Origin: a candidate division WOR-3 bacterium | GTDB taxonomy: Bacteria; Hydrothermota; Tepidihabitantia; Tepidihabitantales; Tepidihabitantaceae | DNA: 64,000 nucleotides | NCBI GenBank assembly: GCA_965649205.1 | Contig: CBFGJV010000001.1 | Location: 19,285 to 83,284 of the forward strand | Reading direction: 5' to 3' | Part shown: positions 1 through 64,000 of the stretch, piece by piece | Layout: every line of letters starts with the position of its first letter | Position numbering within the stretch: position 1 is the stretch's first letter | The notes under the pieces: generated by a model | The model's input: the letters and a program-made list of their open reading frames with translations, nothing else | Databases searched by the model: none | Told to the model about the DNA's origin: nothing | Position numbers and translations under genes: made by a program

Positions 1-414
1 ATCGCCCGTAAGCGAGAAAATCAGCCAGAAATTCCTACAGCGTCAACGGCGGACGTAGCGTTTCTGCTCATAATTTTCTTCATGGTTTCTACGGTTTTTC
101 GGCAGTCAAGAGGCTTGAAAGTTACACTTCCCCAGGCGGAGGCGACAGAGCGAATCTTGAAGCGGCGGAATGTGGTGAGCATCTGGATGGACAGCACCGG
201 GAAAACGACTCTGGACGACAATCTGGTGACCCCGGCGATTGTGACTACTGTAATGACGGAGAAAATAATAGAAAATCCTGACTTGGTAGTGACGGTTCAA
301 GCCGACAGGGACGTGAGTTATGGCTATGTTACAGATTTGCTGGAGGCGTTGAAGGATGCCAGGGCACTCAAGGTAACATTTGCGACAGAATACAAGCTGG
401 GTCAGGGAGGTTAG
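1..414 (+). CDS. exbD: ExbD/TolR biopolymer transport protein (5'-partial, continues upstream of window)
   Basis: Frame 1 is open from nt 1. Translation gives an N-terminal TM helix (VAFLLIIFFMVS) followed by the ExbD-like periplasmic region (ADRDVSYGYVTDLLEALKDA). The gene is immediately followed by tonB. Confidence 0.75.
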   Translation: MARKRENQPEIPTASTADVAFLLIIFFMVSTVFRQSRGLKVTLPQAEATERILKRRNVVSIWMDSTGKTTLDDNLVTPAIVTTVMTEKIIENPDLVVTVQADRDVSYGYVTDLLEALKDARALKVTFATEYKLGQGG

Positions 415-415
415 G

Positions 416-1042
416 GTGAGAAGTACGGCGAGGATTGAGTCGTTGGAGTGGGAAAGTCGCTACTATGCCATCGCTATTCGAGTAGCCACGGTGGTGGCTA
501 TTGTTCTGTTACTTGCCGCTTTTCTGTTTCTGCCTCGGGAATTTACGGTAAAACCTTATCAGCTGCGCGGTAGTGTAGAAACGGTGATGGAGGCTCTGCC
601 GCCGGAACTAGAGAAAGTGGCCGAACCTCCTAAAGTGGAGAAGCCGCAGATGCCCGTAGCTGCGGCCAGTGAAGAGGAAGTGGAAGCTAAGACTATAGAG
701 GCCACCACGTTTTCCGAGATAGTTAAACGGCCCGAGGAAACGGATATTCCTATAGTGCCCTTCTGGAAGGTAGAGGTAAAGCCTCAGCCTGTCAGTATAC
801 CAACACCTGTTTACCCCGAGATGGCTCGAAATGCGGGCATAGAAGGTCAGGTGGTTGTAAAAGCACTGGTGGACGTTACAGGAGATGTCATAGAGGCCGA
901 AGTAATGAAGAGTTCGGGTAATCAAACTCTGGACGCTGCGGCTGTGGAGGCGGCGTATAAGGCCAAGTTTACCCCTGCCAAACAGCGTGATCAGCCGGTA
1001 CGGGTCTATGTGTCTATACCTTATCGCTTTACGCTGCAGTAG
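416..1042 (+). CDS. tonB: energy transducer TonB (C-terminal TonB domain)
   Basis: TM helix, Pro/Glu-rich linker (PPELEKVAEPPKVEKPQMP) and a C-terminal TonB fold (PVYPEMARNAGIEGQVVVKALVDVTGDV...YKAKFTP). The likely start is GTG at 416, with GGGAGG 7 nt upstream; the ORF track starts at TTG 380. Confidence 0.75.
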   Translation: MRSTARIESLEWESRYYAIAIRVATVVAIVLLLAAFLFLPREFTVKPYQLRGSVETVMEALPPELEKVAEPPKVEKPQMPVAAASEEEVEAKTIEATTFSEIVKRPEETDIPIVPFWKVEVKPQPVSIPTPVYPEMARNAGIEGQVVVKALVDVTGDVIEAEVMKSSGNQTLDAAAVEAAYKAKFTPAKQRDQPVRVYVSIPYRFTLQ

Positions 1043-1112
1043 GGACAGGTTAAAAGAATGCTAAGGGCCGCGATGAGTGATGTTGGTCAAACCTAAACAA
1101 AGGAGGAGTCTG

Positions 1113-2852
1113 ATGAAAAACGTCCTAGTAGTGATGCTCCTAGTGCCGATAATGGTGCTGGCGAGCTCCAATCTAAAGCCCGTGACTGTGCTTGATGCCG
1201 GAGACCGGGCAGTATCCCTGCCTGTTGAAACAGGGGGAGGTGCAACTGAGCCTTCCACCATGACCGTTTTGGTGGGCACCATAGATACAATCGGTGGTAC
1301 TACGTATGACTGGCAGACTAACGGTCCGGCCTATCAGAATGTGTTACATTCGCCCGGGCAGGGCTTGCACACTTTGTTCATGTTCTCGGCGGATCAGGCG
1401 GGAAGTTTTCCGGACAGGAATATGCGCTATAACTTCTTCGACTACAGCTCAAATTCCTGGACGTGGAAGGACCCGGACTTTATGCAGTCCGGTGTGAGCG
1501 TTTACACCTCCCGGGTTGGTTTTGGTAATCTGGGTGCGGACGTGACCACTGGGGCGGCATATACTTCGGCTCACGGTGGCTCGCCCATTAAGGTGATCGC
1601 TGCCAGAGATATGGCTCCGGGTGTGGGTATTTTCGAGTATACCAATGGTCCCGACGGGTACCTGTGGGGTTGCATTCAAGCCGGCAGACCGGGTAAATTG
1701 CATGTGGCCATGGCTGATGATGCGACAAGAGAAAAGGTGTTCTATTCGAGAGTGAATCCGTGGGCTACCTGGTCAACGCCTCAAGATATGGCTCCGCCTA
1801 AACCCGATCCGACTTTCCCTGATTATAACATCGCCGCTTCCAAAGTCAGCGAGAAGGTATGCGTTACTTGGGTGGACGTAAATTCAACGCCCAGCCCGGG
1901 CTTCTATCGGATTTCTACGGATGGCGGCGTGACTTGGGGTGACCCTACGGAGCTTCCCGGACCAAACGCTTTTGGTGGCGATACCGCGGCTTCCTTTTAC
2001 ATAACTTCTTTGTTCCCCTATTATGATGCGAATGATAAGCTTCATATTGTAGCCGACGTGACTCCCGTTGTTGGTGGGGAACAGTATATAACGCCAGCAC
2101 AGATATGGCACTGGTGTCCAGATAATACGCCTAACTGGTCTCGAATTGCCACAGCCAAGTTTGCTGATCTGCCAGCACCGGTGGGGAGCAATGCACTTCT
2201 GGCCTGCAGACCAAGCATGGGGCAGGATTCTCTAGGTAACCTGTACGTGGCTTGGGAACAGTTTGATTCTGCGAACGTTGAACCTGGACCGCCTGACAGG
2301 CTCAGGGCCGATATATTTGTAGCTGGTTCCAGCACCAACGGTCGAACTTGGGGCGCTCCAGTAAAGATCACGAATGCAGGCAACACCTCCTGTCGTTATC
2401 CCTCCATTGTAGACCAGGCCTATGCCGGCAAGTTGGCTGTTATCTATATGATTGACCAGAAGGCCGGTTCCTTTGTGCAGGGTGAGGGTACAGTGAGCAA
2501 TAACCCGGTGGTATGCCATTGGCTGCCTACTAACGCGATACCGGGCGTAGCCGAGTCCCCACAAGCCAGAATGCCGGTGCGTACTGAGGTTACAGCTCGG
2601 CCCAACCCGTTTGAGCGGGGAACCCTAATTTCGTATGCTCTCCCTATAGCGGGAAATGTATCCGTTACAGTTTATGACGCAGCAGGCAGACCGATCAGGA
2701 TGCTGGAGAACGGCTATCGTCAGGCTGGACGTTATGCCGTGGCCTGGGATGGCCGTGCGGATAACGGTACACTGGTTCCCGCGGGTATATATTTCTACAC
2801 ACTGAGCACGGACCAGACATCTTTGTCCGAGAAGCTCGTTGTAGTCCGTTAA
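1113..2852 (+). CDS. secreted BNR/Asp-box repeat protein (sialidase-like fold) with T9SS C-terminal sorting domain
   Basis: ATG at 1113 with AGGAGG 6 nt upstream and a signal peptide MKNVLVVMLLVPIMVLA. Asp-box motifs STDGGVTWGD and SSTNGRTWGAP. The C-terminus (RPNPFERGTLISYALP...GIYFYTLSTDQTSLSEKLVVVR) matches the Por/T9SS CTD pattern. Confidence 0.7.
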   Translation: MKNVLVVMLLVPIMVLASSNLKPVTVLDAGDRAVSLPVETGGGATEPSTMTVLVGTIDTIGGTTYDWQTNGPAYQNVLHSPGQGLHTLFMFSADQAGSFPDRNMRYNFFDYSSNSWTWKDPDFMQSGVSVYTSRVGFGNLGADVTTGAAYTSAHGGSPIKVIAARDMAPGVGIFEYTNGPDGYLWGCIQAGRPGKLHVAMADDATREKVFYSRVNPWATWSTPQDMAPPKPDPTFPDYNIAASKVSEKVCVTWVDVNSTPSPGFYRISTDGGVTWGDPTELPGPNAFGGDTAASFYITSLFPYYDANDKLHIVADVTPVVGGEQYITPAQIWHWCPDNTPNWSRIATAKFADLPAPVGSNALLACRPSMGQDSLGNLYVAWEQFDSANVEPGPPDRLRADIFVAGSSTNGRTWGAPVKITNAGNTSCRYPSIVDQAYAGKLAVIYMIDQKAGSFVQGEGTVSNNPVVCHWLPTNAIPGVAESPQARMPVRTEVTARPNPFERGTLISYALPIAGNVSVTVYDAAGRPIRMLENGYRQAGRYAVAWDGRADNGTLVPAGIYFYTLSTDQTSLSEKLVVVR

Positions 2853-2862
2853 CTTTTGAAGA

Positions 2863-2890
2863 GGCGGCGGGCCTTTACGGGCCCGCCGCC
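2863..2890 (+). terminator. GC-rich hairpin (ggcggcgggcc-tttacg-ggcccgccgcc) downstream of the BNR gene; putative intrinsic terminator
   Basis: Perfect 11-bp inverted repeat located 11 nt after the stop codon. No clear U-tract follows it. Confidence 0.5.
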
Positions 2891-2997
2891 TTACATGCGT
2901 GATGCCAATTTATCGCATCCGCTCTCTGCATATACAAGCTGTAATTGTATCACTTCACAAAAATGCCAGGTAACATTTCGTTGAGGAGGAGGCTATA

Positions 2998-4080
2998 GTG
3001 CGACGATATATGTCTAGGTCCGGACTTTTTCTGCCCCTTTTCTTTTCCTTTGGCGGCCTGGTGGGTGCCTTTCTGTTTGTGTTCTCTGGGTGTGGTACCG
3101 AGCCGCCGCCGCCGTGGCCTTGGTGGACAACACAGGATTCAACCGCTGTAGAGACGGAATTGGCCGGCTGGAAAGATGTGTTGGATCCAACAGCGGGAAT
3201 CGCCGGGTTGGTGGCTGATACTTGGCGGGGACAGATTCGGCTGGCAGACAGTACCTCTGAGAAGGGGGACACGCTATACAAATTTGCCCGTCTGCTTTCC
3301 GTAGAGATAGAGGTGGAGAGTGCTGGTCACGCTAACGTGATGCAGTTTGGTGTGACTGTGGATACGTTGCCGATGAAGGATACCTTCTGCGAAGTAACCT
3401 ATCGGGACTCCTCGCTGCTGACCAGAGCTCGCTTTACCTATGATAGTCTCTGGGTGATAGGCTTTAGACCTGATACGCAGATTTCCGGTTCTCCACCGGA
3501 GACCACCATAATCTACAGGCCGAGCTATACGGAGCGACGCGGATTCGCCATACCGCAGACAGCGGTGAAGACATTTGCTTGGACCGCCATGCGTAAGGTA
3601 TTCCTGGTGCGGGATACCCTGAAGGACACGCTGTTCTATACCCTGCGGAAACTGACGGGGGTGGCTGCTTATGTTCCGTCGGCGACTGACGCCCCGAACA
3701 TTAACCGGGTAATTTTCTCCCGCCTTGGCGGAATAGATACTGTTTTCTATGCCCCGCGCCAGGACGGTAGGGGCCTTTACAATCTGAAGGAGCCAGCCTC
3801 CCTGTATACCGTAGCGGCCGGCGAACGGGTAACCGTAGCCGTGACTACTACAACGCCGGTGGATACCGCGGTCGATAAGAATCGGTTTTTCCTGATTGTC
3901 TCAGGGAGAGCAAAGGATATAACGCTTAACGCACGCAGAGGGGAAGGTTCTTTTGCCTTCGCGGATACCGGTCTGCAGCATGTGTATGTCAGGGTTGTTC
4001 CTTTGTCGAATTTGCTCTATCCCACCGTCAAATACACAGGTACCTTCTGGGCGATACCCGTGCGTGTAGTCAACCAGTGA
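2998..4080 (+). CDS. hypothetical lipoprotein (signal peptide + FSGCG lipobox)
   Basis: GAGGAGGAGG RBS upstream. Hydrophobic N-terminus ending in a Cys lipobox. No recognisable catalytic motifs. Confidence 0.5.
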   Translation: MRRYMSRSGLFLPLFFSFGGLVGAFLFVFSGCGTEPPPPWPWWTTQDSTAVETELAGWKDVLDPTAGIAGLVADTWRGQIRLADSTSEKGDTLYKFARLLSVEIEVESAGHANVMQFGVTVDTLPMKDTFCEVTYRDSSLLTRARFTYDSLWVIGFRPDTQISGSPPETTIIYRPSYTERRGFAIPQTAVKTFAWTAMRKVFLVRDTLKDTLFYTLRKLTGVAAYVPSATDAPNINRVIFSRLGGIDTVFYAPRQDGRGLYNLKEPASLYTVAAGERVTVAVTTTTPVDTAVDKNRFFLIVSGRAKDITLNARRGEGSFAFADTGLQHVYVRVVPLSNLLYPTVKYTGTFWAIPVRVVNQ

Positions 4081-4090
4081 GGAGGCGACA

Positions 4091-6901
4091 ATGACTAGAA
4101 AGTTCAAAATCAGAGATAGGAATTCAGAACTTTGGCCCGTGGTGTTGCTGTTCTTTGCGGTTTCGTCCGCTCTGGCGCAAACCGGGAGGATCCGGGGCAG
4201 GGTTACGGACGCTGAGACTGGTGAACCATTGGTGGGGGCCAATGTTATTATTCAAGGGACTCTCTTGGGTTCGGCCACAGATGCAAATGGCGAGTACCTG
4301 ATCAGCAACGTACCTGTGGGGAAACAGACGATAGAAGTTTCCTACATAGGGTATCAAACCTTGGTGCGCAAGGACGTGCTGGTAATACTCGACCAGACTA
4401 TTACTGAGGACTTCAAGTTGAAGCCCGGGGCGGCATTGCGTGTAGAGGAAGTGGTCGTAGCCGGCACGAGAGCGAAGATAGTGCGAACCGACCCGACTAC
4501 AAGCCGGTATATGACAACGGAAGAGTTTGACAAGATGCCGGTGCAGAGTTTGGCTGACATCGTCAGGCTTCAGGCGGGAATTGTTACCAGTCCGGCTTAT
4601 GGTCAGCACTTGCGCGGCGGCCGACCGGATGAGGTGGCTTACTTTGTTGACGGTGTGGCTACCCGCGACCCTCTATATGGCTATCAGGCGGCACAGGTGA
4701 ATCCAGAGGCAGCGGCTGAGGTGGTAGTAATTTCTGGCGGGTTTGACGCGGAGTATGGCGAGGCGATGTCAGGCGTGATACAGGTCATTACCAAGGAGGG
4801 TAAGCCGGTTACACAGGGCAGAGCTAAATATGTCACGGACGAAGTATTCCCCGGCCCCTTGAATTTTGGCGACAACCGCTATGAGGTATCAGTGGGTGGG
4901 CCATTTCCCGGTTTACGCAAATTGCGCTATTTTGTTTCGGGAGAGCTGTACTTCACAGATGACTACGCGCCTTGCCGGCACAAGCTTCCTCATCAACGTC
5001 GGCAGGACTATAACGCCACGGCGAAGTTGACCTATTCCTTGCCTTTGAATCAGGGGCTCAAGTTCACGGCCAGTGGACTTCTCTCGCGAGTACAATACGA
5101 AATGTATCCCAGCGACAGAGAAAGCGAGAATCATCTTGGGTTTAAGTACAACCTTGATCACTATCTTTCTCGTCGGGAGCGCGTAAGAACGCTTGACCTC
5201 TCGGCCAACCACATGCTTACGGAGAAGACCTTTTACACCGTGAGACTGGGTTATTTCTATAACCACCGTACGCAGGCGGTACGGGATCTGGAGCGGGAAG
5301 CCAAGGAGCGTAATTTTGCCGTACGCTTCTGGGAGGACTACATATTCAAGGCTGAGGATTCGGTGTTGGCTGACTCTGCGACTTTGTTCCGTCCCTTGCC
5401 CGGATATGAGGCCCAGACGAATGCCAATTCCAACAATCCCTGGGGCGTTTTCGGCTTATTCTACGGCAAGGGTGATTACCGACTGTTCCTTACTCACTGG
5501 TCGGATGTTGTAAACTTTTCGGGTAATATCACTCACAACATCGGTAAAGTGCACGAACTGAAAACCGGTATTGAGATAAAACGGAGTAACCTGCACCGGC
5601 GCTACAATTCCTTACCTACGGACTGGAACCCATTTGTGGATTACTATGACTTTCAGCCTACTAATGTGGCGGCTTTTGTGCAGGACCGTATGGACTTCGA
5701 GGACCTGGTGGTACGCGCAGGACTCAGACTGGATTATTTGGACCCGAATGCCTACAAGCGGTTTGACCCGACCAACATAGGCAATGACTCTATGATCCCA
5801 GCCAGTGTCAAATACAAGTTGTCGCCACGTCTGGGAATTTCCTTCCCCATAACCGTGCGCACCAAGTTCCGTTTCAGTTACGGCCATTTCTACCAGACCC
5901 CAGCTTACCGCTACCTGTATGACAATATATCGTCAGCTGCCTACAGCAGGGGTAACCAGATAATCGGCAACCCTGACCTGAAAGCGCAGCAGACGATTGC
6001 TTACGAGTTGGGCCTGGAGCAGCAGCTATCGGATGTTACTCTGGTCGATTTTACTGCCTACTATAAGGACATATTTGACCTGATGGGCACGCGTTTCCAG
6101 CCCGCTGTTCCTCTGGGTTACTTCCCGCTGGTAAACGAAGAATACGGCAGCGTGCGCGGCTTTGAGGTAGGTTTTGTGAAGTCCCTTGCTGACTACTGGA
6201 ATGGCAGGATTTCCTATGGACTTTCCGCAGCGCGGGGCACGGCTTCGTATACATACGAGTGGTACTATGAGCGGTATCGGTATGGCGTAGACCCGGTGAC
6301 AGGACAGGAAATGGAGCCGCCGCGTCGCGACTATGCGCTGGATTTTGATGAGACCCACAACGCCAAGTTGAGTCTGGGCTGCGATTTCCCCAAAGACTTT
6401 GCCTTTGCTCCGTTGCGGGAATTCACCGCCTCGGCTCTGGCTAACTTTGGGTCCGGTCTTCCTTATTCACCGCGCGAGGTGCGACGTCTGAATGCGGGAC
6501 GGCTCACGGCGGAGCGTAACTCGGCCCGCATGCCGCCTAGGTTCACCACAGACCTGAATCTGGGTAAGCATGTAACCCTCGGAGGAATACGTATCGGCCT
6601 TACCTGTGTCGTTACGAATCTTTTCAATGCCCGTGTGGTGCAATGGGTATACGGCGCAACCGGACTACCCAATGACGACGGATACATCTGGACCTATTCT
6701 CCGGCTAATTGGGCCAATACGCTAGATGCGACTCTGCTCTCTGGGACCTATCATCCGGCCCGAGACCGCAACCACGATGGCTACATTACGGACGAGGAAG
6801 AGTATGTGGCTTATCGTTGCGCTTATCTGGACTTTGTGGACAATCCGGTAAACTACGGGCCGCCAAGGCAGATAAAAGTTGGCATCAATATCGAGTTCTG
6901 A
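4091..6901 (+). CDS. TonB-dependent outer-membrane receptor, SusC/RagA-like, with N-terminal carboxypeptidase-regulatory-like domain
   Basis: ATG with GAGGAGG RBS and a signal peptide. CarbD_reg-like motif RGRVTDAETGEPLVGANVII...DANGEYLISNVPVGKQTIEVSYIGY. Plug region, a long beta-barrel, and a terminal aromatic residue (...GINIEF). Confidence 0.85.
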   Translation: MTRKFKIRDRNSELWPVVLLFFAVSSALAQTGRIRGRVTDAETGEPLVGANVIIQGTLLGSATDANGEYLISNVPVGKQTIEVSYIGYQTLVRKDVLVILDQTITEDFKLKPGAALRVEEVVVAGTRAKIVRTDPTTSRYMTTEEFDKMPVQSLADIVRLQAGIVTSPAYGQHLRGGRPDEVAYFVDGVATRDPLYGYQAAQVNPEAAAEVVVISGGFDAEYGEAMSGVIQVITKEGKPVTQGRAKYVTDEVFPGPLNFGDNRYEVSVGGPFPGLRKLRYFVSGELYFTDDYAPCRHKLPHQRRQDYNATAKLTYSLPLNQGLKFTASGLLSRVQYEMYPSDRESENHLGFKYNLDHYLSRRERVRTLDLSANHMLTEKTFYTVRLGYFYNHRTQAVRDLEREAKERNFAVRFWEDYIFKAEDSVLADSATLFRPLPGYEAQTNANSNNPWGVFGLFYGKGDYRLFLTHWSDVVNFSGNITHNIGKVHELKTGIEIKRSNLHRRYNSLPTDWNPFVDYYDFQPTNVAAFVQDRMDFEDLVVRAGLRLDYLDPNAYKRFDPTNIGNDSMIPASVKYKLSPRLGISFPITVRTKFRFSYGHFYQTPAYRYLYDNISSAAYSRGNQIIGNPDLKAQQTIAYELGLEQQLSDVTLVDFTAYYKDIFDLMGTRFQPAVPLGYFPLVNEEYGSVRGFEVGFVKSLADYWNGRISYGLSAARGTASYTYEWYYERYRYGVDPVTGQEMEPPRRDYALDFDETHNAKLSLGCDFPKDFAFAPLREFTASALANFGSGLPYSPREVRRLNAGRLTAERNSARMPPRFTTDLNLGKHVTLGGIRIGLTCVVTNLFNARVVQWVYGATGLPNDDGYIWTYSPANWANTLDATLLSGTYHPARDRNHDGYITDEEEYVAYRCAYLDFVDNPVNYGPPRQIKVGINIEF

Positions 6902-6914
6902 TAAGGAGGAGAGC

Positions 6915-9900
6915 ATGCGAATACAGAACAGACAGGAAATACGGTTGTTTTTCGGCAACCGCACACTGTTTGCTGCGCTGGTTTTGCTCGTAGCAGTTTC
7001 TTCCGGCTGGGCAAGGACAGCAGGCAAAGCCTGGCGGCCACCGCGTATATTTGACTTCAGATGGTACCAGAAGAACCAGTGGCGTCTGCCCATAACCAAC
7101 TACGCTACTTTTGGATATGGCATTGGTCGTTCGGGTGGTGAGTGGCCCGCAGGTTCTGGCGATATGTACATCTATGGCGCGGGCATCTGGATCGGCTGCA
7201 TCAGACGCGGTCCGGGAGGAAAGGATACGCTGGTATCATGTGGTTATAACCCGAACTCGGGCAAGTCAGAGATGACTCCGGGCGCGTATGACAACGCTAC
7301 AGGCGGTTATGCTGACCGAGGATTTGAGCGAGTTTATGTTTACCCTGGAGACTGGCCGCCGAAGGAATCAGACTTCCCGCCTTCCATGTGGGGCGGTGTT
7401 GAAACTCCTCTGCGCATTAAGGGTGACCCGACTTTCCGAGACACTTTCTATTATGTGCCTCGTAAAGCCACTTCTCTCGGCGATGCCTGGGCGGTGTTCA
7501 ATGATCGGGACCCGGCCCAGCACGTAGCCGGTAAGACGCCCAGGCCTATCGGAGTAGAAGTATATCAGGAGACCTACTCCTGGACCTTGCCGTGGAACAA
7601 GGACATAGTGTTTTTCAAGCTCAATGTGCGCAATCGGACGCAGGATACATTGCGGGATGTGTATCTGGGTATGGCTTGTGATGCTGACGTAGGAAATGCG
7701 GCTGACGACTGGTGCGGTCTGGCGCTGTCCAAGTACATATACAGCCCAGACGGCAGAGATTCGGTCTTTGTGGACAACATGGGTTATGTGTGGAGCAATG
7801 ATGGCGTACCTTCCGGCTTTGTGGGCTTTGACTTCCTCCAGAGTCCTTTCTGGAAAGATGCCAATGGCAAGATGCGTGAAGTAGCACCGGCTCCGGGTCA
7901 GGATTCTATTTACCCGAACGGTTACGACGACAACAACAACGGGCTCATAGACGAACCGGCGGAAGGCAGACAGTTGGGAATGACCGCGTACAAGATATTC
8001 ACCTTGACTGACGCTGACCCCAAAGACGATGTAGAACAATTCCTGGCTCTGGCTGGCTATGACTACTGGGACCCGCAGAGGCCATATAACCCCTACGATT
8101 CTTCTGACCAGGCTGCGGCTGATAAGCGTTTCCTGCAATCCACTGGACCGTTCAATCTGGCGCCGGATGAGATAGCCACAGTAACCATAGGTCTGATTGC
8201 CGCGGACCGGGCAAGAGGCGGACCGCCCGGAACAATGGTTTACAACTTGGCTTTGGCATCCCGTGCTGCGCAAGCCGCCTACGACAACAACTGGATTATG
8301 CCCGAACCCCCGCCCAGCCCGAATGTGACTACTATTCCGGGCGACGGGCGGGTTACGATTGTATGGGACAATCTACCAGAGAACGCCAAAGACCGTTTCT
8401 ATCCGGTTGCGCCGGCCCTGAAGAATCCCTTCTATACGGAGAAAGACTTTCAGGGATACAAGATATACCGCAGCCGTACCGGTCAGCCCGGAGACTGGAA
8501 GCTGCTGGCGCAGTGTGACAAGATAGATGGCATCAAGTACGAAGATAAGAGCGCGCCGGAGTCGCTACGCACCAAAGCCACAGATGCCGGACTATTCTAC
8601 AGTTATGTAGATTCTTCAAACTTGCGACTGGGGTTTCCTTACTACTACGCAGTAACAGCATTCGACGTCAATTACCTGGGAGACACGACAGGCGGCCAGA
8701 AACTGGATACGATGTCGCTGGAGTCGGGCATTACTGCGGTGAGGGCTGTGCCTCGTACTCAACCTTCGAACTATACAGCTCCCGGTGACAGCTGGTGGCA
8801 GGTGGCTGGCAATCCCAAACTTCGGTTAAAGATAAACCCTCTAGCGGTGAGTCCCCATGCAGTAAAAGACCAGACCTATCGTATACAATTCGGGCCTCCC
8901 AGATATGACCCTGTGGCACGAGAACCGGTGTACAGTTTTGTGGTGACAGACGAGGCCGGAGACACGGTGGCAGGCCCCACGAGCTTCGTTGCCGCCATCA
9001 GCCGCACCACCGATACCTTCCGGCTGGTTCCCACAGTGTTTGACTCGGTAATTACACGCATAGCCCGGGTGCGCTCTCCTTCGGGTGACACGGTTATAGA
9101 TACTACCAAAGCCTGGCTGCCGGTAGCGCAGATGGCATTCACTCTGCAGATGGACTCAGTACCGCTACAGTTCTTCCAGAAGATAAGTCTGGTAAAGAAC
9201 GCAGCAGGATACCCGGCGGAATCGCTGGCTTTTCCCGTGCCTACGCAGAATCGGGCTCTCTGGGCTTACCGAGGGTCAACCTATCGGATTGCCTGGAAAA
9301 CGCATCCATCTGGTCGTCTGACCTGCGAGGTTTACGACCTAGAAAACCAGCTGCCTGTACCTTACCGCTACTTCAGTCCGCGCGCAGCCACGCCGGACTC
9401 GGCAGACGGCTGGTGCTTCCGGGATATACGCGATGCGGCAGATACTTTCTCAGTAGGCAAGACCTGGTTTATGTATCTGTGCGGCAGCACGTTCCAGTTC
9501 AACCCAACAGGCGCAGCGGCGTTCTCGCCCGCTGACGGCGATACCTGGCTTGTGTACTCGCGGCCGCTGGCTCCGGCGCCTGTGTTCTCCGCCTTCAATG
9601 TGCGCTTCACCGCGGCCAGATTTGCTAGCAGCAGCGATACGGGCAAGCTTAACGTCAAAGTGGTGCCCAATCCATATCTGGTGCGCAACGAGTGGGAACG
9701 GCACAAGGACTTCCGCAAACTCAAATTCATAAACCTTCCTTCCAAATGCACCATACGCATCTACAACCTTGCGGGCGACCTGGTACGGACGCTTACGCAC
9801 GACGAGACCAATCCTCGGGCTGGCGGTTTGCCCAACCAGTACGGCGGAGATGAAGACTGGGACCTGCTGAACGAGAACAGCCAGAAACCGGCGCCTGGGT

Positions 9901-9968
9901 TGTACCTGTTCCATGTGGATGCCGGGGAGCTGGGCACGCAGGTAGGCAAGTTCGTCATCGTATACTAG
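6915..9968 (+). CDS. large secreted protein (~1017 aa) with T9SS C-terminal sorting domain; possible PorU-like or T9SS cargo
   Basis: ATG at 6915 after an AGGAGGAG RBS, with signal peptide LFAALVLLVAVSSGWA. C-terminal VVPNPYLV...GLYLFHVDAGELGTQVGKFVIVY matches the T9SS CTD. It lies directly upstream of a PorV/FadL-like beta-barrel gene, which is the porU-porV synteny seen in Bacteroidetes. Confidence 0.6.
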   Translation: MRIQNRQEIRLFFGNRTLFAALVLLVAVSSGWARTAGKAWRPPRIFDFRWYQKNQWRLPITNYATFGYGIGRSGGEWPAGSGDMYIYGAGIWIGCIRRGPGGKDTLVSCGYNPNSGKSEMTPGAYDNATGGYADRGFERVYVYPGDWPPKESDFPPSMWGGVETPLRIKGDPTFRDTFYYVPRKATSLGDAWAVFNDRDPAQHVAGKTPRPIGVEVYQETYSWTLPWNKDIVFFKLNVRNRTQDTLRDVYLGMACDADVGNAADDWCGLALSKYIYSPDGRDSVFVDNMGYVWSNDGVPSGFVGFDFLQSPFWKDANGKMREVAPAPGQDSIYPNGYDDNNNGLIDEPAEGRQLGMTAYKIFTLTDADPKDDVEQFLALAGYDYWDPQRPYNPYDSSDQAAADKRFLQSTGPFNLAPDEIATVTIGLIAADRARGGPPGTMVYNLALASRAAQAAYDNNWIMPEPPPSPNVTTIPGDGRVTIVWDNLPENAKDRFYPVAPALKNPFYTEKDFQGYKIYRSRTGQPGDWKLLAQCDKIDGIKYEDKSAPESLRTKATDAGLFYSYVDSSNLRLGFPYYYAVTAFDVNYLGDTTGGQKLDTMSLESGITAVRAVPRTQPSNYTAPGDSWWQVAGNPKLRLKINPLAVSPHAVKDQTYRIQFGPPRYDPVAREPVYSFVVTDEAGDTVAGPTSFVAAISRTTDTFRLVPTVFDSVITRIARVRSPSGDTVIDTTKAWLPVAQMAFTLQMDSVPLQFFQKISLVKNAAGYPAESLAFPVPTQNRALWAYRGSTYRIAWKTHPSGRLTCEVYDLENQLPVPYRYFSPRAATPDSADGWCFRDIRDAADTFSVGKTWFMYLCGSTFQFNPTGAAAFSPADGDTWLVYSRPLAPAPVFSAFNVRFTAARFASSSDTGKLNVKVVPNPYLVRNEWERHKDFRKLKFINLPSKCTIRIYNLAGDLVRTLTHDETNPRAGGLPNQYGGDEDWDLLNENSQKPAPGLYLFHVDAGELGTQVGKFVIVY

Positions 9969-9977
9969 GAGGCGGAC

Positions 9978-11027
9978 ATGAAAAGGTTCAGCAAAGCGAC
10001 AAGAATAATCAGAATTGCGTTTCTGTGTGTTTTGGTGCTGGGAACATTCGCCAGTTCTCAGGCGGCGTTTGCCAAGATAGGCATGGCCGGACTCACCTTC
10101 CTGAAGATAGGAGTGGGGCGCAGCACAGGAATGGGAGATGCCTTCGTCGCTGTGGCGGATGACGCCACAGCTGCGTATTGGAATCCGGCCGGGCTGGCCC
10201 TAGTTTCGGGCAGGCAAGCGCTGGTAAACCACATAGATTGGATAGCGGACGTCAGCCACGAATACGTGGCAGTCGTACTACCCGCAGGGCAGGGAAATCT
10301 GGGCATAAATGTCACCGCGCTATCAATGGGCAAGATGGAAGAGACCACCCTGGAGCGCTATCAGGGCACTGGTACTTTCTTCACGGGCACAGACCTGGCC
10401 CTGGGCGTGTCTTATGCCCGGATGGTAACGGAGAAACTGTGCTTTGGACTGACTGCCAAAGTTCTATCTGAAAGAATCTGGGACGTTGGTGCAACCGGCG
10501 CAGCATTCGACCTGGGAGTACACTACAATACCGGCTGGCGGAACTTGCGCCTGGCGATGGCTATTGCCAACTTCGGGCCAGACCTCTCCTTCCACGGCAG
10601 CCAGTTGAACTTCATGCACGACCCCGACTGGGAATGGCCTTGGACGCGGGAACCCATACCCGGCACCTATCTTACCGAGAACTTCTCTCTCCCCGTGATA
10701 TTCCGCTTCGGCGTGGCATATGACTTCATCAACGACGAAAACTCACGACTCACCGGCGCCGCGGACCTCAATCACTACAACGACGTAAACGAGAAAGTCA
10801 ACCTCGGGCTGGAATATGTTTACCGCATTCTCTCTCTCCGGGGTGGTTACATAGTGAACACCGATGCCAGCTATGCCTCAGACTTGGGCATTCGGGCCGG
10901 TCTTTCGGCAGGGATGGGTCTGAAACTAAAGCCGGCGGAGAATCTGGGGTTAACTCTGGACTACAGCTATCGTGACCTGGCGCGACTTGGGGGTTCGCAC
11001 AGATTCACGCTGCTGGTTGATTTCTAA
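9978..11027 (+). CDS. FadL/TodX/PorV-superfamily outer-membrane beta-barrel protein (PorV/PorQ-like)
   Basis: Signal peptide, then the N-terminal motif GMGDAFVAVADDATAAYWNPAGLA that is typical of the FadL/PorV superfamily. Ends in an aromatic residue (LLVDF). Lies 10 bp downstream of a CTD protein. Confidence 0.55.
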   Translation: MKRFSKATRIIRIAFLCVLVLGTFASSQAAFAKIGMAGLTFLKIGVGRSTGMGDAFVAVADDATAAYWNPAGLALVSGRQALVNHIDWIADVSHEYVAVVLPAGQGNLGINVTALSMGKMEETTLERYQGTGTFFTGTDLALGVSYARMVTEKLCFGLTAKVLSERIWDVGATGAAFDLGVHYNTGWRNLRLAMAIANFGPDLSFHGSQLNFMHDPDWEWPWTREPIPGTYLTENFSLPVIFRFGVAYDFINDENSRLTGAADLNHYNDVNEKVNLGLEYVYRILSLRGGYIVNTDASYASDLGIRAGLSAGMGLKLKPAENLGLTLDYSYRDLARLGGSHRFTLLVDF

Positions 11028-11098
11028 ACCAATCCGAACGCTTTATGACCAGCTCGGGATTCCCCGGGCCGGTCTCGTTTTATATGGCAACCGCACTT

Positions 11099-11273
11099 GT
11101 CGGTAGGTGAGATTCGGAATGTCAACTGCTACTGTCAAGCGTAAGAACAAAACTTCCCGACTACGTGGTGTCGGTAGGTGAGATTCGGAATGTCAACTGC
11201 TACTTGGCACGACTCGGCAAAGCATTGCAGGCAGTGGGTGTCGGTAGGTGAGATTCGGAATGTCAACTGCTAC
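11099..11273 (+). CRISPR. CRISPR mini-array: 3 direct repeats of 34 bp (GTCGGTAGGTGAGATTCGGAATGTCAACTGCTAC) separated by 2 spacers (37 and 36 bp)
   Basis: Identical repeats at 11099-11132, 11170-11203 and 11240-11273. Spacers are 11133-11169 and 11204-11239. The repeat starts 5'-GTCGG and ends ...CTAC like Cas12b repeats (e.g. Alicyclobacillus GTCGG...GGCAC). It is adjacent to cas2-cas1-cas4-cas12b. Confidence 0.85.
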
Positions 11274-11339
11274 AGCGCGTGACCGAGGTTGTTGTTCCAT
11301 GCGAACTTGGAATGCATTTTGCGAGAATCTGCAGGAGGT

Positions 11340-11490
11340 GCGCCGCAAACTTTCAGTTTTGCAGGTATGCCTACTGACTAACTTCAGTTAGTAGCAAATC
11401 TTATTCTTCTGCGAGCATCCCTTGACCCCCGTTGCACCACCTGCATGCTCGCACTCCAGATTGTCAGAGAGCAGTTGACTTTCCTATTAT
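11340..11490 (+). ncRNA. candidate tracrRNA between array and cas2: two hairpins plus 3'-proximal anti-repeat
   Basis: Hairpin 11371-11394 (ctactgact...agttagtag, 9 bp with one G-U pair). Hairpin 11410-11418/11445-11453 (tgcgagcat/atgctcgca). Anti-repeat AGCAGTTGACtTTCC at 11470-11484 is complementary in 14 of 15 nt to the repeat segment GGAATGTCAACTGCT. Strand and exact ends are not resolved. Confidence 0.5.
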
Positions 11491-11619
11491 CTACCACTCG
11501 GTGCCAAGGCCGTTGAAGGCGACGACACGTTCCGAGTATTCTGCACCCCTCTAGGATGCGGTTTAAGTATATGTGCCGAAAGGAAATCGTCAAGTGTATC
11601 CGGAGTCGAGCTTCGGAGG

Positions 11620-11910
11620 TTAGACTATGATAGTGCGTTCTTCACCTTCCGGTAAGGGCTGTCCGAGATTCGTGGCAGCCTGGCGCGCCGCAGCTTCGTC
11701 CGCGCCGAGGTCTATAATCAGTGCCTGGTCTTCTTTGAGGTTCATGGCTTCCTCCAGGGCAGACTGCATACGTACGCGGTCAATCTCTTTTAGAGTGCAG
11801 AAGAAGACCGAGTACTGCCAGTGTTCTCCGTAGCCTTTCATTATCTTGAAGACCCGGCGCCAGCGCGCCGGGCTGGAGATGTCGTAACAGACAAGATAGG
11901 AGCGACGCAT
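11620..11910 (-). CDS. cas2: CRISPR-associated endoribonuclease Cas2
   Basis: MRRSYLVCYDISSPARWRRVFKIMKGYGEHWQYSVF matches the Cas2 fold signature. The ATG start overlaps the cas1 TAA stop (TAATG). Confidence 0.85.
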   Translation of the reverse strand: MRRSYLVCYDISSPARWRRVFKIMKGYGEHWQYSVFFCTLKEIDRVRMQSALEEAMNLKEDQALIIDLGADEAAARQAATNLGQPLPEGEERTIIV

Positions 11911-12896
11911 TAGCGAGTAGTCAGGAAGGAGAGAGTGGAGATTTCTCCTGTGAGCCACGCGGCGATCATCTTAGCGTGGAGATAAAGCATTCGGCGATAG
12001 CTCAAACGGTAGTCGAATACCGGATGAGTGACAATTGTATCCATTCTGCGCGCAAAGGCTTTGAAGAATGCTTTGCGGCCAGCTTCGGTGAAATTGCAGC
12101 CAGCCACAGTGTCGAGGAAGTGACCGCCGGTAAGTTCTTCTTTGTTGAATGCGGTGATGGCGATTGAGTCGGCGATGATGGGCCGAAATGGTTCCATCAG
12201 GTCTAGCGCCAGGGCGGGACGGCCGGGACGAGACACATGGAAACCACCGATGGAAGGTTCCAGCCGGGCCATTCTGAGCGCAGCGGCGCATTCAAGACAT
12301 AGCATTGAGTACGCCATCGAAAGGCAGGAGTTTACCGGATCAGGTGGTGGTCGGCGGGAGCGGCCGTTGGCGTCAAAGCGTGACGCTTCCGGCCCCTTGA
12401 GCATTCCGGCGAAATGCTGAAAGTACAGCGCAGCAGCCTGACCTTCGTGACTGCGCAGATTGTCAAGGGATTCGGCGACCCGGGCTTTTTCTACTTCCTG
12501 CGCCATTTGGGCCAGGACGGATGCAGGCAGAGAAGGATGGTTGCGCATCAGGACTGTGCGCTGATTCTGAATTTTGGCGGTGATGAGTGCGCGGGCGAGT
12601 TCCAGGCACTTTTCCGGACGGTCAAGTTGGCGCACTTGTTCCCGGCGCATCTTGGCACTGACCGAGTCCATAGGGTCGATCATTGCCACAAGCCTGCCAG
12701 CTGCGGAAAGATACGCTACTGGTACACATTGGTCGGCTAATGCATGAAGAGCCTGGGTAGAGACCTGCACCGGTCCGACAACAACAAGTCCTTCGAGCCC
12801 GGCGAGTGGAATCTGGCGTTGAGTTACACCCTTGCGGTCTATTACTTCAAGTGCCATCCCGGTGATGCCAATTCTCGTTCCTTGGGACAGTGCCAC
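11910..12896 (-). CDS. cas1: CRISPR-associated integrase Cas1
   Basis: Conserved C-terminal Cas1 block GRSRRPPPDPVNSCLSMAYSML...LDLMEPFRP. GTG start overlapping the cas4 TAG stop. 328 aa. Confidence 0.9.
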   Translation of the reverse strand: MALSQGTRIGITGMALEVIDRKGVTQRQIPLAGLEGLVVVGPVQVSTQALHALADQCVPVAYLSAAGRLVAMIDPMDSVSAKMRREQVRQLDRPEKCLELARALITAKIQNQRTVLMRNHPSLPASVLAQMAQEVEKARVAESLDNLRSHEGQAAALYFQHFAGMLKGPEASRFDANGRSRRPPPDPVNSCLSMAYSMLCLECAAALRMARLEPSIGGFHVSRPGRPALALDLMEPFRPIIADSIAITAFNKEELTGGHFLDTVAGCNFTEAGRKAFFKAFARRMDTIVTHPVFDYRLSYRRMLYLHAKMIAAWLTGEISTLSFLTTR

Positions 12897-13639
12897 TAGC
12901 TGAATACCCTCGTCACGGGGCGGCCACAGCTTGCGGGGTGTGGTTTGTTCAGTTTCGGTTTGGCCGCGCTGGAAGTTGATTTCGTCCGGCAGGCAGATGG
13001 GGAGAAGTGAACACCGGGGCAGCGCGGGTCATTGACGAGAGGGAGAGGGCGGGGGCCTTCGGCGCACTTCTTAGCCGCCTCAAGTATAGTCAGCGCTTCG
13101 TTGCGCAACTGCTGGTCAACCGGAATAGTGAGCTTGCGCTTTTCCTCAGCATAGTACAGCACCGCTTCATTCACTGTGTATCCAGCTTCTTCCAACAGAA
13201 GTGCCTGCAGTCCTACTTGAATCCGATCCGCAGGCCAAGGCGCAACTACCGTCAATGGTGGTGAATCTGCTTCTTCAGTCTCCTCGGGTGGTGGGGCGAT
13301 GGAAAGGTGTTTTGGCGCGCCTTTGCGGTATTCTACTGGTGTGGCCGTGTTACCAAAGATTTCAGCCAAGTCAAGAACGGCGCTGATCCCGAGCCGGGTA
13401 CTGGAAAGAGCGAGGGAACGGATGGATTTCGGTCTGTCCGGGTCTTCGTCAGATTCGGTCTCTTCTTTCCTGTCAGACGGAGCGCAGCTCGGTCGGTCAA
13501 CCCAGCGGTGGACCGCACAACCTTGCTCGGTGTCGGGTGAGGGCAGAAAGATGCCCTCAACTGCCATATAGTAGAATAGACGCGGGCAGTAGGCGTACTC
13601 GGCGACGTTGCGGCAGCCCCAGAGTTCAGACTCGCTCAC
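12896..13639 (-). CDS. cas4: Cas4 RecB-like exonuclease with Fe-S cluster
   Basis: N-terminal YCPR motif (AEYAYCPRLFYY), plus three C-terminal Cys (KKCAEG, RCPG, SACR) that complete a 4-Cys cluster. The gene sits between cas12b and cas1. Confidence 0.8.
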   Translation of the reverse strand: MSESELWGCRNVAEYAYCPRLFYYMAVEGIFLPSPDTEQGCAVHRWVDRPSCAPSDRKEETESDEDPDRPKSIRSLALSSTRLGISAVLDLAEIFGNTATPVEYRKGAPKHLSIAPPPEETEEADSPPLTVVAPWPADRIQVGLQALLLEEAGYTVNEAVLYYAEEKRKLTIPVDQQLRNEALTILEAAKKCAEGPRPLPLVNDPRCPGVHFSPSACRTKSTSSAAKPKLNKPHPASCGRPVTRVFS

Positions 13640-13642
13640 AGA

Positions 13643-16600
13643 CTACAGACCGGCCCACTCACGCAGGCGTTCAATAACCCGGAATTTCACCTTATTCCAG
13701 TACTCGATGGAGCTCTGCCAACTGTCGGATTCAATTGCTGCGGCTGACACATCGCGCCAGGCGTTGACCACGTCTTTGTCAACGGTTTCACTGAGTAGTT
13801 GCCCATTCAGGTCGAATGCCTTCGTACCCTTACACCTGTCCTTTGCCGGCTTGCCGTTCCTGCCGCAGGGGATCCACCACCACCTACCTGGCCAGTCCGG
13901 GTCCAGGAGCGCGCGCAGGCCGATGTTGGCGGCAGCATTGAGGTCGGCCTGGATGCCTTTGGACGCGGGCGAGTTTCTGTCCGCCGAGACGAAAAGTTCA
14001 CCTGAGCGGTCAAGAATCCGTACCAACTTTGTGTTGTCGGTGCAGCCGTCCCACTTCGCCTTGAGTGCTTCGAGGTACTCGTTTTCTGCTCCCGCGGCGT
14101 TTTTGACCAGCCGTTCGTAGCGCCTCAGGAATTCCGGCACAGGCAGGTCTGTGCATCTTGCGCCCGGCGCGCCGGTGCGGGAATCCTGCCGGGAGGTGTA
14201 ATTGGGTATTACTTGGCGGAGGTGCAGGCCATTCAATTCGCAGGCTTCTTTCAGATACCTGAGAACTTTTACCGCTGACCACTGCATCAATTGACGGTTC
14301 TCGCGGCGGGTGCGGATCTGCTCAGGTCGATAGGAATCCAGATTTTCAACCACAACGGCATGGCAGGGTTTAAAGCGAGGTTCGACGATTGGTTTCTGAG
14401 GCCGCTTACCCCCTTCCCAATGTTTCTTGTCTTCGGAACCGATGCCCAGCGCGGCTTCCACAATTCTGGAAGCCAGTTGTTTCACCCGGTTCTCGCGCAG
14501 ATGTTCTAGTGTATTAAGGACTCGCTGGCCGTAGTTATCCAATCGTATGTCCCCTTTTTCGGGTGTGTTTCTGCGAATGTCTTCCGGCTCCGGTCTTGTC
14601 GTGTACGCTTTCATGGCTTGCCACAATTCGCGGATGTTTGCGAGTCGGTCCAATGACAGGCCACCTACGTGTCGGATAGAGGCATCGGATTTCGGTCTGC
14701 CGCGGGGCAGTAGCCAGTTACGAAGCCAGCGAAGATGACCTTTCCATTGTTTGTCATCTTCGCGCCAACGTGTGGCCCAGATAGTGTGTAGCTTCATCCG
14801 TAACTGGGGATTGCCGGCTAGTTTCGCCGCATAGTCAGTCAGTAGTTTGCGAAGATTCCTATTGTAAGTCTTGAGGTCGGCTTGCGTTGCGTCTTCGCCT
14901 GGCGCGGGTGGAAGTTCCGCCTGCACGTATGTGTGCCACATTTCCTTGGCCCAGTCGTCGCGCCAGCGGGGGCTTTGGAACAGACTCTGCCAGAGTATCA
15001 GGGTGTCTTCTAGGAACTCTCGGCGCCTGTCCGAGGTCAATTCTTCCCAGCGGTCGCCTGGTAGCGGCTTCCGGTCGGTTTTCAGGTTAAAAGCAATTCG
15101 AGCTCGATCGCCATGGCGGCGAAGTCCGAGCCGGGCGGTGTGGACCGCATCAGCCATCAGGCTGACTATGTTGTGAGGCAGAGGGTTGTCTTTCGTTCGG
15201 ATGCGACCGAGCCAGGCTTCGAACTGCTGCACTGCTGCATATTCATCAGGCGATGCCTTCCGGCCGGTTTCATTTTCGCCCTGCAGTTTGATAAGGAATT
15301 GCCGGTCGAGTCTTGCCCACATATCCGGGCCGGTACGACGGTAAATTGTCCTAAGTCTCTTACCGTTTTGACTGAGGAGCAGATGCAGGGCAAGGTCACC
15401 GGGTTTCGGCGGCTTTCGCCCGGCCTCTACGCAGAGGCGGGTCATCTGCTCTTCGGTAAGGGTCTCCCAGACCGCACAGGCTGCCGCGTAGCGGTGGCCG
15501 AGGTCCAGTGATAGCACACGAAAGCCCGGGAATACGGCATAGCATAAGAGTGGCATGCCCTTTCCGTCCTTTATTGTCTTCAGCGTGCGGCCAGGCTTGC
15601 GGGTCCTCGTCCAGGTTGAGTCTGCGGGCCAAGGTTGCCCAAGGGCCGGCTTCCTGTGTCTGCAGGCGGCCAGAGAAGGTGATGAACCAGTTCAGGCCGT
15701 TGCGCATTTTAACAGCTTTTGCATCCCAGCCATGCTTCTGCACGCGTCTGGCTAGCCGGTCGAGCTGGGCGCGGGGCGCCTGCAGGCGGCCGTTCCAGTC
15801 CTTCTCGACGAATACATTTAGGACAAGCACAGCTGTTTCGCTGCCGATGCCGGCTGCGGCGCGGCTGAGTCGGTCGGCGCGGCTAACCCGGACACCATCC
15901 GGAGCCTGTTCTAACATTAGATCAGCAACAAGCCGCTTGGACTGCCAGAGCATTGCGGTTCTGCCAAGCGATGAGCCTGTTACGGTACGTAGCGTAAGCC
16001 GCCGGTCGGACAGGGCGGCGCGGAATCGCGCGCGGGCTTTTTCAAGTTGTTTCTGTGCCCTGAGTAGCTGGGTGGGCATTTTTTCACCAGTGGTTTCGCC
16101 ACAATACGCGAGAGACTGTTTTAATCCGTCCACTTTCAAAACCGCTTTCAGGCAGGAGTTCGCAGCTTTGTGTACGGCAAAAGAAATTGCCCAGCGAGAC
16201 TTGCCGTAGTCGCAGAACACCGGATGAGATAATGGATGAGGATGACGATAGGCCGGGACTTTGAAGCGGCGCATCTTCGCCTGGGCGTCGCGTGCGTTAA
16301 CATAGTCAAGGAGCGGCTGCGGGTCGGGTCTGCCGTTGCGCAACCAGACGATGCTGGCGCCTTCTGCAGACAATGCCTCGAACAGAGTTATGTCGCCGAA
16401 CTTCTCGATTTCGTCCTGCAGTTCTCTGGCCGCAGCCTTGCGGTCTTCGGCGGTGCGGCAGTCTCTTGCAGACCAGGCTTTCACAATTTCTTCCCAACTT
16501 TCTACCGCCCGGGGCTGAATTTGGAGCGGGCCGACCGCACCAGTCAGGCGGCCACGTTCTTCCAAGAATTCGTCCAGCCATTGTTCCACATCGGTCGGAA

Positions 16601-17816
16601 CCTGCTTTTGGGCCTGTTCCGCTAACTTCTGGCGGTTGGCTTCGGCCCGTTTTTGCCAGGAGTGGGCGGAGGAAACCCTCCTGAGTGCGAGATCCAGCAT
16701 TACCGAGTACTCGTCTGTCAGGTTCCGGCCACAGACAAAGGGTAGGCCGGTGGCTTTCTCGACGCGGGCGCGCAATGTCTCGGCCCATTTGGGCACGTTT
16801 CTAGCACCCTTTTTTATTTTCTCCATTTTCTCGTCGGCCTCGGCTGCCAGTTTGGCCTGCATAGTTGAGATCGTATCCGATGTTAGTACCGGCATGGCGT
16901 AAACTTTCTCAATAGCCAGTTTTCCCTGCGAGGGGCGACCTTTCCATCCGATGGCTTTGTAGATGCTGCTGAGCAAGTCTCCCTTTTCCGTCGCCTGAAG
17001 AAGTGTCAGAAGGTGGCTAGCCAAGGCAGAGCCGGACTGACCCTCGTAGTGGCTCAGGTCCGCAGTAGCAAGCGTGCGCAGCTTTTCTGCTATTCGCTCC
17101 AGGTCGCTTTTTTCTCCAGTTCCCCAACAGTTCACGATCCAGCTGCGAGCCTTCTCTCGAAATTTTGTTTCGTGCGCGGCCGCCGCGGTTGATCCGGATT
17201 CTGGTAGCTTGAGGAATTCGTCTAAGTCCCCAAATAACTCTCTAATCGCCGACTGCGCTTGTTCCCTGGTAAGGGTCTTATCGTTCTGCGCTTCCACGTC
17301 GAATGCCTTGGCGCGGTTGACCCAGACCGCGTCTTCTCGAATGGCGGCACAGAGCGAATCTTTGCAGTCGGCAACCCAGGTCTCGATTTCCTCCTTGGTC
17401 AGACCACGTGAGGCGAGAACTTCCTAGAGCGCGGCAACGATTTTGCACTTGCGGTCGGGCGCGGCGTCTTTGCCGGTGGCCACGATGTACTCGGCCGGAG
17501 CACCGTCGGCGGATTCAACCGAGAGCCAGGAAAGTGCGAGCATTATACGACGGTGACGAGTTTCTTGGTCGTCGGGACGGCGTTCGGTTTTCTTCTGGCC
17601 TTTTCCTTCGGTTACCGATAGCTCTGTAAGACGGTGGTCCAGACCACCGCGGAGGGTGAGGAGCCAGTCAGCGAAGACCTTGGTTCCCTTGTTGATTGTC
17701 TCGTGCGTACGCCATAGTGCCTCGCGCCAAGCCTCATCTTCGCTTCCTTCTCTGCCCGGTATGCCGCGCAGGCGCAGCGTGTAGGCCCGTTGGGTAATTG
17801 TCGCAGACGTCGTCAC
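13643..17816 (-). pseudogene. cas12b: cas12b (C2c1) type V-B effector, ~1390 codons, interrupted by an in-frame TAG (17424-17426) and a 1-nt frameshift near 15556-15563
   Basis: Three co-linear ORFs: 17816-17424, 17297-15396 and 15556-13643. The N-terminus LWRTHETINKGTKVFADWLLTLR resembles Cas12b LWKLHKEVNAGVRYYTEWLSLLR. RuvC-I is FRVLSLDLGHRYAAA, RuvC-II is AVVVENLDSYRP...RENRQLMQWS, and the Nuc/RuvC-III region is RCTDLP...WDGC...ADLNAAANIGLRAL; all three match Cas12b. The first and second ORFs share a frame, separated only by TAG. The second and third differ by +1, with the frames diverging at the homopolymer ccc/ttt (15558-15563). Confidence 0.85.
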
Positions 17817-17849
17817 CTCCTGTCGTTGCGCGGTATGCAGAAAGCTTAG

Positions 17850-18230
17850 GTGGGAAAATTGGATTTGTCAAGAGAGCGGCGGGAGGGTAGCAAGGTAGGC
17901 GGTTCGGGGAGCAGGAAGGGGATTACTCCACCAGGCGGCGGGCGGGGCGCATCAGAGGGCAGGAAGGATAGTAGGTCGCTGCATGGGAGAGTGGGCGGGT
18001 CGGTGAGGGACTCGGCGGGCGGGTGGGCTATTGGACGGGGGAGTTGCCGGGTCTGCGGCCGGGAGGACTACGGGGGATACGGACCGGTGGGCAGGTGGTG
18101 GAGTGGCTCAGGGAGCGGCGGAGCGGGCAGGAGACCGGGTTATCCGGAGAGCCACGGAGGGAGCCGCTGGGGGAGCTGGGGAGGGGGGTAACGGAGGATT
18201 TCAGGTATCAGATTGTGGTGCAAGGAGTTA
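17850..18230. repeat. G/A-rich, C-poor low-complexity tract (GGGNGGG, GGCGGGCGGG runs) in the divergent cas12b / HTH intergenic region
   Basis: The plus strand is dominated by G runs, i.e. the cas12b-sense strand is C-rich. The ORF-track protein here is Gly-rich nonsense. On the cas12b-sense strand the tract shares CCGCCCGCC/CCCACCC motifs with the 45.6-kb C-rich tract. Confidence 0.6.
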
Positions 18231-18255
18231 GGTCGCTAAGAAGCCTTGCGGACCG

Positions 18256-18273
18256 TAATACTAATGAGTATTA
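18256..18273. promoter_or_regulatory. near-palindromic operator TAATACTAATGAGTATTA 10 bp upstream of the XRE regulator start
   Basis: 9+9 inverted repeat with one mismatch. A perfect version, TAATACTCATGAGTATTA, recurs at 62189-62206. Confidence 0.6.
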
Positions 18274-18283
18274 TCAAGTCTGT

Positions 18284-18646
18284 ATGGGCCGCAGGTATGT
18301 GCAGGATTCTTTCTACTTCCCGCAGGCGCTGGGCGAGCGGCTGCGGGAGCTTAGGCTGCGGGCGGGCCTGACCCAGAAGGAGCTGGCAAGTATGGCCGGG
18401 CGGGAGTTTCGGGGCGGGCAGGCCATGGTGAGCAGGCTGGAAAGAGGCCGCATTCGGAGCCCTTCTTTGCGGTTGGTGGCGGATTTTCTGCGGGCCTGTC
18501 GAGCGAGTTTTGACGACATCCGCGATGTCCTGCACGCCTACACGGCGCAGCCATTGGTGGCGGAGAAGCGGGCAAGAAGGGCGGTGCAGAGACTGGTGGA
18601 GGTTTTGCCGGAGGGTGTGGCGGGAAGGTGGATAAGTACGATGTGA
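18284..18646 (+). CDS. XRE-family helix-turn-helix transcriptional regulator
   Basis: HTH_XRE signature LRELRLRAGLTQKELASMAG...VSRLERG. ATG at 18284. The upstream part of the ORF-track frame is G-rich non-coding. Confidence 0.75.
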   Translation: MGRRYVQDSFYFPQALGERLRELRLRAGLTQKELASMAGREFRGGQAMVSRLERGRIRSPSLRLVADFLRACRASFDDIRDVLHAYTAQPLVAEKRARRAVQRLVEVLPEGVAGRWISTM

Positions 18647-19425
18647 AGACGGCAGTGTGGCGTCGGCACCAGGGAGATTTGCCGGAGGCAGAGGCGGCAC
18701 GGTTGGAGAGAGTGAGGGGAATGGCTCAGCAGTTGCTTTTGCGGCAGAAGTTGGAGGAGAGGTTGCATATTGCCCTGAATCATATCGGCGCCAGGCGGGG
18801 CGGGCCGGCAAGAAAGGCGCTGGCCGATTTTGGTCGCAAGGTTTGGGCTATTTTGCGCCGAACGCGGGCGCAGCCAAAGAAGAGGGCGTACCTTTTGTCT
18901 GAGGCGGGCGAGAAGCTGAGGCAGGAACGGGTGGTGACAGACGAGGCCATACGTTATATCGAAACCGTGACGTGCGAGCTTTTTGCGGAGCTGGAGCAGA
19001 AGGGCGAGTTGGATCGCTTGCCGAGCGTAGAGGTCACAGAGGGGCTGCTGGCCAAAAGGGCGGGGGAGCGAGTTATGCGAGATGAGCAGATGTGCGCGGA
19101 GGAGTGGAGAAAGCAGTTGCGGGAGTACGAGCAGGCGCGGGAGCGAATGCTGAGACAGGTGCTGGACGAAGCGAGACCGTTGTTTGCGGAGAAGGGAAAG
19201 CAGGAGGAGGTATTCTATATTGGCGTGGTAAGAGGTTGTTTGTATGCGGCGCAACGGACGCGGGCGGGGAGTAAAGAGCGGGAGCAGGCAACAGAGGAAG
19301 CGTTGCAAGTGGTACGCAGGAAAGGGCTGGATGTAGAGTTGGCGCGACAGGTGGCCGAGTTTGCCTTGCGCAGGTTTGACGAGTTGCTGCGTTTTCTCCC
19401 GCCGAATCCCCGGACGCAGCTCTGA
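18628..19425 (+). CDS. hypothetical Arg/Glu-rich alpha-helical protein (265 aa), operonic with the HTH regulator
   Basis: GTG start overlapping the HTH gene end by 19 nt in another frame. Highly charged, coiled-coil-like composition with no recognisable motif. Confidence 0.45.
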   Translation: MDKYDVKTAVWRRHQGDLPEAEAARLERVRGMAQQLLLRQKLEERLHIALNHIGARRGGPARKALADFGRKVWAILRRTRAQPKKRAYLLSEAGEKLRQERVVTDEAIRYIETVTCELFAELEQKGELDRLPSVEVTEGLLAKRAGERVMRDEQMCAEEWRKQLREYEQARERMLRQVLDEARPLFAEKGKQEEVFYIGVVRGCLYAAQRTRAGSKEREQATEEALQVVRRKGLDVELARQVAEFALRRFDELLRFLPPNPRTQL

Positions 19426-19483
19426 GCGAAGCGCGGAAATGACATTTGTTTGACGGCGGTGGAGTTTCTCTTACACTTGGGCT

Positions 19484-20149
19484 ATGAGTGAAATTTTGCG
19501 TCGAATTGCCCGAGCAGTGGAGTCAGGTCACAGCGATGCTGCATCGCCGTATCCGCCAGATATGGTGGGTGAGCCTGGCGTAGATGAACTGACTCGGCAG
19601 GCTTTGGCAGAAGGCATACAGGTAAGGCGGTTGTTGTATGAGGGTCTGGTGGCGGGAATGAAGGCTATTGGCGAGAGGTTCAGCGAGGGGAGTGCGTTTC
19701 TGCCCGAGGTTCTGATGGCGGCGCGGGCTTTGGCTGCGGGCTTTACACATCTGCAGCCGTACTTTTCGTCTGGCGCAGTGAAGCATAAGGGGACGGTGAT
19801 TCTGGGTACAGTACAGGGCGACTTGCACGATATCGGCAAGAAGATTGTGGGTCTGTTTTTTAACGGGGCAGGGTGGAGAGTGGTGGATTTGGGCGTGGAT
19901 GTGCCGCTGGAACGGTTTCTGGCCGCAATCGAGGAGCACAAGCCGCAGGCAGTGGGCTTGAGCACGCTCTTGACTACGACTATGCCGAGCATGGCAAAGA
20001 TTACGGCTGGCATAAAATCCCGGTATCCAGAGTTGAAGGTGGTGGTAGGGGGTGCGCCTTTGACTGCTGAGTTTGCCGCCAGCATAGGGGCGGACTTTTA
20101 TGGCGCGGACCCGCAGATGGCCTTAGACTATCTGGACGGTGCGGTATGA
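19484..20149 (+). CDS. corrinoid (cobalamin-binding) protein, MttC/MtbC-like
   Basis: B12-binding DxHxxG motif (QGDLHDIGKKIV) and a Rossmann B12 domain. ~220 aa, typical of methyltransferase cognate corrinoid proteins. Confidence 0.85.
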   Translation: MSEILRRIARAVESGHSDAASPYPPDMVGEPGVDELTRQALAEGIQVRRLLYEGLVAGMKAIGERFSEGSAFLPEVLMAARALAAGFTHLQPYFSSGAVKHKGTVILGTVQGDLHDIGKKIVGLFFNGAGWRVVDLGVDVPLERFLAAIEEHKPQAVGLSTLLTTTMPSMAKITAGIKSRYPELKVVVGGAPLTAEFAASIGADFYGADPQMALDYLDGAV

Positions 20150-21231
20150 CGAGCAGGGAAGTTATTACCGCGTTGGTGAGGGATAAGGAATGTCCCGAAC
20201 GAGTGGGGCATCAGGAGAGTTTTTGGGAGGACTTGCGACCGGCCTGGGAAGAGCAGGGGTTGCCGCGCGAGGGCCGCATGCAGGAGATTCTGGACTTGGA
20301 TATTATTCCCATAAACGAAGAGTGGACCAGCACCGAGGCGCGAGTGGGCTACAGGCGAATTCTGGAGGAGACAGAAACAACCTATGTGGAAGAGAACGGT
20401 TGGGGTTCGGTGATGCGTTATTGGAAAGGAAAGTCTGGCACCCCAGAGCATCTGTCCTTTGCCCTGACCGACGAGAAGGTATGGAAGGAGAAGTACCGGG
20501 ACCTTTTGACGAGTTTTGATATCCGCCGTCTGGGAGACCTGGAAAGATTGAAGAAGAGGTATCGCGAGCTGGAGTCTTCGGACAAGTTCCGGGTTTACGA
20601 GGTGCTGCAGATATTTGAGATAATGCGGCAGGCGATGGGCGATGTGATAATGCTGGAGGCGATGTGTTTGAATCCGGCCTGGATAACGGATTTCTGCACG
20701 GTAATGACCGATAACATCATTATGCACCTGGAGTATGAGATACGGGAGGTTGGCCTGCCGGACGGTATCTGGTTCTATGAGGACCTGGGTTATCGGCATC
20801 TGCCTTTTGTCTCGCCGCAGATGTATAGAGACCTTCTGCTGCCGCATCACCGTCGGTTTGTGGATTTCTGTCACAGTTATGGTCTGCCGGTGATAATGCA
20901 TACCTGCGGCAATATCGCTCCTCTCTTTCCTTATCTTCTGGAAACGGGTATAGATTGTTTGCAGCCGCTGGAAGCCAAGACCGGGCAGAATTTTATCAAG
21001 ATGGCCGAACTGGCTTCCCGGCGCATAGCTTATATGGGGAATATGGATATCCGGGCGTTTGAGACTAATGACCCGCAGGCCTTGGCGGCAGAAATTTTGC
21101 CCAAGCTGCAGGCGGCGATAGAGAAACGGATACCTTACATTTTCCATTCCGACCACAGTATTCCCCGTACGGTCAAGCTGGCCACCTATCGCTACGCCCG
21201 AGCGTTGGTTGATGAGTACGGTCGTTACTGA
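20146..21231 (+). CDS. uroporphyrinogen-decarboxylase-family methylcorrinoid methyltransferase (MtaA/MtbA/MtgA-like)
   Basis: 361 aa with URO-D fold features. The context between a corrinoid protein and an MttB-family gene indicates a corrinoid:acceptor methyltransferase. Confidence 0.65.
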   Translation: MTSREVITALVRDKECPERVGHQESFWEDLRPAWEEQGLPREGRMQEILDLDIIPINEEWTSTEARVGYRRILEETETTYVEENGWGSVMRYWKGKSGTPEHLSFALTDEKVWKEKYRDLLTSFDIRRLGDLERLKKRYRELESSDKFRVYEVLQIFEIMRQAMGDVIMLEAMCLNPAWITDFCTVMTDNIIMHLEYEIREVGLPDGIWFYEDLGYRHLPFVSPQMYRDLLLPHHRRFVDFCHSYGLPVIMHTCGNIAPLFPYLLETGIDCLQPLEAKTGQNFIKMAELASRRIAYMGNMDIRAFETNDPQALAAEILPKLQAAIEKRIPYIFHSDHSIPRTVKLATYRYARALVDEYGRY

Positions 21232-21246
21232 AACTGAGGGGGAAAA

Positions 21247-22707
21247 ATGAGACCAAAGTTGAAGCTGCTTAGCGAGGGACTTGTTGAGCAGATTGTAGCC
21301 GAGGCACTGGACCTGCTGGCCGTGTTGGGAGTAGAAATAAACAACCCCGGGCTGGTTGAACTGCTGTTGGCCCAGGGCGCAGAATGGGATACCGAGAAGA
21401 AAAGGTTGCTGTTGCCCGAGTCCATGGTGAGGCAGGCTTTGGCTGCTGCTCCGTGTTCGTTCCGGTTGTATGATGTGCGAGGGGAGATGACAAATGAACT
21501 GGGGGGTGATAATGTGTATTTCACCCCGGGTTCTGCGGCGTTGAACATTCTGGATGCAGATACCGGCGAGATGAGACGACCACAGACGCGTGATTACGTG
21601 CAGTATGCCAAGCTGGTGTCGCGTTTAGAACACATTGCGGCCCAGTCCACAGCCCTGATACCGGCAGATGTGCCGGAGAAGATTTCGGACAGCTATCGGT
21701 TGTATCTGTCGTTGCTGTTCTGTGAGAAGCCGGTGGTTACCGGCTGTTTTACGATAGAGTCCTTTCGAGTAATGAAGGAAATGCAGGTGGCGGTGCGGGG
21801 TTCTGAAGAGGAGCTTGTCGCCCGGCCCCTGACCATTTTTTCCTGCTGTCCGACCGCGCCTCTGAAGTGGAGCGAGGTGACTTCGCAGAATGTGGTGGAT
21901 TGTGCGCGGGCCGGTATCCCGGTGGAGTTTATCTCCATGCCTTTGTCCGGCTTTGTGGCGCCTGTCACCCTGGTGGGCACTTTGATTCAGCATACGGCGG
22001 AGACCCTGTCGGGTGTGGTTATCAGTCAAACAGTCGCGCCGGGTTCGCCGATTCTTTATGGCGGTTCGCCGGCGATTTTTGATGTGCGCCGAGAAACTAC
22101 CCCGATGGGCGCCATAGAGACGATGATGATTGACTGTGCCAGTGCAGAAATAGGTAAGTACCTGGGTTTGCCCACGCAGGCTTACATCGGTCTTTCCGAC
22201 GCGAAGCTGCTGGACGCACAAGCCGGGCTGGAAACAGGCATCGGCGCAGTTCTGGCCGCCTTGGCAGGCGTGAACAGCGTGTCTGGTCCGGGCATGCTGG
22301 ATTTTGAGAGTTGTCAGAGTCTGGAGAAGCTGGTGCTGGATAATGAGATATGCGGCATGGCGCTGCGGCTGGTGCGGGGTATTGAGCCGCACGAGGACTT
22401 TCCGGCCTTGAATCTTTTCACCGAACTGTTGAGTGAGAAACATTTGCTTATCAGTCCGCATACCAGGCGCTGGCTGAAGACAGAGCACTACTTTCCCGGG
22501 CCGGTGATAGACCGGGCAAACAGAGGACGCTGGCAGGCTGCCGGTAGTCCTACTCTTTTGGCACGGGCGCGCCGGGAAAAGGAGCGCTTGATCGCCAGCT
22601 GGCAGCCGTCCCGTCTGGCAGAAGAGACAAAAAAGGAACTTACCCGGCTGATGACCACAGAGGCCCGGCGCTGGGGGATGGAACAGCTGCCAGAACTGCC
22701 CGCATGA
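21247..22707 (+). CDS. MttB-superfamily (non-pyrrolysine) quaternary-amine:corrinoid methyltransferase (MtgB/MtqB-like)
   Basis: 486 aa, the length and architecture of the trimethylamine methyltransferase family. Uninterrupted ORF with no in-frame amber codon. GGGAAAAATG RBS. Confidence 0.75.
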   Translation: MRPKLKLLSEGLVEQIVAEALDLLAVLGVEINNPGLVELLLAQGAEWDTEKKRLLLPESMVRQALAAAPCSFRLYDVRGEMTNELGGDNVYFTPGSAALNILDADTGEMRRPQTRDYVQYAKLVSRLEHIAAQSTALIPADVPEKISDSYRLYLSLLFCEKPVVTGCFTIESFRVMKEMQVAVRGSEEELVARPLTIFSCCPTAPLKWSEVTSQNVVDCARAGIPVEFISMPLSGFVAPVTLVGTLIQHTAETLSGVVISQTVAPGSPILYGGSPAIFDVRRETTPMGAIETMMIDCASAEIGKYLGLPTQAYIGLSDAKLLDAQAGLETGIGAVLAALAGVNSVSGPGMLDFESCQSLEKLVLDNEICGMALRLVRGIEPHEDFPALNLFTELLSEKHLLISPHTRRWLKTEHYFPGPVIDRANRGRWQAAGSPTLLARARREKERLIASWQPSRLAEETKKELTRLMTTEARRWGMEQLPELPA

Positions 22708-23432
22708 GACGAGTATTGCGTTTTGCCGCACAGGACTGCAGACCGAGCGAGGAGATGATACTTGCAGGAGAGGGAATGCCCGGCCGGGCTGGAGCGCAAC
22801 CCGAAACCTTGCGGCTGGTGGTTGAAGCCGGGGAATTGTACGAGAGGCTGGCTGCACCGGTGGCCGTGTACGCCAAGATCAGTCGCGAGGAATTCGGCAG
22901 GGTCTTTGTCGGCGAAGGTCGTAATGCGCCAGATGCAGTGCTGGGCAGGATTTATCCCCAGGCGGTCCGTTTGGCTCTTTTTGCCTGTACGGTGGGGAAG
23001 GCTTTGACAGACGAAATCACGCGGCGTTTTGAGCAGCACGATTATGCTCTGGGCTATGTGCTGGATGCTGTGGCTTCGGCTGGAGTGGAAAAATTGGCTG
23101 CACTGGTGGAGGCTGAATACTGCAGGGAAAACAGAGAACAGAAGTCTGGCGGGGAGGATTCGAAAACGGTGCTGAGGTATAGTCCGGGTTACTGCGGCTG
23201 GCATGTGAGCGGCCAGCGCAAGCTGTTTGAGTTTCTCCATCCGGAGGAGATTGGCATTACTCTGCGCGAGAGCTTTCTGATGGAGCCTTTGAAGTCGGTC
23301 TCGGGCGTGTTTGTGGCCGGGCCGGCCGCAATCCACCGTTTTCAGCCGGCTACATTCGTCTTTTGCGCAGAGTGTCGTCAACCGAGCTGCACAGAACGGT
23401 TGGCAGAACTAGAACAACGAACTGGGAGGTGA
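22704..23432 (+). CDS. methionine-synthase activation (AdoMet reactivation) domain protein
   Basis: LRYSPGYCGW...LRESFLMEPLKSVSGVFVAGP aligns to the MetH C-terminal block RPAPGYPACPE...LTESFAMWPGASVSGWYFSHP. Confidence 0.7.
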   Translation: MRRVLRFAAQDCRPSEEMILAGEGMPGRAGAQPETLRLVVEAGELYERLAAPVAVYAKISREEFGRVFVGEGRNAPDAVLGRIYPQAVRLALFACTVGKALTDEITRRFEQHDYALGYVLDAVASAGVEKLAALVEAEYCRENREQKSGGEDSKTVLRYSPGYCGWHVSGQRKLFEFLHPEEIGITLRESFLMEPLKSVSGVFVAGPAAIHRFQPATFVFCAECRQPSCTERLAELEQRTGR

Positions 23433-23436
23433 CAGA

Positions 23437-24075
23437 GTGGAATTGCTGCAGCAGATAGCAGACAGTCTGTGCGCAGGAGAATCAGAACGGGTAGCGCAGC
23501 TGACCCGTCGGGCACTGGATGCCGGCCTTGCGGGCCGCGAGGTCCTGGACAAAGGGTTGCTTGCCGGTATGGACCGGGTAGGCAGGTTGTTTCAAGAGGA
23601 AGAAGTGTTCCTGCCGGATGTGTTGCTTGCGGCCAAGGCGATGTATGCCGGGTTGGAGGTGCTGAAGCCTTTGTTGGAGCAGCAGGGGACAGGCGCGGCC
23701 GCCGGCAAGGTGGTTATCGGGACTGTGCAGGGTGATTTGCACGACATAGGCAAGAATCTGGTGACTATCATGCTGCGGGGCGCAGGGTTTGAGGTGATTG
23801 ACTTGGGCAATGACGTGGCACCGGAGAAATTCATTCAGGTGGCGTGCGAGCAGAATTGTCAGATTATAGGCATGTCCGCACTTCTGACTACTACGATGCC
23901 CGTAATGGGAGAGGTATGCGAGTTGCTGAGAGAAAAAAATCTTGCCGGCAGGATAAAGACGATAATCGGCGGTGCACCGGTGAGCGAGGCTTTTGCCCGC
24001 GAGATAGGGGCGGATGCTTACTGTTATGACGCAGCAGCGGCGGTTGCAACTGTCAAACGTCTTCTTTCTCAGTGA
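23437..24075 (+). CDS. second corrinoid (B12-binding) protein, MetH B12-domain-like
   Basis: DxHxxG motif QGDLHDIGKNLV. 212 aa. Located between the activation-domain and Hcy-domain genes. Confidence 0.85.
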   Translation: MELLQQIADSLCAGESERVAQLTRRALDAGLAGREVLDKGLLAGMDRVGRLFQEEEVFLPDVLLAAKAMYAGLEVLKPLLEQQGTGAAAGKVVIGTVQGDLHDIGKNLVTIMLRGAGFEVIDLGNDVAPEKFIQVACEQNCQIIGMSALLTTTMPVMGEVCELLREKNLAGRIKTIIGGAPVSEAFAREIGADAYCYDAAAAVATVKRLLSQ

Positions 24076-25013
24076 AAACAGACGAACAGGGAGGTAAGAC
24101 GTTGTCCAGACGGGAAAGGCTGTGGGAACGGGTGAGGTCTGGTCAGGTTCTCCTTGCCGATGGCGCACTGGGTTCTTTGCTGCTGGCGAAGGGTTTGAAA
24201 CCCGGGCAGGCACCTGAAGAATTGTGTCTTTCTCGGCCGGAAGTTCTGGCTGAGATTGTACGTCTTTACCAGGAGGCGGGCGCAGAGGTTTTTCAGGCGA
24301 ATACCTTTGGTGCGTCGCCTCTGAAGCTGGAGCAGCACGGTTTGGCCGAAAAAATGGAGGAGATAAACCGGCAGGCGGTAAGAATCGTGCGGGAAGTGGT
24401 GGGGGAGGAGGGGTATGTATGGGCTTCGGTAGGTCCTTCCGGTCGTCTACTGGAACCGTACGGAGATGTCTCAGCCGAAAGGATGTATGAGAATTTTGCC
24501 CGGCAGACAACCGTGTTGGCAGAAGCCGGTGCGGACATTATCGCCATTGAGACTATGACCGATCTGGCCGAGGCAAAGCTGGCGCTGGCAGCCGCCGTGG
24601 ATACTGGCAGAGCCAGCGGGGCGGTGATTACGGTTTCCCTGACTTTCGAAAAGCGGCGCCGAGGGTTCTTTACGGTCATGGGCAACTCCATCGCTGATGC
24701 CGTTGCCGCTTTGGCTGACGCAGACATGATTGGCTCTAACTGCGGCAATGGTATGGATAATATGGTGGAGATTGCCCGAGAGTTCCGCCGGCTGACGGAT
24801 AAGCTGCTGGTAATCAGACCGAATGCCGGTCTGCCTGAAATTCGCAACGGTGCGGTTGTGTATCCGGAGACGCCAGAGTTTATGGCCGAGCGGATTCCGG
24901 CACTTCTGGAATGCAAGCTGGGTATTCTGGGAGGTTGTTGTGGCACGACGCCTGAGCATATACGTGCCTTCCGGCGGGTACTGGAGAAAGAACAGAGCAG
25001 ACGGTCGGGTTAG
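24072..25013 (+). CDS. homocysteine S-methyltransferase domain protein (MetH N-terminal Hcy-binding domain-like)
   Basis: ADGALGSLLL (compare MetH LDGGMGT) and the zinc-binding GGCCGTTPEHI motif near the C-terminus. Confidence 0.8.
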   Translation: MKTDEQGGKTLSRRERLWERVRSGQVLLADGALGSLLLAKGLKPGQAPEELCLSRPEVLAEIVRLYQEAGAEVFQANTFGASPLKLEQHGLAEKMEEINRQAVRIVREVVGEEGYVWASVGPSGRLLEPYGDVSAERMYENFARQTTVLAEAGADIIAIETMTDLAEAKLALAAAVDTGRASGAVITVSLTFEKRRRGFFTVMGNSIADAVAALADADMIGSNCGNGMDNMVEIAREFRRLTDKLLVIRPNAGLPEIRNGAVVYPETPEFMAERIPALLECKLGILGGCCGTTPEHIRAFRRVLEKEQSRRSG

Positions 25014-25918
25014 CGGATGCGAATCTCTATCTTGGAGAATTTGGGTTTCAGCCCAGGGATGAAGCGGGGAACCACCTGTAGGGCTTTCGCTGGCAGCACC
25101 ATGCGTTTGGTGAGTTCTGTCTGGAGAGCTGCACAACGGGCAGTGGAGAGTTTTTCCTGTTCGGTGTACACATATACTACGAGGTCTTTGCGGAACTGCT
25201 TTTTGATAACATTGGCTACTTCGTCCAAACGCCGGCCGGCCTGATCCAGCAGTTCGGCGCTACCTGAAGCAAAGATCAGGTCTGCCGCCAGAGATACAAC
25301 CCATTCGTCTTGTTCTTTGTACACGATTCCATTTATGCGCTGCGGTGAGACCGGTGTGCGGGTCTGGTTGCCATGCGCGTCGTAGGCGCTGAAGGTAAAG
25401 CTGTATATTTCGCCCGGAGAAATCATTTCGCCGTTGTCCATGCGTCCGTCCCAGGTAATCATAGCCGGTGGCCTGCCTTTGCGGCTCAAACGGCGGACAG
25501 TTTCGCCCAGGGAATTAGCTACTACCAATTCCCAAGAAACGACTTGCTCTTGGAAGTCGGGCATAAAGATGATTACGTCGCCGTAAATAAGGTCGCGCTC
25601 CACCGGTATGCGCAGATAGGAGGAGTGGATAAACTGATGAGGTATGGTCAGAGAGTCAATGGTGCGAAGCAGAGGGGGATCGAATATGTAACTCTGCGAA
25701 ATAAACAGGCTGTCAACTGGAGAGAACGGGTCGAAGCTGGGACTGAGAAACAGTTTGCGGTCTTCGACTTTTATCTCGGCCTGGCCGGTAATTACCTCTT
25801 CGCCTAGGCCGTGTTCAGCGGGCGGCTGGGCGGTAGCCGGTTTTGCAGAGTCGGGTGTGGCAGTTGCAGGCCCAGGGCCTGTCTGGGCTACAAGCAGGGC
25901 CAGTAGCAAATGAAGCAT
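25010..25918 (-). CDS. secreted protein with C-terminal OmpA-like peptidoglycan-binding domain
   Basis: Signal peptide and a Pro/Ala-rich linker. C-terminal FASGSAELLDQAGRRLDEVANVIKK...VYVYTEQEKLSTARCAALQTEL resembles the OmpA C-terminal domain. Last gene of the Ton operon. Confidence 0.55.
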   Translation of the reverse strand: MLHLLLALLVAQTGPGPATATPDSAKPATAQPPAEHGLGEEVITGQAEIKVEDRKLFLSPSFDPFSPVDSLFISQSYIFDPPLLRTIDSLTIPHQFIHSSYLRIPVERDLIYGDVIIFMPDFQEQVVSWELVVANSLGETVRRLSRKGRPPAMITWDGRMDNGEMISPGEIYSFTFSAYDAHGNQTRTPVSPQRINGIVYKEQDEWVVSLAADLIFASGSAELLDQAGRRLDEVANVIKKQFRKDLVVYVYTEQEKLSTARCAALQTELTKRMVLPAKALQVVPRFIPGLKPKFSKIEIRIR

Positions 25919-25919
25919 G

Positions 25920-26861
25920 TTAGGAGAGAGTAAAGCGGAAAGTAATTAGGCCCCACTGTTCTTCTGCTTTTACATTCGGATCCAGCGGAGCAAATTCCCA
26001 GTTCTTGAGCGCATTGACGACTACCTGATCAAGGTCCGGGTAGCCGGAACTCACCTCTACGGTGGGCGTGCCTTTGACTTTGCCGCTAGGCAGCACCCAT
26101 ATCCGGACTGTCACGCTTCCGGAGATGCGACGCTGCAGGGCCCAGGCCGGGTACTTGGGAACCTGTTTGCTGAGTATGGGTCGCTGGGAAATAGGGCCAG
26201 CTACCTCAAACCGGGTCCCAGATGTTACCGGAGCGGATACTTCCGGGACAGTTTGCGTGGGTAACGGCTCGGGAAGCGTGCGGGCAGGCGTCTTCGCCAA
26301 AGGACGGTGCTCAATAGTCAACTGAGGTTCCTGGCGTGGTACCCCCGGTAGTCCTCTGGCTGGGCCGGACGAACCGGAGCTAGCACGAGTGAGAGCTATA
26401 GCCGGCTGAGACAGGATTTCCTCTGTGGACTGAGAACTGCCTTGGCCTCCTAAATACACCACATCCATGGCGCCGGAGCGATCCAGTTCGTAGCGGTTGA
26501 GGTCTATCTTAGCCTGAGAAGGGTTCCGCTCCAGGGCGGTTTTCAGGTCTATGGTGGGACCTTCGGCGGGCGCGGAAGGTGTGTAGCTAAGTTGATCGGT
26601 TCCGGTTGGACCGAAGCCGCCTCCACCTGTGAGCTCCTGTTTGGGGACCACCTTGGCAACTTCTGGACGTCTGGTGATGTCGTAGACGCTTACCTGGATC
26701 AGTTCCTCGGCCGACCGGTGCGCAGCAGGTCTGAAAGCGGATATAAGAATCATCGTTCCCAGATGCAGGATGGCGGAGATAGCTACCGTCAGCCACAGGG
26801 TGCGCGAGCGACGTTTCTCTTCGAACAGAACAATGTGCCGGATAGCTACTTCTTTGTTCAA
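25920..26861 (-). CDS. tonB: energy transducer TonB (second copy)
   Basis: C-terminal TonB domain (KYPAWALQRRISGSVTVRIWVLPSGKV...WEFAP) and TM helix TLWLTVAISAILHLG. Probable TTG start at 26861, abutting the exbD stop. The ORF-track start at 26963 overlaps exbD. Confidence 0.7.
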   Translation of the reverse strand: MNKEVAIRHIVLFEEKRRSRTLWLTVAISAILHLGTMILISAFRPAAHRSAEELIQVSVYDITRRPEVAKVVPKQELTGGGGFGPTGTDQLSYTPSAPAEGPTIDLKTALERNPSQAKIDLNRYELDRSGAMDVVYLGGQGSSQSTEEILSQPAIALTRASSGSSGPARGLPGVPRQEPQLTIEHRPLAKTPARTLPEPLPTQTVPEVSAPVTSGTRFEVAGPISQRPILSKQVPKYPAWALQRRISGSVTVRIWVLPSGKVKGTPTVEVSSGYPDLDQVVVNALKNWEFAPLDPNVKAEEQWGLITFRFTLS

Positions 26862-26863
26862 AC

Positions 26864-27286
26864 CTAGCCTCCGCCAGTCAGTTTTTTGGTGGCACAGACA
26901 ATCCGTTGCGCGCCTGCGGCTTTGGCTGCGGCCAAAATGTCCAGCACCTGATTGCCCCGACATTCTCTGTCAGCCCTTACTACTACCAGGATATACGGGT
27001 CGGAAAGCACTGCCTGTCGTACCAGCTCTTGCACCTGTTGCAGGTTGGCAACCGGCTCGTCGTTGAAGTAGTACTCGCCGGAGCTGGTAAGCACGATGCT
27101 CACATCGTTTTGCACCTCACGTTGGCCGGTATTGGCTTCGGGCACGGCAACAGGCGTGCGAGCGTGGCTGATGACCATGGGAGAAATCATCATCATTATG
27201 AGTACAAGTATGAGGCCGACAGCAGCCATGGGAAGGATGTCCAGGTTGGGAGCAGGCTTCACTGCATCCTCCTGGTGCGCAACCAC
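26864..27286 (-). CDS. exbD: ExbD/TolR
   Basis: PNLDILPMAAVGLILVLIMMMI matches the ExbD N-terminal TM motif, and a periplasmic domain follows. Confidence 0.8.
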   Translation of the reverse strand: MVAHQEDAVKPAPNLDILPMAAVGLILVLIMMMISPMVISHARTPVAVPEANTGQREVQNDVSIVLTSSGEYYFNDEPVANLQQVQELVRQAVLSDPYILVVVRADRECRGNQVLDILAAAKAAGAQRIVCATKKLTGGG

Positions 27287-27678
27287 GCTACGTCTGCTGC
27301 CCCCATCTGTTTTGCCAAATCCATTACCTGGATGACTCGGTCGTAGCGCACCAGGTCCTCGTTGGAGATAATCACGCGGCGCTCCACCGAACGATCAAGC
27401 AGGTGGGGAAGAAGAAGACGGAGACTGTCCAGAGTTACAGGTGCCTCGTTGAGCATAATGCGGCCGTCATTGGCAAGGAAGATGTTGGCCTTGATGTCGG
27501 AGCCGGCCGGAACAGTTCCGCCTGCCTGAGCAACGCCGGGAGCCGAAACAAAGATGCCGTTTTCGAAAAATATGGGCATCGACACCATAAAGCCAATGAC
27601 CAGGGATAGGGCAATGTCCACAAGCGAGTTGACTATCAGTCCTTCGTTCTTGCGTCGCTCTACGTGTCGTCGGCGCAT
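27259..27678 (-). CDS. exbD: ExbD/TolR (second paralog)
   Basis: LIVNSLVDIALSLVIGFMV TM motif plus the ExbD periplasmic domain. Its start overlaps the exbB stop. Confidence 0.8.
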   Translation of the reverse strand: MRRRHVERRKNEGLIVNSLVDIALSLVIGFMVSMPIFFENGIFVSAPGVAQAGGTVPAGSDIKANIFLANDGRIMLNEAPVTLDSLRLLLPHLLDRSVERRVIISNEDLVRYDRVIQVMDLAKQMGAADVAWLRTRRMQ

Positions 27679-28376
27679 CAGAATCTCCAGGCAGAATCGT
27701 CGGCCCGGGTTTGGGCAGGAGTTGCCTGAGGCTGGCTGGCAGTCGCCGTTTGACTGCTGCGGGCTTTGTCCAGCATGACGATTACGCGGTCGGCCGCGGC
27801 CTCAAGTTGCATAGCCAAGTCGCTTGATTTCTTACTGAAGTAATTATAGGCAAAAAGGGTAGGAATGCCTATACCCAGTCCCCAGGCGGTGGTGAGCAGA
27901 GCCACAGCAATGCCTCCTGCGACCACGTCCGGGCCGGCCTGTTTGGTAATGCTTATCTGATTAAAGGACTTGATCAGGCCTGTTACAGTGCCAAAGAGAC
28001 CGAGCAGGGTGGCGGCGTTAGCCAGAGTGCCCATGCCGCCAAGCAGGTGCTCAAACTTGATACGTTCGTCTACGATATGGCTGTAACTCAGGTCTGCCAG
28101 GTCTTCGGCACTGAGGGTGGCGTTTTCCAGAATTAACGTAACCATTCTGCCCATGGGATTATTCTGGCTGCGGGCCCATTCCAGACCGGCAGTAATACCG
28201 CCGGAGTTGAGTCTGCGTCGTAGTTCCAGTATGTCGCGACCGGTATTACAGCGGTTACGGCGAAAGTAGAGAAACCGATCCAGTATCAGGGCGAGAGCGG
28301 CGATGGAAGCCGCCAGAAGGGTAAGCATTACCGGATCAAGAAGTACGCTGAACAGGTTTCTTCCCATTATGGTCAT
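27678..28376 (-). CDS. exbB: MotA/TolQ/ExbB proton channel
   Basis: Three TM segments and the conserved TolQ/ExbB block LLGLFGTVTGLIKSF...GIAVALLTTAWGLGIGIP. Confidence 0.85.
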   Translation of the reverse strand: MTIMGRNLFSVLLDPVMLTLLAASIAALALILDRFLYFRRNRCNTGRDILELRRRLNSGGITAGLEWARSQNNPMGRMVTLILENATLSAEDLADLSYSHIVDERIKFEHLLGGMGTLANAATLLGLFGTVTGLIKSFNQISITKQAGPDVVAGGIAVALLTTAWGLGIGIPTLFAYNYFSKKSSDLAMQLEAAADRVIVMLDKARSSQTATASQPQATPAQTRADDSAWRF

Positions 28377-30898
28377 GGCTGATTGTCTCCTTTATTTGGG
28401 GTAGGAATTGCTTCCGACTCGGCGCCGGATGGAGCAGATGTTTGTCCGGCTCCCAGTTTTCGCCGACAGATGTCAATGTTCTGTCGGGCGCTGGTCACGA
28501 ATTCTGACTGGGGAAAGGAATCCACTACGGTCTGAAAGGCGGCGAGGCTGCCTTGGTAGTCTCCTAGGTTAAAAAGTGCGATTCCCAAATTGAAGTAGCC
28601 GCCATCCCGTCGTTCGTGCTGAGGAAAATAGTCCAGGTATTTACGATAGGCTCGACTGGCTTCTTCCCATTTTTTAAGCTGAGAATAGCTCTCTGCTGTC
28701 AGCAGCTGCGCATCGGCTGCAATGGCTGAACCCGGAAAGTTGACCACCGCCTTCTGCAGCTCCAGGGCGGCTTCTGCGTAGCGTCCTGCGTCGTAGAGAG
28801 AACGGCCTTTCTGATACTGACCTTCGGCTGCCATGTCCGAACTGCCGAAGCGGCGGAGAAATTCGGCCATGACCGCCTCGTCCTCAGTACCGGCGAGGTA
28901 GTAGCTGGTTTCCAGACTTTTGCGCACGCTGGGACCCTGGGGGTCAGAAGGGTACAGGTCAAGAAACTTCTGGTATTCTCGAACCGCGTCCAGATAAAGC
29001 CGACGGTTGTAATATGACTGGGCAATGAGAGCCTGGGCAGGTGGAGCAAATTCACTGTCCGGATGCCGTTCCACCAAGAATTTGAACATGGCGACAGCTT
29101 TATCATATTCCAATGCCTTGAAATAAGTGTCGCCGGTGCGGAAGGCTGCCTCGGCTACTTTGGGGTTGCCTTCCGGATATTTGTTTACCAAGTTGGTCCA
29201 GGCATCCACTGCCTGTCCGTAGTAGCCGGTCTGGTAGTAGCAGTAGCCCGCGTAAAACCAGCCCGGCACTGCCGCTTGGCTGATGTCGGGGAACGTGTTT
29301 GCCAGAGCTTCAAATATGTCGAGGGCTTTGAGGTATTCTTTCTGGTTGAAAAGGCTGTAGCCATAGCCTAGGTAGGCGGCAATGGTGAAAAGCGTGTCTT
29401 CGGGGCGTGCAGAAAGCAAAGTTTGGAAACTATTTGCCGCTTCTGTGAGGCGTCCCAGGTGGTATAGGCAGTAAGAGCGACCCAGGCGGGCATACGGCCC
29501 TATGTCCGAGGCCGGCTGGGCATACGCCTGCTGGTAGTATACATCTGCTTCATTGTATTTGTCGTAGTAGTAGAAAGCGTCGGCCAGAGCATACAGCAGG
29601 CGCGCCCGCCATTCTCCTGTTTCTTGCGGATAGTCTGCCAGGTACTTGGTGCCTACTGCTATGCTCTTTTCGTATTTGCCCGCAGCATTCAGCGTGAAAA
29701 GGAGCATGGCCGCGGCCGGTTCCCGCAGGGCAGTTTTCGCGTAGTCGGTAATTACCTGCTCGAATTGCTTTTCTGCTCGTTCCAACTGACCTTGCTGGTA
29801 GCTGATAACACCTGAGAGGTAATTCCCGGTTCCGGAGATTTCGCCGGTGCGAAACATTGTTGCCAGTTGGCTGGTGGTGAGCAAAGTCTGGGTGGTGTCC
29901 GCGTTAGCCAGCAGGGCCTGGGTGAGCTGCAGGTTGGCGTAGCTCGCAATCTTGGTATTGGGGTAGTTGGCTCGTACTTTCTGGAATCGTTCTATTGCTT
30001 CAGCCGGTCGGCCCAGAGCGTTGTAGGCATAGCCCATGAAGTAATTGGCATGGGCAGCAAGGAAGTTGTTGGGGTGCCGGGTAAGAGGTAGCAACTGTTC
30101 TAAGGCCAGGTTGTATTCCTTCTGGGCGATGAGCGCACAGCCCAGAAAGTATCGGGCATAGTCAGCTAGGTGGGAGTGAGGATAGTTGTCCAGAAAGAAT
30201 TGAAACTTGGCCCTGGCACCGTCGTAGTCCTGGTTCATAAACAGAGCCTGCCCGGCGGCGAAGTGGGCGAGGATGGCTAACCGGGTATTGGGAAATTCGG
30301 TGGTTATCTCTTTGAGACTCAGGAGTGCAGGCAAAGGTCGGCCTGTAGCGGCATAGCTCTTCGCTAGATAGTATTTTGCTTCGGGCAGAGAAACGCGAGA
30401 CAATCTGGTTATGGCTTGCTCGTAGTTGCGTTCAAAGTAGTCCAGAACACCCAGAGCAAACGCGGTACGTTCGTGGTCTTCGTAACCCTGGGTTTTGGCC
30501 AGATTCTCCAGTTCTGCGCGTGCCTGACGGAGTTGACCGAGCATTATAGAGGACAGCGCGAGACCGTACAGGGCCTCAGGTTTCAAGTAGGCGGAACGCG
30601 CCTTTGTGGCTAAATGCCGAAAGATGACCTGAGCCTGGGCATACTGTCCCAAGTTGAAGTGGGTCTCCGCCAAGGCATAGCGAAGCTCGTCTCCGAACTC
30701 ACTGCCGCCGTAGTCGCGCACAAGGCTAAACAGTTCAACCGCCGCTTTGTTGTAATCGTGCTCGGCCAGCCATGATTGAGTCTTGTTGTAGCGTTCCACA
30801 AGCAAACGCAGTTTCTCCGGGGATAGACCCCGTTCCGCTGCCATTACGGGTTCGGCCAAGAGCATAATAAAGCAGAGGAAACGACAACTGGAAGACAA
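28373..30898 (-). CDS. tetratricopeptide-repeat protein (secreted, ~840 aa)
   Basis: Signal peptide and many TPR-like repeats (A..Y.LG..Y...G.Y..A). First gene of the exbB-exbD-exbD-tonB operon. Confidence 0.8.
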   Translation of the reverse strand: MSSSCRFLCFIMLLAEPVMAAERGLSPEKLRLLVERYNKTQSWLAEHDYNKAAVELFSLVRDYGGSEFGDELRYALAETHFNLGQYAQAQVIFRHLATKARSAYLKPEALYGLALSSIMLGQLRQARAELENLAKTQGYEDHERTAFALGVLDYFERNYEQAITRLSRVSLPEAKYYLAKSYAATGRPLPALLSLKEITTEFPNTRLAILAHFAAGQALFMNQDYDGARAKFQFFLDNYPHSHLADYARYFLGCALIAQKEYNLALEQLLPLTRHPNNFLAAHANYFMGYAYNALGRPAEAIERFQKVRANYPNTKIASYANLQLTQALLANADTTQTLLTTSQLATMFRTGEISGTGNYLSGVISYQQGQLERAEKQFEQVITDYAKTALREPAAAMLLFTLNAAGKYEKSIAVGTKYLADYPQETGEWRARLLYALADAFYYYDKYNEADVYYQQAYAQPASDIGPYARLGRSYCLYHLGRLTEAANSFQTLLSARPEDTLFTIAAYLGYGYSLFNQKEYLKALDIFEALANTFPDISQAAVPGWFYAGYCYYQTGYYGQAVDAWTNLVNKYPEGNPKVAEAAFRTGDTYFKALEYDKAVAMFKFLVERHPDSEFAPPAQALIAQSYYNRRLYLDAVREYQKFLDLYPSDPQGPSVRKSLETSYYLAGTEDEAVMAEFLRRFGSSDMAAEGQYQKGRSLYDAGRYAEAALELQKAVVNFPGSAIAADAQLLTAESYSQLKKWEEASRAYRKYLDYFPQHERRDGGYFNLGIALFNLGDYQGSLAAFQTVVDSFPQSEFVTSARQNIDICRRKLGAGQTSAPSGAESEAIPTPNKGDNQP

Positions 30899-30901
30899 GG
30901 C

Positions 30902-32224
30902 TTATTCCCCGGGCTTTATTTCTACTTTACCCCTAGGGCCGCGAGTAAGTATTTCCGTGAGCAACCCGGAACACTCCAGGGAGTTGTTGCGCACATCAAT
31001 GACGACTATGTTGTAGTAGTACCGTCCGTCAGCCACAAGTCGGCCGGAATCATCCAGACCGTCCCAGCTGATGCGCAATGGCGGGTTGTCCCACCCCTGA
31101 AAAGTGCGTACTAGCTCGCCGTAGCTGTTCTTTATGAGAATCTGCCAGCGTTTAGGTCGGGCTCGCGGCTGAAGCCGCACGTCCATCCAGAGGACGTTTC
31201 TGTCGTTGTCTGGTGTGGGTCTGAACACGGCCGGGGTAGCCTCTATCCAGACGCGGAAGCCAGAAAATCCAAGGTAGAGCCCGGCTTTATGGGTAGGGGC
31301 TAGGCGATAGCGGGATTGGTGATGAAGCAGAACGGCGTAATCAACGCCTATAGACATCCTGCCCCAAGACTTGTGAATACCCAATCCTAGACTCAGGTCA
31401 TTGGGGTCCATGCCGATCCGTTGATAGAGTACATCGGGCACGAGTTCGATTTCTGCCCCTCCTCGCAGCGCAAAGCGCGGAGTAAAGTTGCGCGTGGGGT
31501 TACCTAGTTCATCCCGGTTATAGAGCAGAGGCAGGGAAACGTCTGCAGTAAGAAGAGCGCGGCCACCGAGTAGGTGTACTGCGGTTCCAGCACGCAGGAT
31601 ACGTGGATAGTTTTCCGGCAAAGTAGCTAGCTGCAATCGAGGCTGGAGCACATTTTGAAAGCAGAGGCCGAAGCTCAGAGGCGAAGGTCTAGTGAGGAGA
31701 ATGCCCAAATCTGCTCCCAGGCCGACGGCAGAATACTGCGCCATGTTTTTGGAAACGAGCTTGCCTGTCATTCCTAGTCCGAGGAAGTTAGTAGGGTTGT
31801 AGCAGTACGACATCAGGTAAGAATTCTCCAAATAAAAGAAATTTTGGTAGGGATAGTTGTCAGGGGTACGCGACTGCAGTCCACCGGCCCAGTAACTGGC
31901 TAGGTTCACGCCGAAGGTACCCCAGTCTCGGGTAGGAAGAGCGTAGGCGATGTATTCCATCTGCGCGCCGTAGAGCTGAGAGTGGGCGAGTACCACTTCG
32001 TTGGCGTTCAGCTGAAACAGACCACCAGGGTTGAAGTAGACTGCCTGTACGTCGTCAGCCAGAGCGGTGAAAGCCTTACCCAGGGCCAGACTGCGGGGTG
32101 ACGGAGCGTAGGAGAGCATGGCACCGGGCAGACCACCTTCTGCGTAGAGCAGAGTAAAGAGACAGAAAAAACAAGTCAGACAGAGGCCAACGTGTGTGTG
32201 GGTACTCCTTGCCTGTCTTACCAT
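30902..32224 (-). CDS. FadL/PorV-superfamily outer-membrane beta-barrel protein with C-terminal FlgD/Ig-like domain
   Basis: ATG at 32224 immediately after the upstream gene stop, and a signal peptide. Motif LGKAFTALADDVQAVYFNPGGL parallels the YWNPAGL motif of the other barrel. C-terminal ISWDGLDDSGRLVADGRYYY resembles an Ig-like fold. Confidence 0.5.
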   Translation of the reverse strand: MVRQARSTHTHVGLCLTCFFCLFTLLYAEGGLPGAMLSYAPSPRSLALGKAFTALADDVQAVYFNPGGLFQLNANEVVLAHSQLYGAQMEYIAYALPTRDWGTFGVNLASYWAGGLQSRTPDNYPYQNFFYLENSYLMSYCYNPTNFLGLGMTGKLVSKNMAQYSAVGLGADLGILLTRPSPLSFGLCFQNVLQPRLQLATLPENYPRILRAGTAVHLLGGRALLTADVSLPLLYNRDELGNPTRNFTPRFALRGGAEIELVPDVLYQRIGMDPNDLSLGLGIHKSWGRMSIGVDYAVLLHHQSRYRLAPTHKAGLYLGFSGFRVWIEATPAVFRPTPDNDRNVLWMDVRLQPRARPKRWQILIKNSYGELVRTFQGWDNPPLRISWDGLDDSGRLVADGRYYYNIVVIDVRNNSLECSGLLTEILTRGPRGKVEIKPGE

Positions 32225-33972
32225 AGTACTCCTACCCGGCAGGTACCGCGGAAAGCAATACCGGTATGCATTTCGCTTACCACCTGAATGAGGTAGATAC
32301 CATTCGCCACTCGCCTGTTCTGGTTGTTGCGACCGTCCCACTGTATGTAGTTTATGCCGCTGCGGCCGTAGGCGCTGCCGGGAGGACCGTGCCAGGTTCT
32401 GACTTCGTTGCCGAAGGGGTCGTATATTCTTACCCAAGTTTCTGCTGCACCGGGTAGATAATAATAGATGGTGGCAGATTCACGGTTGAAACCGAAAGGG
32501 TTGGGATATACGCCGACGGTGGAGCTATCCGGTCGGTCTACAAAGATGGAAACGAACGTATCTGCCGCAGCAGTTATCTTGATGGTGTCACGTTCCGGTC
32601 CTCGAGCGGCTGAGGAGAGAAAACGAGCGGTAACCCGGCCCAGGGTGTCAGAAAGAACCAAGGAATCTAGCATTCTGCCTTTTCCGGCAATTACCGTGAA
32701 ACGGCAGGGAGCAGCTACTACCGGTGTATAGTTGTCGTCTTTTAAGATTACGTGTATATAGGCGGTTTCTCCTGCTCGTACGGTGTCGGGTGCGGAAATC
32801 TCAAAGCGAGTAGCCAGCGCTCGAACATCGAGCCAGCTGGTGTAGGTTATGAGATTCCGGCTAGGGGTCGCCGCCCGTATGTTCTGACTGGCTCCGGCTC
32901 GCAGGAAACGGGCCTGAAAGACTGCTTCTCTTCCGAGTCGAGCGCGTTGGGGCTGGACGACAAAGGGAAAGTCTGAATACAGGCTTACGCTCTCGGCCGG
33001 GGCTTCCACTCGATTCCAGCATAGGTCGCATGCATACACCTTTACCTCAAAGTCCCGTCCTACATACTGTGCCTGCGGTGTCCCTGCTTTGCCTGGTGTG
33101 TTCCATTCGTCAGTGGTGGTGTCTCCGGGCAAAAACGTCTCTCCAGGCAGTAACAACAGTAATTGCGCCGGAGCTTGGGGGTCTACAGGACATAGAGAAG
33201 AAACGCCCGCCCGTACTGGAGAGTTCCGAGAAGGGGTGACGGTTATGCGTTGAGAGTCGCCCGCGGCGCGCAGAACAACAGAGAATACCGCGGAACCATT
33301 CGCAAGACGTCCGCCACGGGGAAGGACAGAAAAGCTGTCAGTAGAGGAAAAATAGACGCTGTCATTACGGTTAGGCACCCGGTTGTGCCATGCGTCAGTA
33401 ACATACACCTCCGTGTCAAAGCCGATGCCAGCTTTCTGTCGGGCCGGGCTGCCCAAACGCCCTTGGAGAGAACCCGGGACATAGGTTTCACCAGGAAGGA
33501 CAAGAAGGAACTGAACCGGCGGGCCGTTTTCTACTCTTATCTGGTTGCTTGTGCCCCAGGCAGTGCGTTGCAGGTTACTGCAGCGTAAGGTGAGGGTTTC
33601 GGCCAGGGTTACATAGACGAAACCCTCCCAGAGGCCTGAGCTGAAGGAGACAATATTATCTCCGCGGGTGGTATAGATGAAACGGGCCGCGCCATCCCGG
33701 CTGGTCATGAGTTCTGCCGGACCATTGTAGGGAAATAGATTACCGGCCGCGTCTCTGGCTGATATGCTTATATGAAAGGAGTCGCCCGCTCGTTGCTGGG
33801 TCGGTATGTACTCAAACCGAAACGAGCTTAGCTGGCCGAGGAGTGCAAAGACCAGAACTGTATGTGTCACAAGACAATATATTCTAGAATAGTGAAAGAA
33901 GGTGTCAATTCCGTTCCGGAGTTGGACAGTCTGCCTGCAGATCGGTGTATTGACCCGCTGTTGAATGAGCAT
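32218..33972 (-). CDS. secreted protein with T9SS C-terminal sorting domain (start uncertain)
   Basis: C-terminus GVYPNPFGFNRESATIYYYLP...GIYLIQVVSEMHTGIAFRGTCRVGVLW matches the T9SS CTD. The ORF-track start at 34062 would collide with the divergent S8 gene, so an internal ATG around 33972 is assumed here. Confidence 0.55.
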   Translation of the reverse strand: MLIQQRVNTPICRQTVQLRNGIDTFFHYSRIYCLVTHTVLVFALLGQLSSFRFEYIPTQQRAGDSFHISISARDAAGNLFPYNGPAELMTSRDGAARFIYTTRGDNIVSFSSGLWEGFVYVTLAETLTLRCSNLQRTAWGTSNQIRVENGPPVQFLLVLPGETYVPGSLQGRLGSPARQKAGIGFDTEVYVTDAWHNRVPNRNDSVYFSSTDSFSVLPRGGRLANGSAVFSVVLRAAGDSQRITVTPSRNSPVRAGVSSLCPVDPQAPAQLLLLLPGETFLPGDTTTDEWNTPGKAGTPQAQYVGRDFEVKVYACDLCWNRVEAPAESVSLYSDFPFVVQPQRARLGREAVFQARFLRAGASQNIRAATPSRNLITYTSWLDVRALATRFEISAPDTVRAGETAYIHVILKDDNYTPVVAAPCRFTVIAGKGRMLDSLVLSDTLGRVTARFLSSAARGPERDTIKITAAADTFVSIFVDRPDSSTVGVYPNPFGFNRESATIYYYLPGAAETWVRIYDPFGNEVRTWHGPPGSAYGRSGINYIQWDGRNNQNRRVANGIYLIQVVSEMHTGIAFRGTCRVGVLW

Positions 33973-34060
33973 AGACTTGGGACAAGGTGAAAAAGGAGGG
34001 TGTTCCGTGGGGATAGATGAAAAGCGAAGAAGTAGTAGCACATCAAACAGGAGGCTGGCC

Positions 34061-37000
34061 ATGAAGTTCTCTCTGATACTGCTGCTGGCTGGGGTCGTGT
34101 TCGCCGAACCGGTAATGTTGTCAGGTTATTCCGGAGCATTTGAGCCGGAGATATTGCCCGAATACGATTCGGTAGCCATCGCCGGATACAGGTTTGCTCC
34201 CAAGTCAGGAGTACCCGAGTTTCCGCCTGAGTGGCGTGCCGTATCAGACTACTGCCTGATACAGCTGAGAGGGCCGGTGTATGAGTATATGCACAGGACG
34301 CTTTCCAGTTATGGCATCAGAATTATTCAATATGTTCCTTTCAATACCTTCGTCTGCAGGGCAAATCCGGCAGAGCGAGCTGCGGTTGCGGAGCTTGATT
34401 TTGTAAGCTGGGTGGGTAACTACGAACCCGCGTACAAGATCAGCGCAGACCTGAGGAGTGCGTCGGATAGATTCCGGGAGGGAAGGCTTGACCTGCTGGT
34501 GATGCTATTTCTTGACGAGAGTATGGAGCAGGCAGTAAGACGATTCTCTACGCTCGGTACAGTGCGAGAGATTTCAGAAAGCGACGCCTTCAAGGTTGTC
34601 AGGCTGGAAATAGATGCTTCGCGTCTGGCCGAGTTGGCCCGGCTTACAGAGGTAGCCTGGATTGAACCTTGGCCGGAGGTGGTGCACTGTAATGAGAATG
34701 CTCAGTGGGTAACCCAGACTTGGCGCCAGGGTATTCGTCGCATATGGGCAAAAGGAGTAAGAGGAGAAACCCAGGTGGTGAATACTGCTGATACTGGCAT
34801 TCTTATGGGGTCAGTTACTCACAACATGGTCCGCGATCCGGCAGTTCCGATTACAAACTGGGGTGACTTTCCGACCCATCGCAAGGTTATAGCGTATCGG
34901 ACCTGGTCCGGCTCCTCGGCCGCATTTGGCGACAACTCAGCCGGCGGTTGGCACGGCACCCATACGGCTGGCACCATCTGTGGTGACGACAGTCATGTCG
35001 GAGGTCAGAGTGATGCCGACGGCATGGCCGTCAAAGCCAAGATGTATTTCATGGACATCGGTACTTCGTCCGGTTCTTTGTCTGTGCCGGGTGATCTGAC
35101 GAATCTTTACACTTTGCCTTACACCGGAAATGCAGGGGGTGCTGCTCGTATTTCTTCTCATTCCTGGGGCTCAACCACGGGTGCGGGTACTTACACAGCC
35201 TACTGCCAACAGACAGACAGGTTCATGTGGGATCGCAAGGATTTTCTGCTTGTTTATGCAGCAGGTAACAGCGGGCCACAGGCATCCACGGTTGTTCCGC
35301 CCGGAACGTCTAAGAACATCATTACCGCCGGTGCGACCGCTAATGGCACATCTGCCCGTCTGATGGCCGATTTTTCCTCCCGGGGTCCTTGTAATGATAC
35401 CCGCTATAAACCTACGGTTACGGCACCCGGTCAGACAATGCTTTCGGCCGTCGGGCCGAATGCCAACAGCTATGGTTACATGCAGGGTACCTCCATGGCA
35501 ACTCCCTGCGTAGCCGGCAGCGCGGCACTCGTGCGCGATTACTTCGCGAAAGGATTCTACCCGAGCGGTGAATCGGTACCGGCCAACCGGATGAGCTACA
35601 TTTCGGCTGCCTTAGTTAAGGCCTGCATAATCAATTCGGCGGCTGCTGACATCATTGGTTCCACTATCCCGGATAACAATACTGGTTGGGGTCGTGTGAA
35701 TCTGGATGACGTACTCTATTTCAAGGATGATGTGCGCCGGCTTCTGATTGTTGATGATACAGCAGGTATTGCCACCGGTCAGTTTCGCGAGTATACGGTT
35801 TCAGTTAACAATCAGGCAGAGCCGCTGAAGATAACTCTGGTCTGGACCGACTATCCGGCCAGCGCTGGCGCGAATCCGGCTATTGTCAATAACCTTGATT
35901 TGCAGGTGACCGGGCCGAATGGGGTGGTGTATCGCGGTAATCAATACTCTGGTGGAGAGTCGCAGCCAAATCCAACAAGCTGGGACAATCGTAATGTGGA
36001 GGAATGTGTTCGACGCCATATACCGGAGATTGGCCGCTGGACTATTAGGGTGAACGGTACCAATGTACCTCAGGGCACTAGACAGCCATTTGCTCTGGTG
36101 GTGACCGGAGGCTTGGGTGAAGAGACTGTTCCGGCCCTGGTTCTTTCCGGGTTCAAGCTGGATGACCCCGCGCCGGGCAACAACAACGGAAGGTTAGACC
36201 CTGGCGAGACTGTCTTTCTGACTGATACAATACGCAATCAATCGGCCCAACCGGCATTTAGTGTTTTGGGCCGTCTGCGGCTGGTAACTCCTAGTCCCCA
36301 TATTACTCTGCTGGATACCGTGGGATATTTCGGAGATGTCCCGGTGGGAGCGAGCGCGCACAATGGCGAAACCCGCTTTAGTCTTTCTGCCTCCAGCCTG
36401 ACTCCGGCCGGTACCGTAGTGGAATTCATTCTGGCTTTGGAAGGGACAGGCTTCACTCAAAACATTCCCTTCCAGTTGAAGGTGGGCAGCAGCGGTTTTG
36501 AGGTCATATGGGGCCCTAAACCTCTGCCCAGCTTTCCCAGTTCCGGTTTTCCCTACGGATTGGCCTATTGTTCATTGAATGACCGTCTGTATGTGATGAA
36601 CGCCTATTCCCGTAAGATATATATGTATTCGAGTGATTCTAATCTGACATACTTAGGTACCATTCCTGCACCTGATACTCTGGGAACTGATATCAAGTAT
36701 TGCTCCTACGATACGACGTTCTGGGTGGCGGCGAATTTCAATGTCGGCGGCAGAAGAGTGTACAAAATTTTACCCGATGGAACTGTTCTTTGGCAGTTTG
36801 CCAATCCGGCTAATGACTATCCGACTGGGCTTGCCTGGGTGGAGGCTGAGGGGCTTTTGTACTTAGCCGACCGCAGAACGGCGCTGAATACATTTCCTCA
36901 GTACGTATATGTTGCAGACACTTTGGGCAGACAACTGCGCCGGATGGATGTACCTTTGCGTGCGGCCTACGGGGCGCGATGTCTAGCCTATGAGCCGCGC

Positions 37001-37558
37001 GGACCGGGGAATGGTTCCCTTTTGATGCTTTATACAGCCTTCAATGCGGAGGGCACGGCCATTGATTCCTGCGGCGTTTACGAGTTCAGTCGTTCTGACC
37101 TGTCCCTCATCCAGCGTGTGCTTCTACCAGGGTGGAACTGTCGCGGCATTGAGTACGACCCGCGTGACGGTAACTATTGGATAGCGATGCCTCAGTCACC
37201 CGATCGCTCCTTGGCTAAGATCTCCGGGTTCTATGGCCCGCCCACCGGACTCGGTCAGGGTGCAAGAGCAGCTCTTGGGCGAGGTGTATATCTGTGTCCC
37301 CCCAGTCCCTGTGTGTTCCGCAATCAGGTGAAGTTGACCTATCATTTACCTGTAGGAGGACACGTACGGCTTGTCATCTGTGACCTTAGCGGCAGAGTGA
37401 AGACCGTGTTGGTTGACGGATTCGTTGGGCCCGGAGAAAACACTCTGATTTGGAATGGTAGGACAACGGATGGAATACAATTGTCAACGGGTGTCTATTT
37501 CATAAGGCTGGAAGCTTTAGGTGAGATGCGCGTCAAACGAGCAGTAATGGTGCGTTAG
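34061..37558 (+). CDS. subtilisin-like serine peptidase (S8 family) with T9SS C-terminal domain
   Basis: Signal peptide MKFSLILLLAGVVFA. Catalytic-triad motifs DTGI, HGTHTAGTICGDD and GTSMATPCVAGSAALVRDY. C-terminal CTD ...GVYFIRLEALGEMRVKRAVMVR. Confidence 0.85.
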   Translation: MKFSLILLLAGVVFAEPVMLSGYSGAFEPEILPEYDSVAIAGYRFAPKSGVPEFPPEWRAVSDYCLIQLRGPVYEYMHRTLSSYGIRIIQYVPFNTFVCRANPAERAAVAELDFVSWVGNYEPAYKISADLRSASDRFREGRLDLLVMLFLDESMEQAVRRFSTLGTVREISESDAFKVVRLEIDASRLAELARLTEVAWIEPWPEVVHCNENAQWVTQTWRQGIRRIWAKGVRGETQVVNTADTGILMGSVTHNMVRDPAVPITNWGDFPTHRKVIAYRTWSGSSAAFGDNSAGGWHGTHTAGTICGDDSHVGGQSDADGMAVKAKMYFMDIGTSSGSLSVPGDLTNLYTLPYTGNAGGAARISSHSWGSTTGAGTYTAYCQQTDRFMWDRKDFLLVYAAGNSGPQASTVVPPGTSKNIITAGATANGTSARLMADFSSRGPCNDTRYKPTVTAPGQTMLSAVGPNANSYGYMQGTSMATPCVAGSAALVRDYFAKGFYPSGESVPANRMSYISAALVKACIINSAAADIIGSTIPDNNTGWGRVNLDDVLYFKDDVRRLLIVDDTAGIATGQFREYTVSVNNQAEPLKITLVWTDYPASAGANPAIVNNLDLQVTGPNGVVYRGNQYSGGESQPNPTSWDNRNVEECVRRHIPEIGRWTIRVNGTNVPQGTRQPFALVVTGGLGEETVPALVLSGFKLDDPAPGNNNGRLDPGETVFLTDTIRNQSAQPAFSVLGRLRLVTPSPHITLLDTVGYFGDVPVGASAHNGETRFSLSASSLTPAGTVVEFILALEGTGFTQNIPFQLKVGSSGFEVIWGPKPLPSFPSSGFPYGLAYCSLNDRLYVMNAYSRKIYMYSSDSNLTYLGTIPAPDTLGTDIKYCSYDTTFWVAANFNVGGRRVYKILPDGTVLWQFANPANDYPTGLAWVEAEGLLYLADRRTALNTFPQYVYVADTLGRQLRRMDVPLRAAYGARCLAYEPRGPGNGSLLMLYTAFNAEGTAIDSCGVYEFSRSDLSLIQRVLLPGWNCRGIEYDPRDGNYWIAMPQSPDRSLAKISGFYGPPTGLGQGARAALGRGVYLCPPSPCVFRNQVKLTYHLPVGGHVRLVICDLSGRVKTVLVDGFVGPGENTLIWNGRTTDGIQLSTGVYFIRLEALGEMRVKRAVMVR

Positions 37559-37695
37559 AAACAGACAAGATTTTGCCAGAAATTGTCCGCGGATAGTTTC
37601 GTTCTACGTGCAGAGAGTCTCTCAGTGGTTTAGCAGTACTATCTGTAAATCTTCGGTTTGCCTCTTCGGCGTGCGTTTTTAGCATAATATCATCG

Positions 37696-40665
37696 ATGTC
37701 AGCCGTCAGAGACCTGTTTTCCCTTCATCCTGTTTGGGAAGAGGTTGTTACCAGAATTCAACGGGAGGAGCCAGTTTTCCTCAGTCATGTCCCCGGTTCG
37801 GCTCGCATACTGGTAATTTCTGAACTGGCAAAGAGGCTCAAGCGAAGGGCGTTACTGGTTCTACGCGACCCCGATGAAGTTGAGCTTCTGGTTGCAGACG
37901 GTCAAGTTCTTGTCGGGCATACTGACGTAAACCTGTGGCCTCATCCTGCCGGGCTGGAACAGAAGGCTGCTGTTCTGGTTTCCAGCGAAAAGAACTTGTC
38001 TCAGCCTGCGCTGGAACCGCTCCCACCGGAAAAGGCAAGTTTACGCCTAGAAGAAGGGGGGAGATGGGAGCGCGAGGAAGTGGTACAATGGTTGGAGGAA
38101 GCAGGTTATGAGAGGGTGGATCTGGTAGCCGAACCAGGCGAGTACAGCGTCCGTGGTGGCATCGTGGATGTTTTTCCCGAAGAAGCAGAGGAGCCAATCC
38201 GTGCCGAATTTGGTGACCAGGCCCTTCTGTCTTTGCGCAGGTTTGACCCGCTGACGCAGCGTTCGGTGGGAGTTTTGCATGCAGTTGTTATAACGACTAG
38301 GAGACAACCTGCGCTTTCCAGCAGGTTGGTGGTTGAGACGGTACCTCCAGAATGGTTGGTTGCGAGTGAAGTTGAAACCCCGGGCTTGAAGCCACTGGTG
38401 TTCCTAGCCGAATCGGAGGAAATACTGCCCAGCCTCGCTAATACCTCCACTGTTTCTTTGGTTGCCAAATTTGATGTCTGTTGTCTCCCGGCACCTAAGT
38501 ATTCCGGGAATATCGGATTGCTGATGGGCGATTTGGTAGGTGCGTATGAGAGGGTATTTGTTGCTTTGGGTTCTTTGGAGCGTCAGAAGAGATTGGCCCG
38601 TCTTTTGCCGCAGAAGGTGGAATACATTCTTGGTAATGTGAGTGCGGGATTCATCTGTCCGACCGGTTTTGTGCTTCTTACCGAGCGTGAGTTGTATGGA
38701 TTCACTATACCAAAACGGCGACGCAAACGCTTTCGCGGCGTACCAGTTGAGAACTTGACCATGTTACGCCCTGGGGACTTAGTGGTGCACGCTCATCATG
38801 GCATAGGTCGTTTTGAAGGCACGCGGCGGCTGGTTCATGCGGGGACAGAGAAGGATTACCTGACCGTCCGTTACGCAGGAAACGACAGGCTATATGTGCC
38901 GGTGGAAAATCTGGCCGCAATCGATCGCTACATAGGCGCAGAGGATACGCAAGTTCAGCTTGACCGCCTTGGGGGTCGGTCGTGGTTACTGGCAAAAGCC
39001 CGAGCAGCGCGCGCTAGTGCTCAGTATGCTGAAGAACTGCTGGAACTGGAAGCCCGTCGCAGCCTGACTCGTGGCTTTGCCTTCGGCCCAGATACAGAGT
39101 GGCAGTTGCAGCTGGAAGCAGCCTTTCCCTACGAAGAAACTGAAGACCAACTGCGAGTTGTTGAACAGGTGAAGCGTGACATGGAGAGCGGACGGCCTAT
39201 GGAGCGATTGGTGTGCGGAGAAGTGGGATATGGCAAAACCGAGGTCGCACTGCGTGCCGCATGCAAAGCGGTCTGCGCCTGCAAGCAGGTCGCGCTGTTA
39301 GCTCCGACTACCATTCTTGCCTGCCAGCACTTTGAAACCTTCTGTCGGCGCCTTGAGTCTTTCCCGGTGCGCGTGGAGATGCTTTCCCGTTTCGTTCCGC
39401 TGTCCAAGCGCAGGCAGATAATTGCAGACATTGCTGATGGGAAGGTGGACATTGTCATTGGTACCCACAGTCTGCTGGGAGAGGAAGTACGGTTTCGGGA
39501 TTTGGGACTGCTGATCATAGACGAAGAACAGAAATTTGGTGTCCGACAGAAAGAAAAGTTGAAGAAGCTCTATGTGCACGTAGACATTCTCAGTCTGACG
39601 GCGACGCCGGTGCCGCGGACGCTTTATCTGGCACTTGCGGGACTGCGGGACATATCGAACATCAACACGCCTCCTCCCGGGAGGAGGGAGGTTTTGACGG
39701 AGGTGGCAGAGTGGAGCGATGATTTGGTTGTGCGCTACGTGGAGCGGGAGCTGGCCCGAGATGGACAGGTATTCTTCGTGCACAACCGTATTGCGAGCCT
39801 GCCTCTGGTGGCACGCAGGCTGGAAAAGCTGTTTCCGGGACTGGATATCGCGGTTGCCCATGGGCAGATGTCTGCGCGGCGGTTACAGGACCTGTATCTG
39901 AATTTTGCGGCTGGGAAATATAAGATGCTGCTGTCTACGGCTATTATTGAATCAGGACTGGATTTGCCCAATGTGAATACCATCATTGTGGACCGGGCAG
40001 ACAGCTTTGGTCTTGCTGATTTGCACCAGTTGCGCGGTCGCGTGGGGCGTTCGGGCCGGCAGGCATACGCTCTTTTCCTGGTTCCCGCGACGATGCGGCA
40101 GTCAGGGATTACGCCTGAAGCCCGCAAACGGCTTTCTGCCTTGCTTGCCTATACTCGTCTCGGGTCGGGTTTCCGTCTGGCGATGCGCGACCTGGAGATA
40201 CGGGGGGCGGGTGAACTTCTCGGTACTCGTCAGCACGGACATATAGCCCGTGTGGGTCTCAATCTTTATGCCTCGATGCTCAGGGAGGCTGCGGCCCGCC
40301 TGAAGGGTGAGGCGCTTCCGGTTGAACCAGAGCTTGCTCTGGAAGTCACCGCTTTTTTCCCGGAGGAGTATGTGCCGGACAGTTTTGAACGCGTGGCTCT
40401 TTATCGTCGTCTGCTCACGGTGCGAGATGAAACTGAGCTGAACGAATTCCGCGCAGAGCTAGTGGACCGGTTCGGTCGCTACCCTTCTGTAGTCGAAAAT
40501 CTGTTTCTGGTTGCTCAAGTGCGTCTGATTGCGCGTCAGAAGCAGCTGCTGCGCGTAGAACTGAAATCGGGACGGGCGCGATTGGTCGGGCACCACGGAA
40601 GTAAGGAGTTTACGGCCGATTTAGAGGAACTGGTCGCGCGTCTGCAACAGATGGAACCAATGTAA
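37696..40665 (+). CDS. mfd: transcription-repair coupling factor
   Basis: 989 aa. RecG-like SF2 helicase motifs (GDVGYGKTEVALRAA, DEEQKFGVRQKEKLK, SATPVPRTL) and a TRCF C-terminal domain. Confidence 0.95.
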   Translation: MSAVRDLFSLHPVWEEVVTRIQREEPVFLSHVPGSARILVISELAKRLKRRALLVLRDPDEVELLVADGQVLVGHTDVNLWPHPAGLEQKAAVLVSSEKNLSQPALEPLPPEKASLRLEEGGRWEREEVVQWLEEAGYERVDLVAEPGEYSVRGGIVDVFPEEAEEPIRAEFGDQALLSLRRFDPLTQRSVGVLHAVVITTRRQPALSSRLVVETVPPEWLVASEVETPGLKPLVFLAESEEILPSLANTSTVSLVAKFDVCCLPAPKYSGNIGLLMGDLVGAYERVFVALGSLERQKRLARLLPQKVEYILGNVSAGFICPTGFVLLTERELYGFTIPKRRRKRFRGVPVENLTMLRPGDLVVHAHHGIGRFEGTRRLVHAGTEKDYLTVRYAGNDRLYVPVENLAAIDRYIGAEDTQVQLDRLGGRSWLLAKARAARASAQYAEELLELEARRSLTRGFAFGPDTEWQLQLEAAFPYEETEDQLRVVEQVKRDMESGRPMERLVCGEVGYGKTEVALRAACKAVCACKQVALLAPTTILACQHFETFCRRLESFPVRVEMLSRFVPLSKRRQIIADIADGKVDIVIGTHSLLGEEVRFRDLGLLIIDEEQKFGVRQKEKLKKLYVHVDILSLTATPVPRTLYLALAGLRDISNINTPPPGRREVLTEVAEWSDDLVVRYVERELARDGQVFFVHNRIASLPLVARRLEKLFPGLDIAVAHGQMSARRLQDLYLNFAAGKYKMLLSTAIIESGLDLPNVNTIIVDRADSFGLADLHQLRGRVGRSGRQAYALFLVPATMRQSGITPEARKRLSALLAYTRLGSGFRLAMRDLEIRGAGELLGTRQHGHIARVGLNLYASMLREAAARLKGEALPVEPELALEVTAFFPEEYVPDSFERVALYRRLLTVRDETELNEFRAELVDRFGRYPSVVENLFLVAQVRLIARQKQLLRVELKSGRARLVGHHGSKEFTADLEELVARLQQMEPM

Positions 40666-40785
40666 CCGCCGGCTTACCCAATTTTGCTACTCGACATAGG
40701 ATACTTAAGGTTGTTTGCGGTTTAGCTTCGCTTTCTGTAAGGAAAATACTGATGACCAAGACTTTGGCGGTCTGGCAGTGTTGAG

Positions 40786-41211
40786 TTAGGTCTGTGTTTT
40801 TTCCGGAAGAGGACCGAGGGCTATTATGGTCTCTGTGAATTTTGTCACCGCGTCGGCAAAACGTTGACCCTCGGAGGCTGAAATCCATTCCAGATGAAGC
40901 CTTTGAGGTTCTATTCCCAGTCCCCTTAGAAGAGACTGTAGCAGCATTATTCTTTTCTGGGTCTTGTAGTTACCCGAAACGTAGTGGCAGTCACCCGGGT
41001 GGCACCCACCGATAAAAACCCCGTCCGCTCCGTCCCGGAATGCTTTGAGGATAAACTGAGGGTCTATGCGGCCAGTGCACATTACCCGTATAATGCGAAT
41101 GTTAGCGGGGTATCTGAGCCTGGCTGTTCCGGCCAAGTCGGCACCTGCGTAACAGCACCAGTTGCAGGCGAATCCTACGATGCGAGGTTGAAAGCCAGGG
41201 GAAGAACTCAT
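40786..41211 (-). CDS. mvhD: MvhD-like (methyl-viologen-reducing hydrogenase delta / FlpD-type) iron-sulfur electron-transfer subunit
   Basis: [10 protein letters not shown] motif characteristic of MvhD. The ATG overlaps the hdrA TGA stop (ATGA). Confidence 0.75.
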
Positions 41212-43205
41212 GTTGTTTCGTTTGTACACACGAGCAGTGCGTCCAACTGGGCGTCTATTTGTGTGGTTGTGAAATTGCGCAGAGAGATGGCTCCCGAAGG
41301 GCATGCTGCCGGACACACACCGCAGCCTTTACACAGTACCTGATTTACTGTCATCACATCGCGCATGGGGTCGTAGACAAGTGCGCCATAAGGACACAGT
41401 GCTTCGCATATATGACAGGCAGAGCAGGCATCGGGATTGACTTCTGCTACAAGCGATTCTACTACCACCTTGCCGCGATTAAGAAGGGCAATGGCCGAGG
41501 CAGCGGCCGCTTTGGCCTGGGCCACAGTGTCGGGAATGTCCTTAGGGCCTTGGCAGCATCCAGCCAGGTAAACCCCGTCCGTATTCGTGTCTACCGGTCT
41601 TAGCTTGGGATGCGCTTCCAGGTAGAAGCGATCGGAGGAAAGAGATAGTTTCAGCATCTGAGCCAGTTCTTTGTAGCCGGGACTTGGCTCTAATCCAATA
41701 CCTAGCACTACCAGGTCTGTTTCGTGTTCAATGACCTGACCAAGAAGAGTGTCTTCTACCCGCACTACTAGTTTGTCCTTGCGTTTGAAGATTTCTGAGG
41801 GTTTACCGCGTCTGAAGAATACTCCTTCCGCACGCACGCGATCGTAGAACTCCTCAAATCCCTTTCCGTACGCGCGGATGTCCATATAGTAGCTGGTAAC
41901 CTTCGCCTCCGGCAGCCTGTCTTTGACCATATGTGCCTGTTTGATGATGAACATGCAGCATACGCGCGAGCAGTATTCGTTGCCTACGGCTTTGTCTCGC
42001 GAACCTACGCAGTGGATAAACACTACATCGCGGGGCGGTCGGCCGTCCGATAGCCTTATGAGTTTGCCACCAGTCGGCCCGCCCGCAGAAAGCAGTCGTT
42101 CAAATTCCAGAGCGGTAAGGACATCCTGGTATTTGCCGTATCCAAACTCGGGACTGCGCGTCGCGTCGTATACCTCCATGCCCGTTGCCAGCACCACGGC
42201 ACCCACCTGTAGTTCTATGTCTCTGTCTTCTTCATCATAATTGATGCATTTCTTCTGGCATGCCTGCAGACATTTCTCGCAGGCACGGGGAAGACGACCC
42301 AGACAGTCCTGCGGGTTTAGGACAAAAGCTGCCGGTACCGCTTGGGGGAAAGGCTGGTAGATTGCTCTTCGTGTAGTGAGACCCAGGTTAAATTCGTCTG
42401 GCAGCATCTGCGGACAGACAGGTACGCAGTCGCCGCAAGCAGTACATTCACTCAAGCTGACGTACCTTGCCTTCTGGTGCACCTTCACTTTGAAGTTGCC
42501 GACGAAACCACTAACTTCCTTCACTTCCGCTAGAGTAAGAAGCTCGATGTTCGGATGTCGAGAGACGTCCACCATTTTAGGAGTAAGAATACAGGCGGAG
42601 CAGTCGAGGGTAGGAAATGTCTTGTCCAGCTGCGCCATGTGTCCGCCAATAGAGGCTTCTCGTTCTACCAGATATACCTTGTATCCGGCTTCCGCTATGT
42701 CCAGAGCTGCCTGAATTCCTGCTATTCCGCCTCCCACGACTAGACACGCTTTGGTTACATCGGCGTAGTGTTCTTGAACCTCCTCTAGTAGTCTAGCGCG
42801 GGCTACTGCGCTTCTCACTAAATCTTTGGCTTTTCGGGTAGCTTCTTCTCTATCCGGATGCACCCAAGAACATTGCTCACGAATATTTGCCATTTCAAAA
42901 AGGTAGCGGTTCATTCCTGCTCCGAAAACTGCGCCGCGGAAAGTGGGTTCGTGCATCCTTGGCGAGCAGGCCGCTACAACAACACGAGTCAGGCGTGCCT
43001 CTTTGATGTCGCGTTTAATTAGGTCCTGCCCTGGGTCGGAACACATGTACATATAGTCTTTTGCGAGAACTACATCGGGAAGCGTGGCTGCGTACTGGAC
43101 TACCGCTTTCACGTCCACGGTCTGGGCGATGTTTGTGCCGCAGTGGCAGACATATACCCCGACGCGTGGTCGCACACCTGTAGCAGATCCCGGGACGGAA
43201 GTCAT
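41208..43205 (-). CDS. hdrA: heterodisulfide reductase subunit A-like flavoprotein (HdrA)
   Basis: 665 aa. FAD-binding [19 protein letters not shown], several Cys clusters (CxxCxxC...CP ferredoxin motifs) and an N-terminal CHC cluster. Typical HdrA architecture. Confidence 0.85.
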
Positions 43206-43297
43206 AGTTTTAGCTTAGAGTCTTGGCGATGTTGTCGGCTAATACTGTCTCGGTGAAGCATCCTAATGCTCTGTTTCTTTTGGGTGAGCTAGCAGCA

Positions 43298-44269
43298 TTA
43301 TCTTGCTTCCGCCAGTTTTGCTTTCAGTGCCGGCACAACCTTATGCATATCGTCGACTATGCCGTAGTGGGCGATTGAGAATATTGGTGCGTTCGGGTCT
43401 TTATTAACCGCAATTATCGTTTCTGCTGCTCTCATGCCGGCGACGTGCTGGAACGTGCCGGAAATACCTAACGCCAGATAGAGCTTGGGTTTGACTGTTC
43501 TGCCGGAGGAACCTACCTGGCATTCTTTGGGAAGCCAGCCGGCGTCAATAACCGGTCTGGAGCCAGCCAGAACTCCGCCCAAGGCATCAGCCAGTTCTTT
43601 CACCGCCGGCAGATTAGCCGGATCCTTCAGCCCGCGTCCAACGACAACAATGACGGAAGCTTTAGTTATGTCTATGCCCGTTACGGGGATTTCTTCCCAA
43701 GCTATGAATTTTGTGGCGAATTGCCTGGTCAAAGCATCTGCCGGATTCCAGTTCTCAAAGGTTGATACAAGGCTAGCAGATGTCGGCTTGAAATGCGACT
43801 GTCTAACCATTACTATCGCCGGCTTGGTCTTAATAAGTCGCTCTGCGCATAGCTTACTCGCATACATTCCGCGGGTGACAACTAGGCCTGCGGGGGTCCA
43901 GCTAAAGCCGGCGGCATCCGACACCAGACCAAGTCCCAACTCAGCAGCCAGGCTAGGAGCAAGGTCCGTACCGAAAGCGGAGTGACCAATCATAAGAATA
44001 GAAAACGGGCGTTCGGAGAGCAGTCTTGCCAGCACGCACTGGTAAACTTCGTAATTGTAGTCAGAGAGAAGGCGATGTTCGGCTACTATTATGACATCCG
44101 CATGACCTTTCAGTTGTTCCAGCAGAGAAGAGCACTCGTGCCCGAGCAGGATAGCTTGAACCTTACCTCCAGTCTGCTTGGCGAGGTCGCGCGCGGCCGC
44201 CAGCATCTCAAAACTGATGTCCCGTACGGTCCCCAGTCTGTGTTCTACCAATACGGCTATGTCGCTCAT
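43298..44269 (-). CDS. etfA: electron transfer flavoprotein alpha subunit (EtfA/FixB)
   Basis: C-terminal FAD-binding block PKLYLALGISGTFQHVAGM...IIAVNKDPNAPIF. Confidence 0.9.
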   Translation of the reverse strand: MSDIAVLVEHRLGTVRDISFEMLAAARDLAKQTGGKVQAILLGHECSSLLEQLKGHADVIIVAEHRLLSDYNYEVYQCVLARLLSERPFSILMIGHSAFGTDLAPSLAAELGLGLVSDAAGFSWTPAGLVVTRGMYASKLCAERLIKTKPAIVMVRQSHFKPTSASLVSTFENWNPADALTRQFATKFIAWEEIPVTGIDITKASVIVVVGRGLKDPANLPAVKELADALGGVLAGSRPVIDAGWLPKECQVGSSGRTVKPKLYLALGISGTFQHVAGMRAAETIIAVNKDPNAPIFSIAHYGIVDDMHKVVPALKAKLAEAR

Positions 44270-45045
44270 ACCAGTCTCTTCTCCTTGAGAATCTCGACTA
44301 CACGTTGTGCCTTGGCTGGTATTTCACCTACTATAATCTCTGCTGCAGAGGTCACTTCGGGTTTGAACAGTCGTAACAATTCTGTCTTCGGCTCTTCTTT
44401 CTCAAGTTCGAAGCCCAGCTCGTTGCTTCCTTTCTCAACTATTGGTTTAGTGCCTGCTCTTTTGATTCCGAGGATGGATGCATACCTCGGAGTATTTCCC
44501 CCTGTCTGGACCGACAGTACACAAGGCAAAGGTATTTCTTTTACCTCGAGATAGCCTCCCTCCAGTTCTCGTTTTACCGACATCTTTTCTCCCGCAAGTG
44601 TAAGTTTGATGCAGTAGGCCGCGTGGGGCAGACCGAGGAGTTGAGCAAGCGCGGGGCCTACCTGTGAATCCTCTACATCCTGAGCGACACACCCCGTCAG
44701 GATTAGGTCGAAACTCTCTTTGCGAAAGTACGCTGCCAGCACTTGTGCCAACATTAGTCCATCAGCTTGCTGGAGGCCGGTATCGTCTATTCTTACGGCT
44801 GTCTCGGCGCCCTTGGCCAGAGCCATACGTAGTACTTCTGTCGCCTCCTTGCTGCCTACCGTGACTACCGTCACCTGGGCCCCGGAAGTTTCCTTCAAAA
44901 GAAGCGCCTCCTCCAAAGCGTAGTTGTCCGACTCGTTAATCGTGTAGACCAGCTTATCCTTTACGATGTCCCTGCCTGTTTCATCTACCTGCACCGTGGC
45001 TTCGGAAACATCCGGTACTCGTCGCAAACAGACTGCTATCTTCAT
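44266..45045 (-). CDS. etfB: electron transfer flavoprotein beta subunit (EtfB/FixA)
   Basis: MKIAVCLRRVPD...VNESDNYALEEALLLKE is typical of the EtfB N-terminus. Overlaps the etfA start. Confidence 0.9.
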   Translation of the reverse strand: MKIAVCLRRVPDVSEATVQVDETGRDIVKDKLVYTINESDNYALEEALLLKETSGAQVTVVTVGSKEATEVLRMALAKGAETAVRIDDTGLQQADGLMLAQVLAAYFRKESFDLILTGCVAQDVEDSQVGPALAQLLGLPHAAYCIKLTLAGEKMSVKRELEGGYLEVKEIPLPCVLSVQTGGNTPRYASILGIKRAGTKPIVEKGSNELGFELEKEEPKTELLRLFKPEVTSAAEIIVGEIPAKAQRVVEILKEKRLV

Positions 45046-45190
45046 GGTTTTGGTCTCCAGTTCTCGAACCGTGCTTGATTTTTGCGTCTAAGAGAACCAA
45101 TCATGGTGAAAAAGGTGGAAGTAAGATACAGCAAAACCTTTATGCGTCAAGCCAGGAAAGACAAGAGGGCGGCGTGGAACCGCCCTCTGA

Positions 45191-45265
45191 TAGCCCCATG
45201 GGGATTTGAACCCCAGTCTTCTGGCTGAGAACCAGATGTCCTAGGCCGGACTAGACGATGGGGCC
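45191..45265 (-). tRNA. tRNA-Glu (anticodon CUC)
   Basis: The reverse complement gives GGCCCCATCGTCTAGTCCGGCCTAGGACATCTGGTTCTCAGCCAGAAGACTGGGGTTCAAATCCCCATGGGGCTA, a 75-nt cloverleaf. The 7-bp acceptor stem starts with a G-U pair. The anticodon loop is TTCTCAG (CUC). The D-arm resembles bacterial tRNA-Glu. No CCA is encoded. Confidence 0.9.
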
Positions 45266-45559
45266 ACAGACATTCGTCTATTGGCCAATAATAGCTTTGG
45301 AATTGAAGGTGTCAATGTCAAGGTTTTCGCTAGAAGCGCCAGCCAAGGCCCAGCGTAAGCTCCTGTCTCGGACTGGCGCGTTTCCTATGAGAGCTGCAGC
45401 GCCGGCAACTCGTCAGGGTCAGGCACAGGCAATGGGAAAATGCTCTTGCCCGCCTGCGGCACAACCCGCTTCAGTATCCCACGCCCTTTAGACTCTTGAT
45501 GTCGGTTCCTCTTGGTGTTTGCTAAAAAGCACTTGACCTTATTACCTACCAAAGTACCC

Positions 45560-45960
45560 GCGCCTACCGTTATGCGGCCAGACAGCTTCCTCAACTGCTC
45601 CCTGACCAGCCTGGCCGGCAACTCACAGACCGGCCTACTCAGCCGCCCGCCAAGCGACCAGCTAAGCCACTCACCCAGCCGCCCCTCTGACAACTCTCCC
45701 TCCCATTCTCCCTTCTGCCTGCCAACCTGCCCTCTAAACAGCTCTCCAGACCACCCACCAGCCAGCCTACTCCCCGACCCCCCTCCCGACCCGGCTAACT
45801 ACTCGCCAAACCACCCGCCTCACCGCCCGGTATTCTGCTCCCAGAACAACCCGCCAGACCGCCCACCCAGCAGTCTCCCCAGCGACCCCCCTACGAAAAA
45901 GCTTCACTTACAACACTGATCCGCCGCCCTTACAGCCGTACCGCCTCTCTACCGCACACA
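45560..45960. repeat. C/A-rich, G-depleted low-complexity tract with degenerate CCAGNCCGCCCACCCAGC-like units, inside a ~940-bp gene-free region
   Basis: The plus strand is almost devoid of G. Motifs CCGCCCGCC, CCCACCC and CTCCC recur. The only ORF here is a Pro-rich compositional artefact. Confidence 0.6.
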
Positions 45961-46209
45961 CATTTACGAAATTTCCTCCCCGCGGCATATAAAACTATAG
46001 AGGCGAAAAATGAAAAACATCCCCCTCCGGTCCGAAACCAGACAACTCCACGCCCGCATCCGCTCTTAGGAATACATAAATACGTCTTGCATGTTGGTGC
46101 TGAGAGACTACAATCTGGCGTGAGATGTGTTGGCAGGTTCCCGGCTCGGGGCAGAAAGAGCGGTACAAGAAGTTAAGGAACGTGCCCGGCTTTGCGTGAC
46201 GAGGTATAG

Positions 46210-46881
46210 ATGGCTCGGTCAGTGAAACTAGCCACGTCTGGGGGGTGGCGTTGCTTCTACTGCAACACATTTGTTAACAGAGAGATGGAAAAGTGTCCGA
46301 GCTGTGGGTGTGAGTTTGTTCAAACAGGCAGGGATGAGGGTGGGGTCAAAGAGCCTGAGGCCGAGAACTCGTCTGGCCGTTCTGTGCGCCTCCAGCAATC
46401 ATTTAGGGTTCGCAGACAGAGTTACACAATTCCTTTGATAGTACTGGCGATCTGCTCGTTCCTGCTGGCCGTTCTGCTCAGGCCAAAACCCCGCCATGGT
46501 GTACTTCTGTCTGAGCCAGGCACGCCTCGGCCAAGCTACAGGATTCTGGAAATGCGGCAGCTCCCTTTGCAAGGTATCAACAGGATTAGTTTAGTCGGGC
46601 TAGCGAGACCAGAGCTTCCCGATGAGAGCTTCAAAGCCGTGCTGGACTGGATGTTGTACAATACCCTATACAGCGAGAATCATCTGCGGCGCCAAGCCGT
46701 ACGAGTAGTATGGGCATATGTCCTTACCGATTCTCTCGCTCCCAGATCGCATTGGAGGGCTATGGCAATCTGGACGGATTCGTTACTACCCAAACCTCTG
46801 CGTCCGGCCGGAATCGGAGGCGATGCTATCAGGCAAGGCCAGGTTGAGTACGACGTTACCAATCCGCTGTTGCAACGCTAG
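46210..46881 (+). CDS. hypothetical membrane protein with N-terminal zinc-ribbon (CxxC..CxxC)
   Basis: CFYCNTFVNREMEKCPSCGC, one TM helix (IPLIVLAICSFLLAVLL), and a C-terminal domain of unknown function. Confidence 0.45.
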   Translation: MARSVKLATSGGWRCFYCNTFVNREMEKCPSCGCEFVQTGRDEGGVKEPEAENSSGRSVRLQQSFRVRRQSYTIPLIVLAICSFLLAVLLRPKPRHGVLLSEPGTPRPSYRILEMRQLPLQGINRISLVGLARPELPDESFKAVLDWMLYNTLYSENHLRRQAVRVVWAYVLTDSLAPRSHWRAMAIWTDSLLPKPLRPAGIGGDAIRQGQVEYDVTNPLLQR

Positions 46882-46939
46882 TTTTTGAGTATGCGGAAGA
46901 TAAGATGTCGGGCTGGCGTCGGAGCTTTCGAGAAAACCT

Positions 46940-47539
46940 GTGAACAATCATAGGGATACAGGCAACCATCCGACCTGCTGGACGTCAAAACTTAATGAGA
47001 ACTCGGTGCGCGGTAGCGCCGAAACGGCAGGAAAAAAGAAGCCGCAGGACAAAGATGAGCGGTTTGAGCAATTATACCGAGAAAATAAAGCCAAAGTGAT
47101 GTCTACTGCTTACCGCCTGCTGGGAAATCGCGCGGACGCCGAAGATGTGACCCAAGATGTGTTTATCAAAGTCTACAAGCATATAGACTCTTTTCGAGGG
47201 GAATCAGCGGTGACTACCTGGATTTACAGGATAACCGTGAATGCCTGTTATGACCTTCTGCGGAAACGCAGGCGCGAGCAGACGATATCACTGGAGGATT
47301 GTACCGAACTCAGTACGGAATCTAGGTCACTGAAAGAACTGATTGAGTCTATGGTTGCAAGGCTGCCAGAAACCTACCGCAGTGTTTTTACTCTTCATGA
47401 CATACAAGGTCTAAAACATACGGAAATAGCTAAGGTGCTCGGAATTACTGTGGGGACCAGTAAATCGCTGCTACACAGGGCGAGGGCCCAGTTGCGGAAA
47501 AAACTGAGCCCTTATATAAAGAGATGGATAAGTCTTTAG
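46940..47539 (+). CDS. RNA polymerase ECF-type sigma-70 factor
   Basis: Region 2 is AEDVTQDVFIKVYKHIDSF...WIYRITVNACYDLLRKRRR. Region 4 HTH is HDIQGLKHTEIAKVLGITVGTSKSLLHRARAQLRKKL. Confidence 0.85.
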   Translation: MNNHRDTGNHPTCWTSKLNENSVRGSAETAGKKKPQDKDERFEQLYRENKAKVMSTAYRLLGNRADAEDVTQDVFIKVYKHIDSFRGESAVTTWIYRITVNACYDLLRKRRREQTISLEDCTELSTESRSLKELIESMVARLPETYRSVFTLHDIQGLKHTEIAKVLGITVGTSKSLLHRARAQLRKKLSPYIKRWISL

Positions 47540-47558
47540 AAAGGACATACCGGACCAT

Positions 47559-48128
47559 GTGCGCCGAGAGGAGGTATGCACGGATAAACACCCTGTTGAT
47601 GAGAAATTAAGTGCCTATCTTGAAGGTGAATTAAGCCAGACAGAAAGTGACGAGATAGAGCGGCATCTAGGCATGTGCTTAGAGTGCCGTTCGGTCTTGT
47701 CGGAGTTGCGCGCAATACGCGAGGCGGCTGCGGGGCTTGAGGAGATTCAGCCGTCGCCGACCGTCTGGTTGGCAGTCAGAGACAGGATAGGCACGGCGAG
47801 ACCAAGGACAGACACAGTTCTCAGTCGAGCCTGGCCAGCTGTTGCCGCTGGCATCATACTTGTGATAGCAGTGCTGTTGCTGCGCTCTGGAATAACAAAC
47901 GGAGGCAGGAAAGGGGTTATTGCGTCAACAGCCTGGTCGCATAAGGCAGCAGGTGTAGAAGCGGTCGAGTGCGAAGAGTATATAAATGCTCTGGACGAAG
48001 CGATAGAAGAATGCGAGGCAGCCCTAGCCGAGAATCCCCAGAGTTTTAGGGTGCAGTATACATATCTTTCCCTTGTCTCCAGCCAGCTCAGCATGGTCAA
48101 TAGACTATCTCCGCGAGGCGGGCGATGA
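47559..48128 (+). CDS. zinc-finger anti-sigma factor (HxxxCxxC) with one TM helix
   Basis: ERHLGMCLECR zf-HC2-like motif, TM helix VAAGIILVIAVLLL, and a position immediately downstream of the ECF sigma gene. Confidence 0.6.
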   Translation: MRREEVCTDKHPVDEKLSAYLEGELSQTESDEIERHLGMCLECRSVLSELRAIREAAAGLEEIQPSPTVWLAVRDRIGTARPRTDTVLSRAWPAVAAGIILVIAVLLLRSGITNGGRKGVIASTAWSHKAAGVEAVECEEYINALDEAIEECEAALAENPQSFRVQYTYLSLVSSQLSMVNRLSPRGGR

Positions 48129-49099
48129 ATGTGGCCATTCTGGCGCTAACTTGGGTAGTTGCGGTCCCGAGCACGTCCGTAAGAAACTTGTATCGCACTA
48201 TGGAATGGCAGCCGGGGACCACCGTTGTGATATTGCATCGGTTCGGAGACGTGTCAGTTGAGGGAAGGGGGCGTAACCGTATTGAAGTGAAAGGCAGGGT
48301 CAAAGCCATAGCTTCCTCTCCCAGTCGGGCTGCGGCTTTGACCAGATTGGTTCGTCTGCAGACCAGGCGACTGGACGATACTGTGGCGGTCAGCATTTCC
48401 GTGCCATCGGAGGCACCGCTCAGCCAAGAGGAAGGCTGGGAGACAAGTCTGACGCTGGTGGTGCCGGCAGGTGCCCGAGTTGTGGTAAGAAACAGTTTCG
48501 GCAATGTGATGGTAACGGACGTAGTCGGGGGTGGGGAGATTGTCAACCGTTTTGGGAACGTCAGTCTTGTTCGGTGCCGGAACTTCGAAGTGGCCAATCG
48601 CTTTGGAGACGTCTCTGTCTGTCGGGTATCTGGTCCGTTGCTAATATGCAACCGGTTCGGTAGCGTTTCTCTCGACAGCGTATGGCAGCAGGTGGAAGTA
48701 AACAATCGCTACGGTGAGGTACGGGCGCAGCATCTGGATGGAAGTGCTTCTCTCAGTAACCGGGGAGGGGTGATAACCTGTCGTCGTAGTTCGGGGGTCG
48801 TGTCTATAGAAAATCATCTAGGAGATGTTTTGGCTTGGGTGCAGGAGGACAGGTTGAAGGAAATTGAGATTGCCGCCGAGCTGGGAAGTGTCTGTTTGAA
48901 CCTTGAACGTTCGCTCTCTTTCCAATTGGACGCGGCCACGTTTGCGGGCCGCATCTGTTCGTCCCTGCCTCTCGTGCTAGAAAATCAGGGCCAGCACAAG
49001 TTTGCGTCCGGTGGCTTTGGTAGAGGAGGCCCTGTGATAAGGTTGTCTGGTATGCATGCGGATTTCGTGATAGCACACGATTCGCTAGAAAGAAGGTAA
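48125..49099 (+). CDS. DUF4097-like repeat (putative adhesin / beta-helix) protein
   Basis: Tandem ~20-aa units NRFGNVSLVR / NRFGDVSVCR / NRFGSVSLDS / NRYGEVRAQ, typical of the DUF4097 proteins that follow ECF sigma/anti-sigma pairs. Confidence 0.5.
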   Translation: MNVAILALTWVVAVPSTSVRNLYRTMEWQPGTTVVILHRFGDVSVEGRGRNRIEVKGRVKAIASSPSRAAALTRLVRLQTRRLDDTVAVSISVPSEAPLSQEEGWETSLTLVVPAGARVVVRNSFGNVMVTDVVGGGEIVNRFGNVSLVRCRNFEVANRFGDVSVCRVSGPLLICNRFGSVSLDSVWQQVEVNNRYGEVRAQHLDGSASLSNRGGVITCRRSSGVVSIENHLGDVLAWVQEDRLKEIEIAAELGSVCLNLERSLSFQLDAATFAGRICSSLPLVLENQGQHKFASGGFGRGGPVIRLSGMHADFVIAHDSLERR

Positions 49100-49105
49100 C
49101 CAACG

Positions 49106-49681
49106 ATGCGACAAGGAAGTACGAGGAGCATAGGTTTAGTACATACTGGTGCGCTCTGCTCAGCGGCAATTTTCCTTTGGCTGCTGCCGACCTTGGTGAC
49201 GGCTGGTCCGGATAGTACAGCCGCTGGTCAGGGGTGGTTGGGAGTCTACACTGACAATCTTACGGAACCAATGCTGGTAGCTCTCAATCTAACGCACGGG
49301 GTGCTGGTAACCGAAGTTCTCGAAGGTTCGCCCGCAAGCAAGGCGGGACTGCAAATGGGAGACGTGATTACCGAAATTGAGGGAGAGGCAGTTTACAATG
49401 GTCAAAAACTGCGCAGTGTGGTACGGACGCGGCCTGGGCGTAAAGTGCAGATTCGGATTCGCCGTCGGGGGCAGGAAAAAACCTTAGAAGCAGTCCTGCA
49501 GGCGCGGACACGAGATAGACGTTGGCGTGGGTACTTTCCTGATTTTCCAGATCCCAGAACTACGAAGCGACCTCTAGAGGAGAAAATAGAGCGACATATC
49601 CCACTACTGGATTCTTTGCGTAAAGAAATAGAAGCTCTGCGGGAGAACCTAAGGCAACTGCAGGAGAGACTCAGACAATAG
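49106..49681 (+). CDS. PDZ-domain protein with C-terminal coiled coil
   Basis: Signal/TM region, then PDZ fold GVLVTEVLEGSPASKAGLQMGDVITEIEGEAV, then a Leu/Glu heptad tail. Confidence 0.7.
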   Translation: MRQGSTRSIGLVHTGALCSAAIFLWLLPTLVTAGPDSTAAGQGWLGVYTDNLTEPMLVALNLTHGVLVTEVLEGSPASKAGLQMGDVITEIEGEAVYNGQKLRSVVRTRPGRKVQIRIRRRGQEKTLEAVLQARTRDRRWRGYFPDFPDPRTTKRPLEEKIERHIPLLDSLRKEIEALRENLRQLQERLRQ

Positions 49682-49803
49682 CGTATCGTTACGGGAGTCT
49701 GTCTGACCGGGTTTGACAGGGCTGGTTGCCGGCCTAGAATAATTTTTAGACTATCTAGGACCGTAGGTTGCATAAACAAATTAAGAAGAAAGGAAGAAAG
49801 TAC

Positions 49804-52053
49804 ATGTATAGTGTCAGGTTCTGGCGGTCGTTTCTTTTTTTTGTACTGGCGTTGGTTCCTGTTTTGGCCAGCGCTGGCCAGGTGGTGGTGCGAGTTTATG
49901 CTAAGGACTATTGGGAGCTGTACGAGCGGGTGCCCTTTAAGGGTACTTCTATCGAAATCGCCGGAGCAGACTTGGGTAAATCTTATGACCTGGTCTGTAA
50001 CCGAGCTGATCTGCCGCTAATTACCAATTGCGGTCTGCGCAATGAGATAATCATTGACGATTTGGATACCCGACGCCTAGAAGCGGCGGAGTTTGGTTTC
50101 TACTGTTCCTATGACTCAATGAAAAGCATACTGCGGAACCTGGCTTTGTCTTATCCATTCATATGCCGTCTGGACAGTTTTGGGCCTACCCACGAAGGAC
50201 GGTTTATATTGGGTCTGAAAATCTCCGACAATCCTTATGTGGATGAGGACGAGCCTGAAGTTCTGTTTATGGGCCAGGTCCACGCCCGCGAATGGGCAGC
50301 AGGTCAGGTCTGCAGGCACATTGCTGATACGCTGATTCGCAACTATGCAACCAACTCCAGTTTTCGCGACCTTATAGATAACCGTGAAATATGGGTTTTT
50401 CCCATTGTGAACGCAGACGGCTTTGCCTACGACTACCCTGGGCAACGTTCTTGGCGCAAGAACCGGCAGCCGTTTAGTAATTTCACCCCGCCTGGTTGCG
50501 ATGACAATCGCGATTTCAACGGCGTATGCAATGGTAACCGGATGGCTGACTGGGGTTCACTGGTGCGTGGTTCCCGTACTACTCACCTGCCTACTGATGA
50601 AACATTTTTTGGAGCCAAGGGAGCGTGGGCAAAGGAGATAGACGCTCTGTGCAACTGGTTTCGGCAGAGGACGATTGTCGCCTGTATAGAGTTTCACTCC
50701 TACTCAGAGCTTATTCTCTGGCCATACGGGCATGGCGAGAATACACCCGATAGTGCTTTCTACTCGGAGCTGGGTCGTCAGGTTGCCAGTCGCATCGGAA
50801 AACTTTCCGGTGGCACCTACACGCCCCAGCGCTCAGACCAGCTTTATCCCACAAATGGAGGCTCGGATGACTGGTTCTACGGCTGGGCCAGAACCATAGG
50901 GGGGTTCCCCTGTATGTCGTTCTGTTGCGAACTGGGCACCAGTTTCTACCAAAGCACGACGGACCTGAACAAGATACAGACCGAGGCTTTCAAGGGTTCC
51001 TTCTACCTTGCCCAGCAGGCAGACAACATTATCGCGACTCTAGAAGGTACGGTACCGCGTCCAATACTGGCGCCCATGGATTCCAGTTCTGGCTCTTTTA
51101 CTGTGAGTTGGAGCCCTATCCGGCCCGATCAGAATCACCCATTGAAATGGGAACTGGAAGAACTCAGCGATCTTACTGTGCTAGAGGACAATATGGAATC
51201 AGGAACTGACCTCTGGGTCCTGCAAGGTGCATCCCGTTCTACTACCCAGAGGCGTTCTGGTAGCTACAGCATATACCTCGGTACAGGGAACAATATATCT
51301 AACTACATGATGACCAAGGATCCGTACCCGGTTCGACAGGGAGACAGTCTGCGTTACTGGATTTGGTATAACACTGAAGCGAACTACGACGTCACGGTTG
51401 CGGAAGTTTCTCTGGAGGGCAAGGAATGGTTCCAGCTTCATGAGCGTTATACTGGCAACTCTTCAGGTTGGATTCGCAGAGCGTTCTCTCTGGAGCCTTG
51501 GGTTGGCAAATCTGTATTTATTCGCTTCCGCTATATGACTGACGACGGCACTTTAAACCCGGGTGTCTACGTAGACGATGTGTGGCCGGTTCCTTCCTTT
51601 GGGCAGCGCATGGTCATATCTGACAGCATCACCGACACAAGCTTCGTAATTACAGGCAAGCAGGTTGGGACTTATTACTACCGTGTTCGGGGTTACAACG
51701 CGGCCTGGGGCTGGGGTGACAAGGGGCCGCTGGAGGATATTGTAGTGACTGGCACTGACGTTAGAGAATCAGACAAGGGCGCTTCCACTGTTTCTGTCCA
51801 CCTCGAGCCCAATCCGTTCCGTGATAGGCTGGTTATCAGATTGACTCCGCGTGCGAAGCCTTCCTCTCCGGTAAGTATTTACGACGCAACAGGACGCGAG
51901 GTTGCAGTTTTGCACGTCTCATCCGACTCAAAAGGGCAGGAGCTGATTTGGAACGGAAAAGACAGGTCTGGCAGGCAGGTTCCTGCTGGTGTGTATTATG
52001 TGCGTACGCGAGGCAGCAACGCGTTGCAGTTTCGGGTGACTTGTCTCAGGTAA
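49804..52053 (+). CDS. M14-family zinc carboxypeptidase with T9SS C-terminal domain
   Basis: Signal peptide, zinc ligand block GQVHAREWAAG, conserved EFHSYSELILWPYGH, and CTD LEPNPFRDRLVIRL...GVYYVRTRGSNALQFRVTCLR. Confidence 0.85.
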   Translation: MYSVRFWRSFLFFVLALVPVLASAGQVVVRVYAKDYWELYERVPFKGTSIEIAGADLGKSYDLVCNRADLPLITNCGLRNEIIIDDLDTRRLEAAEFGFYCSYDSMKSILRNLALSYPFICRLDSFGPTHEGRFILGLKISDNPYVDEDEPEVLFMGQVHAREWAAGQVCRHIADTLIRNYATNSSFRDLIDNREIWVFPIVNADGFAYDYPGQRSWRKNRQPFSNFTPPGCDDNRDFNGVCNGNRMADWGSLVRGSRTTHLPTDETFFGAKGAWAKEIDALCNWFRQRTIVACIEFHSYSELILWPYGHGENTPDSAFYSELGRQVASRIGKLSGGTYTPQRSDQLYPTNGGSDDWFYGWARTIGGFPCMSFCCELGTSFYQSTTDLNKIQTEAFKGSFYLAQQADNIIATLEGTVPRPILAPMDSSSGSFTVSWSPIRPDQNHPLKWELEELSDLTVLEDNMESGTDLWVLQGASRSTTQRRSGSYSIYLGTGNNISNYMMTKDPYPVRQGDSLRYWIWYNTEANYDVTVAEVSLEGKEWFQLHERYTGNSSGWIRRAFSLEPWVGKSVFIRFRYMTDDGTLNPGVYVDDVWPVPSFGQRMVISDSITDTSFVITGKQVGTYYYRVRGYNAAWGWGDKGPLEDIVVTGTDVRESDKGASTVSVHLEPNPFRDRLVIRLTPRAKPSSPVSIYDATGREVAVLHVSSDSKGQELIWNGKDRSGRQVPAGVYYVRTRGSNALQFRVTCLR

Positions 52054-52127
52054 GGTCCGTCCGCGGGAACGCAGCATACCAGCATGTTCGCTCCTGCGGG
52101 TGTGGTCTATTCTAGGAAGCTAGCAAC

Positions 52128-53792
52128 ATGACAGACGCAGAGATAGCGCGCACCGTAAAACTCAAGTCAATATACGAGATAGTGGATGCACTTGGTATTA
52201 CTGACAGAGACTTGGTGCTTCCCAACGGCAATTACAAGGCAAAACTATCGCTGAGACTTCTGGACAGGCTACGGGACATGCCTGTCGGCAAGCTTATCCT
52301 TGTTACCGCTATTACCCCCACCAAGTATGGAGAGGGAAAGACCACTGTGTCAGTGGGGCTCTCTATGGCTCTAAACCGTCTCGGGAAAAAATCTATTGTC
52401 GTCCTGCGTCAACCTTCATTGGGACCGGTATTTGGGATTAAAGGGGGAGCTACTGGTGGTGGTCGTGCGCAGGTACTGCCGATCGATGATATCAACCTGC
52501 ACTTTACTGGCGACATTCATGCGGTTACTGCCGCACACAACCTGCTGGCGGCTATGCTGGACAGTTCAATCCATTTTGGCAATCCGTTGCGTATAGATGA
52601 GAGAGAGATATTCTTCCCGCGGGCCATAGATATGAACGACCGGGTGCTGCGTTCCATGGTAGTAGGTCTGGGCGGTCGGGCTAACGGGCCCGCCCGGGAG
52701 GACAGTTGTGTGATTACGGCTGCTTCCGAAGTTATGGCCATACTGGCTCTGTCAGCTTCGCGTACCGAGCTGAAAGAAAGGCTGGGCAAAATTCTGGTGG
52801 CGCTCAGCTACGACGACCGGGCTGTAACGGCCAACGACTTGGGTGCAACTGGCGCCATGGCAGTCTTGCTCAAGGATGCACTGAAACCCAATCTGGTACA
52901 GACTAGCGAGCATACGCCGGCATTTGTGCATGCCGGTCCGTTCGCCAACATTGCCCACGGGACGGCCAGTATAGTGGCTACGAACATGGCCTTGAGACTG
53001 GCAGAATATGTGGTAATAGAGGCGGGATTTGGCTCTGACCTTGGGGCGGAGAAGTTCGTTGACATCGTGGCGCCGCTGACAGGCTGGCAGGTCAGCGGAT
53101 GCGTGCTCGTGGCTACAGTGCGCGCGCTGCGGCACCAGGGCGGGGCTAAGGATGGGGCCAAGGGCAAATTGCGAGACCTCTGGGCAGGAATGGAAAATCT
53201 ACGTCGTCACATTGAGAATTGTCGGACGCTGGGACTGGAGCCGGTGGTGGCACTGAACCGGTTTGATACGGACAGCGACGATGACCTGCAGCTGGTGGCG
53301 AAGTACTGCTTAGAACTGGGAGTGGCTTGTGCTATCACTACCGGGTTTGTCCACGGTGGTAGAGGGTGCGAGGAGCTGGCCCAGTCCGTGATGCAGACCA
53401 TCCAGTCTAAACCGGGCCGGAATAAGCCACTCTACAGTTATGAGGCAAGAGTGGAGGAAAAGATTGAAACTGTGGCGCAGAAGATATATGGTGCAGAAAG
53501 GGTGGTGTACGCCCCCAGGGCGGAGAGAGACCTGAAAAGGATATACGCTCTGGGGTTTGACAAGCTGCCTGTCTGTATGGCCAAGACGCCGCTTTCTCTA
53601 TCTGACGATCCGGAATGTCTGGGTGCCTGTACAGGATTTAAGATAACAATTTCTGCTGTGCATATTCGAGCTGGCGCCGGATTTCTGGTACCGGTAGCCG
53701 GGGAAATGGAACTTTTGCCTGGTCTGGCCAAGCGTCCCAACGCCTTGAGGATAGACATTGCAGAAGACGGGACCATAACGGGTCTGGCGTGA
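52128..53792 (+). CDS. fhs: formate--tetrahydrofolate ligase
   Basis: 554 aa. N-terminal ITPTKYGEGKTTVSVGL P-loop-like block and overall Fhs architecture. Confidence 0.95.
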   Translation: MTDAEIARTVKLKSIYEIVDALGITDRDLVLPNGNYKAKLSLRLLDRLRDMPVGKLILVTAITPTKYGEGKTTVSVGLSMALNRLGKKSIVVLRQPSLGPVFGIKGGATGGGRAQVLPIDDINLHFTGDIHAVTAAHNLLAAMLDSSIHFGNPLRIDEREIFFPRAIDMNDRVLRSMVVGLGGRANGPAREDSCVITAASEVMAILALSASRTELKERLGKILVALSYDDRAVTANDLGATGAMAVLLKDALKPNLVQTSEHTPAFVHAGPFANIAHGTASIVATNMALRLAEYVVIEAGFGSDLGAEKFVDIVAPLTGWQVSGCVLVATVRALRHQGGAKDGAKGKLRDLWAGMENLRRHIENCRTLGLEPVVALNRFDTDSDDDLQLVAKYCLELGVACAITTGFVHGGRGCEELAQSVMQTIQSKPGRNKPLYSYEARVEEKIETVAQKIYGAERVVYAPRAERDLKRIYALGFDKLPVCMAKTPLSLSDDPECLGACTGFKITISAVHIRAGAGFLVPVAGEMELLPGLAKRPNALRIDIAEDGTITGLA

Positions 53793-53876
53793 TCCTCTGC
53801 ACTTTGTAGCCGGTTGACACTTTCCTAGATTCTCTCTATTCTATTTCGCTACAAGAAGACGGAGGTGCAACGTTAT

Positions 53877-54161
53877 ATGCCAGTCTATGAATTCAAGTGT
53901 GAAGACTGCGGCCGGCATTTCGATGTAGTAGCCAGCCTGGCTGAATTTGATGCCGGTCTGAAACCTGTTTGCCCTGGCTGTGCTGGGAGGACTTGTCGCC
54001 AGGTCATTGGTCGTGTTACCCTGCTGACGTCTTCAAAATCAGAGGATGACTTGGGGGACTTGGAAGACGACATAGGCGCAGATGACCTTGACAGCACCGA
54101 AGAAGATTATGATACGGAAGGATTCGGTTCCGAGGAAGACGAACTGGATTTTGACTACTAG
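53877..54161 (+). CDS. FmdB-family zinc-ribbon protein with poly-acidic C-terminal tail
   Basis: MPVYEFKCEDCGRHF...CPGCAG (CxxC..CxxC), followed by a D/E-rich tail. Confidence 0.6.
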   Translation: MPVYEFKCEDCGRHFDVVASLAEFDAGLKPVCPGCAGRTCRQVIGRVTLLTSSKSEDDLGDLEDDIGADDLDSTEEDYDTEGFGSEEDELDFDY

Positions 54162-54163
54162 GA

Positions 54164-54676
54164 GTGCTTTTGTACTGGTTTGACTGGGCAGCATTAGCCA
54201 TTGTTCTTGTCGTGGCAATTACGCAGACGGTACGCGGAATAAAAGCAGGAGGTATGGGGCTACCTTTGTTTGAGGCTGCAGGTCTGGTAGTTGCGGCCGT
54301 AGCCGCGACTAATCTGGCGGGCGGTATCAGTCAGTCCTTGCGTATAGCCAAACCCGTTGTGCTGATTGCCACTTTTGTCTTCTTGGCCATTTGGGCGTTC
54401 ATACTGGGCCGGTGGCTTTTTACGCTTACCGGTTTTTCCTTTGAGTCCCTGGACGGTTTTTTCAGTTTTGTCTTCGGGGTAGTAGCTGGCTGGACCCTGG
54501 CGCATATGTTCTTGCGGGTGATATTGGAATTCCAAGGGCCCTCCGGTCCTGTGGCGGGAGTCCTGCCTAATGCGCTCATAGCCAGAGAAATATATCTGTT
54601 CCGTGGCTGGAATTGGCTGGTGCAACTTTTGTTCCGCGCCAGGCTTGCACCCGAGTTTGACCCGGACGTAGGCTAG
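54164..54676 (+). CDS. CvpA-family (colicin V production) membrane protein
   Basis: N-terminal FDWAALAIVLVVAITQTVRGIKAGGM and four TM helices match the CvpA pattern. Confidence 0.55.
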   Translation: MLLYWFDWAALAIVLVVAITQTVRGIKAGGMGLPLFEAAGLVVAAVAATNLAGGISQSLRIAKPVVLIATFVFLAIWAFILGRWLFTLTGFSFESLDGFFSFVFGVVAGWTLAHMFLRVILEFQGPSGPVAGVLPNALIAREIYLFRGWNWLVQLLFRARLAPEFDPDVG

Positions 54677-54780
54677 AATCCTGGGTCCTGTTTGTAGCTT
54701 GACATCATAATTGTTTCGGGTGTAATCTATACGCGTGCATACCGGAAACAGACCCGACAGAGTAAGTAGGGGAGACCATC

Positions 54781-55350
54781 TTGAATCCGCCCAATAAGAC
54801 AAGACGACCAGACCTGACTGCGACGCGTTCTCCCTTGCGAGAGAAGCGCAGGAGTGCCGGAATCAGTCGTAACTTCATTCTGCTTCTTGCTCTGATTGTT
54901 GTGGTCGGGATTGCAGGAGTGGTAATTGCCACGAGCAGAAAACCGGGGCAGAGGGCAAAGCAGGGAACGAAGGCGGTCGGCGAGGCGGTGGAGGGAACCG
55001 TCGGGTCCAAGCGGGGGCAGCGACGACTTACGACTGCCAGGGCAGCGGGCGAACGGATCCGCAGACCAAAGGAAAAAAGAAAAAGAAGAGAGCGGAAAGA
55101 AAGGGTTTCTCGCAAAGGACGGAGGAAGGGTGGGGGAAGTATTGCCCGTACCCGGCGAGCTCTGCCTCGACAACTGCAGATGATAGTAACCGGGGTCGGT
55201 GGCGAGCGCCTGGCTGTTGTGGACAACAAACAGTACAAAACCGGGGACGAGGTGGAAGGTCGAAGACTCATGCAGGTGGGGCCTGACCAGGTAGTAGTAG
55301 AATACAAGGGCAAGACGTACACCGTCCGTGTTGGTCAGCAGCTTTATTAA
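54781..55350 (+). CDS. hypothetical single-pass membrane protein with highly basic (K/R) linker and C-terminal beta domain
   Basis: TM helix ILLLALIVVVGIAGVVIA, then a RKRRERKER low-complexity stretch, then a conserved-looking C-terminus. Function unknown. Confidence 0.4.
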   Translation: MNPPNKTRRPDLTATRSPLREKRRSAGISRNFILLLALIVVVGIAGVVIATSRKPGQRAKQGTKAVGEAVEGTVGSKRGQRRLTTARAAGERIRRPKEKRKRRERKERVSRKGRRKGGGSIARTRRALPRQLQMIVTGVGGERLAVVDNKQYKTGDEVEGRRLMQVGPDQVVVEYKGKTYTVRVGQQLY

Positions 55351-55495
55351 TGTCCCCTGCTGGCAGAATTGCTCCTTCGTGAATAAAGAGACTTTTTCTT
55401 TTGTGCTGTCTGCAGCATAGGAAGTACAGGCTTTGCATGGCCTCAAGCATCCCTTCCTGTCCGGTGCAGCGAAAAAGACAAAACGGAGGTTGGTT

Positions 55496-58400
55496 ATGAG
55501 AAACAGACTCCTTTTGTTGGTCGCAGGGCTGTCAGGTTTCGCCATGGCGCAGCAGGCATGGTTGTCAGTTGCAAATGACACAGGCCGGCCAAAGGTAAAG
55601 ATCAAAGAACAAAGCGCCCTCAGAACCGTCTTTGAAGTCATAGTGCCGGGTGTGAATATAGAGCAGATAGAAGCTGAGGGCGAAACTTTTGTGCGTCTTT
55701 CGCTTCCAGGTGAAGTCATGGCGGTGCTGGAAGAGGGAAGGCCCCAAGTGCCAAAGGTGTCAGTGTTGTTGGGAATTCCCACAGGAGCGCGGGTTTCCAC
55801 GGAGGTACTAAGCAAAAAGACCAGAACTTTTGCTGTCGGGACTGTCTATCCTCTGCAGCCTCCGCTAACTGACAAGCAGCAACAGGGTACTCTCGCCTAT
55901 GACCGCCGATTCTATACGCAGGATGTCTATTTCCCGGGTTATGACCACCGGCTGATAGAAACAGGCATCTGGCGTGACTTGGCCGTAGCCAATATTCAGG
56001 TCTATCCAGTCCAGGTGAATCCGGTTCGCGGCACTGTTGAAATAGCGTCACATATCCTCATAGAGGTCAACTACTCGGGTGGATTTTACCCCAAAAATGT
56101 TGCGGAATGGATGCTTCCACAATACGCCCGGTACGTGGACAATTTTGCCGAATTAGGCTTGCAGCCGATAGACACCTATACATCCGGGGTCCGCTATCTG
56201 GTCATAAGCCATGCGTCTTATGCCTCAGAATCGTATCTGCTGGACTCATTGCTGGGTTGGGTGAAAAAACGGGGATACGAAACCAGAGTGATAGCCAAAA
56301 CTTCCTTTACTGCCCAGGAAATAAAAGATTCTATCCGGGCTGAATATCTGCGCAACAATCCCAAAGCCCTGCGCTGGGTGCTGCTAGTCGGCGAGTATGC
56401 GCAGATACCGCAGGGTTCTTATTCGGGGGTGACGCGGTCTGACTTCTGGTATTCAGACCTGGAGCCCTGGCCAGCCGGCGATAACTATCCGGAGATAGGT
56501 ATATGCCGGCTTTCACCCTCTTCTAATGCTGACCTGATCAATCAGATAAAAAAGATTCTTCAGTACCAGAAGAGCCCGCCCTCAACTGGCAACTGGTTGG
56601 ACAAGATTGCCCTGCCAGCGCACAGAGAGCAATATCCTGGTAAGTACTCTGGGTGCACGCGCGGTATTTACTTTATGCCCAAGCCCTACTGGAACCCTTC
56701 CCTAGTGGAGACGATAATGGGTCAATTCACGGGCAACGCCGCAGTCACCGCCGCCATAAACCAGGGTCGAAACATCGTGGCTTATCGGGGACACGGTGAC
56801 TATACGGAATGGTCTTCTTGGGGAACCGAAGGTTCGTGGTACAATTCTCACGTTGATGCTCTGGCCAATGGCAGTATGACTCCGGTATTGTACAACGTCG
56901 CCTGCAACTGCGGCGATATTTATCAGAGCGAATGTCTTTCCGAGAAGTGGATGCGCAAATTCCCGGGTGGAGCCGTAGCCAGTCTGGGCGCAACTCAGCC
57001 TTCTTACACACTTCCCAACCACGGCATCTGTTCCACTCTGGTACGAGCCACTTCTGATACCTGGACTATTGCCGGTGCGCGCAATTACGGGCCCACAGTA
57101 TACAACCTCGCTGATATTAAATGTTATGGCGTAGATGCCTATGTGGCGAAGTATTGGCCGAGCAGTCCTTATCCCTACAACATATGGATGTATCTGATGC
57201 TGGGAGACCCGGCAATGCCGGTTTGGTGCGGCGGGATGCCCCAGATTGCTACTGTAGATGTCCCGGCCACGATACCCCTGGGTCCTTATGAGTTGTCTGT
57301 GAGCGTAAGCCTCGGCACCAGGCCAGTTGAAGGTGCACTGGTCTGCGCCTGGAAAGAGCCCGATTTCTACGTATCGGGCCGGACCGATGCCACAGGTCAA
57401 GTTACGCTCCCCGTGAACGCAGTTGATCCGGGCGAGGTGTTGGTTACTGTAAGCGAGGGACATGCGCAGAGGTCCGTACCGGGCGTAGTACACACGCCGA
57501 TATTGCCTTATGAGACTACGATTCGGGCCGGCGGTGCGCCCGTACCCAATCTGGTCTATGTATCCAGTCGCATTCTGGATGTGCCCCCCGGAGGGAACAA
57601 CAACGGACGGCTCGACCCCGGGGAAACCGCCAGACTGGAGATAACACTGCGCAATGCAGGCGGAGCAGACTGCTACAACACGCGGGGTATATTCCGTTCG
57701 ACCGATGCCCGGCTTCAGGCAACTGACCCGCATGGAAGCTGGGGAAACATAATCCGTGGCGGAAGCGCGAGCAACACCGAGGACCCGTTCGAGGTCAGAG
57801 CCGACATTTCAATCCTGCCTGGAACTGTAATTCCGTGTACCCTATCGCTGACAGGAGATGGGGCATACTACGAGAAAAAGCTTGGTATCTCCTTGACAGT
57901 GGGTCAGCCGCCTAATCCTCCTGGAAATCGGTTGTGGGGGCCGAAGACAGGTGCGGGTTTGCCGCAAACTGCGGGTCTGCAGGGCATTGCCTATAACCCG
58001 ACTGACGACAACATCTACTGCTGCCATTATCTCAGTCCCTACATCTACAAATACTCCTCGGATAGCATGCTGGTGAGTCGGGGAACTATTCCGGCTCCGG
58101 CGGATTCTTGTACTGACCTAGCCTACTGCTCCTACGACAATACCTTCTGGGTACTGGCTAATGCCAAGAAGAGGATATACAAGATAACTCCTGACGGCAC
58201 AGTATTGCGGTCGTTCTCCGTAGCTATTGCTTCCTATCCTACCGGGATTGCAGAAGAAGAGAATTCTCACGTACTCTATCTGATTGACCGCAGATTGAAC
58301 AGAGAAGCTCCGGCTTACATATATATGCTGGACACTCTGGGGAATGTGCTGGGGGCTCTGGACCATCCTCTTGCGGGCAACCTGGGACCGCGCGGCCTGG

Positions 58401-58957
58401 CTCTTGACGCTGGCAACCCGGTACTGCCTCCTTCCCTTGTAAATATATACACCTGGTATGATTCAACCGGCACCAGACTGGACAGCGCAGGTATGTGCGA
58501 ATTAGAGCGTGGTTCGGGTACGCTCCTGCGCAGGTTCAAGTTTTCCGACCCGGCCTGGCATGCTCAGGGTATCGAATACGACCCGCGCGATGGCAGTTAC
58601 TGGGTAACTCTGATGCATAACGGCACTGTCCGAGATCAAATAGTTAAGGTATCCGGATTCAACCTACCGGTGGGCACGAAAGAGTACAATTCCGTGTCCG
58701 GAGCTGTCCCGCGCCTGCTGGAGGTGAAGCCCAATCCGTTCAGCTACTCAGTAACACTGCACTCCAATGTACCTGGCGGTATGGAGCTGTTTGTCTACGA
58801 CGCGAGCGGCAGGCAGGTGGATCTGATTACTCTTCAGACCGACGCTGGCAAAGGCCATTTTGTCTGGCAGCCGAGACATTTGGTTCCCGGGATTTACTTT
58901 CTCAGGGCCAGGGGTCAGGACGCAGAATCAGTTGTCAGAGTGGTTATTCTGAAATAG
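55496..58957 (+). CDS. gingipain-like cysteine peptidase (C25 family) with T9SS C-terminal domain
   Basis: Signal peptide. Peptidase_C25-like block YLVISHASYASE...LRWVLLVGEYAQIPQG. His/Cys region AYRGHGDYTEW...YNVACNCGD. CTD ...GIYFLRARGQDAESVVRVVILK. Confidence 0.7.
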   Translation: MRNRLLLLVAGLSGFAMAQQAWLSVANDTGRPKVKIKEQSALRTVFEVIVPGVNIEQIEAEGETFVRLSLPGEVMAVLEEGRPQVPKVSVLLGIPTGARVSTEVLSKKTRTFAVGTVYPLQPPLTDKQQQGTLAYDRRFYTQDVYFPGYDHRLIETGIWRDLAVANIQVYPVQVNPVRGTVEIASHILIEVNYSGGFYPKNVAEWMLPQYARYVDNFAELGLQPIDTYTSGVRYLVISHASYASESYLLDSLLGWVKKRGYETRVIAKTSFTAQEIKDSIRAEYLRNNPKALRWVLLVGEYAQIPQGSYSGVTRSDFWYSDLEPWPAGDNYPEIGICRLSPSSNADLINQIKKILQYQKSPPSTGNWLDKIALPAHREQYPGKYSGCTRGIYFMPKPYWNPSLVETIMGQFTGNAAVTAAINQGRNIVAYRGHGDYTEWSSWGTEGSWYNSHVDALANGSMTPVLYNVACNCGDIYQSECLSEKWMRKFPGGAVASLGATQPSYTLPNHGICSTLVRATSDTWTIAGARNYGPTVYNLADIKCYGVDAYVAKYWPSSPYPYNIWMYLMLGDPAMPVWCGGMPQIATVDVPATIPLGPYELSVSVSLGTRPVEGALVCAWKEPDFYVSGRTDATGQVTLPVNAVDPGEVLVTVSEGHAQRSVPGVVHTPILPYETTIRAGGAPVPNLVYVSSRILDVPPGGNNNGRLDPGETARLEITLRNAGGADCYNTRGIFRSTDARLQATDPHGSWGNIIRGGSASNTEDPFEVRADISILPGTVIPCTLSLTGDGAYYEKKLGISLTVGQPPNPPGNRLWGPKTGAGLPQTAGLQGIAYNPTDDNIYCCHYLSPYIYKYSSDSMLVSRGTIPAPADSCTDLAYCSYDNTFWVLANAKKRIYKITPDGTVLRSFSVAIASYPTGIAEEENSHVLYLIDRRLNREAPAYIYMLDTLGNVLGALDHPLAGNLGPRGLALDAGNPVLPPSLVNIYTWYDSTGTRLDSAGMCELERGSGTLLRRFKFSDPAWHAQGIEYDPRDGSYWVTLMHNGTVRDQIVKVSGFNLPVGTKEYNSVSGAVPRLLEVKPNPFSYSVTLHSNVPGGMELFVYDASGRQVDLITLQTDAGKGHFVWQPRHLVPGIYFLRARGQDAESVVRVVILK

Positions 58958-59005
58958 CCAGTCGCGGCGATCTCGGCACTAGGTTCCTCAACATTGCTGA
59001 CGGTT

Positions 59006-60163
59006 CTACAGTGCAAGAGCCAGCCCCACCGCGGCAGACAGGCCTAAAAGACCGCCGAGCAGAAAAGGAGCAGCCGGACCCAGTATCTTCCATAGAGCCC
59101 CGGCGAGAAGCGAAGCCGGCAGCAGGCCGATACCTACAAGTGTGGCATGCAGACCGATAAAGGTAGCGCGGAGGGGTTCTGGTGCAAGGTCGGCCACCAG
59201 AGCTTTTTCCTGACCTTCGGTCAGAGCGCTGAAAACCCCGTACAGCGCAAAAAGAGGCCAGACAAGCCAGGACCGGTTTGGAGGACCAAGCAAGGCAAAG
59301 CCAAGGTAAACCAGACCATACAGAGCGTAGCCAGCTACCAGCAGTCGTTTGCGACTGTTGGTAGCGTCCGCAATCTTGCCGGCCGGCCAGGAGAGCAGTC
59401 CATAAACTAGGTTGTAAACGAGGTAGGCTAAGAGCGTCGTAGCCACGGAGAAGCCGATAGTTCTGATGCGCAGAATCAAGAACTGATTGGAAGAGTTGCC
59501 CAACGCAAAAAGACCGGTCAGCACGAGAAAGTTACGCAGCTTCTTAGGCATTTTCCTCGGACCTGGCAGTGTTAGTTCACGCATGGTCTGATGGCGAAAA
59601 GTCTCACGTACAAAAAAGAGCATAATGACCCCGAGTACCTGTGGAATCAGGGCGATGAGGAATATGGGAGCGAAATCGGCCCGGCCGGGAGTTGCGGGAA
59701 ACCGCTGGACGAGCAGAATGGCTACGGTTACTCCTACAGCCGCGCCCAGAGTGTCCATGGCTCTGTGCAGACCGAACGCTCCGCTGCGTCGGCCCGGAGG
59801 AATGGAGTCGGCGATGAGAGCGTCGCGGGGAGCGTTGCGAATGCCCTTGCCTATCCGGTCAGCAAGTCGGCCGGCAAACACCAGCCCCCAGCCGCGGGCC
59901 AGATAGAACAAAAGCTTCCCAAGAGTTGAGCCGGCATAACCGATAATGGCAAGAGGCTTGCGCCGCCCCATCCGGTCAGAAATGCGTCCGGAAAAGACTT
60001 TGAGTAAAGACGCGGTACTCTCACTCAGACCCTCAATAAGTCCGAGTGCGGTCCACGGACTGGCCGTGAGTGTGGTGAGAAAAATCGGCAACAGAGGATA
60101 GACCATTTCGGTGGAAAGGTCGGTGAGGAAACTGGCAAGACCCGTAATTATGACGTTGAACAC
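59006..60163 (-). CDS. MFS transporter
   Basis: 12 predicted TM helices and the MFS signature GRISDRMGRRKPL...GRLADRIGKG. Confidence 0.8.
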   Translation of the reverse strand: MFNVIITGLASFLTDLSTEMVYPLLPIFLTTLTASPWTALGLIEGLSESTASLLKVFSGRISDRMGRRKPLAIIGYAGSTLGKLLFYLARGWGLVFAGRLADRIGKGIRNAPRDALIADSIPPGRRSGAFGLHRAMDTLGAAVGVTVAILLVQRFPATPGRADFAPIFLIALIPQVLGVIMLFFVRETFRHQTMRELTLPGPRKMPKKLRNFLVLTGLFALGNSSNQFLILRIRTIGFSVATTLLAYLVYNLVYGLLSWPAGKIADATNSRKRLLVAGYALYGLVYLGFALLGPPNRSWLVWPLFALYGVFSALTEGQEKALVADLAPEPLRATFIGLHATLVGIGLLPASLLAGALWKILGPAAPFLLGGLLGLSAAVGLALAL

Positions 60164-60175
60164 TATCCGTCCCGC

Positions 60176-61891
60176 TCAAGTGCGAAACGGTCGCACCCAG
60201 AGAATCAGCGTCTCCACAATCATCCAGAGCTCAAGGACAAGACAGACGGCGCTGACGAAGAAGAGCAACCAGTTGCCTATACTGGCGTATTGCAGCAGTC
60301 CGCGTGCCAGCGCCCAGCTGGTCATGGTTAGCATAAAAAGGGCCGGCAAGAGTGTTAGCCAGTAGAACCTGCTTCGTGACCTCAGCCAGGCGGTAACAAC
60401 CAGGAGTGCTAGCCCGGCCAGTAACTGATTCAGCGCACCGAATACCGGCCAGAGCGCAAGCGCACCAGCACCGTTTGTGCCGCTGGCAAAAGCTAGGGCT
60501 CCCGCGCTTCCTACGGCTATCGTGGTAGCGACCCAGGGGTTACTGAGAGCGGGTAGACGTACGGTGCGAGCCAGTTCTGAAACCACATAACGCTGAAGGC
60601 GAGTTGCGGTGTCGAGTGTTGTGGCGGCGAAACTGACCACTAGAACTCCCATTATTGCCACGGCTGCCCCCAGAGGAATGCCATAGCTTGAAAGCAAATT
60701 GGCGGCACCGGTGACAAATGCATCCAAGTTGGCGTTCATGCCCGATGCGGTGCCCCAACTGGCATAGTGGTGAGTCCAGGCGGCCACTCCTGTAAGCAGC
60801 GACCCGTCGGTGGCGCGATAGGACATACCGATGCCGGCACAGCAGGCGATGATAACCAGAACCGCCAACGCCGATTCCACGAGCATGGAGCCGTATCCTA
60901 CGAAAAGGGCGTCCGGTTCACGCGCCACCTGCTTGGAAGAGGTGCCAGATGAAACGAGGGCGTGGAACCCGGAAATGGCGCCACAGGCGATGGTTATGAA
61001 GAGAATCGGCCAGACTGGTGGAGCTCCGGGCACGGCCGAACGAAAGGCAGGTGCTACCAGAGGAACTCGGCCGGAAACTCCGGCAACCAGGACTCCTAGG
61101 GTCATTAGAACAAGCGCTATACCCAGTTCCCAAGCATTGATATAGTCGCGGGGCTGCAGTAGGGTAGTCACCGGCAAAACCGAAGCCGCAAAGGCGTATA
61201 TTAGCAGAATGATAGTCCAGACACCAGTAGCGGGAATGCCAAGTACTGGGGGCATAAGCAGGGGAAAACGCCAGCCGATTAGGATTGTCAGATACATAAG
61301 AATCACTGCGGCAATGTCGAAAAGCAGCAAACGATTAGCCAAACCGCGGCGATATACCAACCAGCCCAGAGTGACAGCAATAGGTATTTCTGACCAGACG
61401 GGAATGACTGCAGCGGGAAAGCGGTTGAAGATAAGAGCCATTACCAGACCGAATATGGCGATAACGACCCACAGAATAAGCATAACGATGAGGAAGAAAA
61501 TGATTCGTACGCGGGGGCCAATAAGCTCCCCGGTAATGTCGGCGATGGAACGTCCCTGATTGCGCATGGAGACCACTAGTGCGCCGAAGTCGTGGACGCC
61601 ACCCATCAGAATGGAGCCGAAGAACACCCAGATGAAGGCCGGAACCCAGCCCCAGATGACACCGATCGCCGGACCTACGATAGGGCCGGTACCGGCGATA
61701 GAGGTAAAATGGTGGCCAAAGATGATAATGCGTTTTGTCGGTACGTAGTCGCGGTTGTCGCGGAGCTCACTCGCGGGAACTTTCCTCGTCGGATCCAGCT
61801 TGAAAACGCGCCTGGCCAGAAAACGGCCATAAGTATTGTAGGCAAGAAGGTAGCCGGCGAATGTAGCGAGCATCAACAGGACCGTGGTCAT
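60176..61891 (-). CDS. cstA: carbon starvation protein A (peptide/pyruvate transporter family)
   Basis: N-terminal CstA block YNTYGRFLARRVFKLDP...DYVPTKRIIIFGHHFTSIAGTGPIVGPA. ~16 TM helices. Confidence 0.85.
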   Translation of the reverse strand: MTTVLLMLATFAGYLLAYNTYGRFLARRVFKLDPTRKVPASELRDNRDYVPTKRIIIFGHHFTSIAGTGPIVGPAIGVIWGWVPAFIWVFFGSILMGGVHDFGALVVSMRNQGRSIADITGELIGPRVRIIFFLIVMLILWVVIAIFGLVMALIFNRFPAAVIPVWSEIPIAVTLGWLVYRRGLANRLLLFDIAAVILMYLTILIGWRFPLLMPPVLGIPATGVWTIILLIYAFAASVLPVTTLLQPRDYINAWELGIALVLMTLGVLVAGVSGRVPLVAPAFRSAVPGAPPVWPILFITIACGAISGFHALVSSGTSSKQVAREPDALFVGYGSMLVESALAVLVIIACCAGIGMSYRATDGSLLTGVAAWTHHYASWGTASGMNANLDAFVTGAANLLSSYGIPLGAAVAIMGVLVVSFAATTLDTATRLQRYVVSELARTVRLPALSNPWVATTIAVGSAGALAFASGTNGAGALALWPVFGALNQLLAGLALLVVTAWLRSRSRFYWLTLLPALFMLTMTSWALARGLLQYASIGNWLLFFVSAVCLVLELWMIVETLILWVRPFRT

Positions 61892-62186
61892 GAGTGCTGA
61901 AGTATAAGGAGCGTCTGTTCGCGGTCAAGAAACAAGACAAGGCACTGCCCTCAGGGTAGCGACAGTGACTGTCTGAGACCTTATTTCGTAGCTACCCAAG
62001 TTGGCCGGATTCTTTCTTGCCCGATCATCGTCGCCTGAGACCGCGCCATGTCCTTATGCCACAGAACAGGACACTACTAGATGCTTCCAATACAGACCTG
62101 CTGGGGAAGCTGGTGAGGGGGAGAAGGACATTTTCGGGTATCTCATTGATTGGCCTGATGTTAACAGCGATAACCGCATACCGGCA

Positions 62187-62208
62187 CGTAATACTCATGA
62201 GTATTACG
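62187..62208. promoter_or_regulatory. perfect 22-bp palindrome CGTAATACTCATGAGTATTACG, 44 bp upstream of the 62252 gene
   Basis: Perfect inverted repeat. Its core matches the near-palindrome in front of the XRE regulator at 18256-18273, so it is a putative shared operator. Confidence 0.6.
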
Positions 62209-62251
62209 ACGGGCTTGCTTCCAGGTAGCGGTTTTCTAGAATTGTGTTAGT

Positions 62252-62848
62252 ATGGCGAAGGCGCGCGTCCGCATCTGGAGCGTCAGTTTCGGGTGGAAGC
62301 TGATAGTTATTCTTCTTGCCGCATCTTTGACCCAACAGGCCCGGGCCTGGACCTGCGGCAGCATCGTTGACGCCAGGTTGTTCTTTTCTGGCTATCGTTC
62401 TTTCACAGCTCTCAGATACGGTTTTGGCGCAAAACCGCCGTGGGGGCTGGGAATTGGCGCTGCCTGGTATGAGTGTTTTGGCAACTACGGGCCTCCCTGG
62501 CAGATGCAGAATATTCCTCTTGTCAGCTCCTGGCTGAGATATGTTGGCTGCGTCCTGCCTCATGCCGGAGACGATGTGTCCGGCAATCTGCCTCTTACGC
62601 TGTATTATGTGCCCTTTGTAAGGAAAAACAGCAGAGGAATGGCGCAACTTGTAACTTATGCGTCGCTTACAGCCAACTATTGGTTGGCTGAGCCGGCTTA
62701 CGCATATGCGAGTCTGGGCGCAGGCACAGAGCTAATCAGTTTGGAACTCGGCTGGTTGCGAACAGAATGGAAGGCGGAAGAAAATACGAAGCAGCAGATA
62801 CAGTTCCGCGCGGGGTTGCATATAGGTGTAGGCTGGGTCTTCAGATGA
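62252..62848 (+). CDS. small secreted/outer-membrane beta-barrel-like protein (hypothetical)
   Basis: Signal peptide KLIVILLAASLTQQARA, alternating amphipathic strands, and a C-terminal aromatic residue (GVGWVFR). Confidence 0.45.
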   Translation: MAKARVRIWSVSFGWKLIVILLAASLTQQARAWTCGSIVDARLFFSGYRSFTALRYGFGAKPPWGLGIGAAWYECFGNYGPPWQMQNIPLVSSWLRYVGCVLPHAGDDVSGNLPLTLYYVPFVRKNSRGMAQLVTYASLTANYWLAEPAYAYASLGAGTELISLELGWLRTEWKAEENTKQQIQFRAGLHIGVGWVFR

Positions 62849-62867
62849 GTTTTTCGTGTTGTAACGG

Positions 62868-63854
62868 ATGAAGTACAGAGCCAGATTCTGGAAACCGGAA
62901 GGGACAATGGTCCGCTGCGAGCTATGCCCGAACTTCTGTCTGATTGCCGAAGGTAAGCGCGGCCGTTGCCTCGGACGAATGAATGTCGGTGGCGAACTCT
63001 GGGCCGTAAACTACGGTGAGACTGTTGCCCTGCATATGGACCCCATAGAAAAGAAACCTCTGTACCATTTCCTGCCCGGTTCGGTTGTTCTTTCTGTGGC
63101 AACCTATGGCTGCAATCTTCTTTGTCCATTCTGTCAGAACTGGGAGATATCCCAAAAGATAGCGCCTGCGAACTACATGGCACCAGAGGAACTCGTGGAA
63201 GCAGCGCTGGAGAACCGTTCTCCGGCTGTAGCCTTCACCTACACCGAGCCTTTGATATGGTTTGAGTACCTGATGGATGTCTGTCCCCTGTTACACCGGG
63301 CCGGCGTGAAGAATGTGCTGGTTACCAACGGTATGATAAACCCTGCTCCGCTAGATGAACTGCTGCCTCACATTGACGCTATGAATGTGGACCTCAAATC
63401 GATTCGACCCGAGTTCTACGCAACTTATGTCAAAGGGTCGCTTGCCGCGGTGCAGAATACCCTGCGTCGGGCGGCTAGACGGTGCCATTTGGAGATAACA
63501 AATCTGCTCATACCTGGTCGCAACGACACGGAAGCAGAACTTGCCGAACTGGTGGCGTTTGTAGAGAGCCTGGGCCGTACGGTTCCCCTGCATTTTTCCC
63601 GCTACTTTCCCAGACACAAGTCGAATGAGCCGGCTACGCCTGAGAGCACCTTGTTGGCGGCGGCCGAACTGGCCAGAAGCAGACTGTACTATGTCTATCT
63701 GGGAAATGTGTCTACGCCAGCCCGCTTTCGTGATACCTTCTGTCCAAGCTGTGGTAATCTCCTTGTCGAACGCAGCCATTATCGGGGCAGTGTGAAGGGC
63801 ATAGAGGGGGGCAAATGTACTGTCTGCGACAGACCTGCCGATGTCGTGCTCTGA
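62868..63854 (+). CDS. AmmeMemoRadiSam-system radical SAM enzyme
   Basis: N-terminal VRCELCPNFCLIAEGKRGRC...DPIEKKPLYHFLPGSVVLSVATYGCNLLCPFCQNWEIS, which is the CxxxCxxC radical-SAM cluster plus the family-specific N-terminal Cys motif. Confidence 0.8.
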   Translation: MKYRARFWKPEGTMVRCELCPNFCLIAEGKRGRCLGRMNVGGELWAVNYGETVALHMDPIEKKPLYHFLPGSVVLSVATYGCNLLCPFCQNWEISQKIAPANYMAPEELVEAALENRSPAVAFTYTEPLIWFEYLMDVCPLLHRAGVKNVLVTNGMINPAPLDELLPHIDAMNVDLKSIRPEFYATYVKGSLAAVQNTLRRAARRCHLEITNLLIPGRNDTEAELAELVAFVESLGRTVPLHFSRYFPRHKSNEPATPESTLLAAAELARSRLYYVYLGNVSTPARFRDTFCPSCGNLLVERSHYRGSVKGIEGGKCTVCDRPADVVL

Positions 63855-63921
63855 GAGAATATATCTGCGTAAGATTGGCTTGATTAGCACGAAAGCCATG
63901 TTATTATAGCGGCGCGATATG

Positions 63922-64000
63922 CGCGGGCGCTCACTGCGTGCGGGTGGCCGTTCTGTCGGCCTCTTGGTTCTGGCTGTGCTGATAGCCGGAATAAGCGGCA
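63922..64000 (+). CDS. N-terminal fragment of a membrane/secreted protein (runs off window)
   Basis: ATG, basic N-terminus MRGRSLRAGGRS, then hydrophobic VGLLVLAVLIAGISG. Too short to classify. Confidence 0.3.

Follow-up and report, generated by a model that had tools for sequence, protein, structure and literature searches.

A six-gene corrinoid methyltransferase cluster with a conserved MttB-split MetH cassette: a putative folate-independent route to methionine

Gene content of the cluster

Six open reading frames, g1 to g6, occupy positions 19484-25013 of the window, the 64-kb stretch of DNA from a candidate division WOR-3 bacterium that was analysed here. All six were verified on the + strand and are co-directional, overlapping or almost abutting one another, with junctions of -4, +15, -4, +4 and -4 bp in order from g1 to g6. 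Just 5' of g1 lies a weak sigma-70-like promoter candidate (19450..19477, + strand; TTGACG-16-TACACT), which is a consensus match only, at 9 of 12 positions, and may not be of the host's promoter type. Upstream searches for SAM and cobalamin riboswitches gave no match, either in the window or in 26 loci.

A Pfam scan covered about 36 open reading frames of the window (the six of the cluster and the 30 largest others). MTTB, B12-binding/B12-binding_2, URO-D, Met_synt_B12 and S-methyl_trans were all matched, and the gene content is the one that the original prediction had claimed, with g2 placed at the level of the superfamily. The first gene, g1 (19484..20149, +), encodes a corrinoid protein with cap (B12-binding_2) and Rossmann B12-binding domains and the DxHxxG motif. 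It is followed by g2 (20146..21231, +), a divergent UroD-superfamily protein whose weak URO-D match (59 bits) is limited to the C-terminal half, and by g3 (21247..22707, +), a non-pyrrolysine methyltransferase of the MttB superfamily (MTTB, 258 bits). The other three genes encode a putative stand-alone MetH-type reactivation (AdoMet-binding) protein (g4; 22704..23432, +; Met_synt_B12, 47 bits), a corrinoid protein of the MttC/MtgC (methylotroph) type (g5; 23437..24075, +; B12-binding_2 and B12-binding), and a MetH-type homocysteine-binding Zn domain (g6; 24072..25013, +; S-methyl_trans, 212 bits). The motifs DLHDIG (g1 and g5), RYSPGYCGW...LMEPLKSVSGV (g4), and GGCCGTTPEHI (g6) were confirmed.

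The best PDB match of g4 is TM0269 from T. maritima (1J6R). Four cysteines of g4 are invariant in 51 sequences, namely C164 in SPGYCGW and C221, C224, and C229 in CxxCxxxxC; in TM0269, GD replaces C164-G165. The SPGY segment is also invariant, and Arg158 of the RxxxGY AdoMet motif is found in only 32 of 51 homologues. These homologues are always separate proteins of ~240 residues, with no fusions among the best 150 representatives. Against TIGR02370, g5 scores 208 bits, and both g1 and g5 score best or near-best on MtgC-type corrinoid models, yet below the cut-offs. The best PDB matches of g5 are 1Y80 (194 bits) and MttC (7XCN_M, 157 bits), ahead of the B12 domain of MetH (109 bits); it has the cap and B12-binding domains of MetH (PF02607 and PF02310, with DLHDIG), and its DLHDIGKN and SALLTTT segments are conserved. 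The best PDB match of g6 is the homocysteine domain of T. maritima MetH (1Q7M, 204 bits), with BHMT at 54 bits and HMT at 49 bits, and its Zn-binding Cys triad (GSNCG, GGCCG) is conserved in 45 family members. By sequence similarity, g6 is of the MetH type and not of the BHMT type.

Three MetH-type modules had been predicted to be present as separate proteins, with the pterin module missing. Within the window this was borne out by Pfam (about 36 open reading frames) and by tblastn with E. coli MetH domains and MetF, since neither a pterin-binding (PF00809) nor a MetF homologue was found in the 64 kb. No RamA-like protein was found among the window reading frames scanned. The downstream fhs gene, which had been taken to point to a C1/folate link, is real (52128-53792), but it lies 27 kb from the cluster, separated from it by unrelated genes of either strand, and the two are unlinked.

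Conservation of the g3-g6 cassette

Gene neighbourhoods were compared among relatives, as had been suggested at the outset. The order MttB-activation-corrinoid-homocysteine is the same in 45 of 80 species genomes, which represent about 15 phyla. Nine further species genomes are without the later genes of the cassette, a contig end cutting the locus in eight of them, and in 26 the MttB gene is without at least one partner nearby (13 have it alone, eight with the corrinoid gene only, and five without the activation gene). In a second synteny scan, of metagenome loci seeded independently with g4, MttB stands directly upstream of the g4 homologue in all 60 loci having sufficient upstream DNA, and all four genes are present, with their order kept, in 44 of 80 loci. 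Since the same gene order is found in dozens of unrelated genomes, the arrangement is far beyond chance, and g3-g6 is a conserved cassette. No other gene family recurs near it in more than 6 of 80 loci, and the cassette is therefore self-contained. A pterin domain of the E. coli MetH type was absent from all 166 neighbourhoods, up to ±7-10 kb, in a tblastn search that rested on one E. coli query; the same search of these neighbourhoods did pick up homocysteine domains (54 loci) and B12 domains (73 loci). This conserved synteny makes the case for a methyl-THF-independent route much stronger than it was from a single sequence.

The neighbourhoods also bear on a different reading, in which g4-g5-g6 would be an ordinary split MetH, fed by CH3-THF via a pterin subunit encoded elsewhere, and g3 a catabolic or salvage entry sharing the corrinoid protein. 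Such a dual input has a model in the MtgBCDE system of R. pomeroyi, where MtgC serves both MtgB and MtgE and the pterin protein MtgD is essential and unlinked to mtgE (PMC12478193), and an unlinked pterin gene may lie beyond the 64-kb window. We nevertheless consider this arrangement unlikely. In addition to the lack of a pterin-binding gene in the window and around the 166 loci, the g4 subfamily occurs only beside MttB (60 of 60), whereas a general split MetH would sometimes adjoin pterin genes, and Ruegeria-type mtgE is usually unlinked to mtgB and depends for reactivation on RamA/DUF1638, not on a MetH activation domain.

The MttB-family protein and its methyl donor

The PF06253 match spans residues 3-469 of the 486 residues of g3, which aligns end to end with the MtgB and MttB structures. 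As predicted, there is no amber codon: the reading frame is free of in-frame stops, including UAG, and the residue aligned with Pyl334 of M. barkeri MttB is Leu316 (CTT, 22192-22194), a Leu in 81 of 81 clade members. Like MtgB, g3 has Gly-Leu here. A Pyl-dependent MttB was rejected as the identity of g3, given a score of 362 bits against TIGR02369 (the equivalog for Pyl-dependent trimethylamine MttB; cut-off 525 bits), the missing amber codon, and the absence of pylT from the window. An Rfam PYLIS_3 match within g3 (22192..22291, +; 39.9 bits against a gathering score of 38) begins exactly at the Leu316 codon, and 14 of 26 homologous loci have such a match in the corresponding position; we read it, on sequence grounds, as coding-sequence homology to true mttB and not as a functional Pyl insertion element.

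The g3 clade is distinct and highly conserved, with 63-72% identity across about 15 phyla. Its family profile scores 243 bits on MttB, 231 bits on MtgB, and 142 bits on 4YYC, and g3 itself is only 30% identical to MtgB. In the latter enzyme, mutagenesis and the crystal structure have identified Y97, R312, H348, and F356 as the residues that bind glycine betaine, each of them needed for activity: Y97 and F356 are an aromatic pair that makes cation-pi contacts to the trimethylammonium group, and R312 and H348 bind the carboxylate, with R312 shared by the enzymes for carnitine, proline betaine, butyrobetaine, and phosphocholine (PMC13080624). All four are replaced in g3. Y97 becomes S96 (S in 79 of 81 clade members), R312 becomes Q311 (Q in 81 of 81), H348 corresponds to a one-residue deletion beside S346, and F356 becomes E354 (E in 80 of 81). 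The pocket thus lacks both the Arg/His that would hold a carboxylate and the two aromatic residues; in their stead it has Gln311, Asp352, Glu354, and Cys356, all invariant. With the betaine residues replaced across the 81-member clade, the label "glycine-betaine or other quaternary-amine type" given in the original prediction is unsupported; a pocket of this composition favours a cationic, non-acidic methylated compound as the predicted methyl donor.

Another possibility is that the donor would be glycine betaine or another known acidic quaternary amine, and the system a B12-dependent betaine:homocysteine methyltransferase. All characterised non-Pyl members of the MttB family do use quaternary amines (PMC8604678, PMC12155760), the Gly-Leu shared with MtgB is in keeping with such a substrate, and so are the best or near-best, though sub-cut-off, scores of g1 and g5 on MtgC-type models. 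Against this stand the clade-wide replacement of the four MtgB residues, the low identity to MtgB, and a family profile that scores slightly higher on the Pyl-containing MttB than on MtgB. Moreover, no betaine transporter and no dimethylglycine or sarcosine catabolic genes recur near the cassette. We therefore regard a betaine-type donor as quite improbable.

The pocket of g3 must also be weighed against a reading in which the MttB-like barrel would bind a methylated pterin (CH3-THF or another C1 carrier), taking the place of the MetH folate domain without being homologous to it and leaving the system folate-dependent. Its invariant Asp, Glu, and Gln are of the kinds that hydrogen-bond pterins in other enzymes, the extreme conservation of the clade suggests a universal metabolite as the substrate, and fhs shows that the organism uses folate. 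[quoted passage not shown] However, no member of the MttB superfamily is known to use a pterin (PMC8604678, PMC12155760). Since a domain dedicated to pterin binding is available universally, and the described MAGs have full-length MetH alongside the cluster, there would be little reason for such a replacement, and we hold it to be very unlikely.

A candidate route to methionine and its relatives

The reading that we favour, and consider moderately probable from the sequence comparisons, is that g3-g6 constitute a self-contained four-protein corrinoid-dependent methyl donor:homocysteine methyltransferase with a non-folate donor. The cassette would in effect be a MetH whose folate (pterin) barrel has given way to an MttB-family barrel free of pyrrolysine. 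In the proposed cycle, g3 (MT1) would demethylate a small non-folate donor and methylate Co(I) on g5, the corrinoid protein. Homocysteine, bound and Zn-activated by g6 (MT2), would then accept this methyl group from CH3-Co(III)-g5 and so become methionine. Co(II) arising by oxidation would be restored by g4 through AdoMet-dependent reductive methylation, with the invariant four-Cys site possibly holding a metal or Fe-S centre. The steps of the cycle, the acceptor, and the direction of transfer are read here from the domain families. What remains of the original prediction is its central idea, a methyl-THF-independent corrinoid route to methionine, as the best explanation of the locus in view of the conserved synteny; the betaine donor and the inclusion of g1-g2 in the core unit do not remain. 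There are precedents both for a corrinoid protein shared by an MttB-family enzyme and a homocysteine-binding subunit (MtgBCDE in Ruegeria; PMC12478193) and for methionine synthases fed by methyl-corrinoid proteins (PMC7857596). The MAGs in which the cluster was first described also encode full-length MetH (PMC9324843), and the system consequently need not be the housekeeping enzyme. Judged by these MAGs and by the refuting condition that came with the original prediction, a canonical full-length metH, the cassette more probably serves as an alternative methionine synthase than as the only one.

The four-gene cluster and the methionine hypothesis are already published: Williams et al. (2022, Environ Microbiol; PMC9324843) described the cluster in Electryoneota MAGs and 'diverse bacteria' and proposed corrinoid-dependent, folate-independent methionine synthesis from sequence alone. 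Matched by gene-family description, their cluster has the same four co-located gene families and no Pyl, and they placed its MttB homologue in a clade of its own, a little closer to MttB than to MtgB, in agreement with our profile scores of 243 and 231 bits. Their description is a single in-silico paragraph, and their cluster is without the corrinoid and UroD-fold pair that is present in the window. What is new here is the six-gene form, and we add the active-site comparison against betaine, the invariant four-Cys site of the activation protein, and a quantified synteny. We found no biochemical test of the folate-independent methionine synthase hypothesis in the literature, and no biochemistry or genetics for any member.

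Several characterised systems share parts of this design. MtgBCDE of R. pomeroyi and the split MetH of Phaeobacter inhibens (Mausz et al. 2025, PNAS; PMC12478193) combine an MttB-family enzyme with stand-alone corrinoid and homocysteine-binding proteins around one carrier, and there the demethylation of a methylated amine is tied to methionine synthesis. However, pterin-binding MtgD is needed for both functions, reactivation is by RamA/DUF1638, MtgB acts on betaine, and mtgE is usually unlinked, whereas the cluster in the window has no pterin gene, a MetH/TM0269-type activation protein, no betaine residues, and four tightly linked genes. MetH of T. maritima (TM0268 with the separate activation protein TM0269) is the nearest match of g6, through its homocysteine domain, and of g4, and has, like the cassette, a DxHxxG corrinoid domain; the logic of its catalytic cycle is presumably the same as that of the cassette. 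The cassette differs in having no folate domain, all modules separate, a g5 that resembles methylotroph carriers more than the B12 domain of MetH, and four invariant Cys in g4, of which TM0269 lacks at least C164. MtgB/MtgC/MtgA of D. hafniense and MtpB, MtcB, MtyB, and MthB with MtqC/MtqA of E. limosum likewise have an MT1 of the MttB superfamily, an adjacent cognate corrinoid protein, and a three-component relay. Their acceptor enzyme, in contrast, is a THF or CoM methyltransferase, their reactivation is ATP-dependent (RamQ/RamA), and R312, missing in g3, binds the acidic group that each of their substrates carries. Finally, the core-MetE type enzymes MesA-MesD (Price et al. 2021, PMC7857596) are described in that paper, where MttB is unmentioned, as making methionine without methyl-folate, probably with methyl groups from methyl-corrinoid proteins, through a MetE-like catalytic subunit and not a MetH homocysteine domain, and with no MttB component.

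The first two genes of the cluster are a lineage-specific addition outside the conserved unit. Upstream of MttB, g1-g2 are seen only in the window and in one close relative, L089, which keeps the six-gene form at 81-82% identity. The corrinoid protein g1 is 41% identical to g5. In g2, H252-x-C254-G and D336-H337-S338 are invariant, the NCBIfam MtaA/MtbA models reach at best 36 bits against a cut-off of 244, and no PDB entry was matched by sequence. Its AF2 model (pLDDT 95.7) has the UroD fold and matches UroD and M. mazei MtaA alike (TM ~0.7, 13-19% identity). H252-x-C254 is present, and the third Zn-ligand position holds D336/H337, not the Cys of the MtaA/MtbA His-Cys-Cys site. On the score and the missing third-ligand Cys, membership of the MtaA/MtbA family was rejected, and g2 is a putative Zn-dependent corrinoid methyltransferase. 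The description "MtbA/MtgA-like" accordingly holds for MtbA at the superfamily level only; it fails for MtgA, because MtgA is a different protein, a TIM barrel that binds THF (PMC7154762).

These two genes also enter into the question of whether the cluster makes methionine. Instead, g6 might methylate another thiol or selenol, or a methyl-sulfur donor might feed another acceptor, with g1-g2 acting in a methyl-sulfur/selenium pathway. PF02574 includes other donors and acceptors (BHMT, HMT), UroD-family 'Mlp' proteins with corrinoid proteins have been proposed for methyl-sulfur or methyl-selenide metabolism (PMC10418091), and the His-x-Cys motif of g2 is typical of thiol-activating Zn sites. 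Nevertheless, g6 is by far nearest to a true MetH homocysteine domain (204 bits), and g1-g2 are missing from nearly all cassettes and so cannot define the core function, which renders this reading very improbable indeed. Under the favoured reading of the cassette as a folate-independent methionine synthase, g1 would partner g2 in a two-gene unit placed before the cassette in the WOR-3-like lineage and co-transcribed with g3-g6, where it probably brings in a further branch, with a second methyl donor or acceptor. In a further locus, L090, a corrinoid and URO-D pair stands on its own.

The gene cluster and its conserved core

The cluster comprises six open reading frames on the + strand (19484–25013), with junctions of −4, +15, −4, +4, and −4 bp, the usual signature of a single transcription unit. 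The original prediction had placed a six-gene methyltransferase cluster here, and it is indeed present at that position, with all of the quoted motifs found and conserved among homologues. Pfam assignment, run on all six genes, identified g1 (19484–20149, +) as a corrinoid protein (B12-binding_2 and B12-binding), g2 (20146–21231, +) as a UroD-fold protein (URO-D, 59 bits, C-terminal half only), g3 (21247–22707, +) as an MttB homologue (MTTB, 258 bits), g4 (22704–23432, +) as a MetH-type activation protein (Met_synt_B12, 47 bits), g5 (23437–24075, +) as a second corrinoid protein (B12-binding_2 and B12-binding), and g6 (24072–25013, +) as a homocysteine-binding protein (S-methyl_trans, 212 bits). 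The claim that g3 has no amber codon likewise stands: there is no internal stop, and a CTT codon (Leu316) aligns with the pyrrolysine of M. barkeri MttB. Upstream of g1 there is a weak promoter-like site (19450–19477), and the next gene downstream of g6 (25010–25918, minus strand) is convergent. The region upstream of the operon also holds an XRE-type HTH gene (18023–18646) and a 265-residue ORF that has no family match (18628–19425), and is spanned by a stretch in which GC skew is unusually high (0.34) and imperfect G-rich repeats occur (17800–20000). An Rfam search upstream in the window and in 26 homologous loci found no SAM or cobalamin riboswitch, the only matches being to tRNA and PYLIS_3; regulation therefore gives no help.

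Thousands of homologues share ~70% identity with g3. We took one genome per species, keeping the 80 loci with the best matches to the g3 query, and scored the arrangement around the MttB gene by tblastn of g1–g6. These loci belong to Planctomycetota, Gemmatimonadota, Acidobacteriota, WOR-3, Zixibacteria, Marinimicrobia, Calditrichota, KSB1, Ignavibacteria/Bacteroidota, Cloacimonadota, Lentisphaeria, Verrucomicrobiota, Eisenbacteria, Fischerbacteria, Acidimicrobiia, and Rhodospirillales. All four genes for MttB, activation, corrinoid, and homocysteine-binding proteins occur in 45 of the 80, in the same order except for two loci where the activation gene precedes MttB. The later genes are missing from nine, eight of which are cut by the contig end and one of which (L050) has 10 kb of room; the activation gene is absent from five, eight have only the corrinoid gene beside MttB, and 13, mostly Pirellulales, have MttB alone. 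A second, independent scan of metagenome contigs, seeded with a g4 alignment, gave a further set of 80 loci, with all four genes in 44 and an MttB homologue directly upstream of g4 in every one of the 60 that have at least 600 nt of upstream sequence. The conserved unit is thus four genes (g3–g6), not six. When all flanking ORFs were clustered, no other family recurred in more than six of 80 loci, and the cassette is therefore self-contained and found in unrelated contexts.

Among the 80 best query matches, mean g3 identity is 71–72% within phyla and 67–70% between them, a range biased by the sampling; such values mean that constraint is strong, that horizontal transfer is frequent, or both. 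As a single comparison, one MttB homologue (P0008) is 74% identical to g3, and the Mfd apparently encoded on the same 213,106-nt NCBI contig (P0276) is 56% identical to the Mfd of the window, so that g3 seems either more conserved than a housekeeping marker or more recently exchanged.

Pfam, applied to the six genes of the cluster and to the 30 largest ORFs outside it, and tblastn of the whole window with E. coli MetF and the four MetH domains as queries revealed no pterin-binding or MTHFR gene in the window. The MetH pterin domain of E. coli likewise gave no tblastn match in any of 166 loci; in the same search, 54 of the first 86 loci gave a match to the homocysteine domain and 73 to the B12 domain. 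That g3 itself binds a methyl-pterin is a reading we consider very unlikely.

Predicted roles of the cassette proteins

The g6 protein is a MetH-type homocysteine domain. Its best solved relative is the homocysteine domain of T. maritima MetH (204 bits, compared to 54 for BHMT and 49 for homocysteine S-methyltransferase), and its zinc-binding cysteine triad is conserved. An acceptor other than homocysteine, or a methyl-sulfur pathway, is the least likely of the alternatives considered here. For g4, the sole solved relative is TM0269 from T. maritima, a stand-alone MetH reactivation protein. SPGY in the AdoMet motif is invariant, but the arginine occurs in only 32 of 51 homologues. Four cysteines are invariant among the g4 homologues, namely C164 (SPGYCGW) and C221, C224, and C229 (C-terminal CxxCxxxxC), of which at least C164 is missing from TM0269; they could form a structural zinc or other metal site, or an Fe-S centre. 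No fusion of g4 to another module was found among its 150 best representatives, which are all separate proteins of ~190–290 residues. The g5 protein is nearer to methylotroph corrinoid carriers (1Y80, 194 bits; MttC, 157) than to the MetH B12 domain (109). Judged by these relationships, the cassette is a chimera, in which the donor-side methyltransferase and the carrier are of the methylamine methyltransferase type, and the acceptor-side methyltransferase and the reactivation protein of the MetH, Thermotoga-like type.

We propose a relay in which g3 would methylate Co(I)-g5 from a non-folate donor, g6 would pass the methyl group to zinc-activated homocysteine to give methionine, and g4 would rescue Co(II) by AdoMet-dependent reductive methylation; in this lineage, g1 and g2 would supply a further branch, on the donor or the acceptor side. 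Each catalytic step is assigned from family membership, next to gene content, motifs, synteny, the lack of a nearby pterin gene, and an altered g3 pocket, which are direct observations. As a whole, we regard this relay as fairly probable. The methyl-THF-independent route to methionine in the original prediction thereby remains plausible and is conserved, whereas its quaternary amine label, its MtgA analogy, and its link to fhs are not supported.

The four-gene cluster has already been described in silico by Williams et al. 2022 (PMC9324843), in MAGs that also encode full-length MetH, and our literature searches found no experimental follow-up. The cassette is therefore a variation on the corrinoid three-component methyltransferase theme that has been noticed before but is biochemically uncharacterised; the idea itself is in the literature. 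The closest characterised system is MtgBCDE from Ruegeria pomeroyi (Mausz et al. 2025, PMC12478193), which similarly uses a single corrinoid carrier for an MttB-family enzyme and a homocysteine-binding protein. However, MtgBCDE requires a pterin-binding subunit, relies on RamA-type reactivation, and is specific for betaine, and the gene linkage also differs (PMC12478193). The main alternative to the relay is modelled on this system: an unlinked pterin-binding protein would supply CH3-THF, with g3 as an extra input. We consider this unlikely, since the linkage of g4 to MttB is exclusive and pterin genes are absent from all 166 neighbourhoods. Methionine synthases that work without folate and receive methyl groups from methyl-corrinoid proteins are already known, but these are MetE-like (Price et al. 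2021, PMC7857596).

The pocket of g3 and the candidate methyl donor

To our knowledge, non-pyrrolysine MttB homologues number in the thousands, most of them without a known substrate. The g3 clade is unusual among them in that both its acceptor, homocysteine, and its reactivation chemistry are set by the partner genes around it; only the donor therefore remains to be found, and with the acceptor side defined the hypothesis is sharply testable.

A glycine betaine or other quaternary amine type had been assigned to g3, with which MtgB shares 30% identity. Picking et al. (JBC 2026, PMC13080624) studied substrate binding by MtgB through mutagenesis and a betaine-bound crystal structure, in which Y97 and F356 hold the trimethylammonium group and R312 and H348 the carboxylate; R312 is common to the carnitine, proline-betaine, butyrobetaine, and phosphocholine enzymes. 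In a HMMER alignment, the g3 equivalents of Y97, R312, H348, and F356 are S96, Q311, a one-residue deletion beside S346, and E354. These replacements are near-invariant in the clade, with S96 in 79 of 81 members, Q311 in all 81, and E354 in 80, as are L316, D352, and F353 (81 of 81 each) and C356 (80 of 81). With the betaine-binding residues lost, the label is not supported, and glycine betaine is probably not the donor. Loss of the Arg/His pair and the gain of two acidic residues argue against an acidic quaternary amine and make the betaine version of the pathway quite improbable. The same changes argue weakly for a cationic, non-acidic donor. Bit scores of the clade profile are 243 for pyrrolysine-containing MttB, 231 for MtgB, and 142 for the homologue from S. 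meliloti. This sets the clade apart and brings it, if anything, a little closer to true MttB, in agreement with Williams et al. (PMC9324843).

A weak lead towards a cationic amine substrate comes from APC-family permeases, which occur in six of the 80 loci and in four directly flank the cassette on the same strand (L065, 8487–9809; L068, 4816–6141; L076, 13615–15072; L075, 2119–3447). Three of the four, in L065, L068, and L076, look like basic amino acid/polyamine antiporters (TIGR00905, 307–344 bits, below the cut-off of 409).

Extending the relay, one could tentatively suppose that g3–g6 represent an unrecognised class of B12-dependent, folate-independent methionine synthase, in which invariant Asp352 and near-invariant Glu354, replacing pyrrolysine or arginine, would hold a methylated amine that is cationic and non-acidic (with choline, a methylated polyamine, and protonated trimethylamine or dimethylamine as candidates), g4 would have a Cys4 metal or Fe-S centre of its own, and horizontal transfer would have spread the cassette to at least 15 phyla. 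We rate this full version as possible rather than probable. Should the model prove right, methionine, and with it SAM, could be made without methyl-THF, directly from an environmental or cellular methylated compound, in many uncultured lineages from sediments, soils, and the sea, among them WOR-3, Zixibacteria, Marinimicrobia, Gemmatimonadota, Planctomycetota, and Acidobacteriota. Metabolic reconstructions would then change with regard to methionine auxotrophy, B12 demand, and methylamine/osmolyte turnover. The model would also correct the automatic label "trimethylamine methyltransferase", under which this large and phylogenetically broad clade is routinely mis-annotated and which already underlies inferences on trimethylamine use and mercury methylation (PMC12484752).

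The Rfam model PYLIS_3, the pyrrolysine insertion sequence of mttB, matches above its gathering threshold at 22192–22291 (+), starting from the leucine codon that replaces UAG, and likewise in L015, L019, L030, L040, L041, L051, L053, L055, L061, L066, L069, L075, L078, and L082. We rejected it as a sign of pyrrolysine use: the codon is CTT, the leucine is invariant in the clade, and the window has no pylT. The model seems to pick up conserved coding sequence rather than a pyrrolysine-specific RNA element.

The g1–g2 pair and the wider window

Neither g1 nor g2 was found by tblastn beside the cassette in the scanned loci except in L089, a Logan contig with the same six-gene order and proteins 81–82% identical to those of the window. 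Elsewhere, weak URO-D hits are the only trace: L008 and L010 have them downstream, and L081 on the other strand. The corrinoid and URO-D pair stands by itself in L090, and L092 has a URO-D homologue among rhamnose-catabolic genes, with the corrinoid protein absent. From this distribution, the window shows a widespread four-gene cassette to which a two-gene unit has been joined in a lineage-specific way, and the six-gene form with its UroD-fold pair appears to be undescribed.

The AlphaFold model of g2 (pLDDT 95.7) has the UroD fold and matches uroporphyrinogen decarboxylases and M. mazei MtaA equally well (TM ~0.7, 13–19% identity), with scores far under the MtaA/MtbA family cut-offs. The invariant residues H252-x-C254-G and D336-H337-S338 suggest a predicted zinc site. 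Its proposed likeness to MtgA was rejected: the two are unrelated and belong to different fold families, MtgA being a THF-binding barrel (PMC7154762). In L092 (3946–9086) and L093, two paralogues homologous to g2 (53% identity) flank genes for RhaA, an FGGY kinase, and a class II aldolase, and no corrinoid protein is encoded close by; the family may therefore have roles outside corrinoid methyl transfer, or act on methylated sugars.

The fhs gene at 52128 had been taken as a further link to C1 metabolism. The gene is real, but 27 kb separate it from the cluster, and the intervening genes, which lie on either strand, are unrelated (TonB/ExbBD-like genes, secreted proteases, mfd, ETF genes, and a sigma/anti-sigma pair). 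We therefore gave it no weight and rejected it as evidence of a C1 operon. The nearest named relatives of the window Mfd are all from candidate division WOR-3 (52–59% identity), which makes the organism a divergent WOR-3-like bacterium. The ETF genes (beta, then alpha) are followed by one for a 665-residue FAD/NAD-binding protein with two ferredoxin-type 4Fe-4S domains (41208–45045, minus strand), possibly an electron-bifurcating or FixABCX-like unit, unlinked to the cluster.

A type V-B CRISPR-Cas locus with its genes on the minus strand occupies 11096–17816. Three 37-nt repeats form a small array (11096–11273), and the locus also includes a possible cas2 (11620–11958), cas1 (11910–12896), cas4 (12896–13639), and a Cas12b/C2c1 split over three consecutive ORFs (13643–15556, with the RuvC-like domain; 15396–17297; 17424–17816), which suggests a frameshifted pseudogene or assembly errors. 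Finally, many predicted secreted proteins, among them S8, M14, and C25 peptidases, carry a C-terminal FlgD_ig-type domain (1077–2852, 25010–25918, 30902–32437, 49768–52053, and others); together with a PorV-like gene (9978–11027), they point to a bacterium that lives by proteolysis and has a type IX-like secretion system.

Follow-up and report, generated by a model that had tools for sequence, protein, structure and literature searches.

Hidden in-register arrays of degenerate 12-nt units upstream of an ECF-sigma operon and of cas12b in a candidate division WOR-3 bacterium: a possible protein-binding platform

The C-rich tract between a tRNA-Glu gene and a zinc-ribbon/ECF-sigma operon of a candidate division WOR-3 bacterium is in fact a hidden array: some 26 degenerate units of 12 nt each follow one another in strict register, a pattern that goes beyond base composition. 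A second tract in the window (the whole 64-kb stretch of DNA that was analysed), located upstream of cas12b, is best explained as another array of the same kind which has diverged independently. We call the tract next to tRNA-Glu array 1; it probably represents a functional non-coding element, and we found no description of its kind. Judging from its sequence features, we assign a probability of roughly 30% to the reading in which it is a non-coding periodic binding platform, whose C-rich strand would act as an extended Rho-loading (rut) site insulating the downstream operon.

The coordinates of all features are collected in Table 1. Array 1 lies on the 5' (promoter) side of tRNA-Glu, in a gap of 943 bp up to position 46210 which, in agreement with the preliminary description of this DNA, contains no supported gene. 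Its neighbours are etfB and etfA in one direction; in the other, the zinc-ribbon gene is followed in order by ECF sigma, anti-sigma, DUF4097 and PDZ genes. On either side the nearest promoter-like site is about 200 nt away, and the array is located at a synteny breakpoint. An imperfect inverted repeat of 21 nt (45158-45178 and 46047-46067, 71% complementary) was also seen in this region and was judged to be at chance level.

Array 2 is located at the edge of a CRISPR-cas block, where an XRE-type HTH gene and cas12b diverge across it. The stretch 17826-18300 is G-rich on the plus strand and hence C-rich along the sense strand of cas12b. In either array the C-rich strand has the sense orientation of the gene that follows. 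The -35 element of cas12b, read by eye, is 16 nt from the end of the array, and the cas12b gene itself is interrupted, the N-terminus of its product being one that we take to resemble Cas12b. At the other end, the HTH start codon is 105 nt from the array and is preceded by a promoter-like site (18246-18274) and a palindrome (18256-18273), both read by eye.

Table 1. Features at and around the two arrays (positions in the window)
Feature	Position	Strand	Basis or remark
First of three ORFs forming the interrupted cas12b gene (13643-17816)	17424-17816	-	
Candidate cas12b promoter: TTGACA, 17-nt spacer, TAAGCT	17843-17871	-	By eye; absent from scan output
Array 2 core, 24 units, same 12-column profile, C/G 2.7	17888-18179	-	Phase track, unit table, cross-validated profile, pattern
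XRE-type HTH gene, ATG at 18284	18246-18646	+	Pfam HTH_31
Terminator-like hairpin 3' of the tRNA gene	45164-45188	-	Consensus scan
tRNA-Glu (anticodon CUC)	45189-45266	-	ARAGORN; Rfam tRNA, 56.8 bits
Non-periodic spacer from tRNA promoter to array 1; ordinary composition, no 12-nt signal	45267-45569	.	
Promoter-like site of the tRNA gene: TTGACA, 16-nt spacer, TATTAT, 11/12 matches	45288-45315	-	Consensus scan
135-codon open frame over array 1; taken as arising from the pattern rather than as a gene	45512-45919	+	
Array 1 core, 26 in-phase 12-nt units	45570-45885	+	Spectrum, phase track, unit table, shuffles, pattern
Tail past array 1: C-rich until ~45960 but off register, ordinary sequence after	45886-46086	+	Phase track, spectrum
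Candidate zinc-ribbon gene promoter: TTGCAT, 16-nt spacer, TACAAT	46087-46114	+	By eye; under scan threshold
Zinc-ribbon membrane protein gene	46210-46881	+	Heads block conserved in relatives

The region 45526-46075 has the most extreme GC skew of the window, reaching -0.61 in 200-nt windows compared to a window mean of +0.09 (sd 0.13). The tract had been described as C-rich and almost G-free; it is indeed C-rich (C 47%, A 22%, T 16% and G 15% over 45540-45990), but with this G content the second part was overstated. About 60% of the Gs fall on every fourth base. The degenerate units quoted in the preliminary description were all found (CCAGACCGCCCACCCAGC at 45854, CCGCCCGCCAAGCGACCAGC at 45643 and CTCCCTCCCATTCTCCC at 45696). 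Period-4 power amounts to 15.7 in array 1 and 7.8 in array 2 compared to 0.67±0.41 in shuffled sequences, and the summed power of the 12-nt harmonics to 25.9 and 18.6 compared to about 3.3±1.0. Neither of these values, nor the power observed at period 2.4 in either array, was reached by any of 2000 shuffles.

The unit of array 1 consists of three C-Y-N-R tetramers, with the consensus nCnRCYYnCYna. When the unit positions are numbered from 0, C is found at positions 1, 4 and 8 (in 76-96% of units), a purine at position 3 and a pyrimidine at positions 5, 6 and 9, while the remaining positions are free; as C is kept at positions 1, 4 and 8, its spacing is exactly 12 nt. Not a single indel interrupts the register over the approximately 300 nt of either array. 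Conservation is unevenly distributed over the unit positions (chi-square p = 1e-7 and 7e-4 for the two arrays), and a pyrimidine occupies position 3 in only 1/26 and 1/24 units, against an overall pyrimidine content of 64-68% (p ~1e-10). Each unit carries little information, some 6-7 bits. Unit identity is 0.48 and 0.445 within the arrays and 0.454 between them, and in both arrays adjacent units are no more similar than units lying far apart. Tandem Repeats Finder (TRF) with a minimum score of 30 reported nothing in either tract, nor did a general repeat search. An ordinary microsatellite or VNTR was rejected on these grounds, the unit identity of 0.45-0.48 staying below the ~70% needed and TRF being silent.

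The two tracts had previously been proposed to be related, with the absence of a significant alignment beyond base composition named as the outcome that would refute this. Pairwise, that outcome is indeed obtained (Smith-Waterman score 28 compared to 25.7±3.1), yet it misses a periodic profile which the two tracts share, and the relationship holds at the level of this profile rather than of alignment. In one register, r between their 12-column profiles is 0.87, and what remains once period 4 is taken out still correlates with r = 0.70; for this remainder the other registers give -0.48 and -0.23. With a profile derived from either array, the other scores +55.6 and +73.4 bits, where shuffles under the same cross-profile score -139±13 and -109±12 bits, and 7- and 8-mers shared between the tracts are in excess. 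A three-unit IUPAC pattern, allowing at most one mismatch, gave 26 matches in the window, all within the two tracts, against a chance expectation of 0.09±0.29. Spectral, profile and pattern scans picked out no other stretch of this kind in the 64 kb, the profile scan placing array 1 at 45558-45917 and array 2 at 17868-18203. The common 12-nt profile, together with the C-rich strand being sense to the next gene in both cases, thus bears out the earlier view of two copies of one kind of element. Two more specific roles were considered and rejected. For a Cas12b tracrRNA, no anti-repeat is present in 17817-18283, the best complement to the repeat being found at about 11441-11520, adjoining the CRISPR array. 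For the target of a diversity-generating retroelement, no reverse transcriptase domain occurs in the large ORFs of the window and the tracts cannot be aligned as a template/variable pair.

Five stand-alone 12-nt arrays of about 20-26 units were found in four related MAGs. They carry other motifs (CTGAGT+N6, CAAAGRCYnnnA and N6+RGATTC), none of which is C-rich. The period of every strong array found is 12 nt or a multiple of it, with about 20-26 units. One of them (L133) begins 2 nt from a -35 element, and the units of another (L002) contain the palindromic pentamer CTSAG. At the Rfam gathering threshold the arrays of the relatives gave no match. At the array 1 locus, the array is missing in 7/8 relatives examined (L001, L003-L006, L008 and L132), further related loci covering 56 kb, which partly overlap this region, contain no array, and the window's own profile detected no third copy in ~225 kb of relatives plus the window. 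In a close relative with a 94%-identical ECF sigma (Logan SRR32459165) the contig starts inside the zinc-ribbon gene, so that the tract lies outside it, and a metagenome scan with EtfB returned two short loci only, with ~50% identity.

Array 1 could be a small stand-alone gene encoding a disordered [S/D/N]-x-[S/P]-P repeat protein, with array 2 as its decayed paralogue: a 12-nt unit corresponds to four codons, and the array is covered by an open frame of 135 codons, in which an ATG (45572) coincides with the array start. The better-conserved arrays of the relatives lend themselves to a similar interpretation: that of L133 can be translated as K-[A/T]-x-T, its wobble base being Y, and in L002 the codons CTG, CTC and TTG all specify Leu, but the coding-like frames of the relatives each contain a stop. 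We consider a coding function quite improbable. Period-3 power is ~1.7 compared to 0.65 in shuffles and forms no spectral peak, whereas real genes reach 5-20 times the median. In every frame the most conserved bases occupy wobble positions; in the frame of array 1, two of the four codon slots have a wobble C in 25/26 and 23/26 units, compared to 31-56% of such codons in the window's real genes, and codon slots 1 and 2 never encode K, E or Q. The open frames end at the array edges, no Shine-Dalgarno sequence was seen before the ATG at 45572, and in array 2 the equivalent frame has two stops, the sole open frame being on the opposite (G) strand. The 135-aa frame is absent from the public protein collection, a search of 5.8 billion protein sequences giving no match and one of 1.84 billion representatives retrieving only two unrelated repeat proteins.

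Viral contigs would speak for a coding reading, since 12-nt arrays there are often part of long open frames, 31/80 lying inside frames of at least 300 codons. A five-unit IUPAC pattern had at least 120 matches in viral contigs, all of them near-perfect 12- or 4-nt tandem repeats, which are not comparable to the present arrays; degenerate arrays escape such exact-pattern scans. The arrays thus share with coding tetrapeptide repeats the 12-nt period and at least one stop-free frame, but whereas such repeats in viral contigs are near-perfect and frequently belong to open frames of 300 codons or more, the arrays stand alone, are degenerate and are blind to codon structure.

A functionless origin would be cryptically simple DNA, in which an old 12-nt (3 x 4) minisatellite, generated by slippage at rearrangement junctions, is now decaying. 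The sporadic distribution of the arrays, including the absence from 7/8 relatives at the locus and from the 56 kb of further related loci, would fit such an origin, as would the separate motif of every array and the placement of array 1 at a synteny breakpoint and of array 2 where the CRISPR-cas block ends. Uniform decay, however, cannot yield some positions that are 88-96% conserved and others that are randomised, nor can decay give the same profile to two arrays that are not alignable. The similarity between neighbouring units expected of ongoing slippage is absent, some 300 nt of supposedly unconstrained DNA have remained without an indel, and the strong arrays all agree in period (12 or a multiple) and in number of units (~20-26). 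On balance we regard a decaying minisatellite as unlikely.

From the combination of fixed positions, free positions and absence of indels we infer a row of protein contact sites, and among the proposals of the preliminary description the 'protein-binding platform' stays the most plausible class of explanation. Such sites could be read on double-stranded DNA, as head-to-tail weak 12-bp sites for a DNA-binding or nucleoid protein which, positioned between divergent promoters, would set the activity of these promoters or couple them. Each array, a series of direct repeats of fixed spacing (12-bp register, 24-26 units), is enclosed by back-to-back promoter-like sites, and the invariant spacing with a fixed block and a free spacer has the look of site arrays. 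Also in line with a duplex binder are the 16 nt separating array 2 from the cas12b -35 and the 105 nt separating its other end from the XRE HTH gene, the 2 nt between the L133 array and a -35, and the palindromic pentamer in the L002 units. A protein bound to the duplex, on the other hand, would meet successive tetramers on different helix faces, which leaves the 4-bp sub-period without an obvious meaning, and with ~6-7 bits a unit carries little information. The motif differs per genome, which would require a protein of its own each time, some 200 nt separate array 1 from each promoter, and no candidate binder is common to both loci: the XRE HTH gene flanks array 2, and nothing comparable stands beside array 1. 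A duplex-binding array is therefore a possibility that we rate as rather unlikely. Known iteron and centromere arrays, such as parC, parH and the TubR-binding 12-bp tubC repeats, comprise 4-20 well-conserved repeats on plasmids or phages, beside the gene of the binding protein. The present arrays resemble them in consisting of direct ~12-bp head-to-tail repeats adjoining promoters, but are chromosomal, far more degenerate and without partition genes nearby.

In the reading that we favour, the array would offer a row of weak, regularly spaced contacts to an oligomeric nucleic-acid-binding protein, the likeliest partner being Rho, the termination factor, with RNA of the C-rich strand as its substrate. 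Any untranslated transcript that passes through the array on its way to the zinc-ribbon/ECF-sigma operon or to cas12b would load Rho, and its synthesis would end. In this orientation-specific way the array would insulate or attenuate, and the genes behind it would be expressed from the promoters closest to them. Rut sites are unstructured stretches of at least 70-80 nt with more C than G and with Cs every 11-13 nt (PMC6407284); each Rho monomer has a single 5'-YC pocket, and rut sites are described as having no consensus (PMC9499579). Array 1 measures 316 nt with a C/G ratio of 3.1 and array 2 measures 292 nt with a ratio of 2.7, their Cs are exactly 12 nt apart, and they contain 3.7-4.3 YC dinucleotides per 12 nt. 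The C strand of array 1 is predicted to fold with -51.9 kcal/mol over 316 nt (z +0.6 compared to shuffles) and that of array 2 folds no better than shuffles either (z -1.3); at -0.16 and -0.24 kcal/mol per nt, the centroid structures are mostly unpaired. The arrays thus have in common with rut sites the large excess of C over G, weak folding, dense YC dinucleotides, Cs ~12 nt apart and a position on the sense strand before a gene. They differ from known rut sites in length, ~300 nt or roughly four Rho footprints compared to ~80 nt, and in possessing a strict register, a 4-nt sub-period and an obligatory purine.

Rho would account for the 12-nt spacing and the C-richness, but not obviously for the 4-nt sub-period or the obligatory purine. 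A consensus scan upstream of both arrays on the C-rich strand found no promoter-like site and, as the flanking genes diverge, there is no obvious source of read-in transcription, which counts against Rho loading. Likewise, the abutment of array 2 and of the L133 array on a -35 suits a DNA-level upstream element no less well, if not better. Among the large ORFs of the window no rho gene is present. Finally, because the arrays of the relatives are not C-rich, Rho cannot be the common partner if all arrays form one class.

The G-rich strand might instead be the active one, either through G-quadruplexes or R-loops between the divergent promoters or as a GGA-rich, CsrA-like sponge RNA. The unit itself dictates a GG every 4 nt, in array 1 the folding of the G-rich strand is stronger than in shuffles (z -4.3), and array 2 contains 21 GGA (13.1±2.6 expected) and 12 GGAG (6.3±2.1 expected). 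Against this, each array holds only one canonical G4 motif, (G3+ N1-7)x4, compared to 1.1-1.3 in shuffles, and GGG runs are not enriched. In array 1 GGA is not enriched (10 compared to 11.4±2.7), in array 2 the G-rich strand shows no folding signal (z -0.4), and the unit has a pyrimidine after G, which disfavours GGA. This makes an active G-rich strand very unlikely.

Least probable of all, to the point of being barely credible, are the other two proposals made earlier for this DNA, a scar left by integration at the tRNA gene, and a structured leader or sRNA common to both tracts. They drew on the tract adjoining a tRNA gene at a locus unlike that of the relatives, and on two copies standing ahead of unrelated operons. 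The tract, however, is on the 5' side of the tRNA gene, no integrase or other mobile-element gene is nearby, and the best second copy of a tRNA segment measures 12 nt and lies elsewhere in the window (E = 0.21), which does not amount to an attachment-like repeat; no tRNA-Thr remnant is present. As for a structured RNA, the Rfam 15 covariance models matched the tRNA only, at the gathering threshold as well as at E<=1, and the C strand shows no excess folding (z +0.6 and -1.3). Candidate promoters, read by eye and unreported by the scan, lie downstream of both arrays; if these promoter-like sites are real, the arrays are not proximal 5' UTRs, which speaks against a leader of the downstream genes.

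Some known systems share part of these properties. Like the cyanobacterial STRR (short tandemly repeated repetitive) arrays, the present ones are lineage-restricted short tandem repeats that are non-coding, strand-asymmetric and without assigned function, but STRR arrays are near-perfect 7-mers, whereas these are 12-mers of ~45-50% identity, invisible to TRF, with fixed and free positions interleaved. The TRAP protein, a known ring protein, binds 11 (G/U)AG triplets with a 5-6-nt period in the trp leader. Short conserved contacts, free spacers of fixed length and an unstructured strand are common to TRAP sites and the arrays, which differ in having a period of 12 (3 x 4) nt, 24-26 repeats and a putative partner only. 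TMECO is a single 37-nt triplex motif with a C-rich stem and two G-rich stems on one strand (PMC4666352). It is similarly G/C-rich, strand-asymmetric, intergenic, found at rearranged loci and without assigned function, but the arrays are C-rich throughout on one strand, periodic and without a mirror or triplex arrangement.

Taking window and relatives together, we tentatively suggest that WOR-3 bacteria may carry an undescribed class of stand-alone ~300-bp arrays of 20-26 phased 12-nt units, in which the motif differs and period and length are kept, and which would dock an oligomeric nucleic-acid-binding protein (Rho or another RNA- or DNA-binding factor). Its two members in the window stand before cas12b and before the ECF-sigma operon. 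If the arrays are functionless, constrained-looking periodicity can arise in prokaryotic intergenic DNA, which calls for caution with composition-based scans. As array 2 is directly upstream of the promoter-like site of cas12b, its nature bears on the control of nuclease expression. If Rho is the partner, the arrays would come closer to an ideal rut site than any natural one known, and would give a direct handle on how the spacing of YC contacts relates to Rho loading. If functional, they would mean that bacteria can use long regulatory or architectural signals made solely of register and few constrained bases per 12 nt, which escape alignment, tandem-repeat finders and RNA-family models, and a simple spectral scan would then reveal a new class of elements in uncultured lineages.

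The 943 bp between tRNA-Glu and the zinc-ribbon membrane protein gene hold no supported gene, only short ORFs, and contain the strongest GC skew of the whole window (45526-46075; 200-nt windows fall to -0.61, whereas the whole window averages +0.09 with a standard deviation of 0.13), with 47% C, 22% A, 16% T and 15% G over 45540-45990. The plus strand of a second tract (17826-18300) is rich in G. Its C-rich strand is accordingly the one that is sense for cas12b, a minus-strand gene whose first ORF starts at 17816; in both tracts, C-richness is found on the strand that is sense for the next gene. Fourier spectra of either tract had their top peak at a period of 4.0 nt, with 21-fold and 13-fold the median power, and further peaks near 12, 2.4 and 2.0 nt, which all belong to the harmonic series of 12 nt. 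In the periodic cores, array 1 (beside tRNA-Glu) and array 2 (upstream of cas12b), period-4 power was 15.7 and 7.8 against 0.67±0.41 for shuffled sequences (reached by 0 and 0 of 2000), period-2.4 power 4.2 in both against about 0.66±0.41 (0 and 0 of 2000), period-12 power 3.8 and 1.75 against 0.68±0.43 (1 and 51 of 2000), and the summed 12-nt harmonics 25.9 and 18.6 against about 3.3±1.0 (0 and 0 of 2000). A sliding phase track followed a single register without any indel over ~45570-45885 and, on the minus strand, over ~18180-17890. Statistically, the feature is robust, and we regard it as real.

The repeat rule is a tetramer C-Y-N-R or, written as a 12-mer, n-C-n-R-C-Y-Y-n-C-Y-n-a. Counting unit positions from 0, array 1 has C at position 1 (96%), a purine at 3 (96%), C at 4 (88%), a pyrimidine at 5 (100%) and C at 8 (85%); positions 0, 2, 7 and 10 are near random. 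Standard tandem-repeat detection returned nothing for either array, and with three detectors no other part of the window reached half their score. The preliminary description had claimed that the C-rich tracts in front of two unrelated operons are related, and all units that it quoted are present in the tract; the relationship was borne out by a shared 12-column profile and not by local alignment, the comparison it had proposed, which gave an insignificant score of 28 against 25.7±3.1 for shuffles. Between the matrices of the two arrays the correlation is r = 0.87 in one of the three registers and, once the period-4 component is taken out, still 0.70; the other two then give -0.48 and -0.23. 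Scoring each array with the profile of the other yielded +55.6 and +73.4 bits relative to the composition of the scored array, against -139±13 and -109±12 bits for shuffled sequence, and a three-unit IUPAC pattern allowing at most one mismatch had 26 matches in the window, all within the two tracts and nearly all in a single register, with 0.09 expected. Judged by their profiles, the two tracts are clearly related.

Three results argue against mere decay of a perfect repeat. Conservation is unequal across unit positions (chi-square p = 1e-7 and 7e-4); position 3 is a pyrimidine in only 1/26 and 1/24 units, though the sequence is 64-68% pyrimidine (p ~1e-10); and neighbouring units are no more alike than distant ones in both arrays, unit similarity being 0.454 between arrays and 0.48 and 0.445 within them. 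Because of these results the units resemble independent draws from one position-specific rule, and we infer that selection acts on the array pattern. A functionless minisatellite at rearrangement junctions, rather unlikely next to these results, would suit the position of array 1 at a synteny breakpoint, since the block on its right (zinc-ribbon gene, ECF sigma factor, its zf-HC2 anti-sigma factor, DUF4097 and PDZ, with the two factors downstream of the zinc-ribbon gene) is kept in relatives and its left flank (etfBA, tRNA-Glu) is not. The earlier suggestion of an integration scar did not hold, as the array lies on the 5' side of the tRNA and the window contains no second copy of any tRNA stretch above 12 nt; nor did the locus contain a remnant of the tRNA-Thr found in relatives. 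An imperfect inverted repeat bracketing the tRNA and array 1 was judged to be at chance level.

Array 1 lies inside an open frame of 135 codons (45512-45919) that would encode tetrapeptides of the form [S/D/N]-x-[S/P]-P. As a gene it was rejected: Fourier analysis found no period-3 peak in either tract (5-20 times the median in the window's real genes), the wobble C is near-invariant in two of four codon slots (25/26 and 23/26), and two stops interrupt the corresponding frame of array 2, where the only open frame lies on the opposite strand of the pattern. Variation at the first two bases of these C-ending slots yields R, D, H, N, C, S, Y and G, whereas K, E and Q never occur; in the window's real genes, C is the last base of 31% of such codons, or of 56% within NRY families. 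Open frames all stop 0-26 codons from the array edges, as expected of a stop-poor pattern alone. The frame is absent and without relatives in a collection of 5.8 billion proteins, and among 1.84 billion representatives it matched only two unrelated Cys-rich and Ser-rich repeat proteins. On balance we consider a tetrapeptide-repeat ORF unlikely. A DGR reading of the NNC codons found no support, the window containing no reverse transcriptase.

By a motif-free scan for 12-nt harmonics of ~225 kb (the window and related loci, a sample of the neighbourhoods of one gene cluster), five more strong in-phase arrays of ~20-26 units each were found in four related MAGs. Both arrays subjected to the shuffle test (L002 and L004) gave 0/2000. 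Autocorrelation at lags 2-60 revealed no array of comparable strength at any other period, and a further 56 kb of fetched loci, partly of the same region, held no array. The motif differs from array to array and C-richness is limited to the two of the window; period, size (~240-310 bp), layout of fixed and free positions and absence of indels recur. No supported gene covers the five, a gene without Pfam match being called over part of two, and since some can be read in a coding-like way, if with one in-frame stop each, these may be coding. Upstream of the zinc-ribbon gene, where the window has tRNA-Glu(CUC) and an array, L002 has an array without tRNA, L132 an RRM gene, and six relatives a tRNA-Thr(CGU) 100-240 bp away on the opposite strand, without skewed tract. 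In a close relative (L131, Logan SRR32459165_467996; ECF sigma 94% identical) the contig begins inside the zinc-ribbon gene, so that the assembly breaks just before the expected array site. At least 120 viral contigs (IMG/VR) carry near-perfect 12-nt and 4-nt tandem arrays matching (CNRCYNNCYNNN)x5; of 80 located away from contig ends, 31 fall within open frames of 300 codons or more, and many are therefore probably coding tetrapeptide repeats.

Features at the two arrays and in related genomes (window coordinates; prefix L, fetched loci of relatives)
Feature	Position	Strand	Remarks
Array 1	45570-45885	+	26 units
Array 2	17888-18179	-	24 units
tRNA-Glu (anticodon CUC)	45189-45266	-	
Promoter-like site, tRNA-Glu	45315-45288	-	near-consensus; consensus scan
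Terminator-like hairpin, tRNA-Glu	45188-45164	-	consensus scan
Inverted repeat	45158-45178 / 46047-46067		21 nt, 71% complementary
Promoter-like hexamers, zinc-ribbon gene	46087-46114		by eye; outside array 1
Zinc-ribbon membrane protein gene	46210-46881	+	next supported gene after tRNA-Glu
CRISPR array	11096-11273		
Candidate anti-repeat (tracrRNA)	~11441-11520		
cas12b	13643-17816	-	interrupted
Promoter-like site, cas12b	17871-17843	-	TTGACA-17-TAAGCT; by eye; -35 16 nt from array 2 end
Promoter-like site, XRE HTH gene	18246-18274		by eye; outside array 2
Palindrome TAATACTAATGAGTATTA	18256-18273		
Corrinoid methyltransferase cluster	19484-25013		
MttB-family ORF	21247-22707		
Rfam PYLIS_3 match	22192-22291		pyrrolysine insertion
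Array	L002:8906-9217		26 units; YTSASn + N6; upstream of zinc-ribbon orthologue, position orthologous to array 1
Array	L004:5847-6086		~20 units; AGYntnsnrgky
Array	L133:6760-7047		24-25 units; CAAAGRCYnnnA; begins 2 nt from promoter-like -35 of radical-SAM gene
Array	L136:133-408		~24 units; N6 + RGATTC
Array	L136:661-905		~20 units; nRGnnnCARSnn
tRNA-Thr(CGU)	L001:9823-9896		
tRNA-Thr(CGU)	L003:2957-3030		
tRNA-Thr(CGU)	L004:1217-1290		
tRNA-Thr(CGU)	L005:3429-3501		
tRNA-Thr(CGU)	L006:3018-3090		
tRNA-Thr(CGU)	L008:9757-9829		

At the border of a type V-B locus (cas12b, cas4, cas1 and a three-repeat CRISPR array), cas12b and an XRE HTH gene diverge, and array 2 occupies the gap that separates them. 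The cas12b gene is interrupted by an in-frame TAG (17424-17426) and a frame change within 15396-15556, leaving three ORFs of 130, 633 and 637 codons, and is either a pseudogene or an assembly error. The three CRISPR repeats, GTCGGTAGGTGAGATTCGGAATGTCAACTGCTAC, presumably read on the plus strand by analogy with known Cas12b repeats, in which case this array and the cas genes would point towards each other. Tract 2 was rejected as tracrRNA, because the best anti-repeat lies just past the CRISPR array and none upstream of cas12b. The apparent promoter of the XRE HTH gene (ATG at 18284) is ~9 nt from the start codon, so its mRNA would be nearly leaderless, and it overlaps the palindrome, which is likely an auto-operator; the frame is open upstream as far as 18023, into array 2. 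Further along, the PYLIS_3 match falls within the MttB-family ORF of the methyltransferase cluster, which is uninterrupted, without in-frame TAG, and probably a non-pyrrolysine MttB homologue.

Among the promoter-like sites flanking both arrays, the scan tool supported that of tRNA-Glu only. Provided that the sites read by eye are genuine, each array is placed between back-to-back promoters and not in proximal 5' UTRs; an iteron-like array acting at the DNA level between promoters would be a tentative and rather unlikely explanation. Cyanobacterial STRR heptamer arrays, TRAP-type arrays and iteron arrays resemble the 12-nt arrays in layout, although these differ from each in period, degeneracy, copy number or context, and a literature search found no comparable periodic arrays.

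At the RNA level, the structured leader or sRNA of the preliminary description failed to materialise: no known (Rfam-type) family matched the arrays, and the C-rich strands of both fold weakly, no better than shuffles. We hold this idea, like that of a scar, to be highly improbable. A function on the G-rich strand would agree with the complement of array 1, which folds better than shuffles (-132.5 kcal/mol, z -4.3), and with GGA enrichment in array 2 only; it appears very unlikely, the G-rich strand of array 2 folding no better than shuffles (z -0.4) and G-quadruplex motifs and GGG runs being at chance level in both.

The window's arrays are constrained, strictly phased, non-coding-looking and present twice with one profile. 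Fixed contacts and a free spacer of invariant length would suggest that an oligomeric protein binds at a row of sites, and Rho on C-rich RNA is the partner best supported by sequence, at a probability of about 0.3. Rho utilisation (rut) sites are at least 70-80 nt long, richer in C than G and unstructured, with Cs every 11-13 nt (PMC6407284), and each Rho monomer has one 5'-YC pocket (PMC9499579). With a C/G ratio of ~3 over ~300 nt, weakly folding C-rich strands, Cs exactly 12 nt apart and 3.7-4.3 YC dinucleotides per unit, the arrays would qualify as rut sites in every sequence-level respect, but differ from them in length, strict register and sub-period. Against Rho, no promoter-like site was found upstream of either array, the 4-nt sub-period and obligatory purine are not accounted for, and the arrays of relatives are not C-rich. 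We would place the feature either with C-rich tracts of the rut-like kind or with short-repeat arrays, and there is a substantial chance that the arrays belong to an undescribed class of periodic platform. Should Rho be the partner, it would load on the C-rich RNA of the array, which would thereby stop untranslated transcripts heading for cas12b or the ECF-sigma operon.

Follow-up and report, generated by a model that had tools for sequence, protein, structure and literature searches.

The palindrome O2 and its flanking genes

The 64-kb stretch of DNA that was analyzed, referred to here as the window, includes a 22-bp palindrome, CGTAATACTCATGAGTATTACG, at positions 62187-62208 between cstA (60176-61891, minus strand; PF02554, 5.7e-134) and an ORF for a 198-aa protein (62252-62848, plus strand). 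The palindrome, designated O2, consists of the halves CGTAATACTCA and TGAGTATTACG which are complementary at all 11 pairs and abut without a spacer, as a preliminary description of this DNA had stated. The accompanying claim that O2 is the strongest palindrome in the window also was borne out: the half-length is 11, compared to 9 for the runner-up at 39678. Palindromes with half-lengths of ≥11 are expected 0.016 times per 64 kb, and a half-length of 11 was attained in 11 of 1000 mononucleotide shuffles of the window. The dyad symmetry provides two 11-bp half-sites, a size which fits an HTH dimer.

When the window was searched for sites with three or fewer mismatches to O2, the sole further match was located ~44 kb away at 18254-18275, and no such site emerged in 100 dinucleotide-preserving shuffles. 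This second sequence, CGTAATACTAATGAGTATTATC, is designated O1, is identical to O2 at 19 of 22 positions, and precedes an HTH_31 gene, which agrees with the earlier suggestion that the palindrome matches the operator of an XRE gene. The count of two copies applies to 64 kb of the genome; apart from the ortholog of O2, no copies were present in 728 kb from related loci. Genome contigs were scanned with the 18-mer TAATACTNATNAGTATTA, a short and uninformative pattern that returned at least 116 chance matches from AT-rich unrelated taxa, and none from the contig of the window among the matches listed. The same 18-mer was present on four contigs (L045, L063, L066 and L097) of the Saccharibacteria MAG CAYZNQ01, twice on one of them, which exceeds chance for one genome and may denote a repeat or a regulon motif there.

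The 42-nt contexts of the two palindromes fold to 9-bp and 8-bp hairpins with energies of -13.1 and -14.1 kcal/mol, respectively (z -3.2 and -4.4), and the larger region around the palindrome possessed structure no greater than shuffles (z -0.3). O2 was discounted as an intrinsic terminator: the stem is AT-rich, neither copy is followed by a T-run and the terminator scan was silent at the palindrome, the terminator-like sites listed in the vicinity being at 62282-62304 and 61951-61939.

Promoter elements that were sought near the palindrome were found 3' of O2 in the form of a candidate promoter for the 198-aa ORF, TTGCTT-16-TAGAAT (62215-62242, plus strand). O2 ends 6 bp 5' of the -35 hexamer (62215-62220), and the -10 hexamer (62237-62242) is positioned 9 nt before the ATG at 62252. 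An identical 9-nt separation from the start codon was evident for the XRE gene, the 198-aa ORF and cstA (18269-18284, 62237-62252 and 61891-61906, respectively), with no Shine-Dalgarno sequence visible, which suggests that leaderless or near-leaderless mRNAs are common in this organism. This spacing would place the center of O2 at about -51.5, and its edge at -41, relative to the transcription start site that we infer for the 198-aa ORF. No support emerged for assigning O2 to a divergent cstA promoter; a separate promoter for cstA is located at 61928-61901, ~270 bp from O2.

The putatively regulated 198-aa protein bears a predicted N-terminal signal peptide and belongs to a rare, uncharacterized family, with seven matches among 1.84 billion representatives. 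The signal-peptide-like N-terminus and motifs in the protein are conserved in homologs, and neither the protein nor its homologs matched entries in Pfam or NCBIfam. An AF2 model (pLDDT 40) was beta-rich but unreliable, and the C-terminus reads ...GWVFR; the earlier label of a small beta-barrel protein is at most putative. A homolog with 39% identity is encoded inside an ETF/acyl-CoA dehydrogenase cluster that lacks both the radical SAM gene and the regulatory module described below, and the gene arrangement at O2 therefore is lineage-specific. The next gene in the window (62868-63854, plus strand) begins 19 nt after the 198-aa ORF and specifies an AmmeMemoRadiSam-type radical SAM enzyme (rSAM), an identification made previously and now corroborated by a score of 297.2 bits against TIGR04337 (AmmeMemoSam_rS; cut-off 220). 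No terminator was reported in the 19-nt gap, and the two genes probably are co-transcribed; the ORF after rSAM (63930) has its own promoter-like site. With a conserved promoter adjacent to O2 and no terminator reported between the genes, the earlier proposal that the palindrome controls both the 198-aa ORF and rSAM is plausible.

The expectation that the AMMECR1 and Memo partners of rSAM would be found beyond the window was not upheld in related loci. In L199, the Logan contig that carries the sole close homolog of the 198-aa ORF (P0019, 88%), rSAM is followed by genes for DUF4321 (93 aa), a convergent Kelch/Por_Secre_tail protein and MgsA, with no AMMECR1 or Memo in the 9 kb downstream. In the more distant locus L001, a 64%-identical rSAM ortholog is situated between ApbE and NusG_II, with Hpre_diP_synt_I also present and again no AMMECR1 or Memo. 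Within the window itself, scanning of ORFs of ≥150 aa against Pfam revealed no AMMECR1 or Memo domains, and a scan with the RGCIG motif for partner genes gave a single spurious match.

The XRE regulator gene and homology between the O1 and O2 regions

O1 is located upstream of a plus-strand gene (18284-19425) for an XRE-family regulator of ~380 aa, comprising an HTH and a helical domain of ~290 aa. The ORF from 18284 matches Pfam HTH_31 (E 1.9e-12) as well as HTH_3, stops after 120 codons, and resumes in another frame (18628-19425). The frames can be joined at a 1-nt slip near 18620, within GGCGGGAAGG (18610-18630), to give a 380-aa protein that is covered to 98-99% by homologs of 383-387 aa and whose junction aligns with these homologs. 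A homopolymer slip is the simplest explanation for the frameshift in this assembly, although the gene could instead be a pseudogene. The AlphaFold model of the protein is all-helical and confident (pLDDT 88). Relatives in the PDB were restricted to the N-terminal HTH and included C.AhdI (4.4e-6), CapH, 434 repressor, ClgR, DdrO, HipB and SinR; the C-terminal domain of ~290 aa had no significant relative either by Foldseek or in a PDB profile search. The top whole-chain Foldseek matches were PlcR (3u3w) and ComR (6hua), with TM values of 0.16-0.25 and E values of 8e-3 to 2e-2. The promoter of the gene is TTGCGG-17-TATTAT (18246-18274, plus strand), with hexamers at 18246-18251 and 18269-18274. 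O1 spans the spacer and -10 of this promoter, and its 3' end lies 8 nt before the ATG at 18284. As the -10 hexamer is 9 nt before the ATG, the center of O1 is predicted to be near -16.5.

A type V-B CRISPR-Cas locus is divergent to the XRE gene (11096-17816, minus strand). It includes a C2c1/Cas12b-like gene in three ORFs (17816-17424, 17297-15396 and 15556-13643), for which assembly frameshifts or a pseudogene both are possible, cas4 (12896-13639) and cas1 (11910-12896), together with a mini-array in which a 37-nt repeat occurs three times (11096-11273). The frameshift in the XRE gene and the split cas12b together suggest indel errors in the assembly. An association of the regulator with CRISPR was rejected: homologs in other genomes have differing, unrelated neighborhoods without cas genes, and the adjacency of the XRE gene and cas12b therefore looks incidental. 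The XRE gene is followed directly on its 3' side by a cluster for corrinoid-dependent methyltransferases (19484-25013) that encodes B12-binding proteins, a URO-D-like methyltransferase, an MttB-family protein, a Met_synt_B12 activation domain and a homocysteine S-methyltransferase. Rfam gave a borderline match to PYLIS_3 in this cluster (22192-22291; 39.9 bits vs. 38), within the ORF for the MttB-family protein, and this ORF is not interrupted by an in-frame stop.

The likeness of the O1 and O2 regions extends beyond the palindromes. Approximately 112 bp align almost gap-free between the two sites, comprising Box 1, Box 2, a poorly conserved stretch with Box 3, and the palindrome. In the 5' region of the XRE gene, the boxes are at 18166-18187 (Box 1), 18204-18215 (Box 2) and 18226-18232 (Box 3, AGTTAGG), all on the plus strand. 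Their counterparts near O2, on the same strand, are a copy of Box 1, GCTGGGGAAGCTGGTGAGGGGG (62100-62121), 87 nt 5' of the palindrome; a copy of Box 2, GGTATCTCATTGATT (62137-62151), that was delineated by alignments between the window sites and across the family; and a degenerate Box 3, TGTTAAC (62159-62165), for which the family consensus is AGTTAGG. The G-rich Box 1 and Box 2 (GGTATCnnATTG) are common to both regions, homology reaches ~90 nt 5' of the palindrome through Boxes 1-3, and the window contains just two matches to Box 1, 88 and 87 nt 5' of O1 and O2, respectively. The boxes also are conserved 5' of XRE homologs from many other genomes. Given this shared, co-linear order of Boxes 1-3 and the palindrome, O2 lies within a ~115-bp paralog of the XRE 5' regulatory region that lacks the repeat array considered below. 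A remnant of an XRE pseudogene beside O2 was ruled out by tblastn, which detected no XRE coding remnant.

Read in register with the XRE copy, vestigial XRE-type hexamers embrace O2 (62179-62207, plus strand), with TACCGG in place of TTGCGG and TATTAC in place of TATTAT. O1 departs from symmetry at three pairs (positions 1/22, 2/21 and 10/13), and it is precisely at these pairs that the two sites differ; two of the three differences coincide with the 3' end of the -10 hexamer of O1 and the next base. In our reading, O1 would represent a compromise between operator and promoter, and the perfect symmetry of O2 may reflect optimization for dimer binding because this site no longer doubles as a -10 element. 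Beside cstA, an MFS transporter gene (59006-60163) has a 62%-identical ortholog in the distant locus L129 (9837-11132), ~3 kb from an XRE homolog; the orientation is mismatched, but the arrangement may hint at an ancestral neighborhood of the regulator and the O2 region.

The window and L199 share 87.1% DNA identity over 2 kb. Identity was complete for O2 (22/22) and for the -35 and -10 hexamers (6/6 each), and was 95% (139/147) over the whole module (62096-62242); the distal intergenic region and the start of the CDS were 83% and 77% identical, respectively. The bases directly flanking O2 are substituted on both sides in L199, and Box 1 of this relative is an exact match to the Box 1 near the XRE gene in the window. 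At the observed divergence, the probability of no change in 22 nt is ~0.02-0.05. This footprint, which derives from a single relative, argues for selection on the module over an undecayed relic. An XRE ortholog was not recovered from the L199 organism.

Conserved features upstream of XRE family genes

One metagenome scan with an alignment of the XRE family produced 80 loci, from which ~50 upstream regions were retained after removal of redundancy. Among 49 non-redundant members of the family from other genomes, 42 have the pattern TTGnnn-17-TAnnnT just 5' of the start codon, an architecture that matches the XRE promoter in the window. The -10 hexamer is separated from the start codon by exactly 9 nt in 21 loci, one of which is the window, and by 21 nt in 10. 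Most upstream regions possess a spacer-less palindrome of 16-20 bp over the spacer and -10, exemplified by ATTCTACAGCGCTGTAGAAT, CCTACAGCGCTGTAGG, TATATGAATTCATATA, ATTATACTTCGTAGTATAAT and ATATGTAGTATACTACATAT. A palindrome score of ≥7 in the last 50 nt was noted for 36% of family loci; the corresponding frequencies were 0.8% for shuffles and 2.4% for random windows drawn from the same loci. Different recognition helices are paired with different palindromes: K(K/S)AGN-LV(G/S)R(I/L)E with CTACAG..CTGTAG, G(K/R)A(C/N)-IVSRME with TATATGA.., DWAHS-LVAKLE with TGTAyAC.., and RGGQA-MVSRLE, the helix encoded in the window, with TAATACTnATnAGTATTA (TAATACT..AGTATTA). The type of palindrome thus appears to follow the recognition helix across the family; phylogeny confounds this correlation, which hence is supportive rather than proof.

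The family pattern is a classic signature of an autoregulated HTH repressor, and the copy at 18254 is interpreted as an autoregulatory operator because the family palindromes hold a fixed promoter position and co-vary with the helix. XRE regulators commonly autoregulate via palindromes located 5' of their own genes, and nine of 10 predicted XRE motifs were bound in EMSA in a large-scale study (PMC12565409). No second copy of the palindrome of each homolog was found within ±10 kb at 43 loci (408 kb), a range that is blind to separations of 44 kb. As the palindrome never recurs within this distance, a regulon of multiple sites is not demonstrated for the family.

Tandem arrays with a 12-nt period are a further attribute of these loci. 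In 40 of 43 analyzed family loci, an array of 9-45 units occupies 0.1-0.5 kb directly 5' of Box 1, with lag-12 self-match that rises to 0.82 when the full upstream region is considered and to 0.96 in the cleanest stretch, in L136. Examples are (GGCAAAGGCTCT)n in L136 (400-720) and (GGCAGAGAGCTT)n in L126 (9520-9870). The sense strand of the arrays is G-rich and the units vary by locus, many including an rAGCTy core. The window harbors a degenerate array of this type at 17880-18165 (boundaries approximate), G-rich on the XRE sense strand, that was missed by TRF and detected by autocorrelation: lag-12 self-match was 0.40-0.42, the background for the window being 0.272 ± 0.035. The O2 module has no array, its lag-12 value of 0.27 being equal to background. 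The arrays were dismissed as coding sequence, as there was no lag-3 signal and the best frame was open in 16 of 40. Rfam searches at gathering and permissive thresholds gave no match at modules or arrays, and a literature search uncovered no precedent for 12-nt/12-bp arrays beside regulators.

Only two arrays in the 752 kb that were scanned are not directly 5' of an XRE-family gene. One is the strongest in the window (45524-45998; lag-12 0.50-0.54, G-rich on the minus strand) and is located between tRNA-Glu(ctc) (45189-45266, minus strand) and a 223-aa ORF that is followed by an ECF sigma/anti-sigma pair; neither an XRE gene nor Box 1 is present. The other, in L166 (280-773), has units like GGTTGAACCTGC and is followed by CTTGACG-17-TAGAAT and a gene pair of nucleotidyltransferase (MNT)/HEPN type (969-1632).

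The order of elements 5' of the XRE genes would describe a cassette: the 12-bp array, Box 1 (GGGGAGCnGGGGAGGGG), Box 2, Box 3, and an operator-promoter 9 nt before the start codon, with Box 3 (AGTTAGG) sitting 13 nt before the -35. This conserved array-and-box cassette, in uncultivated T9SS-bearing bacteria, is the most unusual aspect of these loci. Tentatively, and with fairly low confidence, array platform, boxes and operator-promoter might constitute the cassette of an undescribed regulatory system that can be copied without the array to wire new genes, in this case the 198-aa ORF and rSAM, into the circuit. The array and boxes could act as a protein-loading or titration platform, possibly for the large C-terminal domain of the regulator.

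A model for O2 and its relation to known systems

We consider it likely that O2 serves the dimeric XRE regulator (18284-19425) as a second operator and couples the 198-aa ORF and rSAM to this protein. In the model, a regulator dimer at O1 would occlude RNA polymerase and thereby exert negative autoregulation. A piece of the XRE 5' regulatory region would have been copied without the array and now stands before an unrelated gene, where the copied promoter hexamers would have decayed and O2 become perfectly symmetric. O2 would then be a high-affinity site at which the same regulator binds 6 bp 5' of the conserved -35, with transcription initiating no more than a few nt from the ATG of the 198-aa ORF and extending through rSAM. 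The gene pair thereby would be tied to the level of the regulator and to the signal sensed by its large C-terminal helical domain. Activation or recruitment at O2 is slightly favored over repression, because a center near -51.5 and an edge at -41 are not the classic position for occlusion; however, a center of -51.5, calculated from the inferred start site, matches neither the canonical position of a repressor nor that of a class I or II activator. The likeness of O1 and O2 alone is no proof of function because the sites are paralogous, and the case rests instead on conservation and symmetry.

The same paralogy would be expected if O2 were a non-functional relic of a duplicated or rearranged XRE 5' region whose palindrome has yet to decay. 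Common descent is evident in the shared Boxes 1-3, the -35, -10 and Box 3 have decayed in the copy at 62187, no XRE coding remnant is nearby, and the proximity (~3 kb) of the MFS ortholog to the XRE homolog in L129 hints at past linkage. Against a relic, O2 is more symmetric than O1, and all three differences between the sites restore pairing. Moreover, O2 has been retained intact in L199 while the flanking bases, distal intergenic region and CDS diverged, and Box 1 of L199 equals the XRE-side Box 1 of the window. A relic is accordingly regarded as improbable, although it is the foremost of the alternatives to a second operator.

Other roles for the palindrome have markedly lower probability. 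It might act in RNA, either by forming a hairpin within a 5' leader or by terminating or attenuating an upstream transcript, for which the stable hairpins of 9 and 8 bp in the 42-nt contexts speak. Neither copy is followed by a U-tract, however, the terminator scan had no match at the palindrome, and the larger region showed neither excess structure (z -0.3) nor an Rfam match even at E≤1. Furthermore, the family palindromes are between -35 and -10 at a fixed spacing of 17 nt and hence 5' of the inferred start site, and loop-less stems are typical of protein-binding sites; a function in RNA is very unlikely. Equally slight is the chance that O2 serves another protein or process, be it a different regulator, restriction-modification, recombination or the end of a mobile element. 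Binding of the XRE protein to O2 is itself a prediction, and the window also encodes the ECF sigma/anti-sigma pair. Yet in dozens of genomes the palindrome is tightly tied to XRE-family genes, its sequence co-varies with the HTH, it is present as two copies in 64 kb and, save for the ortholog, is absent from 728 kb of related loci, and there is no terminal-repeat partner or transposase near O2. Coincidence effectively is refuted: ~1% of shuffled 64-kb sequences do hold a palindrome with 11-bp arms, but the second copy matching at 19 of 22 positions (none in shuffles), the co-linear flanks and the conservation in L199 make a chance origin exceedingly improbable.

Viewed as a second operator, O2 has several implications. 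It offers a testable regulator-operator pair in an uncultivated lineage, and would link an orphan AmmeMemoRadiSam-type rSAM and a secreted protein of unassigned role to a specific transcription factor. The locus may exemplify regulon growth by copying of the control region of a regulator, with the operator being optimized once freed from its role as a -10 element. The comparison also exposed the upstream cassette of 12-nt arrays and boxes that accompanies the XRE family in dozens of genomes.

With respect to the AmmeMemoRadiSam system, the rSAM encoded here is alike in scoring above the TIGR04337 cut-off but differs in that AMMECR1 and Memo were absent from the scanned window ORFs, the 9 kb downstream in L199 and the L001 neighborhood. 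The regulator resembles RRNPP proteins (PlcR, ComR and Rgg) in combining an HTH with a large all-helical domain and in its top whole-chain Foldseek matches, and the position of O2 is reminiscent of PlcR-type boxes which activate from 5' of the -35. Nevertheless, the TM values were just 0.16-0.25 with no E≤1e-3, and RRNPP members are Firmicutes proteins whereas the organism here has T9SS-type genes. Controller (C) proteins of restriction-modification systems (C.AhdI, C.BclI and C.Esp1396I) gave the best matches to the HTH in both sequence and fold, and bind palindromic boxes (C-boxes) immediately 5' of their own genes. Their transcripts can be leaderless, as we infer for the XRE gene. In contrast to the regulator described here, C proteins are single-domain proteins of ~75-100 aa; no restriction-modification system is near the XRE gene, and C-boxes are tandem pairs that mediate activation and then repression, whereas the XRE loci have a single palindrome.

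DdrO with the RDRM palindrome in Deinococcus, ClgR in actinobacteria, SinR and HipB are autoregulated repressors of the XRE/Cro-CI type. The regulator in the window is like these proteins in its HTH_31/HTH_3 domain, in the dimer palindrome over its own promoter, and in the recurrence of the motif at a distant target promoter. It differs in its length of ~380 aa, in a C-terminal helical domain of ~290 aa for which the PDB offers no relative by sequence, and in the location of the second site 5' of the -35 instead of over the core promoter. To our knowledge, conserved upstream boxes and 12-nt arrays are known for none of the DdrO, ClgR, SinR and HipB systems. Sharing of the operator with the XRE gene is well supported by the sequence comparisons and points to an ordinary kind of gene switch that is operated by an uncharacterized family of regulators.
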